Origin: Vermamoeba vermiformis
Lineage: Eukaryota
Direction of reading: 5' to 3'
NCBI GenBank assembly: GCA_045837725.1
Contig: JBEWZL010000006.1
Span: forward strand, 1 to 64,000
DNA length: 64,000 nt
Below, in pieces: positions 1 through 64,000 of the stretch (positions are counted from its first letter, which is position 1; each line of letters opens with the position of its first letter). Both the position numbers and the translations under genes were made by a program. The notes beneath the pieces are model-generated. The model worked only from the letters and a program-made list of their open reading frames with translations, did no database searches and was not told the origin of the DNA.

Positions 1-688
1 TTGAAGGTGTCCTGATCGAGTCCTTGCATTCTGACAAACATCATGGATGTGGTGTTGAACATCCAAAGCTCGCCTCCAGAATTGTAAGAAGTGACCCAAA
101 TATTATCATTCTTATCAACAGTGATGCTACTGTAGCGGATTCCACCAGGGTGGTTCGTTTCAGCAGGTACTTGAAGGTCGCCAGGGTTGCGTGGATTCGT
201 TCTGGCAGTTTCGTTGCTTCCCCAAACATATCGATACTGATCTGTTTTAGGATTGTAGTTCCACACGTTGTATAAAGAATTTTCTGCATTGCGAAGCGAA
301 GTTCCAGCCATGATCCAAAGAATGCCTTTCGAATCCATCGCTGCTAAAGGGCATGCTCCACGAGAACCAGCGCCAATGTCGATAGTAGTCCAAACACCTT
401 TTTCGACGGTGTAGCTCTCGAAAATATCGGCTAAATTATTGGACGTTAGTTTCGGCGGTACAGATTTAACTTTTATAATTTAGTATTTATAATTAAAACA
501 ACGCCGCTATAAAATTGTACAATTGGCGTATTATATCTTTGACCCATTGTTTTTTTAGTTTACTCACCAATGCCGGTTTCATTAACGGTGGTTGGAGAAA
601 TCCAGATGGGTTCAAACGAGGCAGCCGTAGCGGTTCTGTAAAGTCCGCTCACAAACAAGCAAAGAGCAACTGTAAGGTAGAGTCGCAT
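1..688 (-). CDS. Secreted/surface beta-propeller (Kelch/galactose-oxidase-like repeat) protein; 5' part only, continues off the left edge
   Basis: ATG at 688 gives a signal-peptide-like start, MRLYLTVALCLFVSGLYRTATAASFEPIW, followed by a GTGAGT donor at ~567. The downstream exon reads AMDSKGILWIMAG...VWNYNPKTDQYRYVWGSN...NHPGGIRYSSITVDKNDNIWV...GELWMFN, a repeated propeller-blade pattern. Confidence 0.65.
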
Positions 689-814
689 GGTGTTGTCTTG
701 AAGTTGAAATAAATAATCGTTACCAGTGCAATTTTACGGTAAAATACTATTTTTGCCGTATTAGCGGTTTGGTCACGAGGTCTTGACTCGAGATTAATGT
801 GATTATTTGCGGCT

Positions 815-1980
815 AATGTTTTACTTAAAGATACGCACGCAGTAAATTTTTTTGTCTGATTTTTGACAGTCAAAATTCAGAAAAATTGAAGTCTAAATTT
901 TTCATTGACTTTACATTCGATTTTCTCCTTTCTAACGAGCTGCGGTCTGAAACGGACACCTAATATATATAGGCGTTATCGTGTAGTGCTGGTACATATA
1001 TAATATATATTTTTTAATGAACTGGTAGTGCAGAAAAGTCCTCCGGTTTTGGGTGAAAAAAAATTACTGATCTTGTTGGTTCACCACTTGCTACCTTTTC
1101 TTACCAAATTTGATGGTGTCGATTCAATGAATATATAATAACACATCTATAGAGTTGGTTTGAAGATGTAATTTTTCCTACTAAGCTAGATCAGGTCAGC
1201 TGATCCCCTAAATTCGCCTTTTACACAGCAACATTGATAAATGAATCGTATCACACTGCTATTTACCATATATAATTATATTTCCGATACTATACAACTG
1301 CATTCCTTGCTATCTTAGATAGCAAAAGGCTCAAAAAGTGGATCTAAGCGATCTCACCGCGTACAACTATGGTGATGTACTGTAGTCATTTCAGCAGCAT
1401 AAACATAATATATTAGGGGGTCGATCATCGTATATGCCTCTACAATGACTAAAACTGTCTTTGATAGAAGTGCGAGATCTGATCAGCTACTTAGATGATG
1501 CGTTGACATCTTCAGTATATTGATTCAATGACCACTTAAGGTCAATTAGTGACGCTTAAGAGCTGTTGTATTTAAACGAAGCAATTCAATTGTATACAGT
1601 TGATGTATAGGCTCGTAATTGCTGGTGTCGGAAAAATTGACGCCCGAAAAAGTGGCAAAAATCACGTATTGTCCAATTTTTGCCACTCTAATGACTTGTA
1701 TTTTCATTATTGAGATATACGAAATTTACTATGCCCACATGTGACGTACACATGCAATACAGGATCAACCAGATGTCAGGGTATATGGAAAATTATCGTT
1801 TTTCCGATTTTTGTTGCTGATCTTGGATCAGCAAAAGGTTGGTTGAATAAAAGATTTTCAAATACTGATGAACGAATAAGAGATCATATTTAGTATTATA
1901 TACGTCATCGTATTGTTATTTTGATATTTAAACTGCGTGTAAAAAAGTTGAATAGTGTGTGCGTATCTTTAAGTAACATT
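815..1980. repeat. Inverted repeat pair bounding ~1.17 kb of non-coding DNA (possible MITE/TIR relic)
   Basis: TTACTTAAAGATACGCAC (821-838) is the exact reverse complement of GTGCGTATCTTTAAGTAA (1959-1976). The match extends with a gap to AATG/CATT, and GCT flanks both sides. Confidence 0.5.
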
Positions 1981-2245
1981 GCTTAAGTAACACTTCATTT
2001 CCTCTTTGAGTTAGCAACCGTTGTTAGCGAAGCTTGGATGAGATCATTAGTTTCCTTTTTGAATCTATTCTTGGCTACCACGAAAAGAGAATGTAGTTTC
2101 TACAAATGAGTGTGGTTTTGGCAGGACAGATCTGTTAGATCGGATCGCTGCCAATCTGGTGCGACGCTTTCTTTTAATTTCTCTCAGACTAGTAATGATG
2201 GACTTAGGAGTCATAATGGATTATGTATTATGTTGATGACATTCA

Positions 2246-3852
2246 ATGGGCAAAGTGGGACGAAGGCCCAACTATTTAGTTCGCCTAACCAAAATGATGC
2301 ACAAACAACAGATCAACCAACCAGTGCATACTATTAATATTACGGACCCTACTGAGGGCTTCAGCGACAGAGTTAAATTCGCTTTGGGTCAATTTATGTC
2401 TCGTGGTAAAAATCCGCATGTAGGAGCGAATCAGCTTCAGAAGTAAGAATTAAATATTTAAATAATAATAGGATATTTAATATATTCTATGAGACCGGAT
2501 AATAATCTATATATCATTCTTAACAAGCGGTGTAATTAATTTCATGAAATTTTAGGCCTGCATACTTCTATTTCCCTGGATTAGAAGACAAACCGTGGCA
2601 CGAGGTTAGTAAAATTTATAACATTACTAATTTACTAATTTCACATTGAATTTTTGTTGCTGTACTAATTTCAACTTGCCGTCTGTTTTCGTTACAATCG
2701 TTCAAAATTGATTCTTTACGCCTTTAAAGTCTAAAATATATTATTTACGGATAGAATATTGATGCGCCATGGGTCAAACTACTGGAGGATAATTATGAAG
2801 TCATTAAAAGCGAAGTTGAAAAATTAGTGGATCAAGTCCCACCAGAGCGATATGAAAAAGAAGCAGGTAATAGTTACATTGTCCGATATTATAAACAATT
2901 ATTGGTCGATAAATTATTATCGCAAATTCAATCGGGCCATACAAGGCAAAAAAGACCGTGGATTTGTTCTTGATTTATTCATCGTTTTGTTGTTCACAAT
3001 ATATTATTATTTGTATCATTATAATCACTAATATCATAAACAGGCTCGTTACCTTATTCATTTGGCAAATGGCGCGTGTTTTATTTATTGAAGTCCGGTA
3101 CCAAGTTGAACGAGAATTGCTCGTACTGTCCCGAGACTGCAAAGATTATTGACAGCATTCCTGGTACGTAGCCGACACCCATATAACATATATAACGTTT
3201 AATATGATGAATTCAAAATGGTAATTATTAAAATTATCATAAAAAGCACGGGATCCAGATCCACATTTAATGAACCCTCGAAGCACATTTTAAATACTAT
3301 AATGCTATGAAAATAACACGTATTGATATTAATACTAGATTTGATTACTGGAATGTCACTCGGCTTCGCCATGTTTTCAGTTTTAGATCCACACGGCCAC
3401 ATCCAACCTCACTTTGGCCCAATGAATTTGCGACTGCGATGTATGTTGCCTATATTAGTACCGGATGGTTGTACGATCACTGTTGGAGGTCAGAAGCGCG
3501 ATATTGTGCCGGGCAAGGTAAGATCCAGATTCACGTTTACGTTGGACTTCTAAAACGCAGATCTGCATCATTTGATTCCGTTAATATTATCACTATTAAC
3601 GTGTTATATTGTTTTTAGTGTATATTCTTTGACGACAGCTTTCAACACGAGTCACACAATGAAAGTGACAAGCCGCGCATAGTACTCATTAGTAAGTGCT
3701 GATAAGACGCGTCATTACCAAATATGGCAAGTACTAATATTGTATCAGTTGATATCTGGCACCCTAGTCTCACTGCCGATGAGCGGACACAAGTGCGGGC
3801 ATTGTTGAATCAGTTCGAGGCCATGACACCTGCCACCTTCGATTCGACGTAG
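2246..3852 (+). CDS. Aspartyl/asparaginyl beta-hydroxylase-domain protein (2OG-Fe(II) dioxygenase), about 7 exons; start uncertain
   Basis: Spliced exons give QKPAYFYFPGLEDKPWHE, LLEDNYEVIKSE, GKWRVFYL, CPETAKII, FAMFSVLDPHGHIQPHFGPMNLRLRC, FFDDSFQHESHN, PRIVLI and DIWHPSLT. Stop is TAG at 3850-3852. Confidence 0.9.
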
Positions 3853-4182
3853 CAGCACAAAAAATCGTTTGTTTTTTTCTTAGAATTTAATTTGTGCATT
3901 ATTTGAACTGTTAAAACGTGTGATAAAGTTGTAATATATTAATGTAGAGACGTTTGTAAAAGAAAATTATTTTGTAAGGCTGCGAGAAAGATTCTGCATC
4001 GAATTTATTATTATTATGCTTCAATCTGAAGTATAGTAAGACAAGAATACGGAGCTATAGTCAGATCTTCGCTGTACTAGGGAAAGTTTGACTTTTTTTG
4101 ACCGAGAACCTTTTCTTTTTGCCTTACTTTAAAATCATTCAGTTGAAAAAAGCCAAAGAGGGTACTACTTACTTATTGATTA

Positions 4183-5426
4183 ATGGAAGATAAACCGGAT
4201 TATTTTTTGTTCGAGCAATTACCGCCTGAATTAAATTTAACAATCTTGCATTTGTTCAAACCTGACGACTGGATCAAGTAAGAAAGACTTTTAAAAAATA
4301 GTATTTATATATAATATCGAATATTTTCAGGGTTTCACGGACTTGCAAGCGCTGGCTGAATAATACAAATTTTTTTACGGATTTAAAATTGGAACTTACA
4401 CGAAGACCACTGAAAGTTCCTGATCACAGCAGGCGCAATACTAAGACACGTGCATTTAAAGACGCGCCTCTTAATTTAGTGGGTATTGCTACGTATCTCA
4501 GCAGATTTAAACCTGAAAGTCTTCGATCGTTGGAACTGTGGCCTGGTCTTCAGCAACCTTGTGAACCTCTCAACAGTAAGTTATATTTTGCATTATGAAT
4601 GATATATGATATTCATATTAATTGCAATCTAAGCTCATCGTACCGTAGATGTGCTATGAAAATTTGCTTTCAGCATTTCTAACTCTTTATTGTTACTATT
4701 ATAGAGTTCCTTGTTAAGTGTACTGGCTTGAGATCACTGCGTTGCTTCAATTCTTCGAATTTATACACCACCATCGGATCTCTAACGCAACTCAAGTCGT
4801 TACATTTTGATGGAACGCTTCAAAATGGAGCTTTTGCAGATCTTTTAAAACAATTAATTAATTTAGAGGAATTGGAATTTAATGTCGCGCATGCTACTTG
4901 GAAAGAGATCCCGATCAAAACGTTTTATTCGGATTTGGTCAAGTTGAAGTCGCTGAGGATCAATTCTGCCGTAAATACCTACATTAAATATGAATATATT
5001 GGCAAAATGACACAATTAACCAGATTGGAGCTGCCTTATGCTTATATAGCGGACGATGAATTTAAGCACTTCGCGGATTTGACTAATTTGGAATATTTGG
5101 GCTTAAATTCGTTACAAAAAGTTATTCCAGCGGATGAAATAACTATGGAAGATTCAGATGAAGGGGAAGATATTATTGGAAATGAAGATCCGTTGAATGG
5201 TTTGCGACATCTGACAAGACTAACAAAATTGACTTATTTGGATATTTCAAATGTACCGCAGCTATATGATCTTGGCGGCACAGATGAAACAAAAATGAAT
5301 ATTGCACACCTTATTCACAAACATTTTACGAACCTCAAAACATTGAAAATCTCTGCCAGCGAATTAGAGCGGCAAAATAAGCAGAAATTGCACGAGATTA
5401 AGAGGTTATCATTGGTCATACAATAA
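4183..5426 (+). CDS. F-box/leucine-rich-repeat protein
   Basis: Exon 1 is MEDKPDYFLFEQLPPELNLTILHLF and exon 2 contains VSRTCKRW (F-box). The last exon has repeated LxxLxxLxL units (LTQLKSLHF, LINLEELEF, LTNLEYLGL, LTKLTYLDIS). Confidence 0.85.
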
Positions 5427-5686
5427 TAGAACGGATGAAGCTCGATAACATAAGGACCTTCAAGTTCAGTCGTCCAAGTCTTAGTGATAATGCTACACAG
5501 AGCTCCTCGTTGCATTACTAACAATATTATGAATGATACAGATTATAGAAGAGTCAGAAGTAATCAAATAAAACGGATTTTTGTTTGACATTTAAAAAAC
5601 AAAGTTTGACACGTGTCACCGGTTGGGATCACGAATTCGTTGCGGTAACGGAATTTTCAAGAGAGGAACGCGTTTATTAGTACAAC

Positions 5687-7287
5687 TTAGTATATTATTC
5701 GATGGAAGATTGAAGGTCCCTTCTCATCGTACTCTACTTTCGATAGCCACATTTGTTGAAAGCAAGCTAACGAGGCCCAGATCGAGCCACCAACCCACGC
5801 CAATAAATCGTTCCTCCAGTCCATAGGAGGATGAATTTTAATGTTTTTAAAGTGCGGTGCTAATATATGTAGTTCTTTTTGTAATCGTTCAGCGAATCCG
5901 GGAAACATCGTATTTCCGCCTGACAAAACAATGTTCTGCCACAAGTCTTTGCGAAGATCAATGTCGGACTTCATGATTGCATTGTACACCATTTCATGCA
6001 CTCCCATCATGCTCTCTTTGCCCAATAATGAAGGCCGAAACATTGCTTCTGTGCATCGGAATCGTTCATTGCCTGTCAAAAAAAAAAGAACCATTAGTCT
6101 TTCCTTTTATGGTAATTCGATCACGTGACGCTTACTAAGGGGTATATCGTCACAGCCGTCCATTTTAAATTTTCTTTCTGTTTCAACCATGCAAGTGGCT
6201 TTTAACAGTTCAGCATCCAAGTCAAGTGCCACGTACCCAAATTTTTCTTTAATATCTCGCACAATCTCGTGTTCAGCTGTCGTAGTTAAGTAGTACCTAT
6301 AATAATATTATTATTGCCGTCACAAACAAGAGTTATCAAAATGCTTGAAATAGATCTACTTCGATCGCGATATATCGTAGTCCACAATACGGTATGATAT
6401 AAATACAGTGAACAATAACTTACCCTCGCTCAGTGAGTATTCTTTGTAAATATTCAGTGATGTCTCGTCCTGCCAAGTTAGATCGATGAATCGCTTTATC
6501 TATCAGATAAGTGCCATAAATTGGGACTATGCTTGTCACTCCTTCCCCTAAAAATACCATGAATTTTGTGAGACCGGGACCTACTACAACATTTCCAATT
6601 TGGTAGTTACCTGAATTCACTATGAGGCCTGTCGTTCGTCCACTTCCATAGAGTGACAGCGCTGCCGGATCTACCGCGTAAAATGCTGGCACGTTAAATG
6701 TTTCAAACATTATTTGCATCATTTTCTCGCGATTAGCTCTAGGATTAAGCAGACTATCTGTCAGGAATACTGGATGATCTTCCGGCGCTGCACGCAAACC
6801 TTCGTTGAACATCCAAAACCAGATCTTTTCCATGTCGTCCCAGTTCGTCACAACACCTGTTCATTAGAGTTATAACACCAATTTTAAGTCGATATCGCTT
6901 ACCATTTTGAATGGGGTATCTCAATGTTAATAAACCTCGCATATCTTGTGCTCGGGACCCTACATCTGACAGATCGATAAGACTTACAATTAACATAATA
7001 AACATTATTTTCATAACGTTAAAAATATGACTTTAAAGGAAATTCCACGAATTCATTGAGGATTTTACGCTGTTTCAATTTAAATAAATAAATAGAAATT
7101 GTTGACAACTTGGATTTTAAGAGCCACCTTACTTACATTCGCTTCTTGTGCCTTGCATTACATTCGCAAAACGGGGTCGTCCAACTACAGATGGAATAGA
7201 AACTTGGGGTGCCTCGTCGCCTGCATAACCGCCTTTAATCACAGCAGATCCGTTGTCAATAACGATTCCCCTTCGATCGTCTCCCAT
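5687..7287 (-). CDS. Divergent actin / actin-related protein, about 6 coding exons
   Basis: Translated motifs include [101 protein letters not shown] and WVGGSI. Confidence 0.92.
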
Positions 7288-7603
7288 TACTAGTAATAAT
7301 AATGGATTATGTTACGTTTATAGGCGTTTGTTGCTCACATGGTGACAAAATAAATTTTGTTTTCGGGACAAGATTTGAAACCCTTGTGTCCCCCACGATT
7401 TGGATTCACAGACAAAATCAGAAGAAGCATAAAAGATCTGACGGACCTTCTCGTCTATGTATTCGCTTGAAAATGCTGTGCTTGACAAATGGCGTGATTA
7501 ATTGACATGGAGATGTGGGAATAGAGCTGTTGCACGAAAAAGGTCAAACCGTGAAATCAGTTTTGAGCTGTACATTTGAAGACTTTATAACAATTCAAGG
7601 TTA

Positions 7604-10600
7604 TTAAGCAAACGGGTCATTTGATCCCCAATCATTCGAGAAGCTCGGTACTTCTTCATTAACAGTCTCTTCTGTCGTATCTTCAACAGGTGCGGGTGGT
7701 TGATACGGCTGAGGCTCTGGTTCAGGCTGAGGCTTCTCTTCTTCGGGCACTGGCTCGGGCTCGGGAGGCGGTGGTGGCGTGAACACATTGAGCGTGCTTA
7801 TGTTGGCTAGTAACGCTTGTTAGTCTATATCAAAATGTCGCGAGATTGGAGAGGTGTGAGGTACTTACCAGGGCCAGCACCGAGACCAGGTGGCGTGGGC
7901 AAGAATGGCGGTGGCATGACGAGTCCAACAGGCTTGAACGGCGTGTTGGATTGACTGCCAACTGGCGGTGGAGGACCGCCTGGCGTCGACGGTGAACGTG
8001 TCTCAACAATCTCGTTGTTAGTGCCCAAATATCTGCGACCTTTAGCTCCCTTGGAGAACCTGTTGCCGGACTTAGGCAAGCCTCCAGCGCCAGGCAAGCC
8101 CGGTGTCGATGGTGTCAACGGGGCAGAGGTCTGACCGTCTGTCACGGATGATGTTAGCGAGTCTGTGCTGTCGCTAGTTGATGCAGCACTGTCGCGCAAA
8201 GGTGTGGATTGTGACAAGGGAGGAGGGCTGAATGGCGTTTGTGCCGCGGGCATAGGACTTGGCGGCATCATGGCCGACACTGTTGGGGGCGGTGGAGGTG
8301 GCGCGGCCTTCTTTCTGGCCTCGTCTTCTTTGCCCTGAGATATTACCAAATTAGGAAAATCCTTCTATAAAGTACACCTAGCACGTGCTAAACTAAACTT
8401 ACGCGTTCGACCCACATCTTGAGCTCTTTGTTGAAGTAGAATTGATTGTCATCGCCTAATTTGACTTCTTTCTTGCCTTTCTTGAAAATTCCGAATCCAG
8501 ATCCAAACAAGTTTTTCACCTTGCTAGTGATACCTCCTTGAGTATTAGCATCTCCTTCTTTATCACCTCCTTTCTTCTTCTCGGCTTCTTTCTTTTTCTT
8601 TTCTTCCTGTTCCTTTTGACGTTTCTTCTCTTCTTTCTGTTTGCGTGCTTTTTCTTGTTGTCTTCGTTCCTCTTCAGAGTCATCGCTGTCCTCGTCACGC
8701 GAGTACGTCTCAACTTTTTGTTGTTTCTTAGGAGGCTCAGCATTCAACGGAACGTTAGTGAACTCGCCGCTCATTTGGAACTGCAATGGTGTTGCGCCAG
8801 AGCCGCTGAGAGGCGTGTACGGCTTGGGCATGAAATTGACTTGTGGCGGAGTTGAGATTGGCATTGGTGCTCCTGGAGTTCTAGCAGGCGCAGGCATGCC
8901 CATTGGCGAACCATAATACGGCGGTTGTCCTCCGCTAGGATAGAACTAACGAGAAAACATGAGTAAGTCACCCGTAAAGTAGTTTTTCCGTGAAATTTCG
9001 TACCTGACCGCTGCCGTAGTGCTGTTGCCCTGGGATAGGCATTGGCATCGAGGGGCCTGCATATGGCGAGTTCTGGTACGAGTGGTGACCAGGCATGCCT
9101 TGACCAGGGTGCATATGTGGTGCGTGGTGACCAGCAGGGTTGTGTTGCGGTGTCGTTGGCTCGTCACCGCCCATGATGGTGTTGATGCCCTTAGTCACTG
9201 CTTGACCCAACTTTCCAAACCAAGAGCCCGAGCTGTCTTCTTCTCTGCAAGTGAACGAATGTTAGATTAACAAGGCAATACAGTAAGGCGAAGTTTGACG
9301 TACTTTGCGGACTTGTTCAAAATGACTTCCAATCGGCTCAAGTACTCGCGGAATAAATTAGCAAAAAGTGGGCTGTACTTGTAAGCACCCTTTTGATCCT
9401 TAATCATAGCAGTAATGGAGTTCATGTACCTAACACAAAAAAGTTAGATCCGCAACGCGTAGCAGATCTGGGTGAAGTACGTACTTCCAAGCCTTTTCCA
9501 CGAAGCCCAAGTCGATCAAGTAAGTAGCATGAATGAACTTATACACTTGGAAGGCAGGTAGAGTGAATTGCGAGTTGTTCAATCGACGAGAGTACTCGTA
9601 GATCTCCGTGCTATGGACTGTATCTACATTGATGAACGTCTTCTTGTCCTTACGGTGGTCTCCTCCGATAAGAACCAATCGCGAGTTAGCCTCGTCATAA
9701 GCATCAAACTTGTGCTCGGCAAGAAGGTAACTAACAAGACATTAGCACTGGTATTAATATCTTCGAATGAACGGAGGAACGTACCAAAAGTGAGCGGCTT
9801 CAGGCGCGTGTTGTCTAGTCCACAATAAATCACCAAACTTAATCAAGGCAGCTTGACTATTGGCCAAGTTCTGTAATCGGAACATTTGTTGTTGCTGTTG
9901 AGCAGTTGGCACTTGAGATCCCGGAGCTGAAGAGGATAAAGTCGGATGTGGGACTGAACCGCTAGCTGCCAACGATGAATTCTGAGAAAATCTATTGCCC
10001 AAGATAATAGCAACATTTTCTCGCCACCTGTCACTCCTACAATAACAACATTAGCAAAGTTCTAATTTTGGTGTGGATCCCGTACCATTTCGTTGTTTGT
10101 GAAGAAGTTGGCGTCAATACATTAGTGACTGTAGGAGCACCAAACTGAGCGTTCAATGGGAAGAACGGCGTCGCTGGGTTTTGAGCAGTTTGGTTCAATA
10201 AATCGTCTGTTCTGCCAACCAGCAACAAGTACAAGGTACGAAGTGGACTTCCCTCGGGCAAGCTTGAGCACGCGAACTGGCTCACTGTCTGTGCAAACGT
10301 TTCTTGATTCATTGTACGAGAGATAAGCATGGCGTGAGGCCACAATTGCGCGTCCTAAGAATAATTTAACAAAACTGATCCGTGACACGTGTCAAACTGA
10401 ACTTACCAAAGCAAGTCTCAAAGCTTCTTCTTTCTTGCCTCTAATCAACAAATCTTGCATTTCAGACAAGGCTTGTCGAATCTCCAAGTCAGTCTTAGTG
10501 CTCGTAGGCAACAAAAAGTTTGACGATTGGATCTTGTTGACCCACGTGGCATCTTGTTCGGTCATTAACAAGCTATGAATATCTTTTTCAGCTTGTGTGC

Positions 10601-13471
10601 TGTCGCCTTGTGGAGAACTCAGAACGCCATTGTTGTTCACTAAAATCTTCAAAAATTCCCACAACATCTTCACGCCTTCGCTGTGAATGTCAAACTCACG
10701 ACTTCTCATCACTTCATTGACACGATCAGCGATGAACTTAGTCACAACGCTCTGGCGAGAAAAGATTAGTTCGTGCACGACGAATCAAAATGTAACTTGA
10801 GTGACTTACGGGCTTGACCTTGTTGTGGTTCAAAGGACCAGGGAAGTTATTGATTTCAGCGACAACAGGTGTGGAAGCCAAGAGCCGTTGCATTGAGTGG
10901 ATTTGAATGTGACCCGGTGCTTTCTCGGGCTCTTCGTTCTCAGGCTGGTATTGACCAGGCATGACCACGTTGATTTTGAATTTGATCGTCGGGAACATCA
11001 CAATGACTTTGCCTCCGAATCCAAAACTGACCAGCGGATGAGGTTTGCGCAAAGCACTATAGATTGACATTAGTCACATGACGCTTACAGTTTAACAGAC
11101 GCATGACTTACCCATCGCCAATCGAAGGGAGGTTGCTTGTGCCTGTTCCAGTCACGGAAGAATTAAATACATTAGGCACAAACGAGGTCTTTTGTGTTGG
11201 AATTGGGATAGGCTGGCTGATAGTGACAGAAGGAATAGGTGCCACGGGTGTGAAAGTCGAGATTGTGCCTGGCATTGGATTGACATTGACACTAGGCATT
11301 CCTGGAATAGATACAGGGACTGGCAGTGGCACGGGCACGGGTGCGACCTTTGGCAAACTTGGCGGAGGAATCGGCACGAAGGCTGTTTTGATGGCAGGAG
11401 GTGCGGGGACAGGGTTTTGAGCTGGTTTGAACGTCGACTTTGCAACAGTGATCATTGAAGGTGTGCTGGAAGCTGTTGGTTGTGCCGCAGGGTTTGAGGT
11501 ATCGGTCAAATCGGGAATGGCATTCAGATCAATTTCGTCGAAAAATCCTGATTCGTTGAGTCCATCAGCCTCCGTCGTTGCCTCGTCTTGGCCATCTTCA
11601 GTCTGATCGACCGATTGGTCAGGTTGTGATTGGTTCAAATCGACCAATGACGTGTTGGTTTCGTCCAAGTTGACTTCATCAAATGATTGAGAAACATAAT
11701 CTTCGCGTCGTCTAATTCCGCCAGAGTTTCCTAAATCATCAAATGATTCTTCGAGGTTTTCATTCGTAGTCTCTTCTCTAATTGCCGGCAACTCTTCGTT
11801 GCTGTCCTTCTCGCTCGTGTTGGATCCAAATTCTCCCGAGGCAAACATACTTTGCATAAACTCGCCGGAGTTACGGACAGAGCTAGTGTTGGATGACACG
11901 GGTGACACGTGCGTGCCGGGAGGGGTGAATGAAGTCTTTGGTGGAATTTCTTGTGACTTCTTTCTGCGTGACAGAGGAGCTGAAGATCCAGTCGGGGGAG
12001 GCGGCAATGGTGCGGCAGTGTTGCCACTAGGAACTGTTCCAACCATTGGGGGAGGCGGGTGACTTGCTACAGGTGGCGGAGTGAATACATTAACCGCCTT
12101 GGGCAATGGCGGGGGAGCAACCACTGTAGGAGTCACATGACTGATTGGTGGAGGTGGCGCTGTGACTACTTTAGGCAATGCCACTGGTGGCGGCGGTACA
12201 ACGCTGGGGCCGAGTGGAAGTTTTGGAATCGCGGCTGTGGGATCAAAAACGCGAGGTGGCTCGCTAGTAATGGGCTTCAAAACTGGTGCAACAGGTGTGA
12301 ATGGTTTAATTTGCACGGGCTGAAGTGGTCCTGCAATAATAATTAAGTGGCTGAACTTGTGAAAAAATTGCGCGTGTGAAGTTACCTGTTGTGGGCGATG
12401 TGCCGGGCAACAATGACACGGGTTTCACCGGTTGATATGGTGATACTGGAGGAGGTCCCGTCATCAAAGGGTTCACGGGTGTTACGGGTTGTTTCGGGGC
12501 TGCTGTTGCAAGCAGATCTAACGGTTTAGGAGGGGTGAACGGAATGCTAACAGGTTGAGTGTATTTAACTGCCGGCACAGTAGGCGCCGTGGGTAATTGT
12601 GGTGAGAATACTTGAACTCCTGGCACTGAGGGTGGAGGAATTGGTTTGAAGGCTGGCGGGGCCGTGTTGTAAAGGGTTGTTGGATTTGACGTCGGCGTGC
12701 CATACGACGTAGTCACGGTTGGTCCGAGCGTTGGTGTGAATGGTGCAACTGGCGTAAATACAGATACTGGTGTTTTGGGAGTGGATGCTGGTGTAAATTT
12801 AGGTTGGCCTGCGTGAGTTGGAGTAGACACGAAGCCAGATGTGGGTGTCGTGCCGGCGACAGGCTTCGGGGCTGTATATAAATGATTAATATTTATCATA
12901 TCGACTGTTTAAATGGTTACAGTATCAATTATATTATTTGTAGCTAATTAGTATTGCTTTTCAAAAATAATACGTCAGGTTCAATTTATTGCAAAAAATT
13001 ATTACGGAGTCTGTATTTAGATAATATTTGTAGTCATATTAAATTTATAACTAATGCACGTATAGAATTCCAGCTAGAAATAATTATTTGAATTTTTCAG
13101 ATGTATTTTACAAGGCGCACCGTAAAACAGAAAATCTTCTGTAGCAATATTTTACATAATGTGCACGTGTGTAAATAACATAGACGTAGTGATATTGTAC
13201 CTGGTGAGTTTTCGAAAGGTCTTGTTGCTGAGGTAGATCCGGATTGACCATTGGTTTGGCCCAGTGAGTCGAAAAATGAGCCTCCTGTATTTGATCCACC
13301 AAATAATGAATCTACATTGCTATTTTGAACCGTTGCATTTCCTTTTGGCTCTGTATTTGATTTTATAAGAGATCCAAAGAAATCTGTTGAGGAGTCGTCA
13401 CCGCCCGGTGCGTCAAATAAATTAAATACGGGAATATTCTTAGTGTCCTTATCTTCGTCCATCGATGACAT
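7604..13471 (-). CDS. SEC16: COPII scaffold Sec16, multi-exon
   Basis: A long Pro-rich N-terminus precedes the central conserved domain (HPLVSFGFGGKV, FPGPL, LWPHAMLIS, EGSPLRTLYLL, AAHFCY, LVLIGGDH, TEIYEY, YKFIHATYLIDLG). The C-terminal region has KLGDDNQFYFNKELKMWVE. Confidence 0.9.
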
Positions 13472-14018
13472 TGCTCATCGTGGTCTTTACTTATAATTGT
13501 GATAAAAAAATAATTTATTTTATGGCGCTGACGTAAGACAACAACACTGCGTACCTAACCAAAAAAAACCTCGCTAAATCAATAGATCAATATTGACATT
13601 ACAAGACTCGGCGGTTTTAGTTCACTAGTGCGAAAGGTTACCCAGCATTGCTTAACAAACTCGGATGATCTTTGAACAATTGCTCTTGCGCGTTTTCTCG
13701 TGGAAATTATCGTCAAAAATAATTTAATAATAATCAGTTGTTTCTTCCGGCTGAGATTGTAAATTAAGCTGAGTTTTCGAGATTACAGATTGAATCCGCA
13801 TCTCTCCAAACGGGACTGCAAAATAAGTTATGGATTGGAAAAGTGTTGCATACCATACGTATTAATTCATTATTTGTAATTTATTTACGAGGGTGGAATT
13901 ATTCCTGTGGTTAAGTCACGTTTTCTGGTTTAAGTCCGCAACCTCCCAGTAATCTCGCTAAATATTTGTTTCGTAGCCACAAATAGAACACAAGTCGTAG
14001 TTGTTTACAAACAAGACA

Positions 14019-16790
14019 ATGTCGGAATTGAAGTTCTCTACTGAATTATGGGTAAGAATCGTGGCTACATCCAACGACCAAATTTAATTTAGCTCATACC
14101 GCAAATTTTCTAAAAATACGTTTACTAACGAAATTGCATAATATTTAGGGTGGTGTTAAAACTGTCTATGAGCGCTGGGAAGAGGGTCATGGCACAGTCA
14201 CGAATCTGATTAAGTTTTTTTTGCAATGCGGCACCATTGAAAGCGAATACGCGAAGAGATGGGAAAAATTAGCATTAAAAACAACATTCCAAGAAAAGGG
14301 GTACGTAATAACGTTGCCTATGGCCTATTTCGAATCTGTCATTTACGGATTTATTCCGTTTACAGAACCGTCGGTACAGGCCTCGAAGGAGTTCGCGACT
14401 TCGTTGATGCGCTAGGTAAAGAGCACAACAAGGTGTTCAGCATCTTGCAAACTGATATTACTTCGCCTCTCGAAGTCACAAAGAAAAACCAATCCGAAGA
14501 CAAAAGCATGGTACGTTCAAATAATTTATAAATATGATAGCCTAAATAGCAACATATATTATAAGATAAAGCGAGTTTTCAATCAATTTATTGTATCGGT
14601 TTAATTGCCGACAAAATACATAGATTTTTTTCGATCCGATAATCTTCTAATATTTGATTTATTCGTGCAGTTGGTAAAGAAAATCACCGAATTAGAAAAG
14701 AACCTTGAAAAGGGTCGTCAAGAGCTTCAGAAGGTACGCTAATATTTATTTCTTGAATTTTGTTGTCTTAACGGTCTTATTTATTATTAGAGCAAACAAA
14801 AATACTATAAATTGGCATTAGAATATGAAATGAGCTGCGCTGAATTGGACAGAGGCGAGAAAGACCCTAACATTAAGCCTAAAGATTTAAACAAGGTACG
14901 TTTTGTCCCGAACGTCTCCCGTGCCTAAAAAAATTTTCAAAAAAATGCTGCTCGTGTCACATTAACAGAAATAGTATCTTTTCTTGGAATAATACTTCTT
15001 TCCCTGTATATGACGCTATTTGATTAAAATTTTCGGATCTACCTACCGAATTATTGCAAAGACTAACGACTAGTATTTTCAGTTGCGCACGAACAAGCAA
15101 CAATTGAAGCAAGACTCGGATCTGGCTCATCAAGCCTACAAACAACAAGTCAATGACTTTAAGAGCTATCAAATCAAATTCGAAGAACAAATGAAAAAAC
15201 ACTTGGAAGATTTCCAAGACATGGAATTCAAGCGCATTCAAAAGCTCAAAGAATTGCTCGAGATTTTTGTTCGTTCTCAAGAACAGCTCGTGGCCTCGTT
15301 CCAAGCTAGCGTTGCTGAAGTCAAGAAGTCAATTTTAGCTATCAACGACAAGAAGGATATTGATACCTTCGTATTGACAAATAAGACCAACCTCGTCCCC
15401 GAAGAACTTGTGCAATATGAGGCCTACCAATCACAAGTAAGTCCCACGCAAACGACTTTCCCGTCACGAAATTTCACGGTCCTCGTCTCGCTTTAGTTAA
15501 GTCACGGAACTAACACGGCATTGTTTTCTATAGCTCGATGCCAACGGTAACTTAATTGAGTCCCCCGATCAAGTCGATAAGAGCTTGAAGCGCAAGAGTT
15601 TGAGCAGCAAGTCACTGGTCAAGGGCAAGATCACGAAGAACGATTCAAAGATGGACTTGAACGTTAACAAGAGCCCTGAGTCGGACAAGAAAGAGAAGGA
15701 TAAGAAAGACAAGACAGAAAAGAAGACTAAGTCAGCGCCTACTTCCACTGGTGCTGTTATCAGCGCTAATGTCGAGACTGGCGACAAAGACTCATCGCCG
15801 CGTAAAGACGAAAAGAAGACCGAAGACAAGCCTAAGAAAGATGTCGAGGTCAGCGTCGATGTCAAGGCAGTTGAAAATGTCGAGGCTCCTGTTGAAGGTG
15901 ACGGATCTCAAACTCCCAAGGACAAAAAACGAAGAAAGAAGCGCGATGCTGAGGGTGAAAAGAAAGACGAAACTGAAGTCAAAGCTGGAGACGATAAGCC
16001 TACTACTGATGAAACTAAAGAAGGCGGCGAAGTCAAAGCTGAAGGTTCTGCGGATGTCGGTTTGACGAAAGAAGAGCGCAAAGAAGAACGCGAAAAGAGA
16101 CGCAAAGAAAAGAAAGAACGAGAAGAGAAGGAAGCTAAAGAGGCTAAGGAGACTAAGGAAGTTAAAGAAGAAGTCAAATCAGAACAGCCTAAAGAAAAGA
16201 AACACAACTACAGCCACATTAAGTGCGTTACAAAAAATTTCCTTTTTTGGAAAATTGAAATCTGAATTCTAATCTCGAATTCTAGGGTTGGCTCTAAAGT
16301 GCGTGCAATGTTCGACTATACAGCTGCCGATGACACAGAACTCTCATTCAATGCCGATGATTTCATTACAGTTATCAAGAATGATGGATCCATTCCGGAT
16401 TGGGTGACTGGAGAACTCAACGGCAAAGTCGGCTTGTTCCCTGCTAACTATATTGAAGCTGGTCGATTCTGCGTCGTATTATTCGAATTTGTTGCTGAAA
16501 ATGAAGACGAGTTGACTATTCAGGTACGCGATCCAGTCGAGTTTATCTGAAGCTACCAGATATACGAGATACTAATAACAAATGCTTAATATAATGTTCG
16601 ATCGTGCATGATAATAATATTTCTCATTTTTAAGGTCGGAGAAGAAATTTTTGTGGATTCAGAAAACGAAGGCTGGTTACACGGTACCAACAAAGAAGGC
16701 AAGAGTGGCTTATTCCCTGCCAATTACGTCCAAGATGCATCGAAGGAGGTCGATATTACTTCACCTCGTCCTGACGTAACACCCAAATAG
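14019..16790 (+). CDS. F-BAR (FCH) domain protein with a Lys/Glu-rich linker and two C-terminal SH3 domains
   Basis: The F-BAR region is MSELKFSTELW...IESEYAKRWEKL...FQDMEFKRI. SH3-1 is VRAMFDYTAADDTELSF...WVTGELNGKVGLFPANYIE, and SH3-2 is VLFEFVAENEDELTI...GWLHG...GLFPANYV. Confidence 0.9.
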
Positions 16791-16994
16791 AATTACGATG
16801 ATAGTTCTTTTTGGATCCCTGTAGTTTTTAATAACCAATTACAAATTGTATCTTATAATTAAATCTAACTTATTTAACGAAGGTACTTGCAAGGCGACTC
16901 CATAATTATTGGCAGCAATACCGTTCAATTCAAATTTTTATTTGAGCGGAAACAGATCGCGATGAAAACGGATTTATGCAACATAACAAGTCGT

Positions 16995-17740
16995 TTAAAA
17001 TCTAAAATTTCGTAACATAGGATTAGGTACTTCATTCCAGGAGGAGGGAGGAACACCATAAGAGATCTTCTGGCAAGGAGGTTTCAACCAGTTCAAAGGG
17101 ATCTTCTGCTCTACAAATGTCTTAAACGTCCATAGCTCATTGCCCAATGCAGTGCCTGAGAGCGGAATATCACCGGCAAAGGCCCATGCTTCATTAGGAG
17201 ACACTAGACCGTTGGTAAATTGCCAGAAGGAGAAGTTCTGACCGGTGACAGGCGTTTTGGTAGCGGTGACAAAAATGGAGTTGTTAGGTGTTATGAATGA
17301 CCAGTAGTCATCTACTTGGGGCCATGAAGCTACGACGCACGAGAAGTCTGTTTGGTTCATACCAACGAGCTGAAACAAAAAATTAACTAAAAAATACCAG
17401 GAAATAATAAGATTATTAGGTAGATCTTGACGCAAATAATGCTAAATTTTTACGAGTTTCTTTCAAAAAGCGATTATTGATTTTTGTTGTTTAGATAAAA
17501 TCGATTTGTACTTACAATTTTATTTTTAATATCGAAAAACAGGGTTAGGCCATAAATAGGAAAGTCCCACCTGTGTCCAACACCTTGAGCTGAGTAAATT
17601 GTGAACATGCTGGGAGCCAGATCCCACGCTTGAGATTGGGACCCCGTTGCGACGAAGTTGTTTGTTGGGTTAGGCAGCGGTACATTTCCACAAAATACTG
17701 CAGAAACGATGGTAATGAATAAAAGCGTTAAAAGGCTCAT
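16995..17740 (-). CDS. Secreted protein of unknown function (~200 aa, 2 exons); possibly ependymin/LolA-like beta-sheet fold
   Basis: Signal peptide MSLLTLLFITIVSAVFCG, GTAAGT donor at ~17515, and a Trp/Phe-rich second exon with a late Cys (WLKPPC). The fold guess is inference only. Confidence 0.7.
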
Positions 17741-18417
17741 TTGATTAGAGTTGTATTCGTTGGCGGCAAGTTTCAGTTACAGAAATTTAAATTTAAACCT
17801 TGTGCGCCCGCTAGAATCGTAGAATATTCTGAGATAATCACCTGCCTTGGCAACCCAGAAAGGAAAACAACACGTGACATGATCCAATTACGGCAAGTGT
17901 CTCGCTTTATGTATCTATAAATACATTGTGAAGTGAGTGTAATTGTACCAGATATTTTACAGGTATTTTTCTGCCGAGAGCTAAAACTTTTTTTGTTTCT
18001 CGGCGGTAAAAGTACGAACTTTATCAAATTTTGCGTTCCCCCATCATCAAGAACTTCGCGTTTTCCAGTCGCCTCCGTATTTTCCAATTTTGGAACTGAT
18101 CTCGGTTCGTGCATTGCTAAAATATCAGTATCTCATCATTATCTGTCCGTCCATTCAGCGGAGCAAGTGAAAAAAATTGAGCTGTAGCATTTAACTTGTG
18201 CCGAATTGCCAGCAGCGGGATTTCACTTTCAAGAAACCGCAATTTTATTGGAAGAACGGGAGTCGGGGGGGGGGGGGAGTTTGATCGTGTACAATCGAGT
18301 ATCTACGACTGCATTCTTGTGTCCGCGAAACAACCCGCACTCGTCGTACATTCCACAGAACTTGTTGCGAGGTCAGCAGAGGGCGTTAAAAAAATCGAGT
18401 CAAATAAAAAAGCGCCA

Positions 18418-21217
18418 TTAGAATTTATTAAGGTCTCCAATAATATTCACTGGTCGTCCATTGAACAGCTTTGAAATACTTTGTTCAATGTTTTTCTTCA
18501 ACGCCAACACTCTTTTCTTCAGCTTCTCCATATTATTCGCGTTGTTTTGAATTGAACTCTCAAGTTCATCTTTCTTACGTTGTAATTCTGCGCGGCCAGT
18601 TTGCAATTTGTTCGAGACTTCCAACTTGCTCGCAATGGATTCGGCCAAACGATCCACAAATCTAATTTCATATGATATTAAAATTAATATTGTATCGCAT
18701 AATAATAAAATAGCGCAATTTAAGCAAGCTAGATCAATATTAAATTTGAAACGTAGATCCGATTCTGCGTGTAGCGCATCCAACAACCGTTGAATTTCGC
18801 GGGTCTTATTTTCAACTAAATATTAACGTACCTTTTAGAATGGGAGATTTCGAGGAATTGTTTGAATTTCTCGCCGTCAATGACTTGCAAGATGGCTTGC
18901 ACGTGACCCAACAATTTCTGCACTGCCTCGCTGCTGTTATATTGTTGGACTATTTTACCTTCATCAGTGTTGTTAATAGCGATAATAGGCGTCGTATTAG
19001 ACTTTTCTTCGACCTTCAATTCAACGAGTCTTTGGCTCAAAAATGATTCAAGCTACAAACCGAAAAAAAATTTAATTAATACCGTAGTTCATTGGATCCG
19101 AAATAAAATTGATAAAAATATTATAGGTAGTGTTATTAGTGTTATTATTACCTCAAATAAGTTGTCTAAGAACTTGTTTCTGACAGTTGGATTGGCTAAA
19201 ATAGTCTCTGAACTTGAAACAGGCGCAGAACTGAATTCTTGACCGCTCGACACGGTGAAAGCCTCCGAAGTGATGCTAGATTCGCCTAAAAAGGAAATAA
19301 TTACACCAGGGCTAAAAATATCGTATGAGACAGGGTCGTGACGTACCTTCATTTTCAATGGTGATTTCAAAGTTGGAAATGTCACTGTCATTTGCAGCGG
19401 ATCCAGATCCGCTCACGTCAATGTCCCATTTAATCTCGAGTGGCGCAGATTCGACGGGAATTTCCGCTGGCTTAACTTCATCTGGCGTGCTCGAACTTCC
19501 ACCACCGAGATCGAAATCTCCCCAGTTAATCTCAATAGCACCAGTATTCGAGGAATTATTATTTGAGTTGTTTTGTGTGTTAGTGGCACTGCTGTCAATC
19601 AATTCAATGCCTTGATTGGTGTTCTTCGTGTAATTCAGCAAACTGTCATTGCCGTGCGATTGAACGTAAATCAAAGTAGCCAAATCTCCTTCAACCTGTA
19701 ACTACACGTTAATATATTTACCGATAATAATTCAGATCTGAATTTCTAAGATTAAAATATTTCGACAGATCTGCGATCCGGATGTGGATCAAAAAAACTT
19801 TTTGGGTTGGTGAGATCTTTAGTATTGAGCTATAGTACTTACTGTAGTCCCAGAGGTATCTCCACGATTAATTTTCATGAACGCGTCGTAATATTTAATG
19901 GCTTCAGAAGTCTGATTTTGTTGCGTGAGAGTTGCGATCTTGTCGAACAATTTTGGCAATTCTTCGCTCGCTGATGTAACTAATTCTGTTTTGATATCTT
20001 TGCCCTAGGCAGGTACGATAAGAATATATACTAGGAGTAGCTTTTTTAATATTAGGAAAAGCCTATTTGTGATGCAAAAGTGTCAGCTTGAATTGGTCGG
20101 CAAAAATTTTGAAAATTGCCTGAAAATTTTAGAGCGAAATAAAATTGATAATTTTTTTGCCACGTACTTCAATACCAAACTCAGCGCAGGCTTGAGTAAA
20201 CTGAGTTTTATAAGTCTGAATTGCTTTGACCTGTTCGCTGTCTTTGTGATTGTACTCTGTAATTTGTTTTTGTGCTCGTTCAATAGTCTTCTTCAATCCA
20301 GGACTTAATATAAATATTATTATCGTTACAACGTTAATTTGGTCAACAAAAAGTCAACGGAATAATTTATCCTTTCTTCTTGCTATTGTAGCCGATTTGA
20401 AGTAAAAATTGCTTAAAATATTATGACTACGATGTTATATAGTACTTACATCTCGTACAATGCGATTTGAACTAAAATTTGAGCTGCATCCGCTAAGTAA
20501 ACATTGTTTGAATTGAACGCCTTGATAATTTCGTCCCAATCCTTCAATGACTTGACTTTATAGCCTCCAAATAATGTTTTTGATTCTGCATCTTCGACTG
20601 TTCGCTTTAAAATATTCATAATTTCCATGGCGTCGTAATACGTCAGATCTGCTCGCCAAAAACAAGTCAGAATATGAACCCATATTGATAATTATTAATA
20701 AATATGGTTAATTTAGCGATAATTGGAAATGTTATGAAGAAAGTAGTTGATCTAAATACCAAAATGAAAGATTTTTTCGGATGTGACTTACCAAGACGAT
20801 CTTTAACGAACTCTTCAATTTCTTTGTTATCTTTGGGCAGTTCATTACGTGCGGCTTCAATTTTAGCTTTAATTCTGTCATAGGTGGGCTTCCAATTTTT
20901 AGGCACCTTTTTGCGATCTACCACCCATTCTATTTGCGTTCAAAAAATTAGAAAAAATATGCAATATAATATATGATATTTATCAAATAATATTTTATCA
21001 AAATATTCTCGTACAGCAAAAGCAAGATCTGACAATTTTAACAGATCAATTCTATCCAGCATTAAGGGCATAAATTTATTAAAATTTATTATGATATATT
21101 TAAGTACGTATTATGCAATACGACTTGAGCCTTACCAAGCAATTTATGGGCTTGGATGTCGATCGGAATGTCTTTCTCCTCAGGGCCTTCATATCCGCTT
21201 CCTAATATTCTAAACAT
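18418..21217 (-). CDS. CDK5RAP3: CDK5 regulatory subunit-associated protein 3 (C53, UFMylation/ER-phagy adaptor)
   Basis: Motifs include DIPIDIQAHKLL, WVVDRKKVPKNW, SKTLFGGY...LKDWDEI, NNVYLADAAQILVQ, shuffled-AIM-like INWG and IKWD, RNKFLDNLFE, and the C-terminus ISKLFNGRPVNIIGDLN. Confidence 0.93.
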
Positions 21218-21320
21218 CTTATATGAAAAATAAATACAACACTAATGTGCTTGTATATTGCGGAACAGGCTTTGAAAAAGCAAAACTTTTTGGGTTTAGT
21301 TTTATCTATCTATCCATTCA
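21070..21320. repeat. Direct repeat copy A (CDK5RAP3 exon 1, intron 1 start and upstream region)
   Basis: Aligns by eye with ~38970-39210. The ~80 bp exon core differs at one position. Confidence 0.85.
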
Positions 21321-22054
21321 ATAGAGGAGACCTCATTGGAGTTCGGTTCTTATTTTTCGGGCAAAAAGACAGGTATTAAACCTAAATTGTTGCTATTTTG
21401 TAATTTCTCATCATAATATTTAGTTAGGTTGTCCTGTCTCAGATGCGATTTTCTGATCTAATTTTGGACTGCTTACAAAATTGATAATAATGCGCACATA
21501 ATTTCGAAAATAATACACGAATACTATATTGCAGCATAATAGTCGAATATTTTACTGGCTTTTTTTAAATTAACTTCGTGATCCGTTTTCGCTTGTGCGC
21601 CAATGTAAATCAGATCAGACATGCAGCATATATTTGCATTAATATTGTAATGTTCAAGTAATAAGTCTAAAACCTTGCAGGCTGAAATTTTGTACACGCG
21701 ACTAACGGCCCAGATTCAACAAAGCGAAGTCATTGCAACCTGAATACATTCAAACTTGGAAATGTAACACTAAGGTATGGTAAATAGACTGTTTATAACT
21801 AAAATTTAATCAAATCATTACTCTATAAAACATTTGCGATTAACGCCAGATCTGCTTCCCTCTCGTAATTAATACCCTTTATTATATTTAGGAAATCCTT
21901 TTTCAGATCACCTTCCCGTTGTATTACTTTAAAGCTTGGACAACAATGTAATCACAATCTCGCCTGCACAAAGTCTCTTTGTAGACCTTGCCTGACAACA
22001 TGACAGCCGCTATTTTTCTGTTTTCTCAAAGTCTACACTGGATTACGCTGCACC

Positions 22055-25000
22055 ATGACTACCACAACGGCATATATATTTGGAGTCATTTGCATTATTC
22101 TGGTGCTGCAAGCTGTCGATCCGGTCGAATCAATCTTAATCGTAAATACAGGCGTTGATCAGATTACCTATCGAGCTCCTTATATATTCTTTGGAGCTCA
22201 TCCGTTTAATTTAACAGCAGAGCTGGTATTGGCTATCGATTATGATTCGTGCAACGAGTTGCAGTCAAATCTAGATCTGGCTGACAAAATCGTTGTATCT
22301 GGTGCACCTAGCGAATGTCCACCGAGCGAAACGGAGTCTGGGCTGGGGATTAGAGCTACAAATGTCCTGCATACTAATGCGCGCGTATGTATAAAGTACT
22401 TTAAAGAATTAATTGCAATTCTTTTTTTATTTTTCTAAAATATGGCTCTAACTTAACAATAGGCCGTGGTTTTTATCATTCGAGATAATGATGTCGAAAG
22501 AAGTTTTCGTTCCGCGAGTGCTGGATTTTTGATGCTCGATCTGCCAATTTTAATTTTGTCTTTAGAAGTACGATCACATGTCACTCTATAGCAGCGATTT
22601 TACAAGGGCCAATCCCTAATATTGATTTGCAGTGGTTAAATCCATTGCCATCTGCTCCAGGAATCCAAGTTATTACAAGTAAGTTGACAATTAGCAATAA
22701 TATTATAAACGCCATAAATCGAGACACTATCAAGCATCCTGTGATTTTTGGTAGAGTTTTAGACCATAATTAAATTACATAAATCAAAACCCCATCGATT
22801 TCGTTTTAGCAATGATGAATTTTCCGCATTATTTGTGCATAATCGTTTTTTCTTTCTTCATTATCCTTCATTTTTTCAACATGTTGCATCTGATCCAGGT
22901 CTAACCACGACCTGATCCATAGATTACATCTCTGATGGCCAACACTATTATTGGTTTCTACATCCATCCCTGATCATTTGGTTAAACGCTGGAATTAGAG
23001 GGTCGATTATTCGCCTCGCATTGGGCCGTTTGACAGTGAAAACATAACAAGTAGTAATATTTTATGTCTATAATTGCTTCGCCCTGCGTCTTGCCTTTTC
23101 AAATGTTGTGTCATTGCCACGAGCGATTAAACTCGAAGCTCCTTGTAGAATGTCCTGACGTTACGTGGTCGTACAAACCAGATTTGGAGATGATCCATTG
23201 CATGTTGGGACCTGACTCCCCTCCTGAGCCTGCCTGAGATTGACGTAGCGTTTGTCACTATGTACTTTTTTTATTAGATTTTTCGTATGGTTTGGTTGTC
23301 AGTATCAACGACGACTGTTTTTCATCGAGGCTGGAACGTTGATCGTTTGCATTGCCTGATTGTGTTTGCTGAGTGTTTTGCTATATCTATGCAGAGGCTA
23401 TGCGTTTTGGCTACTGGTTTTGTTGGTTGTGTTGTTGCGATACGCATTTCAAGTAGCTGTTAGACTACTGGACTCTCTTGACTCTCTCAGGAGGTTTGCA
23501 GGTTTCTTTCCTTCCTGAGCTTGGAGGCTGCGTTCGCTGCCAGAAGAAGCTAGCTGAGCTGGGCCCTCTGGTACTGTGGAGAGTTGGTCGCGGTGTCAGC
23601 GGTGAGGTCCCCAGCAGGAGCTTTAGCTGAGATTTGGATTGTCCCCGCAGAGTTTGCTGTGGGTTACTTACCTTACAGCACTTATGCAGAATATTGTTGG
23701 CTGTGATTTCTGAGCTATCTTTTGGTGCTCTTTCGCAGCTTTTTATTCTTTTCCTCTTTATTCTTTTTTCCTACTTTTACTTTCTATTTTTGTCTGTGTA
23801 CACCAACTTTTATTTTTTTTAAATAACTTTTAACTAATTCATCAGTTCTGAATATTATTATTTATTCAACTTTATTAGCCTATATTAATATTTAGTTCTT
23901 AAAAATTTCAAACGCAAGCTATCTTTCTTTATCGCTGCAAAATCTGATTCTATCTTCGTAGGATGGCAATCATTTAATCAACGTAACGCAACGCACGAAT
24001 ACTACTCTATTAGCTACGATTATATCAGGTAAATCTTTTTTAGTCCTAAATAAGACTTAATTTAATATTCCGCTGCTTAGACGAAATCCCAATCCTCGAC
24101 ACTGGCAGATCAGGCATACATACCTTTCTCATTGCGCTCAGTCTCGTGGTAGACTTGCTCGGAACATTTTGGACCGGTTATCAGCTTCGACTATACTTTA
24201 ATTCCCCGAGTACTGCCGCTATCTCCCGGATCGCACTTGTACTGCTACTTTTAGGTTGCATAGGTATTATCTCCAGTAATTAATTGTTATCGTTATAATT
24301 TGTGACTAACAAGCCGAGCAGCTTCAACCATAGAGAGAGTCCTCACGATATTGTTTTTGTGGCTCGTAATGTTCGATGTGAATCTGCTGACTGCAATATT
24401 CGTCATCGGAGCTTTCTTTGTCGTTTTTGCAGCGACTTTTATAGCGTTATATTGGTACGTAAAACGATGCTTAGTGGATCTACGAAAAATTTATTATTCT
24501 TAAACTTCTGACAATTATAGGTCAACACTCGTATTTCCAATGAAGAAACGAGAACTCGAAAGCTACAAATTGTTCATCCCTCTATTAGTCTTTTTTAGCG
24601 TGAGTAGTATTTACTAATTCTTCATAACGAGCCCCCTAATTAAGGTCTATGCAGGCTAACGCTATTGTCTACATGGTCATGTTAGGGCTCGGACTGAACA
24701 ATTCGACGGTTGTTCTGGATGCTATTTTTGCCGTGGTTCTTGGCGTAAGCGTGAAAATAAGTCGAATCGTAGAGCTGCATTAATTTATCCTCGACAGCTG
24801 CTAGCGTTGTATTTTATTATCAGCGGAGCTGTGCTTATTCGAACGATGACAAACTACTTCAAAGCGGCGCACTCCAAAGGCAAGGCCAAACGAGTAAGAC
24901 AAATTAATTCAATTATTAAAACTAATTTTTATACGTAATCGCACGTGGTTTTAAACGTTTAATTAATTAACTGAAACGTCACAATATACTAATTACTATC

Positions 25001-25313
25001 GATACAATCATTAATTCGTTTGTAGTTTCAGGCGGCACTTGTCTTGACCGGCATTAGCCTTGTTTTGTTGCTCGTATCAGTCGCGCTTGCTGTGCTGGAC
25101 TTGTACTACACGAATCAACTCTACTACTGGATCATACGAACGCTGATCAATTTGTTGTCAGTGCTGTCAGCAGCAGCGCTTGCAATGCTATTTAAAGACC
25201 CTTCGTCCGAACAAACGAGCACTGTAGGCGATACAGCGACGCAACCAACAACTCTTTCGACCAGCACTTCTCCTCGATCTGGTGAGAATATCGAACTTGT
25301 TACTACTAACTAA
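22055..25313 (+). CDS. Signal peptide + PA (protease-associated)-like domain + seven-transmembrane GPCR-like protein; interrupted or possibly chimeric in the middle
   Basis: The N-terminus has a signal peptide, then PA-like motifs FFGAHPFNLTAELV, SC, LADKIVV, NARAVVFI and LPILIL. Exons from 24081 to 25313 encode seven hydrophobic segments and a Ser/Thr-rich tail. No clean splicing path crosses ~23000-24010. Confidence 0.6.
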
Positions 25314-26865
25314 TCAACTCAATGTATTGTATATAACCTACCGCGTCCTTATTGAGTGCACTTGACGATCTATTTATTGTTTTCTAGGGCGTACGAGTTG
25401 TTCCGAAAGTCCTTTATGTTCGACAAAATTCAGCCTTTCAGAGTCGTAATAGCGTGTGAATTTAAATTTATTTAACTACATAATGAAAAATGCCGTTCCA
25501 AGGATAAACATGAGCACAACTTTCGTCTCATCCGCTCCAGAGTTCTTAACGGGTGTTGAACTTGGCTCTGTTCTATTTGATGCCGTTGGTTCGTTAATGT
25601 TTGGGAGCGGAGAAGAAGCCATTGGCACCGCTTGTGCTTCGCACATTTCCGCTGGGCAACCTGTACGGCAACTGGCCTGGTAAGTTTGTACGACTGGCTC
25701 ATCCATGCAACCGATTGCACTAAAACAATTAAGAAGCGTATTGTAGCATTGGCAATAGGCGGTAATATTTGGAGTAGGACATTGGGTGTAATTCTCCTCG
25801 CATTGATAGAACGGGCCAGTAACTCTAGAACATCTGTCGTTTTGTGCTTGGCCGAAAGAAGCTATGCCAATAACTGAAAGTAGAATTATGATCCAACGAT
25901 TCATTGTTTACTATGTTGCTGTCGAGTATTATTGTCGTATTTTTTACAGCAATCCCCTTTTTATTGTGTGTATCCGCTTGAATCACGAGAGGATTTGACA
26001 ACCACGAAATTTCAATCCAAATCTACACAAAACGGCATTTTAAAGCTTTGAATATCTTTTATTTCTTTACTTTCAAACATCTCCTGCCTCCTTGCTACAG
26101 CAGTTATCCCCTAAGCTCTTTCCTCCTGTGAGGTGCTGAGCCTGTTTTGTAGTTGCTTCTTCTACTCACAAATTTCTCCTCTCTTCTCCGTCTTTTTAGA
26201 TGACTACCAGCCAAACACCTCTCTGTCTGATTTATGCCCTCTTTGAAATCCTTCTTTGCTATCCCTCCTAATTCATCTCTACTGGAGAAGAGTAATTTTT
26301 TTTATGGTCTGATGTTTCATTTCCATCAGACCATCCGAACTACTTACTTGGGTAGTATGTTTTTTTACTACTTCTCTATTCGCCCTATCTCTCCTATCCA
26401 TCCAGCTCCTCAGCCCTCTTCCCCTATTTCTCCCCCCCATTCATTGCCTCATTCCCCCTCCCTCCCCTAGCCCCCACCCCCTGCTGTCCTTTCCTGTCTC
26501 TCTCCACTGACTTTCCTACCCTTTGTTCAAGCTGCTGACCCGGTCTCTTTTTTTTTCTAGGTTTTATTGCCTGTTGTTTCCTTTTCCCTTTTTTTTTTCT
26601 TTGCTGTTTGGCCTCTCTTTTTTGTGTTTCTTTTTTTTTCGCAACGACACACGCCACTTGAGATTGTATATTTACTTTAAGAAGGAAGCAATGACAACGC
26701 AACGGTTTTGCTGAAGCTGCAGTTTTGGGCGAGTTATTATTAACTTGAGTGAATTGCGACATTATAATTTAATAAATACATATAATATATAATATTATTT
26801 TGTTAATTATTGTAAATTTTAGCACGGTAAATAAAAAAACGAAAAAAGAAACAAATCCAGATTTC
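24970..26865. repeat. Local duplication unit 1 (last 7TM exon + Cys-rich gene + its upstream region)
   Basis: Colinear with ~28850-30170 from AAACGTCACAATAT to AAAAAGAAACAAATCCAGATTTC. Unit 1 has an extra ~560 bp at 26078-26640. Confidence 0.85.
25476..25904 (-). CDS. Small Cys-rich secreted, probably GPI-anchored surface protein, copy 1 (142 aa, intronless)
   Basis: Signal peptide, a domain with 10 Cys, a Ser/Thr/Pro spacer and a hydrophobic C-terminus (VVLMFILGTAFFIM). A near-identical paralog lies at 29279-29707. Confidence 0.85.
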   Translation of the reverse strand: MNRWIIILLSVIGIASFGQAQNDRCSRVTGPFYQCEENYTQCPTPNITAYCQCYNTLLNCFSAIGCMDEPVVQTYQASCRTGCPAEMCEAQAVPMASSPLPNINEPTASNRTEPSSTPVKNSGADETKVVLMFILGTAFFIM

Positions 26866-26987
26866 GATTTAGGCAACGCCGATTAGTGCGTACTGAATCG
26901 AATTATCACGAAGTAAATATTTCTACGATTAATCTGTAATTTACTAATAGTTTGATCCTCCAAGAGACATTTCTGTGTTGTAACTAG

Positions 26988-28795
26988 GCCTTGAAATCGT
27001 TCGCTCGTGGCTGAAGTCTTATGGCATCACTTCAATGGAGAGCGTTGTCACCAAGGACTATTTGAATGTTGTTGCCCCTGTCAGAGTCGTCGAAAAGGTA
27101 CGTTGCACAAAACATTGGCTGGGCAAGAGAGCTGGCTCGGGATAAACTGATTGCTGACTCTTCACGTACATGTTCCAAGTCCATTCGCTACTTCAAGAAC
27201 ACTTATCGTACCAACGAGCCTATGTTGTTGCGCTCTATTGTCCCCTACTCAATCCCCAAGCACTTGTCGAACATGATCGATGTTGTGTTCGGTATCACCA
27301 GCTTCCCTGCCCGTCGTTCTCTCATCGAAATGTCCAAGCGATTCGTTCAACAGGGCTTCCCTAACGTCGACCCGATCGTTCTCAAAGAGATAATGCCACA
27401 TGTACATTGGCTCCTTCAATGGTACTGGTCGTACTGACAACATTCAAGCAAGTACATGCACTGGTTTGATGTCCGCCGTTATATCTTACGTACTTCTGTT
27501 TAATAGGCCGTTGCTCAATTCTTGGAGAACTACTTCTCTCCTGACGACCTCTCTCGGTTCTTCCAACACTACAACTTGCCCAACGCCGTAGGTGGTAATA
27601 CTTTAGTAACGTGTCCTTGCTCACCATTTCCCACAGCAAGTTGCTAAAGTCATTGGTCCCAACAACCCCGCTATTCCCAAACCTGAAGGTGCGTTACTAC
27701 GCGATATCATGCACATCTATAACTGGTTACTCATAGCTTCGGCAGTCATCGAGTACATCATGAGTACTGCCACGGGTGTCAAGACTTGGTTCTACACTGC
27801 TGGAGGGCACAAGCAACAAGAGCCGTTCTTGAAATGGATTGTTGGTGTTAACAACCAATCTCAATCTCTTTACCCTAATGTTGTTGCTGTTTCTTATTGT
27901 GAAGAAGAGTGCTCTTTATCGCTGAGCTACATGACCAAGTGCAACGTTGAGTTCGCCAAGGCGTAAGTTTGGAGACATTGCATCTTGCTATCACGTGCTC
28001 ATGTTGACTTAGTGGTATTCGCGGCATTACTGTGATGATTGGCACTGGTGATACAGGTGTTGGTTGCAATATTAACTGCAACTCATTTGTTCCCAACTGG
28101 CCTGCAAGCAGCCCTTACGTCACTGCAGTCGGTGGTGCAATGCTCGATAGTATTAGCCCCTTCAAAGCTCATCTGGTGGCTTCTCGAACGTGTTCTCCGC
28201 TCCTGGTTATCAAATAAGGTTCCTTCATGATCTATCGATATATTGGCATTAATCGCACGCCAGTTTAAAGTCGTGCAAAACTACTTGAAGACCTCGCCTG
28301 ACCTTCCTCCTTCTTCGTTCTACAACAAGACTGGTCGTGCCATGCCTGATATCGCTGCATTCTCCGGGAACGCTCAATTCCTCGTCCGCGGTGCCTGGAA
28401 TTCTGTTAGTACGGATCGATCTCCCGTTTTTTGTAAGTTCTAACAGTTTTAGCTGATACTTCTTGTGCATCTCCTATTGCTGCTGGAGTCATGTCATTGC
28501 TCAACGAGGCATTGTTGGCCGAGGGTAAACCCATCCTTGGTTTCGTCAACCCTCTGATCTACAAGATTGCTGCTAGCAACCCTACAGCTTTCTATGGTGA
28601 GTATATGCGCATTGCCTTAATTTATACACATGTAGTAATGTGAGCGCACTAGACCTTACAATTGGGTATCCTACCTCTTACGCTTGCTGCCCTGGCTTCC
28701 AATGCGTGCCTGGTTGGGACGCTGTCACTGGCTTGGGCATTCCAATGTTCGACGAGCTTCGCGGCACCATCTTCAAGATTTTGAACGTCCTCTAA
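26988..28795 (+). pseudogene. TPP1: Tripeptidyl-peptidase I / sedolisin (peptidase S53) pseudogene, 5'-truncated
   Basis: Recognisable blocks are IVRSWL, YSIPKHL, IDVVFGITSFP, QFLENYFSPDDL, EPFLKW, VSY, GDTGVG, PNWPASSPYVTAVGG, GRAMPDIAA, TSCASP, LGFVNPLIY and GWDAVTGLG. There is no signal peptide or start, there are several frameshifts, and one acceptor reads AC (~27168). The EASLD motif reads EASAV and the GGGFS motif is missing. Confidence 0.85.
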
Positions 28796-28892
28796 TCCAA
28801 TGTGGGTTTATGGCCTTGTTGCAATCCAATATCAGCTATAACGGTAAATCAAACGTCACAATATTCTAATTACTATCGTGAATCATTATCAG

Positions 28893-29178
28893 TTTCAAGC
28901 AGCACTTGTCTTGACCGGCATCAGCCTTGTTTTGCTGCTCGTATCAGTCGCTTGCTGTGCTCGATTTATACTACACGAATCAACTGTACTACTGGATCAT
29001 ACGAACGATGATCAATTTGTTATCGGTACTGTCAGCAGCAGCGCTTGCAATGCTATTTAAAGACCCCTCGTCGGTACAATCGAGCGTTGGAGGCGATACT
29101 GCGGCGCAACCAACAACTCTTTCGACCAGCACTTCTCCACGATCTGGTGAGAATATCGAACTTGTTACTAACAACTGA
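28893..29178 (+). pseudogene. Orphan duplicate of the last exon of the 7TM gene, frameshifted
   Basis: Matches 25026-25313 (YYTNQLYYWIIRT...RSGENIELVT). It has a 2-bp deletion (GTCGCTT vs GTCGCGCTT), and the upstream exons are absent. Confidence 0.8.
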
Positions 29179-29278
29179 TAAACCAAGAGTCTGGAATGAT
29201 ATTTTTCGAAGCAAATAAATCTCTTGTTGGCCAACAGAGATAACCTACTAATTTTGCGCGTGAATTTAAATTTATTTA

Positions 29279-29707
29279 CTACAGCATGAAAAATGCCGTT
29301 CCAAGGATAAACATGAGCATAACTTTCTTCTCATCCGCTCCAGAGTTCTTACCGGGTGTTGAACTTGGCTCTGTTCTATTTGATGCCGTTGGTTCGTTGC
29401 TGTTTGGGAGCGGAGAAGAAGCCATTGGCACCGCTTGTGCTTCGCACATCTCCGGTGGGCAACCCGTGCGGCAACTGGCCTGGTAAGTCTTTACGACTGG
29501 CTCATCCAAGCAATTGATTGCACTGAAACAATTCAGAACCGTCTTGTAGCATTGACAAGAGAGGGTAATATTTGAAGTAGGACAGTGGACATAATTATCC
29601 TCGCAATCATAAAATGGGCCAGTAACTCTGGAGCATTTGTCGTTTTGTGCTTGGCCCAAAGACGCTAGGCCGATAACTGAAAGAAGAATTATGATCCAAC
29701 GATTCAT
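29279..29707 (-). CDS. Small Cys-rich secreted, probably GPI-anchored surface protein, copy 2 (142 aa)
   Basis: Intact paralog of 25476-25904 with the same length and Cys spacing. Confidence 0.85.
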   Translation of the reverse strand: MNRWIIILLSVIGLASLGQAQNDKCSRVTGPFYDCEDNYVHCPTSNITLSCQCYKTVLNCFSAINCLDEPVVKTYQASCRTGCPPEMCEAQAVPMASSPLPNSNEPTASNRTEPSSTPGKNSGADEKKVMLMFILGTAFFML

Positions 29708-30391
29708 TGTTTACTATTTTGCTGTCGAGTGTAATATTTTTTTAGGCCGATCCCTTTTTATTGTGCGCATCCGCTTGAATCACGAGAGGATTTGACAACC
29801 AAGAAATTTCAATCCAAATCTGCGCAAAATGGCATTTTGGGCGAGCCCAGCGAGTGATATCACTGCTAGTATATTACTCGAGCGCTTATTATCACCGCTG
29901 ATTATCGCTGGTTACCCATTTATTTCTTTACTTTCAAATTTTTTTGTAACCGCATCTTTTAGGTCCACCAACACTTGAGAGTTGAATATTTATGTACAGA
30001 AGCAGCAATGACGCACAAAATTGGTTGATAAACTGCGACGATTGTTTTTGAGTGAGTTATTAACTGAATTGCAACGTTATAAATTTAATAAATACATAAT
30101 ATTTTTGTTAATTATAGTATTTAGTAAACGTTAAACAAAAAAAGGAAAAAAGAAACAAATCCAGATTTCCTTCCGAACGGTATCATGCCGTCCTTCCGCC
30201 TCAATAATCAGCTACTATGTAAAAGTATCATATTGCGTTGCTTGAAAGCTGGAGAATACGATACTCGTAAACTTCGCTCAGCGAGGACGATGGAACCTGT
30301 CAACGGAGTTTAAAACTTTGACATCGTCGAGATTTGCGCATTATCGCGTTGCGTTTACAAATCAAACGACAACTATCAGTAGGTTTAAAGC

Positions 30392-33300
30392 ATGCCCACA
30401 GAGGTATTTCGATTGGGTAAGTTGCGGCTCCGATACACAACTGGTGCGGAGAGAATTGCATCAGGATTTAGCTAAACTTTGTATTTCCAGTGCTGTCTTC
30501 AATATTAATCTATGGAATTTTGCTTGAAGTAGTACCGATCGAAGGTAATCAATTTATTGCATCCGAAGAATTGGATTTAATTTTTAGTTTAGCGTGCTTT
30601 TCGTCCTTATTACTAAGAACACCTCGAGCCAATGTTGGTCTAGTAGTCAATGGTCCTAAAATTTATTTTGCTGGAGGAATTGATCAGCACCAAACCAGAT
30701 CGGACATTGTAGAAATATTTGACAGCTCGACAAGCACGTGGTCAACAATGAAAATTCCCGTAGCCCGCGACAAAATTGAAGCAGCTGCTGTTGGCTCGTA
30801 CGTTCTTTTTGCTGGAGGAATGACATCGGCTGGTCAATACAACAAAGTAGACATTTTGAACATCGACACTGGATCCATTAGCACGTTGGACCTTCCCTTC
30901 AGCTTCACAATAACGAATTCACTGATTGTCGGTTCTCAAGCTCTATTCTATGGAAGAGATAATGCAACAATTTTCGTCGTAGATCCGGCTGAACATTCGT
31001 TCTCGACAATCCAAAGTGTTGGCGGAGTTTGGAACGCTGCATCGAACGGAACGCACTTGTTTACTGCCAATCATCTTGTCGATGGAACTCGTACCAGTGT
31101 CTTTGTTTACGACAGTGCTGGCCTTCCACAGCGAGTCCACGAATGGGGTTTTATCAGTCGCTCCGTCGCCTTCTTTGTAACGCCACAAGCCTTCATATTT
31201 GTGCACCCGAACGCTGTCTCCTTGCAACCCTTAAATCCAGCGAGTGGAAGCGGTCCAACATACCGCAGTACTCACTCGCAAGTCTTAGCCCCAATAACCA
31301 TCGGAGAAGTTGTTTATTTGGTAGAGCCTAGTCGAATGAACTCGGTGGACACGCGCTTTGGACGAATCTCCAGATATGCAGCATCGGATTTTCAAATTCA
31401 CACAAGTTTCAAAGCAGTCGAGCTCAACGGAGTAATTTACTACGCTACGGAGGACGTACTAGAGCCAGTGATCAGCTTCAATACGGGGTTCTTGTTCCAA
31501 TCGATAGACCCAGGATTCCGACAAAGGCAGATCCCTTCTTTGGCGATTGGTGACTATCTTATTGCGCGTCGTCAACAGGCCGTGGACTATTATAACGTGC
31601 GAACTGGAGAACGAGGAGTGGCTAGCACGCTGTCAGAATCTATGCCCCTGGTGACCGTACGAAATTTCGTCATTTTTGCCAATCGCTTCCAACTCGACAT
31701 TCTGAACGTTCAAACGGGAGAGAGGAATCAAATAATACCTCCCAATGCGTTTATTCCGACGTCAGGCTCTGCATCGGACTCCAGTGGATTGGCAATGTTT
31801 GCCAACGAACAACAAGTCATGGTCTTCAACATTAGCAGCCACCTTTGGTTGCCTCTGTTCAGCTTCGAAGGGCCAGTTCGTCAATCGTTTGTGGCTGGCG
31901 AGACTATCGTTGGAATCTACCGCTCAGCCATTGAAACCATCAATGTTCGCACAAACGATCGACAGAGGTACCAGTTCACAGAACGCACAGAATTCACGCT
32001 GAAATTCAGCGACAGCTTAGTCGTGATTGCTGGTGGACGATTTACCGACAATCCAACTGTGACTGACGACGTGCTGATCGTAAACATTGACCAGGGCTCA
32101 AGCATAAATATTCAGCTGAGCGTTGGTCGTCGTAATGTGGCGGTTTCGATCGTCGACAATCGTGTAGTGTTTGCTGGTGGTCAACTTCAAAGTGGTCGTT
32201 TCTCTGACAGATTCGAGGTCTTTGACGCAGCAGGGTTGCATTGGGCGTACCCCCAACTCGACCTTCCCCCGCATTCTATTCTATCGCCAATACAAATAGC
32301 TTATGTTCAAGGCAGTCTATACTTGATCCGCAACAATAGAATGGACATCTTTGACGAGCACCCAATAGCAGCCCACAGAGTCGGCTTGTTCCAGTTCGGA
32401 AACGTTCGAGATATTCAAGTCTTTGGAAGCAAACTCATCCTAACGAGCACCACTGGCCCCGACGTACACCAGCTATCCTTATATGAAACCTCAACTAATG
32501 CGTGGTACAGCTACGAAGTCAACAGAGTTGGCACAGATGCGACGGACCCACTTCGGTTTGTTGGAATTGTGGCAGACCAGCTATATGCAAACACGTTTGC
32601 GAACGAACATCAAGTTATGCCGATCGCTGCTATGAAGAACAGATTGGAGAATATGCTGATAAAAGTTGATACACCGATGAACATAACAATCGAGGCTGTC
32701 GGCCCAGTCCTATCTACCCAGTGGACTCACAATGGACGCCTGCTGAACGAGACCTCTCTCAGCTTGCACACCAACGCTACAATCGACGACGAAGGTGTGT
32801 ACGTGGCTAGAATCATGGACCATTGCTCAACGCCAATGCAACAGCAAATCGGCGTGACCATCATCCGCCCTCCTGTCTTCTTGTCTGGACTTCAAGACGC
32901 ATACCGATTGTGCAACGAAACAGATTCTGCCTTATCTGTCAGTATTGGAGGTTATAGCATTTCAACAAGGTGGACAATTGACGGTCAGCCGTACGATCAC
33001 ATTAACAGCGTTGGTGGGCTTGTAACAATATCGACCATGGATATTGACAGCACTCTGCCTTGTGGGTTGTCACAGTTAGTGTGCGTTACTGCAAGCAATC
33101 CTTTGGGAAATGCTAGCATGTGCGCGCGGTTGACATCTTGGCATATCTCCCAAGTGTTCCATGGCCCTCTGATGTTAAATCAAGAGGACGTGATGTTTCT
33201 AGGGGATATAGCAAGCTTGGAAGTTTTTGTGCTCCGAAGCGAATGCTCAAATAATCACACGTGGCATGAAAATACCGAACCCCGATTCCAGAAATACGAC

Positions 33301-34871
33301 TATCATAGCGCAATTCCTGTAGTCATTGACCTCACAACATTCGAGAGAAATTACACAGTTCAAGTTCAATGCGGCAGCACAGTATTTACATCACCTCCCT
33401 TCACATTTCCCAGAGATCGCGTCCTTCTAATTAATCAAGTACTATTCATATTGTTTATATGCCTCGGTGGCGGCATTGTGGCAGCCCTGATCATAACGGC
33501 CGTTTTTGTTGCAAAACGAATGCGCCAAGGCCTTCATCACGAAGTAGAGCTCCAGCAGCTGCTCTCGCAGGCCAAGAACGAATCGTTGACTCACAAATCA
33601 GGCGTCAGTAGCAGCTGGTTGCCTACTGATGACTACACTTATCAACAACTGCACAATCTTTCATTTAACATCGATGCCTCGGAGTTGCTTTCTTGGAGCA
33701 AAAATGACCCGGTCAAAGTTGATGATTGGATCGAATGCACGCTCCTGTTTTCCTCAAAGAGCAAGAAACGCGACTCTACACCATCGATGAAAGAATCGCT
33801 GATCAAGGGATTGCCTATTAGCCTGTACACTCCTTCATCGCCAAAGTACGAAATCAACATCGAGCCGAGCAGTTTCAATATCGCGGATGGCGACACAGTT
33901 CACGTCAAGTTCTCCATCACGATGTTGATGACTGCAAAGTGCAATGTCAGCGTGATCATCGTTTGTGACAAAAAGAAAGTCTACTCCGTCCTTGAGTTCA
34001 AAATTGCCAGTAAAATGTCAATGTGGATCGACTTGGACGAGATCAAAATGAACGGAGATTACCTTGGCGGAGGAGGGTAAGTGCCTACTAGTCGTGAAAT
34101 ATTTCAAGCAAACTAAGTGCTTTTAGATTTGGCGCAGTCTATCGAGGAAACTACCGAGGGCAAGAAGTGGCCGTGAAACAGCTGTTAAATCAACATTTAG
34201 ACGACTACCTGAAGAAAGAATTCGAGCGCGAAATAATGTTAATGAAAGACTTGCGGCACCCTAACATTGTTCAATTTGTGGGTGCGTCCAAAGTGAAAGA
34301 TAATTTGGCAATCGTCATCGAGTTTGCTCCGCTTGGCAGCTTGTCGCGTGTACTCGAAGACCAAAAACTGTCGATTGCACTTAAGCTTACTATTCTTAGC
34401 GAAATTGCAAAGGCATTGCAATTTTTGCATGCCAATGGAGTGATACACCGAGACATCAAGCCGCAAAATGTGCTTGTCTTCTCACTCGAGGAACGAGCCC
34501 CAGTGCACATCAAACTGACCGACTTTGGCACATCAAGATTCATCACCGACGATCCCCAAACTATCACGAGAAACGTCGGAACGACATGTTATATGGCTCC
34601 AGAGGCATTAGGCCTCACCCCGAAGATCGACAAGAGTGCTGACGTGTACAGCTTTGCAATTTTGGCTTGGGAAGTTATGTACGAACAACAACCATTCAGA
34701 GATTTCAAATGGCAATCAGATGTCGAAGCCCACGTCAAGGTAGGAAACAGACTACCGTTTCCTGAAAATGCGAACAGTGAGTTCGTTAAGCTTGTCGAAG
34801 ATTGTTGGCACCAAGATCCTGCACAACGACCAACTATGGCCGTTGTTGCCCAGCGCCTAGCATTATTCTAA
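30392..34871 (+). CDS. Single-pass receptor kinase: signal peptide, Kelch-like propeller repeats, Ig-like domains, TM helix, juxtamembrane beta-domain, TKL-type kinase
   Basis: The spliced start is MPTEVFRLVLSSILIYGILLEVVPIEA (introns ~30417-30490 and ~30545-30591). Kelch motifs are IYFAGG, VLFAGG and VVFAGG; Ig motifs are QWTHNG...DEGVYVA and CVTASNPLG; the TM is VLFILFICLGGGIVAALIITAVFVA. The kinase has LGGGG|FGAVYRG, VAVK, HRDIKPQN, DFG, YMAPE and DVYSF intact. Confidence 0.9.
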
Positions 34872-37800
34872 GTCGTTCGAGAATAACGAATGTATTAATA
34901 AAGTAATTTAATGTTCAAAATAAAAACTTTTACGAAATGGGTTTGATTGATGTCAAAAAGCATAAAAAGCATGTTAGGCGAATCTTTTATTGTTGAATTA
35001 AATACAAATGACGAGAAAACGATGCCGCAAATGCAATACTACCTTTTCTCCCGCTACCCCCACCAGCAATACTGTTCTCGTGCATGCTCCATATCTGTAG
35101 GGCCAGATCAGAACGAGAAAAGGATAGTTTCATAAAAATAGGTATGCCCGTTAGTGCGACTTGGTTACTAATGCTTCTAGGTACCATTAAATAATTATTA
35201 ATTATACTCACTCGTAACAACGAATAATATAAAACTTTATTACTGGAGTACCTCCTCTATTTTCTACGCTCCGATCTACAAATTAGTCGCGTGATACAAA
35301 ACCCTGGTAGATCGCCAGGTTTTTAGCGCGCGTTGGCCTGTCCGACATTTTTTGCCTTTTCTTTTTCTTTCGCTCGACCACGCAAGGCGCCTGCGTTATC
35401 ACTGGCGCCTTGTTTCGTCCTTCAGCCCTCCGCGTAACAGGGAGGCCCCACTGGGCGGGCGAATCTATTGTTATTTGTTGTTTATTTGTTTCTTGGGGTT
35501 TTTTATTATTCCCCACGCCCTCACGATACGCCGTCTGTGGTATTGTCCGTGTGACCTCGAAGCTAGGGGCACACACACTGGAACGCTCTCTCATCTGGAT
35601 TTGGTGACGTCACCAATTTTTTTCCTGTCGTTCTGGGGCCGAGCCTTGCTCCTCATGAGTTGCGGCTGCCTGCTAGTGCGCTCATGAATTTTTGGTATTT
35701 TGGAGCTCAACAAGGATGGAAGAACGGATCGCGAATGACCTCAGGGGTAGGGCGACGCTAGCCCTCCTTTCCTTGCTCGGCTACGCCCATGGGATGTCTT
35801 GCTGCCCGATATGCTGTTGGTATCGAAGGAGATTGATTGTAGAAGCTGGCGATCTACGGAGAGCAAGAGACTTTGCTGTCACTGCCGTGTTGTTGGCATC
35901 TGACTAGTGGCTTATGGTGCATGTGCATCGCACCAGCACACCCGTGCTGAAGGGACCCCTCCGGGCTGGCATTTGGGATCCCACGGAATGGACCGCTTTC
36001 TCCGGGCGTCGACGCCTGCCATCTCTTGCTGTTCCAGGATAACGAATGAGCTTGTGGACCACCCTCATCATAGGACGGGCAGCCGCCACAATGCAATTAC
36101 GTGGGACGTATCCATCACACAGTTCCAGTAATAAATTAGAAAAGAAAAATACATAAATATCAAGGATTTTTCGATTACAAACGAGCTCATCGCAAATAAA
36201 AAATCAGATCGAGATATTTACTGTAATAATACGCATTCTAATATTTTTTAAATGATTTTAGAGCGACTTGCAAAAGAAAATAATTCCACATCCGAGAGCT
36301 AAACTTACTGAAGCCAAATCAAGCAACAACCGATCTCAAAACAAAGAAATGAAGATGCGTCTATTGCTTGCAAAAGATCTTAGGAAGGCAAAGCGACCAT
36401 CGTACATCACGCAAGATCTGCCCCATAGTCTTACTGCTTAATCATGTCGAGCAGACAGAAGAGATAGACTTCTTTGATACACACACAAGTAGTTCATAGA
36501 CCGAAACTGATTATCAGTCTAACTGTCACAACGAATGCTCATCAACACGAATGAAAGACGGGCAAAAATATTGACGAAAGTTCAAGCCAGAGAGTAGTCC
36601 CGAGCTCGCGAAAAAGAAGCCTAAACTTGTCGGCAAGTCCTGCGAAGCAAGTGGCGAAGATAATTTATAAGTTAAACAGTCTCGAGATAAAGGGCAAGTT
36701 AAACTAATTGTCGCGGTCGAAACATAGCCTTATCGTTAATTTGCTAGTACAGTATATTCACCCGGTGAAGATAATTTGCATTGGGTGTTAACACCCAAAG
36801 AGTGTAGCTGCGATCTTAGACCGACACCTGTTATCTTGCCAGAGATATACAAGTAAGTCTTGCACTAAACTAAAGCGAGATTTTCGGTTTAAATAAGGGC
36901 GTATCACAAAAATGAAGAATTTCGGTTTGGATCAAACGCAAATCAAATTTTGCTTACGCAAGTTGATCAACTTATCGCATATACCGTTTGATTCAGTATG
37001 TCCAATTCATTAGCGGGCAATCTCCATTGCGGAGATTAACCCAATTGAATCCTAAAGATAAAAATTGAAATGCCCGCTTTCTTTCTTGAAATTGCAACGC
37101 GTTGAAGAATTCAATTTATTGGCAGACGAAGAAATTATTGAACGTTCTTTTTAAATGTAAATTATACTCGTCTTTGTTCTTTTTGTAGTCCTCTTTTGCA
37201 AGTTCTTGCATCGCAGCTAACTTCCGTCAGGTAATAGTAAACCTTGCAAATCGTCGGCAACATACATTCATCGAACTAAACCTTTGAAAAAGTCGTATGA
37301 ATCTTGAATATGTCCAAATAGTAATTTAATATTCGGAGCACACGACTGCCGCTCAATAAACGCAATTGGTACACCCGGAAAAATCGCAGAAATAAGAACT
37401 GAAAAAAATGCGAAGTTGAAAAAAGAGACAAGGCAATTCCACAGCCAACAAACGAGACCAAAGAGGAGCGGGACCTAGGTCGTCTTTGCAGGCGATGGTG
37501 ATTCTTAATGCGTCCTCAGATATTGTTTTTTCTGTCGCTATGTCGTTAGAGACCCCCCCCCTGGGGGGGAGAAAGGGAAGTAAAGATTATTGTCCCGCCT
37601 TCCCGGGAAGCTCAAAATTATTGTAAATTTATTATTTAACTGAGATAATTATATAATTATATTTAATATATTTATTATATATTATTAAATTTAAAGGGAT
37701 CCTGAGCAGGGGGACTTAGGAGCGGAGTTTGTTGCATTTTAGATTGTTAGACAAAGCATAACTCATTGATGAAGGCATCGATCACAAATTTTCGACCACA

Positions 37801-38969
37801 TCAGGACTGCAAATCAAGTACAAGAGTCGCTTATACGTTGAATTTGATCTCTCATCTACAAAGAGGCGCCACGAAACCCGGCCCCGAGAAGAGGCGCGCC
37901 AAAGCCAGAATAAAAAAGTTTTGCAAGGCAGAACCCAGACACCGAGGGACGGAGAAGAGCCGGAAAGCAACACGAGGAGAAAAGAGGGCGGTAGATATAA
38001 TCGCCTTTGCCAATCAGCGGAAGCAAACGGCACAACCTCACCGCAAACCACCAAAACGCTCTCGAAAAAAAAAGAAAGAAAGGAAAAAAAAAGAGGGAGT
38101 GCTGGAAGTGCGCGGAGAGGAAACGCGGGCTCGCAAGCAGAGCCCGCAAAGAACACAGGGAGAGGCAGAGGTAGAGAGTTGTGAGAAGAAAAAAGGAGGT
38201 GAGGGGGGGGTGAGAAGAAGTGAAAAATAGAGGGGTGAAAGGAAAAAAGAGGAGGAGGAGAGAGAGTGAATGAATAGGGGAGGAGGAAGAGGGAACAGAT
38301 GAGCGAAGGAACGGTGGAGCTGGGGCGGGGGCGTGACACGGCCCGAGCGCTGCACACATTGCAGATCCAGCTGACATAGTGTCAAGCAGGGAGAGATTTA
38401 TGGGGGCACGGCGAAGAGAACAGGTGAAGAGAGGAAAAGAAGGGTGCGGCCCTCGAAAAATTTTTTTTTGAAGCAAGTAAGACAGTAAAGCCGCCAACAG
38501 GTTTAGGAAGAAACAAGTTACGAAGCAATTTATTTAAATCAAACTCGAAGTTATAATGTAGCAGGTGCATACGGTGACAAAAAGGTACCTTAACCAACGT
38601 GGTACTAAGCGCAATAGCAACCAACGGATGCGCATGATGTTGTTGATCTGCTCGAAGAGCTGCCTCAGTCAGCAACGGCATTATCGATCCTTTTGCAGCA
38701 CATAATGCAAATAGAGCTGCGCTATGTGCTGTATAATCTGTTTTTTAGCCACATGAAATGGAAGGTCATGAAATGATCGTACCCGTGACAACTGGTAGGC
38801 TAATAAAATCCTTGAAAACTACATTAACATTTGACACTTGTCTTCTAGGAGATCGTCTTGGTATCAGTATTGAAAAATAAGCAAGGGTAACGTCTCATTA
38901 ATTTGCGTAATTTCGAATTAAAAAATCAAAAAAAATATTAAAAGCGCAAAATTGAATAAACTCCTTGCT

Positions 38970-39210
38970 ATAATAGTTTAATAATTATTAAATTAAGTCG
39001 TTGCAATACGGCTTGAGCCCTACCACAGCAATTTATGGGCTTGGATGTCGATCGGAATGTCTTTCTCCTCAGGGCCTTCATATCCGCTTCCCAATATTCT
39101 AAACATATTATATGACAAATAAATACAACATTAATGTGCTTGTATTGATGAATAGAGCTTCGAAAAACAAACAAAATTTCTTGCGCTGTTTTATCTTATC
39201 TATCATTCAG
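38970..39210 (-). pseudogene. Direct repeat copy B: orphan CDK5RAP3 exon 1 and upstream region
   Basis: ATG at 39106 encodes MFRILGSGYEGPEEKDIPIDIQAHKL, identical to the gene at 21217. A 1-bp insertion precedes an altered donor (GTAGGG), and no further exons follow. Confidence 0.85.
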
Positions 39211-39526
39211 CTACCATATCACAATTAATACACGGTGTTAACATTTTAACCAAATTACGCTCTATTGGATGTACGTTGAGGTAAGAAAACGGATGCATCT
39301 GCGTTAAATTCTCCTGGCATTAATTATAATTGGCAAAAAATGGATGCCCGTGTTGCTTATTTTATTATTCACGGAAGATCATGTTTTGAAATCGCATCTG
39401 GACGAAATTTAATTAAAGTGAAATCCGCTGTGTTCTTCCTACTGTCCGTTATTACTTAATTCCAATCAAAAAAATCTAAAAATATTATTTTTATTCATTT
39501 TTATTGACTATTTTATTGCAGTTACG

Positions 39527-42500
39527 ATGCGCAAGGCTCCAGCTACTTTGACGGATCACGCCGTTCGAGCCGTGGTTCGACAAGTCCCTGTAATTATTAA
39601 CGAAGAGCTTAGAAGTCTACCTAAAGAACTACGAGATAAATTATGGCTTTACATCGTGCACAGCTTCGATCCGATCCCGAAAGAAGTTATCAAGTGAGGA
39701 AATTTAATTTGCAAATAATTCTAAAATTATTAAATGACCATTATATTAATTCCAGGTATTTCTATGACAATAATACACGAGAGATCGAATTTACCGGCCA
39801 CATAGACTCGAACATCACTCAAACAATTTTGGAAAACGTAGATCTAACGAAAGTAGCCCAAATTCAATTCGGGTTTTGTAATATTACGAGTAAGCTATTA
39901 TATGATATATTTAAATACGTTAAATTGGATTAGTTTAACGAATGCACAATTTATCCGCCAGATCTATCCGAACAGAAAACTGATTTATTTTTCGTTAGGA
40001 AGGAGATGTAGATAAGATAATAAGCGAATGTTGTAATATAAGGTCCCTTATTGTGGATAAATATGCCGCCAAGCTATTTGGAAACAGCGATCTCCAGTCA
40101 AGTAAGAGATCTCGCAAAATTTTGAAAAATTAAATCCTCCGCTTATTCATACTGTCGTATTAATCTTGTCATATTAAATAGGTGCTACTAAGCTGACTAA
40201 TCTTAGGCGGCTAAAAATAGTCTCGTGCTCAACGCTCGAAGACAGATTTTTAGACAAACTGGCGGACAGCAGTCCAAATTTGGAAAAAATCGTACGTATA
40301 ATCATCTATAGTATCCTTAATATAGCTCGAGTACTAACATATATTGGTTTTAATCTTGTCATATCAAGTCTCTCACAGGTAATTCGGTACCGATCACTTT
40401 TTAGATCCGCGTTATTAGCACAAAGAAGATAACTCTCCTATTATATTATTAATATATTAATGGTATTTTTCTTATTATAGGCTGTGATAACCTATCCGGA
40501 GTTAGTTTTTATGTCCTAACGAAGAAGTTGCAATTCTTGACGCACCTAAAGTTAGCCAAGTGTCAAATGGCGATATCACCGTCACTGTTCAGTGAAGGGG
40601 TTAAATCTTTAGCCAAATTTGGAAGGATCAGGTCGCTGAAATTACCCGACAACAAATTGACGATGATCCCGGACGAAATGTGCTTGCTTCGTTCACTGAA
40701 AAAATTAGGTACGTAAAACTATTATCTCGGGTTCATATCGAAATATTTCCATAAAAGGAAATATTACAAAAGCTCAAAATAACAGCGAAACATTTGTTAA
40801 TTTTTTCACACCGGGACTTACTTTTATTACTACAATTAGATCTGTCTCAAAATAGCATCTCGGAGATTCCGCAGTCTCTCGGACAATTAGTTTCACTGAA
40901 ACGAGTCTATTTGTCCTTCAACGACCTGCCAATCGGAAATGACTTCGACTTCAGTCGGTGGAAGAATTTAAAAGAATTGGACCTGAGCCTGAACTACGGC
41001 TCCATCAATCTGCACACGGAATTTCCCGAGTCATTAGAGCTACTGTCACTAAGGGTAACCATTGCAACTATTTTTCTCATTCGTACATCAAACTTACGGT
41101 ATTTCCTTTTTTAGAATAACAAAATCATCGATTGGCCGCGGTGTCTGTTCAACTTGACGAACTTAACGACACTAAATTTGGGCAAGTGTTCGATTGCTGG
41201 GGTAAGTCGCAGTTTGACACCTGTCAGATCCTTCAATTTTTCACGGTCATTCACCGGTCTAATAACTCATCAATATTTGTCTTATTACACTTTTCATGAG
41301 TTTTTCTCACTTTCCTTATTTAGGCATTGCCTTCAGGCTTCACTACATTCGCCAAATTAACTTCACTATCTCTGTTCGAAAACGAGTTCGAATTCGATGC
41401 TGACTTTGATTTCAACAAGTTGTCTAATCTCAGAAACCTGCACATGTTTGATAACAAGTACGCGCATGCTATTATAATGACTTGAACAGCTCCCTAGTCT
41501 AACCTAACCTTTACTTATTCAGAATGTTGACCTCACTGCCGAGCTCGTTCAAGAAATTAGAGAAACTAACCACGCTGGGCCTTCTAAAAACGAGGTAAGT
41601 CTAGAAACACTGCCGTAGATTTGCAAACAACATAACCGGATCCATTTTTTTACGTTTGGAATGGAGTCTAAAAACTTATTATTACGTTGACCGATAGTAA
41701 TGATATAATACGATACTAATATGTAATGATATAATACGATACTAATATGGTTGTATTTAGGTTCGATACGATACCGCTGGAAATTTGTGCGTTGTCAAGT
41801 GTGCAGAGGATGTACATTGGCGTCAATAATCTCACGACACTAAGACCTGAAATCAGCGGCATGTCTGCGCTGTAAGTAGTAGCCGGCAAGCCCTTATTAC
41901 TATAAATGGAAATCTCATATGATCTATATTTAGGTCCCTGCTAGCAGCCGATCAAAACCGCATCATGAGCTTACCACAAACTATGACCCAATTGAAGCAC
42001 TTATTGTCGATATCAATGATTCATAACGAACTCGGCAAAAATAGCGATCTCAACTCGGAGATTATCTGCAGAATTCCTTTTTTGGAAATCGCTCGATTGA
42101 GGTTCAATAATTTTACCTCGTTCAAGGTGCCAGCCGATAAATTCTACGAGTCCTTGACAGATCTCGATATTAGTGTAAGTTATTTCCTAATTAGTAATAC
42201 TGCCTAATATGGAAATAACTCTCGTTGGCAGGACAATGATTTGGAGACCTTGCCTGATAGTTTTTCAAACCTACGATCGTTGCGGCGTGTAGATATTTCG
42301 CGGAACCAATTCACGGGCATTCCAAGGCCAGTATTCGACTTGCCTAATTTGGTAGAGTTATTAGCGGAAGAAAATAGCATAACAAAAGTTCCGAGCGAGA
42401 TCGGGCAATTAACTGGTCTTAGAGTAAGTTGGATCCGCATGTGCGTTAAAACCAAGCCTAATCTTTGCTTATTAGATGCTACATCTATCGTTTAATATGA

Positions 42501-42628
42501 TCAATAGTGTCGCTGAAGAGCTAGTTAAATTGACGAGACTCGATGATTTGAGAATACATCCGCTCTACTTGGATCTGACGACCTCACGCGAAGATTTACA
42601 GCACTTACTGCATCGAACAACTGCATAA
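39527..42628 (+). CDS. Leucine-rich-repeat protein with an N-terminal BC-box/cullin-box-like motif, about 15 exons
   Basis: The N-terminus is PATLTDHAVRAV...LRSLPKELRDKLW. RNI-like repeats are followed by typical LRRs (LDLSQNSISEIPQSLGQLVSL, NDLETLPDSFSNLRSLRRVDISRNQF). Stop is TAA at 42626-42628. Confidence 0.85.
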
Positions 42629-42755
42629 TAAATGTATAATACTCATTAAGCCGCTAAAGCACAAAAGACGATGACTAAGCTAAAGGAAGAACGACTCTTT
42701 TAAGAAAAAGTATGCGCCGAGTTTATTTAACATTCAGCTACTATGAAAGAAAGGC

Positions 42756-43448
42756 TTAGAACGCTCCACCACGCAAGCGAAGGACCAAGTGGAGAGTGCT
42801 ATCCTTCTGCACGTTGTAGTCGGAGAGAGTGCGACCGTCTTCGAGTTGTTTGCCAGCGAAGATTAAGCGTTGTTGATCGCCAGGAATGCCTTCTTTATCA
42901 TGGATCTTTTGCTTGATTTGCTCAACAGTGTCGCTTGCCTCGACGTCCAAAGTGATGGTCTTGCCAGTGAGGGTCTTGACGAAGATCTGCATACCACCAC
43001 GCAAGCGAAGGACCAAGTGTAAAGTGCTATCCTTCTGCACGTTGTAGTCGGAGAGAGTGCGACCTTCTTCGAGTTGTTTGCCAGCGAAGATTAAGCGCTG
43101 TTGATCACCGGGAATGCCTTCTTTATCATGAATCTTCTGTTTGATCTGCTCAACAGTGTCGCTGGCCTCAACGTCCAAAGTGATTGTCTTGCCAGTGAGG
43201 GTCTTGACGAAGATCTGCATGCCACCACGCAAACGAAGGACCAAGTGAAGGGTGTTGTCCTTTTGGATATTGTAATCGGAGAGAGTTCTGCCATCCTCCA
43301 ACTGCTTGCCGGCAAAAATTAAGCGTTGCTGGTCTCCCGGAATGCCTTCTTTATCGTGAATCTTCTGCTTGATTTGCTCAACAGTGTCGCTGGCCTCGAC
43401 ATCCAAAGTAATAGTGCGTCCAGTAAGTGTTTTAACGAAAATCTGTAT
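42756..43448 (-). CDS. Divergent polyubiquitin (3 x 76 aa + AF); first codon is ATA
   Basis: 693 bp equals three ubiquitin units ending LRLRGG, plus AF and a stop. Unit 1 begins ATA CAG ATT TTC GTT AAA. Confidence 0.92.
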
Positions 43449-44320
43449 TTTTTTGTTTGTTCTTGTTCGCTTGTGTTGTTGTTTGGTTGTTGTTATTGAA
43501 ATGTTCGTCGTTCTCGAGAATATTTATCTTTTCGCCGGTCAAACTTTGGTCAAAGACCTCGTGATTTCTTCGAACACAAGGCATGTGATGAAGACGTTGA
43601 CTGCATAGCATGAAACGTATTAGAACGAACATCCCGATATGCTTCAGATATTTTGGCAGTAATCCGAACTGGAAGTGCAAGTCTTGGATGCGAGAGCTGC
43701 GCAGGAGGGCTTTCGAAGCAGATAGTCAAGGTAGATTCTTCGGTCAGCCACAGAGCCACTGTTCGTCTATTGAATGCTCACAGGTGATAGCTACGGGCCT
43801 TGGTGCGCTCGAGACCAAAGACTTTGACTAAGTTTGACCGACCCGAAAACAAGCTGTGGAGTGGCCCTTTTGAGGCCAGCGTCGTACTATACACGAAGTA
43901 ATTAAGTGTGATACCGTCTTGGTATTGGCAAGAGCGTACAAAGTCTTACGTACTGGTCTTACTCCGGGTGCATCCGCTTGTAGTCGCCCAGCTGAGGAAA
44001 TGGTTCTGAAAAGCTTTAAACTCTGCTTTAAACAGTTTTAGGAACGTTTGAACTTCGTTAGGCACTCGAATGATAGCAGTAATACTTCTCAGAAAATTTG
44101 AGATCCGACCAAGAATGGCCATCGGTAGTACTCAAAATCCGAGCACTCAACTCCGCTTATGATGTAACACGAATGAAGTGGCTATTGGCTTAAAGACTGG
44201 AAAATTCAACGTGAGGTTGGGGTTGTACCGGTTAATCATAAACATCCGCCCACGCCGAAGGAGCTTGTTTCTTACACCAATAGATAACAACAAAAACACT
44301 TTTATTCAGTCTTTCAAAAC

Positions 44321-47300
44321 TTAGAAGAGCGACAACAATTCATCAGCAAGTTCTTTTGTCTTTTGTGTGGTTTTCTTTGAAATGGTCACAGCGAGGGTCA
44401 AGTCCTTAGCCAAGCTCATGCATTGACCGTCATCAAAAATCTAATAAGAAGTCATTAGTGCCATGCCATATAAAATAGCCTTAGCTCATTTTTCTTACCA
44501 AGTTGCCCAAGGCAGCAAATGCACGATGAACGGCGTCTTCGTTTTGAGTGCCGTTCAAGAACTGAAGAATCGATTAGTAACCGCACATTAGACCTACTTT
44601 TATACTAAGCCCTTACCTCGTGAATGATAGCGACAGCTTGCACTTTAGCATGAGTGGCGTTCTGAGCACGGAACAAGATAGTATAGCTAAAAAATAGAAT
44701 TAGAAACGTGCCTTACGAATCGTCAGATCCAGATCCGAGCACTTACTTTAACAACAAGGTCGCAACTGCCACGCTCAAATTGTCCTTGCCGGCCCATTCA
44801 GTAGTAATGCAACTCAACAACTAGACAAGAGTTAGCACGGTTATTTCCTTATTAGGCAATAGTATGAAGACTACGTACTCTATCGCTGTATTGAAGCAAG
44901 AACTCGCGGAAAAAGTCCCAGCGGAACAAATTAGCGAAGAATCTGACGACCATCAATTGGTTGGGTCCCGGGGCAGTTCTGTTGCCGTGTTGAACCAACA
45001 ACTGGCCCAATGTGTCACGCATTGAAGGGTCGTTCAAAATCTTCGCGGCGCTTTGGTTCAACGCCAACAATCTCAACACATCGATAACTAGGGCGAAATT
45101 TCGTTAGCCGTGAAGTTTTGGTGAACGTGCGAAAGACTTACGAGGGAAGGTCTTGTCGTTAGGGAATTGACCCAACAACTTGAAGACAAAGTTCAACTCG
45201 TCAGCGGTGACTTGACCGTCCTTGAGCTTGTTGATCACAGAGTCGAGGTGAGCCATTTCTGATTCAGGAACGCCTTGGCCCTATCGCACAACATATCAGT
45301 CAACGCTCGGTCAATGAAATAACCTTTTAACACTTACAACTGCGAGCAACTCGGTGTTAATTTGTTTAATCTTAGTCAAGATAGCGGCAGGGTTGGCAGC
45401 CTCGAAGAAGACGTATTGGGTCTGCAAATGACAAGATTTAATCACGTGTCACGAAATTTCACAAATGTCAACTTACGTGAGGAATGAGTTTCAGAGAAAC
45501 ATTGCGATAAGCAGGAGGAATATATCTGCTATCTGAACACGTGATTAGTAAAGAGGTCACGGGAATTACTAAATAAGGCAAGTCAAGGATTGAATAGTGT
45601 ACGTACTAGTGAACGGAATGTCTTGCATCTGTTGCTGACCAATCTCAACAGGCTGAACAGTCTTCATAATAAATCGTGCAATTTCTTCGAGGTGATCTTG
45701 GTTGATCATTTCTTGGTGAATAAAGTTCTGTGCGGACAAATAAGGATTATCTCCGGCGTTGTGTCCTAATTTAGCCATTCTTCCGTCACCCAAATCGACA
45801 TCGAGAACTATTGGCATTTTAAAACAAAATTAGTTCACTCCTTCCAAAAAAGGAAAATTCCGTAGGAAAGCACGTGGAAAGCACTTACCATAATCGTAGC
45901 TCTTGCCGTTCAATTGCTTTTTACTGCCAGGTTTGTCGGCAGCATCGACAATATCGCCGAACTGTCCCACATGTTAATCACGTGCTCTAATGACCATAAA
46001 TAGCAAGTACGACTTACCTTGACCCAACGTTGACCAACACCGTCCCAGTGATACAACTCAGCAGTGTCGCCGTTACGAACCATTTTGTGTTCACCTTCAC
46101 GAGTGCCAGGAACGCCCAAAGCTTCGTGACCGGGCAGCTGGTCTAACTTCAAATCACCGACAGCGCCGGTCGCGTGCTTGGGAATGACACGTTGTGACAA
46201 TTGTTTCTCGTAGGCCAACAATTCAGAGTCGGGAAGTGATCTGAAAACAATACTGTTAGCACGTCCCTGGCTCAATTAATTGACTTGAACATACCTTGAA
46301 GGGTCCTTAGTCCAGACACGAGCAACACTGTCTTGGCAACCACTTGACAAACAGACCGTTAGTTCAACTGCCAAAGGGCATCATATTGTGACAAGTACTT
46401 ACGAAACAACGTCTCCATTGTCCAACACAGCAACGCTCCAAACACCAGTCGGGTGCATCAACACTTGCACACTTTGGCTGTCTGTATAATGTGTTAATAA
46501 TAGTGCGATTTTGCCTCGTGTAATTAACTCGACGTACCCTTCCAGACGCGGACAGTGCTGTCCTCACTAGCGCTGATAAGTGTGTGGTCATGGTGGTTGT
46601 ACACTGTTTGAAACACAAAGTTCTCGTGACCGTGCATCTCACTGATGCATTCGCCGTCGTAAGTCCACATGCAAATAGTGCTAAAAAGAGCTGTTAATAT
46701 CAATGCTATAGGTCCTATATTCATTATAGTCCTTACTAATCGTTCGAGCACGAGACGAATCCGAAGCCCGGAACTTCAGCCAAGCCACGAATGGTGTCTG
46801 TGTGCTTTTGCAGGGTCTTAATGCATTGACCTTCGGGAGTGAAAATTTTGATAGTTCGATCACCAGAGCCTAATATAGCGTTAGAATATATTCCATTTAA
46901 TGTACTAATTTGTTAAAATATGAATTATTATGAGGCTTACCGGTGACGATGTTTCCATTAGGCAAACACAATACACCCCACACAGGGGCAGTGTGGCCTG
47001 ACAGCACTTTAATGCACTTGCCACCGCGCCAAATACGGGCAGTACTATTTATAGAAATAAATATTAGCAAAGGTTGATTCATCGTTGGAAAGACGTACTT
47101 GTCAACAGATCCAGAAACAATGTCAAAGTTGGGCATAATGGAGAAGCACAGGACTGCATCTTCGTGTCCTAATATGGTAATATTTAGCGCTGTTCATGAA
47201 CTGATTTTTCGTCGCCGGATCTAGCCTTACCAATTAACGTCATCGAAGGCTCATGACCACCTTCCAAATCCCAAATAAGAATCATCTTGTCATATCCTCC

Positions 47301-47874
47301 GGATACAATAGCACCAGCTGTATATACCGGATGACCGGGCTTAATATAAGCAATAGCTCCAACACCAGCGCGAGATCGAGTTTGCTGTTAGGCGAAAAAT
47401 TAGTTTTTGAAATTTGGAGTAATTTAAATTGCATGCAACAATAAATATAATATTTTAATGGATGATTATGAACGAAATTGACCACAAACAGCGTTAGATC
47501 TGGAAAGGAAAAATATTGAAAAAAAATTCGTCAAAATTCAAAGACTAAATTTAATGAACAACAGATCGTCATAAAATAGCTTCGATGTTTATAAATATAT
47601 ACCTGATGACCAGATAAAATTTTTTGGGCTTCATAGGCACCGTTTACTTTGTGCCAAACTCGGATGGTAGCATCTCGTGAACAAGTTGCAAATCGATCAC
47701 CATCTAACGCACATACGCCTCTGATCTATATTTAAAATTTAATTATCAATATTTTGCAAAATTATTAGCGCTCGTTAATTTTCAAACGAGATTGACTGGC
47801 AAAGACTTACGTCGGATTCGTGACCGAAGCATTCGGCAGCTAACTGATAATGATCCTTAACCTTGTTGTTGCAT
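44321..47874 (-). CDS. PLAA: Phospholipase A2-activating protein / Doa1-Ufd3 (WD40 + PFU + PUL)
   Basis: WD40 repeats include GHESD|VRG, TCSRDATIRVW, GHTAPVWGV, GHENFVF and HPTGVWSV. The PFU region is LDVDLGDG...DNPYLSAQNFI, and the PUL region is FP|IDVLRLL...HRAFAALGNL. There is an apparent +1 indel right after the ATG. Confidence 0.92.
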
Positions 47875-48028
47875 TCTTGATAGAATTGAGTACTAAATTG
47901 AACAGAACAAATTTTTGTCAGATGTTGACCTGGTCAATATTTTTTCACAAACGAAAAAGCCCCGTTTCTTTTTATTTTACTTTGAATGAGCACCATATTG
48001 CTATTTCAATAAGTTTCAGTACTCCCAA
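47875..48028. promoter_or_regulatory. Putative bidirectional promoter PLAA / pseudokinase-GNAT copy 1
   Basis: Divergent start codons are about 154 bp apart. Confidence 0.55.
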
Positions 48029-50182
48029 ATGGATCGATATGAAACTGTCAAACCGTTGGGCAACGGAGATTCGTCATTGCTTGTTCAACGAAAGGCTGAT
48101 AATGAACTCTTCGTTTGCAAAAAAATTACATACTCGAGTATTGATGATGCAAATAGAGGTTTGCAAGGAGTAAGCATCAAAACTATAAATAACGACATAG
48201 CCAAAATTAATTTGTATTTATTTATTTTTCGTATTAGGCTCTCTCGTTAGCTCGATTTAGCAGTGAGTTTGTTACACATTATGAAGATATATTTTTTCAT
48301 ATTAGAGAAGATAATAGTAAGTTCTTTGATACGAAATTTTCAAAACTGTTCAATTAACTGCCGAAACACAATACTTACCGTCATATAATAGATTCTACTG
48401 TATTTGATTTAAATTTGGTAACTGAATATTGTTCTGCCGGATCCCTATGGAACAAGCTACTTAGCAAGCGAGATCGCGAAACTGACGTGCTGGATTTCGT
48501 CCCATTAGTCGTATGTCGCAAAATCAATGCTATTAGAATGACGTATGTTAAAATAATATCCTCAACATAGACAGCAGAGAAATGGATAGTCCAGCTTTGT
48601 AAAGGACTCAAATCCGTGCACCAGCTGAAAGTCGTTCATAGAGACTTGAAGAGCGAGAACATATTCCTCAACTCACACGATGATATTAAAATTGGTAAAT
48701 TCGGATTAGCAACCCTAACAAACACCGAGAAGGTAAGCTCAATAACACGTGCTGGGATCTAACTTGCTAACCCTGTGCTACAGAAAGAATCAACTTCACG
48801 GTTCTACACTGCACCGGAAATGATCAATACCGCCGAGTATAATATTAAAACAGATATATGGTCCCTCGGATGTGTCTTATTCGAGATCAGCACGAGTCGT
48901 TTGTTGCCAGTCGACAAGATCAATTTCAACGAGTTATTAAGTAAAGGAGGAAAAGACACCCTTATAGAAACAATAAGAAAATACTTTTCGAAGGTATTAA
49001 CACCTATATTGCTTATTTAATGAGGTACATTTACTTAACTGAAAATTTTCAGGATCGAGCGCATCTGCTTGCTCTCGTTGAATTTATATTAGAGCCCGAT
49101 GCAGCCAAGCGACCAGATATCGATCAAATTCTAGCCCACGAGTTCTTCAACAACTACAAGTTACAATCATTCAAGGCTAAGGAACTTCAAGCCCACAGTC
49201 TTGCGAAGATTGACGTTAACTTCCAAGACGGCATTGTGCGTCAACTGAACAAGAGTGATTTTGACGTGACATTAGACATGATGTCACAAGAACTCTTTAA
49301 CGAACCTAGAATGCGATTCTTATTCTCAAAGGATGACAACAAGCGAAGAAAGTTCACGAGAGTAAGTTACTCTAAAAATATCAAACGGCCTTAACCTTTA
49401 AACAATAGATTTTTCTCAACGCAATGTTGCAGTTGAATGCCCAGCGAGGTAACAATACATGGGGTCGTTTTGCCCCTGATGGGAAATTGCAGGTAAATAC
49501 CAAGTCAATCAACATCTCAGATGATGATATCGGTGCTGATTTTACATTAGGCCGCGGCAGCTTGGTTTCCTCCCGATCGTACTTTGCGACCCTCGGTGGC
49601 AACAATGGCAAAAGGTAATAATAATGATAATAGAGCCAATTATATATGGTCTTGATACTAACCTCGTGATAATGTCAGTGGGCTTTGAGAATCTAGGGGA
49701 CTTTCTGAAGATCGGGCCGAAAGTAGGCCTAAGAATTCGTGCTCTATTAGAAAATATACAAAAGATGATCGAGGCTGAATTCCCGGACAATTGTTGGATC
49801 TTGTTTTACGTCGCTGTGAGCAACCAGTTTCAAGGCAAGGGCATTGGCCGTCACTTACTCTCACATGTCCTAACAGGTATGTTTATACATCTACCCGGCA
49901 CTCCCTTCATAATGTATTAATATGGCTATAGTGGCTGATTATCATGGCCAAGACTGTGGTACGATTTGCTTCGATGGACACGGGGTTGAATTTTTCAATA
50001 AGCTCGGGTTCCAATTACACAAAATGATTCCAGTGCCACTCAAAAACATGCCTAATTGCCCGCCTTGTCAATTGTTAATTAGGAGAGCTCGAAATGATAT
50101 CGATCATTCGTTGACGCCTCAATCTTCGTCTGATAATTTAACTTCATCCAAAAAGAAGCGCCACTCGAAGAATGTGCTATAA
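48029..50182 (+). CDS. NEK-like pseudokinase fused to a C-terminal GNAT acetyltransferase, copy 1
   Basis: The kinase part has MDRYETVKPLG, FVCKKI, LVTEYCSAGSL, HRDLKSENIFL, IKIGKFG, YTAPE, TDIWSLGC and KRPDIDQILAHEFF. The same frame continues to AAAWFPP, WILFYVAVSNQFQGKGIGRHLL and VEFFNKLGF. Confidence 0.88.
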
Positions 50183-50477
50183 TCCGTGTATAATAAGTGA
50201 GTAAATAATTATTTATTTGTTTAGGTCGAAATTTAATATTCCGGTACACAAAACTTTTTCATGAATATTTTTGTTTACGGTCGGCAGAACACAAGTGTTA
50301 TGAAACCTCACTTTATTATTTATTTACACGTTAATCATTAAACAGATACACTTATTTTTTTGGACAGTGTCTTACGGCGGTGCATCGAAGGTTCCTAATG
50401 ACACCCTGCCAAATTTAGGAACAAAGTATACGACAACTTCAGACTTTAGTTAAAACATTATCGAACAAACAGCACCA

Positions 50478-52714
50478 ATGGAACGCTACGAAATTATCAA
50501 ATTATTGAACGAGGACGCAACTGGATCCTCTTGTTTAGTGCGACGCAAAGCTGACGGACAGCTATTAGTGTGCCGAAAAAATATTTACTCGAACATTGAT
50601 GAAGCAAATAAGGGGCTACAAGAGGTACGGCATAGCACAGCGTCGAGAAAATTATCCAAGCTAATTACTTTTTTGACTTCAGGCTCTATCCCTGTCTCGG
50701 TTCAACAGCGAATTTATCACACAATACGAAGACTTTTTTCTTCATATAAGACAAGAAGAGAGTAAGCTACCAAACTTTACGTTCGCGGGCCGCGCCCATC
50801 CGAATTGTTTATTTCTAACACAACTATCCGGATCTGCTAACTATCGATGTTATACTTAGATAAGTCTCTCTTCGAATTGAATTTGGTACGAGAATACTGT
50901 GCCGGAGGAACTTTAAGAGACAAACTTAATGGAGCACGTGAACGTACCAACGGCGATTCACACTCCGAACCAGATCTGCTCCCATCACTTGTAAGTACCA
51001 TTGAATGATGCTATATGATTTAACATAGCATGTAGTTAGTAGAAAGATGGATTGGCGAGCTGTGCAAAGCATTGAAAGAAGTACATTCGGTACGCGTGAT
51101 CCACGGCAACTTGAACAGCGAGAACATCTTCTTGACATCGCACAATAATATCAAAATTGGCGACTTTGGTCACGCAAGATCAAAAGATTCAAGCGAGGTA
51201 CGTAACTGCAACTAAATTTAGCGAAACATTGTTGATGACACGTGTCAACTTTTAGAACACGAAGACCAAGTACTACTCAGCGCCAGAAGTTTATCACGAT
51301 CAAGATCGATCGTACAAATCAGACGTGTGGTCACTAGGATGTATCATATTCGAGATTAGTACCAGCAGAATTCTCGACGTCGAAGATATCAATTTCAACG
51401 ACCTGCTTGAACAAGGCGGCAGTGACCTCCTCAAAGACATGCTTCGAATATTCTTTCCTAGGGTAAAGCTAATAGTCAATCCTGATGTATACTAATAACA
51501 TATAATGTAGAATCGAGCACATATCTTGAGTTTAGTCGAGTTAATGTTAGAGCCAGATCCGTCCAAAAGACCATCAATGGAAGAAGTTCTGAAGCATGAA
51601 TTCTTCGAAAGATGTACGCTACAATCGTTGAAAGTTAAAGAACTGAGCCACTCTTCGTTTGAGAAGCTCGACGATGAACTAAAAGGTAATAATCTTGTCG
51701 CTATTTGGAAAGTCGTACTTTGACACGTGTCATTTAGACGGCATTGTCAGAATTCTTTCCAAAAGCGACGTTGATGCCACGTTGAATCTGATGGCACAAG
51801 AACTGCACAATGAGCCACGAATGAGGTTTCTATTCTGGAACAAAAAAGATGCTGAACGGCTAGAATTAACAAAGGTAAGGAATATTACTTAATCACTGAA
51901 TAGTACTAACCTATCTTTCACAGTTGATAATGAAATACATGGTTAAGTTTTGTGCCAAAAAAGGAAATCATTTGTGGGGCCGTTTCGACGCCGGCGGCAA
52001 ACTTCAGGTACGTCAAGAACTTATTCTTTTATTATTTTATCTAACAATCGAGAAGGCGGCAGCATTGTGGCTCCCTCCCAATCGAGATCTGAGACCATCA
52101 ATCTCCAGATTAGTTCGAGGTAAGTTCCAATCAACATAACATCGTGCATATTGAGTCTTATATTTGCTCTAGCTGGCTTGGAAAACATTCGATCGTGGAT
52201 CGTGAAGATAGGCCCGAAAGCGTCGCTCAAAATAATGATGCTGATAGATTTCTACGAGAAATTAGCGTTGAATGATTTGCCCGAAGATTGTTGGATATTA
52301 ATGCACATAGCTGTAGAAACTGATTTGCAACGTAAAGGATTAGGCCGGCATTTATTATCGGAGATTTTCAAAGGTAAGCTTACCCATGACCCGTGTGAAG
52401 TGCTATGTTCGTGCAACTTTTTCTTAATACTAATGACTCACTATCAATATGTAGTGGTGGATTTTGATGGTCAGTGCTGCGCTACACTGTGTTTTGACAA
52501 TCATGCCGTAGAATTCTTTCTTAAGCTCGGGTTTTCGCTCGTCAAAACCATCGCTGAACCCATCAAATCTATGCGAGATTGTCCTTCGTGTCAATTACTC
52601 ATCAGGAGGCCTCGTGTTGATATTGATAGATCTTTAAGCCCTAGAAACTCTTCTAATGATATTTTGACCCCAAGAAAGAAGCACGCATCGAAACGACCCT
52701 CATTTGTGCTCTGA
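50478..52714 (+). CDS. NEK-like pseudokinase fused to a C-terminal GNAT acetyltransferase, copy 2 (tandem paralog)
   Basis: The kinase part has MERYEIIKLL, VCRK, EYCAGGTL, HGNLNSENIFL, IKIGDFG, YSAPE and SDVWSLGC. The GNAT part has AAALWLPP, WILMHIAVETDLQRKGLGRHLL and VEFFLKLGF. The exon layout is largely shared with copy 1. Confidence 0.88.
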
Positions 52715-52890
52715 TCTCAAGCAAGATGGTGTGAAGTAAACTGTAAATTTGCCAAAGAATTACTCATATGAACTAATCGAGCTCTGCGCTGCCTTAATAC
52801 TGCAATCGGATCCATTGTGGTGTCATATTTTGTGTTCAAAAATTTTCATTTTTACGTAAACTCAAACCAAGCTCCAACAAATCTCAGACT

Positions 52891-53389
52891 ATGAGCGACG
52901 ACCAACTTAGTGAACTTCGCGATGCATTCAATGCGTACGTTATTTTATTTGTTTCTTTGGCGATATCGCTTGATTAATGTCTGACTTGATCTACGTACAG
53001 CATGGACAAGGATGGCAATGGCTTCATTGAAAAGAGAGAATTGAAAAATTTATTGCTAGCTCTTGGCGAAAGTCCGACTGATAAAGACGTATGAGCATCA
53101 CAAACTGGATCTGTTCTTGAAAGCAAAAATTTTCCTAATTTTAAATACACAGGTTGATGATATGTTCAAAGCTGCTGATGTTAATGGCGACGGTCAAATT
53201 AGCTTCGGTAAATATTTTCAATTATTTTTATCGCGTGGTGACTTGATATTTCTGACCAATTTCTATCCGACTTTTCATCGAGTCCAAATTATGCGTAATT
53301 ATAATGACGGTGTAATATATACCGTATGATGATAATCTAACGTTAATTTTCCTTCAGATGAGTTCGCCAAGGTTGTCACCGGAAATTGA
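52891..53389 (+). CDS. Small two-EF-hand (single-lobe calmodulin-like) calcium-binding protein, ~72 aa, 4 exons
   Basis: MSDDQLSELRDAFNA|MDKDGNGFIEKRELKNLLLALGESPTDKD|VDDMFKAADVNGDGQISF|DEFAKVVTGN*. Confidence 0.9.
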
Positions 53390-53676
53390 AGCCCGCAGAA
53401 CAAATCCGCTTAGAGCGATTGCCTCGACCTTCAATGACTCATACCTGTTTATAATAAATAAACCCCTTATTCTTACACAAATCTCACCCCAAGCAAAAAA
53501 AGACGAGCGAAATCCGCTGCCACGTGCTTCAATCACGCGACGGGATGAAAAATTAGGCAACTCCATTTTTAACACAAACACAGCGACGAGCTACCACAAT
53601 TGAAGTTTTAATAACTTTTAATCGTATTCAACCGTTTATTCAACAACAAGTTCGAATACAGTCAATTTGACAGTAG

Positions 53677-54365
53677 ATGGCCAATAAATCTGATATAGAG
53701 CTCCGTAGTTTCTTCACACAGATAGATAAAGATGGTAAGCCTGCCATAACTCATAAATAATTATCAAATTATTATTAGAAGAAATTCGTGTTTGCAGGAA
53801 TCTGCTTCATCTCAGATTTCTTGTTTATGAAAAGATTATTGGTCCTAACATTATTATTTTTTAGGTGACAATCTTATAGACTTCAATGATTTCAAAGCAT
53901 TGCTAAAAGGCCTTGACAATAGGCTAACAGATCGAGATGTAAGAGCTAAATTTGATTTTCTTCCAGATTACGGGAAACTCTTGCAAACTCCGGAAGTTCC
54001 GGTATTCAGAGTTCATACGTTGAATAATAATAATTTAATACGCACCATAATCGGAGCGTATCGCTTTCATGGGAAATTTACTGAGTTCAATCTGATATTT
54101 ATGCGGATTTAGCTAACTTTCTCCTTTCTCACAGATTTTAGAAGTCTTGTCCGTCTCTGACGCTGATGAAGATGGTGCTCTAAATTACGGTAAGTCATAA
54201 CTCTCAAATCTCTACACAATCTTGCAACTACTGTCATCTGTTTCGTTCAACACGATCTAATCTTGTTTTTTATTTATAGAGGAATTCGTTCATTTTTTAA
54301 GAGCAGAAAAGGTTAAAGATCACGATGACGATTTGGAATATTCAATATCTGAACTGCAGATGTGA
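53677..54365 (+). CDS. Second small two-EF-hand protein, ~90 aa, 4 exons
   Basis: MANKSDIELRSFFTQIDKDG|DNLIDFNDFKALLKGLDNRLTDRD|ILEVLSVSDADEDGALNY|EEFVHFLRAEKVKDHDDDLEYSISELQM*. Confidence 0.85.
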
Positions 54366-54711
54366 CATTCAGCTCACCCAATTAATTTTTTTTGCTGATC
54401 AACTTGTATTACCGAATCTCGTTGATCTCACTTGTAATCTTTGTAAATATGAACTTCGTAATATAAATAGGCCACAGTCTTTTAACAAAACTCCGGATGG
54501 AGCTCACAAGTTTTTCCTTTTCTCCGAGTAACCTTCTATCAAGCTATTTACTTTCAAATCATGTTATTAGCTCTCTGTGACGTATTTGCTCGATCGACGG
54601 TTGAAATATCAAAGCGCCGTTGGTTGTTCGCTAGATTTCGTACTGGTGGGATGAGTTGCATAAATTTCCGAAAAGCGCTTTATTCTATCGATTATACATT
54701 GTTCTTATTAT

Positions 54712-55862
54712 TTAAACAAGAGATTGTTCTTCTCGCAGGTATTCTCCGAGATCGGCTTGATGGAAACAAACAATTTCGGTAGGATCCAACTTGCGGCATT
54801 CTTGAGTTGACTTGTTGGTGACTCCAAAGCCCAAAGGTACGTCAGCCATATTATATACAACAACTCCTTGATATCTACAATTAAATTAATCGTTAGATCC
54901 GCAGCGATTGATTCGATCAGAAAATCTTCCTGTTCAATTTAGCTTTCAATTCGAGATTTGAATTAAATCAAAGATACTCAATTGAATAAGATTCATTTAC
55001 CATATTTAATAAACTCTTAATTCAGCAATATCTTAGTTCGTAACCATTAAAATTTTTAAGCTGAAAGTTGCGAACGCCATCCGCAATTAATGTTGAAGAG
55101 ATTGAAAGCCTCATTGCTATTAAATATACATATGTATAGTAGAGATGCTTACTGAGGGGTATTTTCGGTGATACGACCAAGACCAGCCTTCAAGACGTGG
55201 TTTCCGTACAAGAAAGACAATTCTGCGGATGGCTTGACCCAAACCTTGTACTATACAATAAAATGCGTTAAAAACGTGTATTGTGATAATATTATACTAA
55301 ATAGTAATATATAAGATCGCTTGGTTAATTTGTTTTGGATCGGATCTCGACTTACTTTAGCATAAGGAGCCAAATAGTCCAAAGCAGTAATGTGTAATCT
55401 GAATTTTCCTGTCTTAGTGAATTTTCCAAAGCAAACGCCAAGGCTCAAAAGCTTTTTTCGTTCAACGTTTGTTGCGCGAGTCATGATGCGTTCTCTGGTG
55501 GATCGCGAAAAAGTTAGTTGAAGTTATTAACGATTATAAGCGTATTAAAAATCAGATGACACTTACGGCAAATAATATACGCGATCTCTGTGTAATCTGA
55601 AGCAATAAGTCTCATCTTCACGTTCGATCAAAAATTTAATATTCCTTCCAATACTATCAAACAAATAATCCACATTAGTTATATGTTATACATTCATGTG
55701 TATTTCATATATTGATATAATATTAATTTTCTGTAATTATACAATAAAGTTTTGGATCGAATCCCGAATCAGATCCGATCGATCCGAAGCTGAACCGACA
55801 ACTTACTATTTGGCCAACTTCTCAAAGAATGTCTTTGTTTCTTCGTCTGTAAGAGGTCTCAT
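54712..55862 (-). CDS. NIP7: 60S ribosome biogenesis protein Nip7
   Basis: [21 protein letters not shown]...[33 protein letters not shown]...[26 protein letters not shown]...[12 protein letters not shown]. Confidence 0.97.
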
Positions 55863-55997
55863 ATTGTTATTATGGTTATCAATCTATGTTACAAGATAAT
55901 TTGGATGATTTTTTCTCTGTCATTTTATTGCGATCCGGTGAAGCAGAAAACAACCGATTTTATTGTAAATATAATGTATATTAGTAATCGGTGATAA
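55863..55997. promoter_or_regulatory. Putative bidirectional promoter NIP7 / AP5Z1
   Basis: Divergent start codons are only 135 bp apart. Confidence 0.6.
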
Positions 55998-58900
55998 ATG
56001 GAGATAGTCAGCAAAATACAGCAATTCACAGATGAAGATCTGACGAAGTTGCTGGGGAAGCTTACAAAGGTAAAGATAAATTGTGACATCATAAAAATAA
56101 CTATGCCTGATAATAACTAGATGGCACGGCGCAATTATTCGCGTTGAAATAATTAAATTAATTTCGGAAGATTTTTTTGACTTTTCCTTCAACAGATCTT
56201 GCTGCGTAATGACCAAAATTTAGAGAGACTTCATTAATAATTTTTATTATTTTCCTTTTGATTGTCTAAACGATTAATTATTGCTTAACAGCGCATTTAA
56301 TTTTTCAACACCTCGATTATTATGGCGCTTCAAATGCTAATTCTAACATTTATTTATTACTTAGCTATTAGACTCGAGCGATAATTTAAAGAGCACAGAA
56401 ACAGCAAATACATTGAGGAGCATATTTCAAGTTCTTAATGCTCGACCAAACGAATTTGATATTCCCGACGATGTAGTCCAAAAAATGTACGTATAATATA
56501 CGCTAAATAGTGTTTGTCATATGATTTTCTGCTTAAATTACGCATCTAAAGTTTTTCGAATGAATTCGCGGCACATTCATTTCTCAGCATTATTTATCCC
56601 TACTATTTCATACAATTATAATGATTGATATAATAAGCCCTTGTAGCCGTCATCTTAATTATTAATAATTGTCCTATTACAGCTACTTCGCAGTGGAAGA
56701 CGAAAAAACACCACTCAAAACACGTGCTCTGTGTGCATTTGTGCTGAATGAATTGATCTACGGAGACGTTTCGTTCTTGAAAGAAAAGTATGTATTGATT
56801 ATAGTCCTCGCCTATTATCCATATCATAAATATTACTCGATCCGATGCATATTGGAGTAGTAAACACGAGTTCAAACACACGGAAACTAAAATTAATCAC
56901 TCTTTTTTAGTTTGCGACAGTATAAAAAGCACTATCTGACAGCAATATTGCCATTGTTACTATCACTCGGCACGCAAGACTGTTATCAATCCAATTTGAA
57001 CAACATTATTTACTGGATCTCCGCCGAGGATTACAGTTTAAGAAGCAGCACATTACCAGCAGTAGTCCATATGGGTACGTATGATAAACACTATATGTGC
57101 CGGGAACTATATGTGCGATATTTCGAAAAGCCATAATGACTAATATGGGCCTCTATTTTTAGCTCGCAAGTACCCCACAATGTTGCAATACAAAAAACAC
57201 TTGAAGCCAATAGAAGCACAAATGCTCAAATGGCTCATTAGCGCCAGCACTGTATCGGCCAAGCCCAACGCTGCAGGTGGTTTACGTAAGTACTAGCATT
57301 AAGTGTCATCGAATGGCACGTGTCAACTTTTGACACTTCTAGAGCACGTGTCACGAACTAACGCACCTTCATACTAGTGCTCAAATTGAACATTTCTAAG
57401 CCTATTCCCGTCACTGAAATGGATGGCTCGCCGTCACGTGATTTTTTCACGGTGTTGAATATCTCACAATTGTACACTGAAGACCAAGTGTTCAACATTC
57501 ACGCGTTTTCAATGCTGTTCACATGGCTCCAATTATTGTATCATAATCGAAAGAACGAATTGTACAGCACTATCAAACGAACAAAATCAGATGCGAATTT
57601 GATCAGCAGTCCTGTAGCGAGCCCTGGCGGACCACCACCTGAAAGTATGTATAATACAATATCATTTGCTTATTAAGAGTCCGGGGTCTATCAAGAAATG
57701 TCATTAATTTTCCTTTTAGGCAATCCAAGCGATCAGAATGACAGCGCAAGTACCCCGACAGAACTATACAGGTATGTCACTTCAAACGAAAGGCATTTAG
57801 AGCATGATATTAACGGTGCTATTTTTAGACTGGACTTTGACTTCCAAGAGAATTTAATCAAGTACTGTCTCCGAGTGATCGATCAGGCTAAAATCAAATT
57901 GCCTAATGTGGACAACGCGGCAAAGTCACTGCAACAAACTAATAGAGAAGTCGCTGATATAGCTATGCTTGAATCAATTAGAGTGTTGGACTCATTGTGC
58001 TCGCTCGATGAAGCATTGGTACGCTTTCAGTGAAAATTTTTACACTTGCCTTATTTGGTAATTGACTAAATAATTTACAGGTGCCCAAATTGTTTCCAAT
58101 TATGAAGAAACTTTTCAATATTATCAAAGCACGATCAGTCGCTGAAACAACGAACACTTCACAGTCCTCAAATTCTTCACAAATGAACCTCAGTTATTCT
58201 CCTGCGATTGAACGGATTGGCGGGCTAATAGATTTAGCGCTTTTGCAATTCTTTTTGAATCACAGCGAGAAAGTCGTTTATGATCCTGAACCTTTGTTCA
58301 GGTCATACTTTGAGACCTGCCTCAGCAACAACTGTAAGTATTTCATGTGATACTTTTCCATATACTCTTTGTACTCCACGGTCACAGACGAAATAATGTC
58401 ACGTGGTTTACTTTGCAACTATTCTAATTGTCAATTTGATTAGATAAGGACCCTGTCTTGGCATTCGAAACATTGAACTTTTGCGCACAAAACAAAGTCG
58501 CGCTATTGAACAATACTATAGTCTTTCAACGATACTTCCCGCCCCTGATGAAACTTTATGCTTGGCACCCGACTGATTTTTACACGTACGTAGTTTTAGA
58601 ATGACACTTTGACACCTGTCATCCCCAAGTTTGTACCCAATATTTTGACAAATCATCAATCGTTTAATGATATCCATAGTTGTACAATATAATAGATGCC
58701 TAATATAATACGTTTTCATAGTGAGATTGAAGAGTTGTTCCCTGCATTCATCGGGCCATCGACCTACATGGAGCTCTTCCACTCGATTTTGGACTTGCCG
58801 TTACTCGCAGCCGCTTTAGAACGAATAGAATACGAACGAGGTACGTCGTACTTATCAATACTTCATATGCTTTAATCTTCGAGAAGAATTTGCACTCGTG

Positions 58901-60322
58901 TCGATGCATGTCTTTTGCTAATATTTCCTGTGAATTAAAGATGAGGACATTGTCTCAACATCATCAAGTCTCACGGCCTCGACGACCTCAAGTGTACCTT
59001 CATCTCCGCTGCCTTCAGCGCACTCGTCAATGTCTAATATTCCGCCGTTAAGTGCAATCACAACACCTACCAAGTACCCTTCACTTTCACGCAACGCTAG
59101 TATTAGCAATTTTGACTCGTTAATGTCACCTGGCCAACTGCCACGGCCTCATTCAAGTACGTCACTTTACTTTATGAGAACAAATTTTTTAATTGTTGGT
59201 ACTGTCAGACGTTGAAGTGTCAGCTGATTGGTACCGCAACAAGTACCGTGTGTTGTACAACTATCTCTTGCGTAACGAGAGTGGTGTTACAATCAACTTT
59301 TGGGACTCATCGACGACATTAGGACTCATCACAAATTTCTGCAAGGTAAGACTTAGAAAGTGCTCGCGTCGTACTCGGAACTCAAATTGCCTTATTAGGA
59401 AATTTCCATCTCGCCACGAACACAACTCGTCTCGAAACAAGCTATCACACTGCTACACTTGTATTTTGACGTGTTGATTGCTTATGGCGACGAAAGAGAC
59501 TTGGAGTCAATGGTCCCTATTATGCTCGAACGAATGGACCAGCTGTTCCCGCTCGAAGCATATCAAGACCAGATCCGCAAAGTGTTAATCGAGAAGATTG
59601 TCGCCATATTCGAGAAATGCCCTACATTCGTTTACACGCTGAAGAAGTGGATTGTTATGATGATGAATGACAGTGGCGTCAATCGACAGCGCGAAGAGTT
59701 AGTGTTGCATTTGTGCTGGTTGATCGGCGAGTACTGCCAGCCCAATGGCCCTGTTGGCCCTCAAATCATGCACGATTATGAAGAAGTGAGTGCCTTTGCA
59801 TAGTTACGCATGAGCTTTTACTAAACTTTTTTTAGATGCTCGAGTTGTTCGCTTTTGAGCGAATGTCACTAGCAAGTATGACAGCCAACCAAGACACAAG
59901 CGATACAACTGTCGAAGGACAATATCAACTAAACGAGATTAGGTAAGATAATAAGGAAAGCTACGCGAACATTAGGATTGACACGTTTCACTTTCAGATA
60001 CAACAATCGTGTCATGTCAGTGGTTATCAACAGTTTGACAAAGCTAGCTGCACGATGGCAACCCCTTACTAGTCGTGTACAGCTTTGTCTCCACAAGATC
60101 TTGCGTTACAAGAACTATTTCTTGCCGTCAGTCATTTCGCACGCCAATCTGTGCCTCAACTTGCTCAAGTCTCCGAGCATCGCTGCGTCAATCCTCGATT
60201 CACGGCACCGAACAGAACTTGCTACAAGCCACGTAGACACCAACTCTTCTTTACCATTTTTGTTAAGCGACACTTCTGACCTCGTGGCTGGTCGCAAAAT
60301 TCACGAGTTCGGAAATTGGTGA
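55998..60322 (+). CDS. AP5Z1: AP-5 adaptor complex subunit zeta-1, multi-exon
   Basis: Motifs include VTEMDGSPSRDFFTVLN...TEDQVFNIHAFSMLFTWL, LLQFFLNHSE, FPPLMKLYAWHP, ELFHSILDLPLLAAAL, LCWLIGEY, LTKLAAR and LNLLKSPSIA. Confidence 0.9.
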
Positions 60323-60947
60323 AAAAAAAAACAGATGTACAAATAAAACCTCCTTTGTGTTAAATGTTTTCTTTATTTCTTATGTACCAATATGGTATAT
60401 TCCAAAACTTCATAAATAAGGTACCTGGAAAAACGCAGTAACCGAACGAACTTCGTGCCAATGAAACTGATTTCTGGATTCGCAGTCGTTGTGAACCTAC
60501 GCGGCCGCTAGTATAGCACCAGTACTTGCCTTGTGCAGTTAGCGCATAAAATAGAGTAATAAAAAGTACCTTGAACACAATTAAATTGCGGAGATAAGAA
60601 GATTATTCTTCCTCAATAATAAACAGTCCTGTATTCTAAAGTTCGATATATTTACATTAGCATTGTTAATTATCAAGAGCGAGCGAAGAAAATTATATCA
60701 TTATTTGAATTAATTTCGAAAATATAAAAATAAATCTGCACGTTGCCTGGATTCGGATCGGATCACCATTTCAATCTTCGCTGGTCCAGTAAGAAACCCT
60801 GCATTAACGAGAACTGCCATAAAAATGTGTTAAGCCCAGAGCCGAGCCAAGGGTATGTACATATTTGGATGATGCCTTCGTCCGAGAACGAAGTTACCAT
60901 GAGTAAAGTGACGGGCGCACGGAGTCAAGATCCGAACACCACAACGC

Positions 60948-62618
60948 TTAGTATCGTCGTTGTCTTTTGGAGTCTCGCTCTTCGCCGTCATAGTAGTCTC
61001 GTTCACGATCGTGTGACTTCCTTCGCTCGGCACTGTCGCGAGATCTAGGCTCTCTGTCCCAGTCATCGCGATCTGACCGACGATCAGATCTGTAGTCACG
61101 ACGATCACCTCCACCGCGCTCTCGACGGTCATAATCACGTCGTTCGTATTCGCGCGATGAGCCTCTATGACGGTCGTAATCTCGGCTAATCAACGTTGAA
61201 GATTAATCATGTCACAAATTGCTCTAACCAGCCACAACACTTACCTGTTGTACGAGCGACCATCGTCTCTGGAGCGCTTTCTTTCAGACGAATCAGCACG
61301 TTTTTTCTATGGAGAAAAAGTTATTAGCGTTTGTATAGGAGAAGAAGTGTGATGGTTACTTACGTGGTACTCTTGGATGCGACGACGAATCAGCTCCCAG
61401 CCTTGATGTTGCTTGCCTTCCAAGTGACTGTTTTGTCGTCGTTCAGTGTCGCCCTGAACTAACTTGGCACCGCAGACCTTGCACACTTGCATCTTACGGT
61501 CAGGCAATGCGGTCATCGGCACGTTGCAAGTCTTGTAGATGCCGTCGCGCTCGTGCTTCAGGGTATCGATAAGCTTCATCAAGGTGCTTGCCTCTTCTAC
61601 TTTGGCATCCTCGACTAAGAGCTCAATCTACGAAATAAGAGTCAGAAAGAGAAAAGTTTATCGAACAAAAAAAAAATAGTTTGATCGCAGATCGTTGCGT
61701 ACCTCTTTGCTAACTTCTTCAATTCGTGTATTAATAGCATCAATACGCTTCTTTTGTTCTTCGGGTATATTGCCTTCGGGCTTTAGTCAAAAGAAGAACG
61801 TCAGTAAAAGGACAAGAAGATTCGGATGGAGTCGATCGAACGACCTTTTGTTAATTTGCTATTGGTAAAAAGAAAAGAATATCACGCAGTTATGACTCAC
61901 GCAACTCCAATCGATACTCATAAAGAGCCTCCCGTTTCGAGCGTGCACGACAAAGCCGAAGCCTTGACGTGCAAGGATGAAGCACCAACCCGAAACGCGG
62001 ACCAAAACGGTGTCGCGCACGAGCTAGTACCCACCCAAGCACTCGAACGTTGTGAAGTTAGATCTAAGGACCGCGTTTTTTGAATTTGCAAAGAGGAAAG
62101 AAAGAGGGAAAGGGTGGATTTGGTTTGGCACGTACCACTGCGTTTTGAATCTCGGCTTGCTCTTCAGCTTTTCGAATCTTTCGGTCTGCATCATTGACCA
62201 TGTTCTCCAAAAATCTAATAAACCGTTCCTCATATCCGTAGCGGTCCTTCTTTTCTGAAGACAGCTGTTCATATCTGTCGATGATCGAAAAGGGTAAGTG
62301 GCTGCTCCTTATACGCAACGCAATATTTTATTAAGGTTGTACTTACTCTTTTCTACACTCTTCGTCGTGTTCTTGGCGACAGGGACCTACACATTATTTA
62401 TATATAATTTTTTTATTGTCGAATCTCCGCTGCTTTTGCTTACCAAGATGGTCGCTCTTCGTATTTACGAAGAGCTCATGCGGACAAAAACCGCATAGAA
62501 AGAATTTGCATACGCGCTCATCGTCGAAGTGCTTCTGCTTGTTCTTTTTCTCTTCTGGAAGCAAGTCACGATCCGCTCCCAAGAGCTCATCCAATTGCTG
62601 ACGAAACAGATCTACCAT
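60948..62618 (-). CDS. LUC7: Luc7-family U1 snRNP-associated splicing factor
   Basis: It begins MVDLFRQQLDELLG, with ZnF1 (VCKFFLCGFCPHELFVNTKSD), ZnF2 (MQVCKVCGA...HLEGKQHQGW) and an RD/RE/RS-rich tail. Confidence 0.95.
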
Positions 62619-62861
62619 TGTGTGATAGGTCCAGTAGTGGTAATGAGTGTGGTACAAACGAGCTAAGAAAGGAGCAGCGAACAGAGACAGGCACGCTAAT
62701 TTTTAGCAGGCCAAACAGTTTTGACCGTCAAATTATTCTTTGCCGCCATTTTACCGTTACTTTTTCCAAGTATTTTTGAATCAACAAGAGCGAAGTTCGT
62801 TTTTTGGCCATCGCTCAATCAACATTTTTTATTACAAACTCAATACCACAAAGCTACAATA
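62619..62861. promoter_or_regulatory. Putative bidirectional promoter LUC7 / RPA1
   Basis: Divergent start codons are 243 bp apart. Confidence 0.55.
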
Positions 62862-64000
62862 ATGCAATTCCCTGGTGGTCAATTATCAGCCGGATTTATT
62901 GCGGGCATCTGTCGCGGCGATCCTCGCTGGCAAGGTGCTACGCCTTATGTTCAAATTCTCGAGGTTAAAAAACTCGCTAATACTAATGCCGCGAACGCTC
63001 AAGGCGAGAAGCACAGGTAAGCAAGAAACGAAATTAATCCACGAAAAAATAATAATTAATAATTCTTATTTATTCGAAATTTGCAGATTACTTGTTTCCG
63101 ATGGCGTTCACTTCATGCAATCCATTCTTGCCTCTCAATTATCACATTATGTTGCTGACGGAACTGTCGCTGCTCTCTCGATCTTAAAGATTACTCAATA
63201 CAACGTCAACGATGTAAACAACAGAAAGTAAGTATCGATTCGCGGAATTATGATTTCCAATAATTTACTAACGGCGACCTAGGTTGCTTTTGTTGCTGAA
63301 TATCGAAGGCGTCCACCCTTCTTTCCCCAACAAGCTTGGCTCGCCCAACAGCATTGAAGGTGGTGCCCTTCCCGCGCAACCACAACAACAGCCTCAACAG
63401 CCTCAGCAACAATACGGGCAACAACCTCAACGCGCTGCTCAGCCTCAACAAGGTGGTGCTCCTCGCAACAACAATTACGGCCAACAACAACAGCAGCAAG
63501 GTCAACAACAGTTCCACGCAGGCGGCGATTCCATTCACCCGATCTCTGCTTTGAATCCTTACCAGCCTCGCTGGACCATTCGCGCCAGATGCACTTTCAA
63601 ACCCGAGATCAAGACCTTCAATAACGACAAGGGCGGAGGCAAGCTCTTCAGTGTTGATCTTTTGGACGAGTCCGGCGAGATTCGTGCCGTCGCATTCGGT
63701 GACGCTGTGGACCAGCTCTACCCGGTCTTCCAAGTAGATCAGATTTACAAGATCTCTGGTGGAACTCTTCGCTTTGCCAATAAGAAGTTCAACTCTCTTA
63801 AGAACGACTACGAGATCGTCTTGGACACCAATTCACTCGTGCAACGCGTCGACGGTGCTAATGTCAGAGTGCCCAAGGTTCTCTACAGCTTCGTCAACAT
63901 CGACCAAATCAACGATGTTGCCGCTAACGAAGTCATCGACGTCATTGGTATCGTGAAGGAGGTTGGCGAGCTTGGCACAATCAAGACCAAGAAGGACGGC
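62862..64000 (+). CDS. RPA1: Replication protein A 70 kDa subunit, 5' part (runs off the window)
   Basis: The N-terminal OB fold (PYVQILEVK, RLLVSDG) is followed by a Gln-rich linker and DBD-A (PISALNPYQPRWTIRAR...GKLFSVDLLDESGEIRAVAF). Confidence 0.96.

What the first reader, a model, noticed from the sequence alone, without database searches (positions are those of the whole stretch)
48029..52714. Tandem NEK-like pseudokinase-GNAT acetyltransferase fusions with different catalytic lesions
Seen: each gene encodes a NIMA/NEK-like kinase fold that runs in frame into a GNAT domain with an acetyl-CoA motif A (QGKGIG / QRKGLG). Copy 1 keeps HRDLKSEN but reads KFG for DFG (AAA at 48697-48699, at least two substitutions from Asp, so not a single-base error). 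Copy 2 keeps DFG but reads HGNLNSEN for HRDxKxxN (from 51102). Both Gly-loops are degenerate, while reading frames and splice sites look intact. Known: loss of the DFG Asp or HRD Asp defines pseudokinases. The GNAT pattern (AAxWxPP...W.L..xAV...QxxGxG...FFxKLGF) resembles puromycin-N-acetyltransferase-like small-molecule GNATs. Inference: a dead kinase domain may have been repurposed as an allosteric or nucleotide-sensing regulator of an acetyltransferase, with catalysis lost independently in each copy and possible heterodimerisation. I do not know of a characterised eukaryotic protein with this architecture.
Basis: partly seen in the sequence, partly recalled or inferred. Interest (0 to 1): 0.8.

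Follow-up and report, generated by a model that had tools for sequence, protein, structure and literature searches.

The report
Tandem dead-kinase–acetyltransferase fusion genes
Two neighbouring genes of an unidentified intron-rich eukaryote each join a NEK-like protein-kinase domain that has lost key catalytic residues to an acetyltransferase domain; the combination is conserved, transcribed and apparently not yet described.

Summary
Two head-to-tail genes (48029-50182, 10 exons, 538 aa; 50478-52714, 11 exons, 548 aa) each encode a kinase-like domain, a 26-residue linker, a GNAT domain and a basic tail in one frame. Copy 1 reads HRD and KFG. Copy 2 reads HGN..N and DFG, and probably Arg for the beta3 Lys.

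Spliced contigs from two public runs confirm 6 of 9 and 8 of 10 modelled introns and carry both lesions unchanged.

A syntenic orthologue of copy 1 (L001) also has Lys at the DFG-Asp site. dN/dS between the two is about 0.1 in both domains. A third lineage (L002/L003) has the same fusion with HRD and DFG intact, so the losses were independent.

Profiles of the two C-lobe exons hit NEK1/NEK7/NEK2 best. The GNAT subfamily is unresolved, and the likeness to puromycin acetyltransferase was not significant.

The family is very rare: 3 hits among 1.84 billion representative proteins. Four paper searches found no description of the architecture.

A regulatory or docking role for the dead kinase is inferred, not shown. 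Two copy-2 contigs are spliced unproductively.

The parts
48029..50182 (+). Copy 1 coding region, 10 exons: 48029-48169, 48238-48316, 48392-48510, 48571-48732, 48784-48993, 49053-49361, 49409-49492, 49551-49614, 49679-49876, 49932-50182 (538 aa)
   Evidence: Open frame after splicing, all introns GT-AG and 47-75 nt. Introns 2, 3, 4, 6, 7 and 9 are seen as joints in spliced contigs.
50478..52714 (+). Copy 2 coding region, 11 exons: 50478-50624, 50683-50761, 50860-50990, 51036-51197, 51256-51462, 51511-51685, 51738-51874, 51924-52007, 52056-52119, 52173-52373, 52455-52714 (548 aa)
   Evidence: Open frame after splicing. Introns 2, 4, 5, 6, 7, 8, 9 and 10 are seen in contigs. Intron 3 is seen only with an acceptor 4 nt downstream. 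Intron 1 is not listed.
48029..49151 (+). Copy 1 kinase-like domain (exons 1-5 and the start of exon 6, ending at the H-E-F-F motif)
   Evidence: Pkinase on exon 4 (55.9 bits) and exon 5 (37.2 bits). Family profiles hit NEK1, NEK7 and NEK2 best.
48119..48121 (+). Copy 1 presumed beta3 Lys (K31, in V-C-K-K)
   Evidence: Manual alignment of the models; no tool alignment was obtained.
48637..48645 (+). Copy 1 HRD, intact (HRDLKSEN)
48697..48705 (+). Copy 1 KFG in place of DFG (AAA at 48697-48699)
   Evidence: The Lys aligns to the Asp of DFG in EGFR and GCN2. The same Lys is in orthologue L001. It is unchanged in RNA contig X1 record 1.
49227..50092 (+). Copy 1 GNAT domain (end of exon 6 to exon 10, through L-L-I-R-R)
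   Evidence: Acetyltransf_1 at 23.7 bits and Acetyltransf_7 on exon 9. Generic GNAT hits in the PDB.
49831..49848 (+). Copy 1 acetyl-CoA motif A, QGKGIG
   Evidence: Q, K, G, G and the following RHLLS are invariant in all 4 family members.
50150..50161 (+). Copy 1 basic cluster KKKR in the C-terminal tail (NLS-like; inference)
50574..50576 (+). Copy 2 Arg at the presumed beta3 Lys position (V-C-R-K)
   Evidence: Manual alignment of the and models
51102..51125 (+). Copy 2 HGNLNSEN in place of HRDLKxxN
   Evidence: X2 contigs cover it with no listed difference.
51162..51170 (+). Copy 2 DFG, intact
52328..52345 (+). Copy 2 acetyl-CoA motif A, QRKGLG
51746..51800 (+). 55 nt inside copy-2 exon 7 that one X1 contig splices out (GT..AG), shifting the frame to a stop before the GNAT domain
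   Evidence: tables 5 and 5c. The 8 letters placed between the joint sides equal the first 8 nt of exon 7.
51036..51039 (+). First 4 nt of copy-2 exon 4, skipped in the only contig across intron 3 (acceptor 51039/51040), which puts TAG in frame
   Evidence: joint 50990 to 51040, X2, depth 2.8

Best explanation
These are two expressed, tandemly duplicated members of a small, lineage-restricted family of NEK-like kinase-GNAT fusion proteins. The ancestral protein probably had a working kinase, because a third lineage keeps HRD and DFG. In both window copies the kinase half has become a pseudokinase by different routes. Copy 1 lost the metal-binding Asp of DFG (now Lys) and probably the alphaC Glu. 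Copy 2 lost the catalytic Asp and Lys of HRDxK and probably the beta3 Lys. The GNAT half keeps its acetyl-CoA loop and is the likely catalytic output. The conserved but dead kinase fold most likely acts as a docking or regulatory module: it would either hold the acceptor protein as a kinase holds its substrate, or gate the GNAT. The basic S/T-P-rich tail suggests nuclear targeting. Shown here: the architecture, the lesions, transcription and splicing, conservation, and purifying selection. Inferred: GNAT activity, the regulatory or docking role, and localisation.
For: The gene models are open with canonical introns. Pkinase and GNAT hits fall on separate exons of one frame. Exon 6 of copy 1 is a single open exon that runs from kinase subdomain XI into the GNAT N-terminus. 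One X1 contig joins copy-2 exons 5, 6 and 7, and an X2 contig joins exons 7-11. RNA depth is 0 across 50224-50555, so the two genes give two transcripts. L001 is collinear with window 46535-50071 at 71% nucleotide identity, including the upstream WD40 gene. L001 reads HKD and K-F-M. For g1 versus L001, amino-acid identity is 76% and dN/dS is 0.096 overall: 0.12 in the kinase half and 0.065 in the GNAT half. The N-lobe is 81% identical and the GNAT 80%. All 9 copy-1 intron positions and phases recur in copy 2 and in L001. L002/L003 carry the same fusion with HRDLKSEN and DFG. dN branch lengths are similar: g2 0.218, L003 0.168, g1 tip plus stem 0.184. The motif-A residues are invariant in 4 of 4 members. 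NEK1 is the best hit for the exon-4 profile, and the 16 best chains for the exon-5 profile are all NEK: NEK7 (one of them a chain named as a PKR-kinase fusion), NEK1 and NEK2. The criterion that lacking K72, D166 or D184 marks a likely inactive kinase is from PMC3218828 (passages).
Against: There is no biochemical evidence. Copy 1 keeps HRD, the catalytic-loop Lys and Asn, and the presumed beta3 Lys, so atypical metal-independent catalysis is not excluded. The GNAT subfamily and acceptor are unknown: only the motif-A exon matches any GNAT model, and the last exon and the N-terminal GNAT exon match nothing. No full-length fold could be made, so the N-lobe assignments are manual. For copy 1 the contigs do not cover 48989-49179, so the kinase and GNAT parts are joined by the open exon rather than by one RNA record. 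For copy 2, the only contig across intron 3 and one contig across exon 7 are unproductive forms. dS is near saturation, which makes the ratios rough.
Confidence: 0.5

Rival explanations
1. One or both copies are bifunctional enzymes with an atypical but active kinase. Copy 1 would work without the DFG Asp, with the Lys side chain standing in for a metal ion, and would phosphorylate and acetylate the same target.
For: Copy 1 and L001 keep the catalytic Asp, the catalytic-loop Lys and Asn, APE and the presumed beta3 Lys. The whole kinase half, N-lobe included, is under constraint as strong as that on the GNAT. The third lineage has canonical HRD and DFG. From recall: some kinases that lack the DFG Asp, such as CASK, still transfer phosphate.
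Against: L001 has also lost the Gly of DFG (K-F-M) and reads HKD. Copy 2 lacks the catalytic base, the loop Lys and probably the beta3 Lys. The N-lobe exons are too divergent to match the kinase model.
Confidence: 0.2
2. Copy 2 is on its way out. It is transcribed but mostly spliced unproductively, so it is a decaying duplicate or one kept low by unproductive splicing, and only copy 1 matters.
For: The only contig across intron 3 uses an acceptor 4 nt downstream that puts TAG in frame. An X1 contig removes 55 nt from exon 7 and shifts the frame. Copy 2 has the most catalytic lesions and the longest dN branch, 0.218.
Against: All 548 codons are open and all 10 introns are canonical despite saturated synonymous divergence from copy 1. 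The dN branch is only about 1.2-1.3 times that of the others. The motif-A and GNAT core residues are kept. The contigs have depth 2.8-4.2, and 2 joints and 18 pieces were not listed.
Confidence: 0.15
3. The whole protein is a non-enzymatic scaffold: the GNAT half is also catalytically dead and only binds acetyl-CoA or a partner.
For: Only motif A matches GNAT models. The position before K-L-G-F, where many GNATs have a Tyr (recalled), is Phe in 4 of 4 members.
Against: The acetyl-CoA loop is invariant and the GNAT half has the lowest dN/dS, 0.065. Many active GNATs lack that Tyr (recalled).
Confidence: 0.1
4. The fusion is a gene-model artefact: separate kinase and GNAT genes were wrongly merged.
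For: X1 contigs leave 48989-49179 of copy 1 uncovered.
Against: Kinase subdomain XI and the GNAT N-terminus lie in one open exon in copy 1 and in L001. A single contig links copy-2 exons 5, 6 and 7. The same arrangement holds in 4 of 4 loci. There is no stop, and no room for a promoter, between the halves.
Confidence: 0.03

Closest known systems
NEK (NIMA-related) kinases, including the mostly inactive Nek expansion of Giardia (PMC3218828, passages seen)
   Same: The kinase domain sits at the extreme N-terminus. Profiles of the catalytic-loop and activation-segment exons match NEK1, NEK7 and NEK2 best. Key catalytic residues were lost after duplication, as in 139 of 195 Giardia Neks.
   Different: No NEK is reported with a GNAT domain; 'acetyltransferase' occurs 0 times in that paper. 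Orthology to a NEK subfamily could not be tested. The N-lobe is too divergent to match kinase models.
AAC(6')-Ie-APH(2'')-Ia, the bifunctional aminoglycoside resistance enzyme (described in GNAT review PMC4964394, passages)
   Same: One polypeptide carries a GNAT acetyltransferase and a kinase-fold domain.
   Different: It is bacterial, with the GNAT at the N-terminus. Its kinase-fold half is an active small-molecule phosphotransferase (APH), not a protein kinase. No sequence relationship was found here.
GNATs fused to sensor domains: M. tuberculosis Rv0998/MtPatA (cyclic-nucleotide-binding domain plus GNAT; PMC4964394) and actinobacterial ACT-GNAT (PMC6434083, abstract)
   Same: An N-terminal ligand-binding domain is fused to a C-terminal GNAT and regulates it allosterically. 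This is the model for how a dead, possibly nucleotide-binding kinase fold could gate the GNAT.
   Different: The regulatory fold is different and these enzymes are bacterial. Regulation of the GNAT is not shown for the window proteins.
Puromycin N-acetyltransferase-like small-molecule GNATs (PDB 7k09)
   Same: Both have an I-G-P element upstream of motif A. The weak alignment covers the matching region (query 8-58 to chain 90-144).
   Different: The hit is not significant (E 1.1) and is missing from the profile search at E<=1. Membership is not shown.

Membership tests
Eukaryotic protein kinase superfamily (Pfam Pkinase PF00069) | Match to the Pkinase model above its gathering score | tested here: met
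   copy 1 exon 4 scores 55.9 bits and exon 5 scores 37.2; copy 2 exon 4 scores 42.1 and exon 5 scores 34.8 (cut-off 31.7). N-lobe exons alone: 0 of 6 match.
Catalytically competent protein kinase | Presence of K72 (beta3 Lys), D166 (HRD Asp) and D184 (DFG Asp); criterion quoted from PMC3218828, | tested here: not met
   In copy 1 D184 is Lys. In copy 2 D166 is Asn, the loop Lys is Asn, and the K72 position reads Arg by manual alignment. Both are therefore filed as pseudokinases.
NEK family | Closest similarity to NEK kinases among all kinases | tested here: met
   This was tested at exon-profile level only. For A5 the best hit is NEK1 (7.5e-15), followed by an EGFR tandem chain, GCN2 and NEK7. 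For A6 the 16 best chains are all NEK: NEK7 (one of them a chain named as a PKR-kinase fusion), NEK1 and NEK2. Single-sequence searches were mixed.
NEK family | Placement inside the NEK clade in a full-length kinase phylogeny | not testable with these tools
   Spliced proteins could not be handed to the search tools, and no reference kinase set lies in the script box.
GNAT superfamily (Pfam Acetyltransf_1 PF00583) | Match to a GNAT model, and the acetyl-CoA motif A Q/R-x-x-G-x-G/A | tested here: met
   Copy 1 exon 9 scores 23.7 bits against a cut-off of 20.7. Copy 2 exon 10 scores 19.4 bits, E 1.3e-3, just below it. The motif is present and invariant in 4 of 4 members. PDB profile hits are an IAA acetyltransferase (4.4e-4) and RimI (1.5e-3).
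GNAT superfamily | Complete GNAT fold (beta1 to beta7 with the V-shaped acetyl-CoA cleft) | not testable with these tools
   The domain is split over 5 exons, and structure prediction takes only unspliced translations. The last exon and the N-terminal GNAT exon match no model.
Puromycin N-acetyltransferase-like GNATs | Significant sequence similarity to PAC (PDB 7k09) | tested here: not met
   E is 1.1 at 12.8 bits, and PAC is not among the 21 hits at E<=1 with profile A3.

The most novel reading that the evidence does not exclude
The family is an ancestral bifunctional protein kinase-acetyltransferase that writes two marks on one target. The third, intact paralogue would still do so. The two tandem pseudokinase copies would have become ATP- or partner-sensing acetyltransferases that also pair with, and regulate, the active paralogue. 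That would make it a eukaryotic module coupling phosphorylation and acetylation in a single polypeptide.
Probability: 0.15. Interest if true: 0.75.

Novelty: new variant of a known kind. Interest (0 to 1): 0.55.

Why it matters
Pseudokinases usually act on other kinases or serve as scaffolds. A dead kinase fold permanently joined to a different enzyme would be a clean natural case of a kinase fold re-used as a regulatory or targeting domain. The family offers three states of one protein for comparison: intact motifs, loss of the DFG Asp, and loss of the HRD Asp. If the intact lineage is active, it would couple phosphorylation and acetylation in one polypeptide. The limits are that the host is an unidentified, poorly sampled eukaryote, and that odd domain fusions are common in protist kinomes.

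Tried and rejected
**Searches for relatives**
- The search for homologous proteins found nothing with copy-1 exon 6 ('longer') or with the copy-2 motif-A exon ('longer').
- With exon 4 ('near') it found one protein, which is the L001 exon.
- No full-length annotated relative was therefore available to fold or classify.

**Sequencing runs**
- No RNA holder was listed by the look-up of sequencing runs.
- The raw RNA runs X5 and X7 laid 0 reads, which is no test.

**Resources that were not available**
- No genome is held for the window.

**Uninformative searches**
- The ESM Atlas was uninformative for both the RPA1 piece and exon 6 (best score 0.87, unnamed clusters).
- The bacterial and archaeal genome scan with the motif-A profile gave one locus, L004. 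It is a chance 11-residue pattern match inside an unrelated ORF on the other strand, so no bacterial GNAT donor was identified.
- NCBIfam gave only generic motif-A matches far below the cut-offs.
- The PDB gave nothing for exon 1 or for the last-exon profile.
- Rfam and tRNA scans of the window were empty.

**Literature**
- Paper searches, and look-ups, found no kinase-GNAT fusion.
- Supplements were not consulted.

**Not run**
- Structure and complex prediction were not run. They accept only unspliced window translations, and every domain here is split by introns. Heterodimerisation therefore remains untested.

**Taxon**
- The taxon was not resolved.
- The short CTAAC-containing introns first suggested a fungus.
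- However, CDK5RAP3 and AP-5 zeta are present in the window, and from recall most fungi lack them.
Full report
**What is in the sequence**

Reading 47950-52800 and splicing by coordinates gives two genes on the + strand. They are separated by 295 nt.
- Copy 1 spans 48029-50182, with 10 exons and 538 aa.
- Copy 2 spans 50478-52714, with 11 exons and 548 aa once the RNA-supported acceptor at 52056 is used.
- All 19 introns are GT-AG and 45-98 nt long.

Pfam on single-exon translations (10 exons) gave these results:
- Pkinase scored above its cut-off on exons 4 and 5 of both genes. It gave a weak hit on copy-2 exon 6.
- Acetyltransf_1/_7 matched the motif-A exon of both genes. Copy 1 scored 23.7 bits against a cut-off of 20.7. 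Copy 2 scored 19.4 bits (E 1.3e-3), just below it.
- Three exons gave nothing real.

Each protein has the same layout: a kinase-like domain of about 275 aa, a 26-residue linker, a GNAT region of about 215 aa, and a Ser/Thr-Pro-rich basic tail (KKKR in copy 1, RKKH..KRP in copy 2).

In copy 1 a single open exon (49053-49361) runs from kinase subdomain XI into the first GNAT strand and helix.

**The catalytic lesions**

| Site | Copy 1 | Copy 2 | L001 | L002/L003 |
|---|---|---|---|---|
| Gly-loop | G-x-G-x-x-S | unrecognisable | S-x-G-x-x-T | not on contig |
| beta3 Lys position | V-C-K-K | V-C-R-K | V-C-K-K | not on contig |
| presumed alphaC Glu | Gly | Glu | Gly | not on contig |
| HRD loop | HRDLKSEN | HGNLNSEN | HKDLKSEN | HRDLKSEN |
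| DFG | KFG | DFG | K-F-M | DFG |

- The AAA codon at 48697-48699 in copy 1 aligns with the Asp of DFG in EGFR and GCN2.
- HGNLNSEN in copy 2 starts at 51102, and its DFG lies at 51162-51170.
- The Gly-loop, beta3 Lys and alphaC rows rest on my manual alignment of the models. The N-lobe exons match neither Pfam Pkinase (0 of 6) nor any PDB chain.
- A kinase lacking K72, D166 or D184 is likely inactive (PMC3218828, passages). By that criterion both copies are pseudokinases.

**Transcription and splicing**

No listed run is on record as RNA. However, contigs of two runs (X1, X2; 5 of 6 laid contigs in each are at least 99% identical to the window) carry 15 listed GT..AG joints. This shows that they derive from spliced RNA.

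Copy 1:
- 6 of 9 introns are confirmed exactly (introns 2, 3, 4, 6, 7, 9).
- Exons 2-5, exons 6-8 and exons 9-10 are each linked on one contig.
- The stretch 48989-49179 is uncovered.

Copy 2:
- 8 of 10 introns are confirmed (introns 2, 4, 5, 6, 7, 8, 9, 10).
- One contig links exons 5, 6 and 7, which joins the kinase part to the GNAT part.
- Another contig links exons 7 to 11.

Depth is 0 in both runs across 50224-50555, so the genes give separate transcripts.

The contigs carry the lesions unchanged. X1 record 1 covers 48571-48730 with its only difference at 48609. X2 covers 51054-51219 with no listed difference.

Two results run against a simple picture of copy 2:
- The only contig across intron 3 uses an acceptor 4 nt downstream (51039/51040). 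This places TAG in frame.
- One X1 contig removes 51746-51800 from exon 7, which shifts the frame.

Both contigs are shallow (depth 2.8 and 4.2). Two joints and 18 pieces were not listed.

**Relatives**

The family is very sparsely sampled.
- phmmer with exon 6 against 1.84 billion representative proteins found 3 hits. All are exon-sized ORFs that read into introns.
- Three word-indexed searches found nothing, or only the L001 exon.
- A metagenome scan gave three loci.

L001 is the orthologue of copy 1.
- It is collinear with window 46535-50071 at 71% nucleotide identity, including the upstream WD40 gene on the other strand.
- Its spliced model has the same 9 intron positions and phases.
- It reads HKD and K-F-M, so the Lys at the DFG-Asp site is old.
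- Against copy 1, amino-acid identity is 76% and Nei-Gojobori dN/dS is 0.096. The kinase half gives 0.12 and the GNAT half 0.065. dS is 1.2-2.1, so these ratios are rough.
- The N-lobe is as conserved as the GNAT, at 81% and 80%.

L002/L003 are a third lineage.
- They are partial, running from the HRD exon to the tail.
- They carry the same fusion with HRDLKSEN and DFG intact.
- They share with copy 2 one intron that copy 1 lacks.

dN branch lengths on the 378 shared codons are 0.218 for g2, 0.168 for L003, and 0.184 for g1 tip plus stem. Copy 2 has therefore not drifted freely.

**What kind of kinase and what kind of GNAT**

Single exons gave mixed best PDB hits. Exon 4 hit GCN2, NEK1, MAPK and BRAF. 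Exon 5 hit PRP4, DYRK2, ULK4, NEK2 and NEK7.

Profiles built from the four family members are clearer.
- The exon-4 profile hits NEK1 best (7.5e-15), with NEK7 next after an EGFR tandem chain and GCN2.
- The exon-5 profile's 16 best chains are all NEK: NEK7 (one a chain named as a PKR-kinase fusion), NEK1 and NEK2.
- 'NEK-like' is therefore supported at this level. Clade membership is untested.

For the GNAT, only the motif-A exon matches anything, and those matches are generic.
- PDB hits are 1u6m, an IAA acetyltransferase and RimI.
- NCBIfam gives RimI and AAC(6') models far below their cut-offs.
- Puromycin N-acetyltransferase (7k09) appears only at E 1.1 and not in the profile search.

Motif A (Q/R-x-K-G-x-G-R-H-L-L-S) is invariant in 4 of 4 members.

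**Surroundings**

The neighbours are ordinary housekeeping genes:
- polyubiquitin at 42759-43523 (-)
- a PLAA/Doa1-type WD40-PFU-PUL gene immediately upstream (-)
- an EF-hand gene downstream
- NIP7, AP-5 zeta, LUC7 and RPA1
- further upstream, a Kelch-repeat ORF followed by a TKL-type kinase ORF, plus LRR genes, CDK5RAP3, Sec16 and an actin-family gene

Nothing suggests a metabolite cluster or a mobile element.

The organism is not identified.

**How it most likely works**

Shown here: a conserved, transcribed, two-domain protein whose kinase half lacks canonical catalytic residues, yet is under purifying selection as strong as that on the GNAT half.

Inferred:
- The GNAT is the catalytic module.
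- The kinase fold serves as a docking or gating domain. The model for this is sensor-GNAT fusions such as Rv0998 (PMC4964394, passages) and ACT-GNAT (PMC6434083, abstract).
- The basic tail may target the nucleus.

The intact third lineage suggests that the ancestor was a working kinase-acetyltransferase.

A heterodimer cannot rebuild one active site from the two sets of lesions. Pairing with the intact paralogue is possible but untested.

**Novelty**

Searches of the held literature found no kinase-GNAT or pseudokinase-GNAT fusion (look-ups). The nearest known same-polypeptide case is bacterial AAC(6')-Ie-APH(2'')-Ia, which has the reverse domain order and a small-molecule kinase.

I could not run an InterPro architecture query, and supplements were closed. 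Independent fusions elsewhere are therefore not excluded.

I rate this a new variant of known kinds: a pseudokinase, and a GNAT with a fused accessory domain. It is of moderate interest.

Noticed in passing
window 30472-34868 (+): A 1202-aa open frame with Kelch repeats near its start is followed directly by a 257-aa frame that is a complete TKL-type kinase domain (PK_Tyr_Ser-Thr, 2e-55). This is probably one large, nearly intron-less Kelch-kinase gene, in contrast to the intron-rich neighbours.
   Followed up: no
window 18421-20939 (-) and 57362-60319 (+): CDK5RAP3 (UFM1 pathway) and AP-5 zeta subunit genes are present. From recall, most fungi lack both. This argues against the fungal origin that the short CTAAC-containing introns first suggested.
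   Followed up: partly
L003 828-890 versus window 49362-49408 and 51875-51923: In the third-lineage gene, the intron that follows K-x-T-R in copies 1 and 2 is absent. An intron sits 22 nt (7 codons and 1 base) further downstream in phase 2, which looks like intron sliding or loss plus gain.
   Followed up: partly
window 51030-51042: Three AG dinucleotides lie within 9 nt at the copy-2 intron 3 acceptor (TAGTTAGTAG). The homology-supported acceptor is the first. The only RNA contig uses the second, which gives an in-frame stop.
   Followed up: partly
window 49934-50098 and 52457-52621 (last exon): Cysteines are conserved in the last GNAT exon: C-x3-C-F-D and a C-P-x-C element just before L-L-I-R. 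Three Cys are invariant in 4 of 4 members and the fourth is Ala in L003. This could be a metal or redox site, and it is not typical of GNATs as far as I recall.
   Followed up: no
window 49753-49767: Seven differences are clustered within 15 nt near the end of one X1 contig (35-49 letters from its end), while the rest of the contig is nearly identical. This could be an allele, a paralogue or an assembly end effect.
   Followed up: no
window 42759-43523 (-): A polyubiquitin gene with at least three head-to-tail ubiquitin units in one open frame.
   Followed up: no
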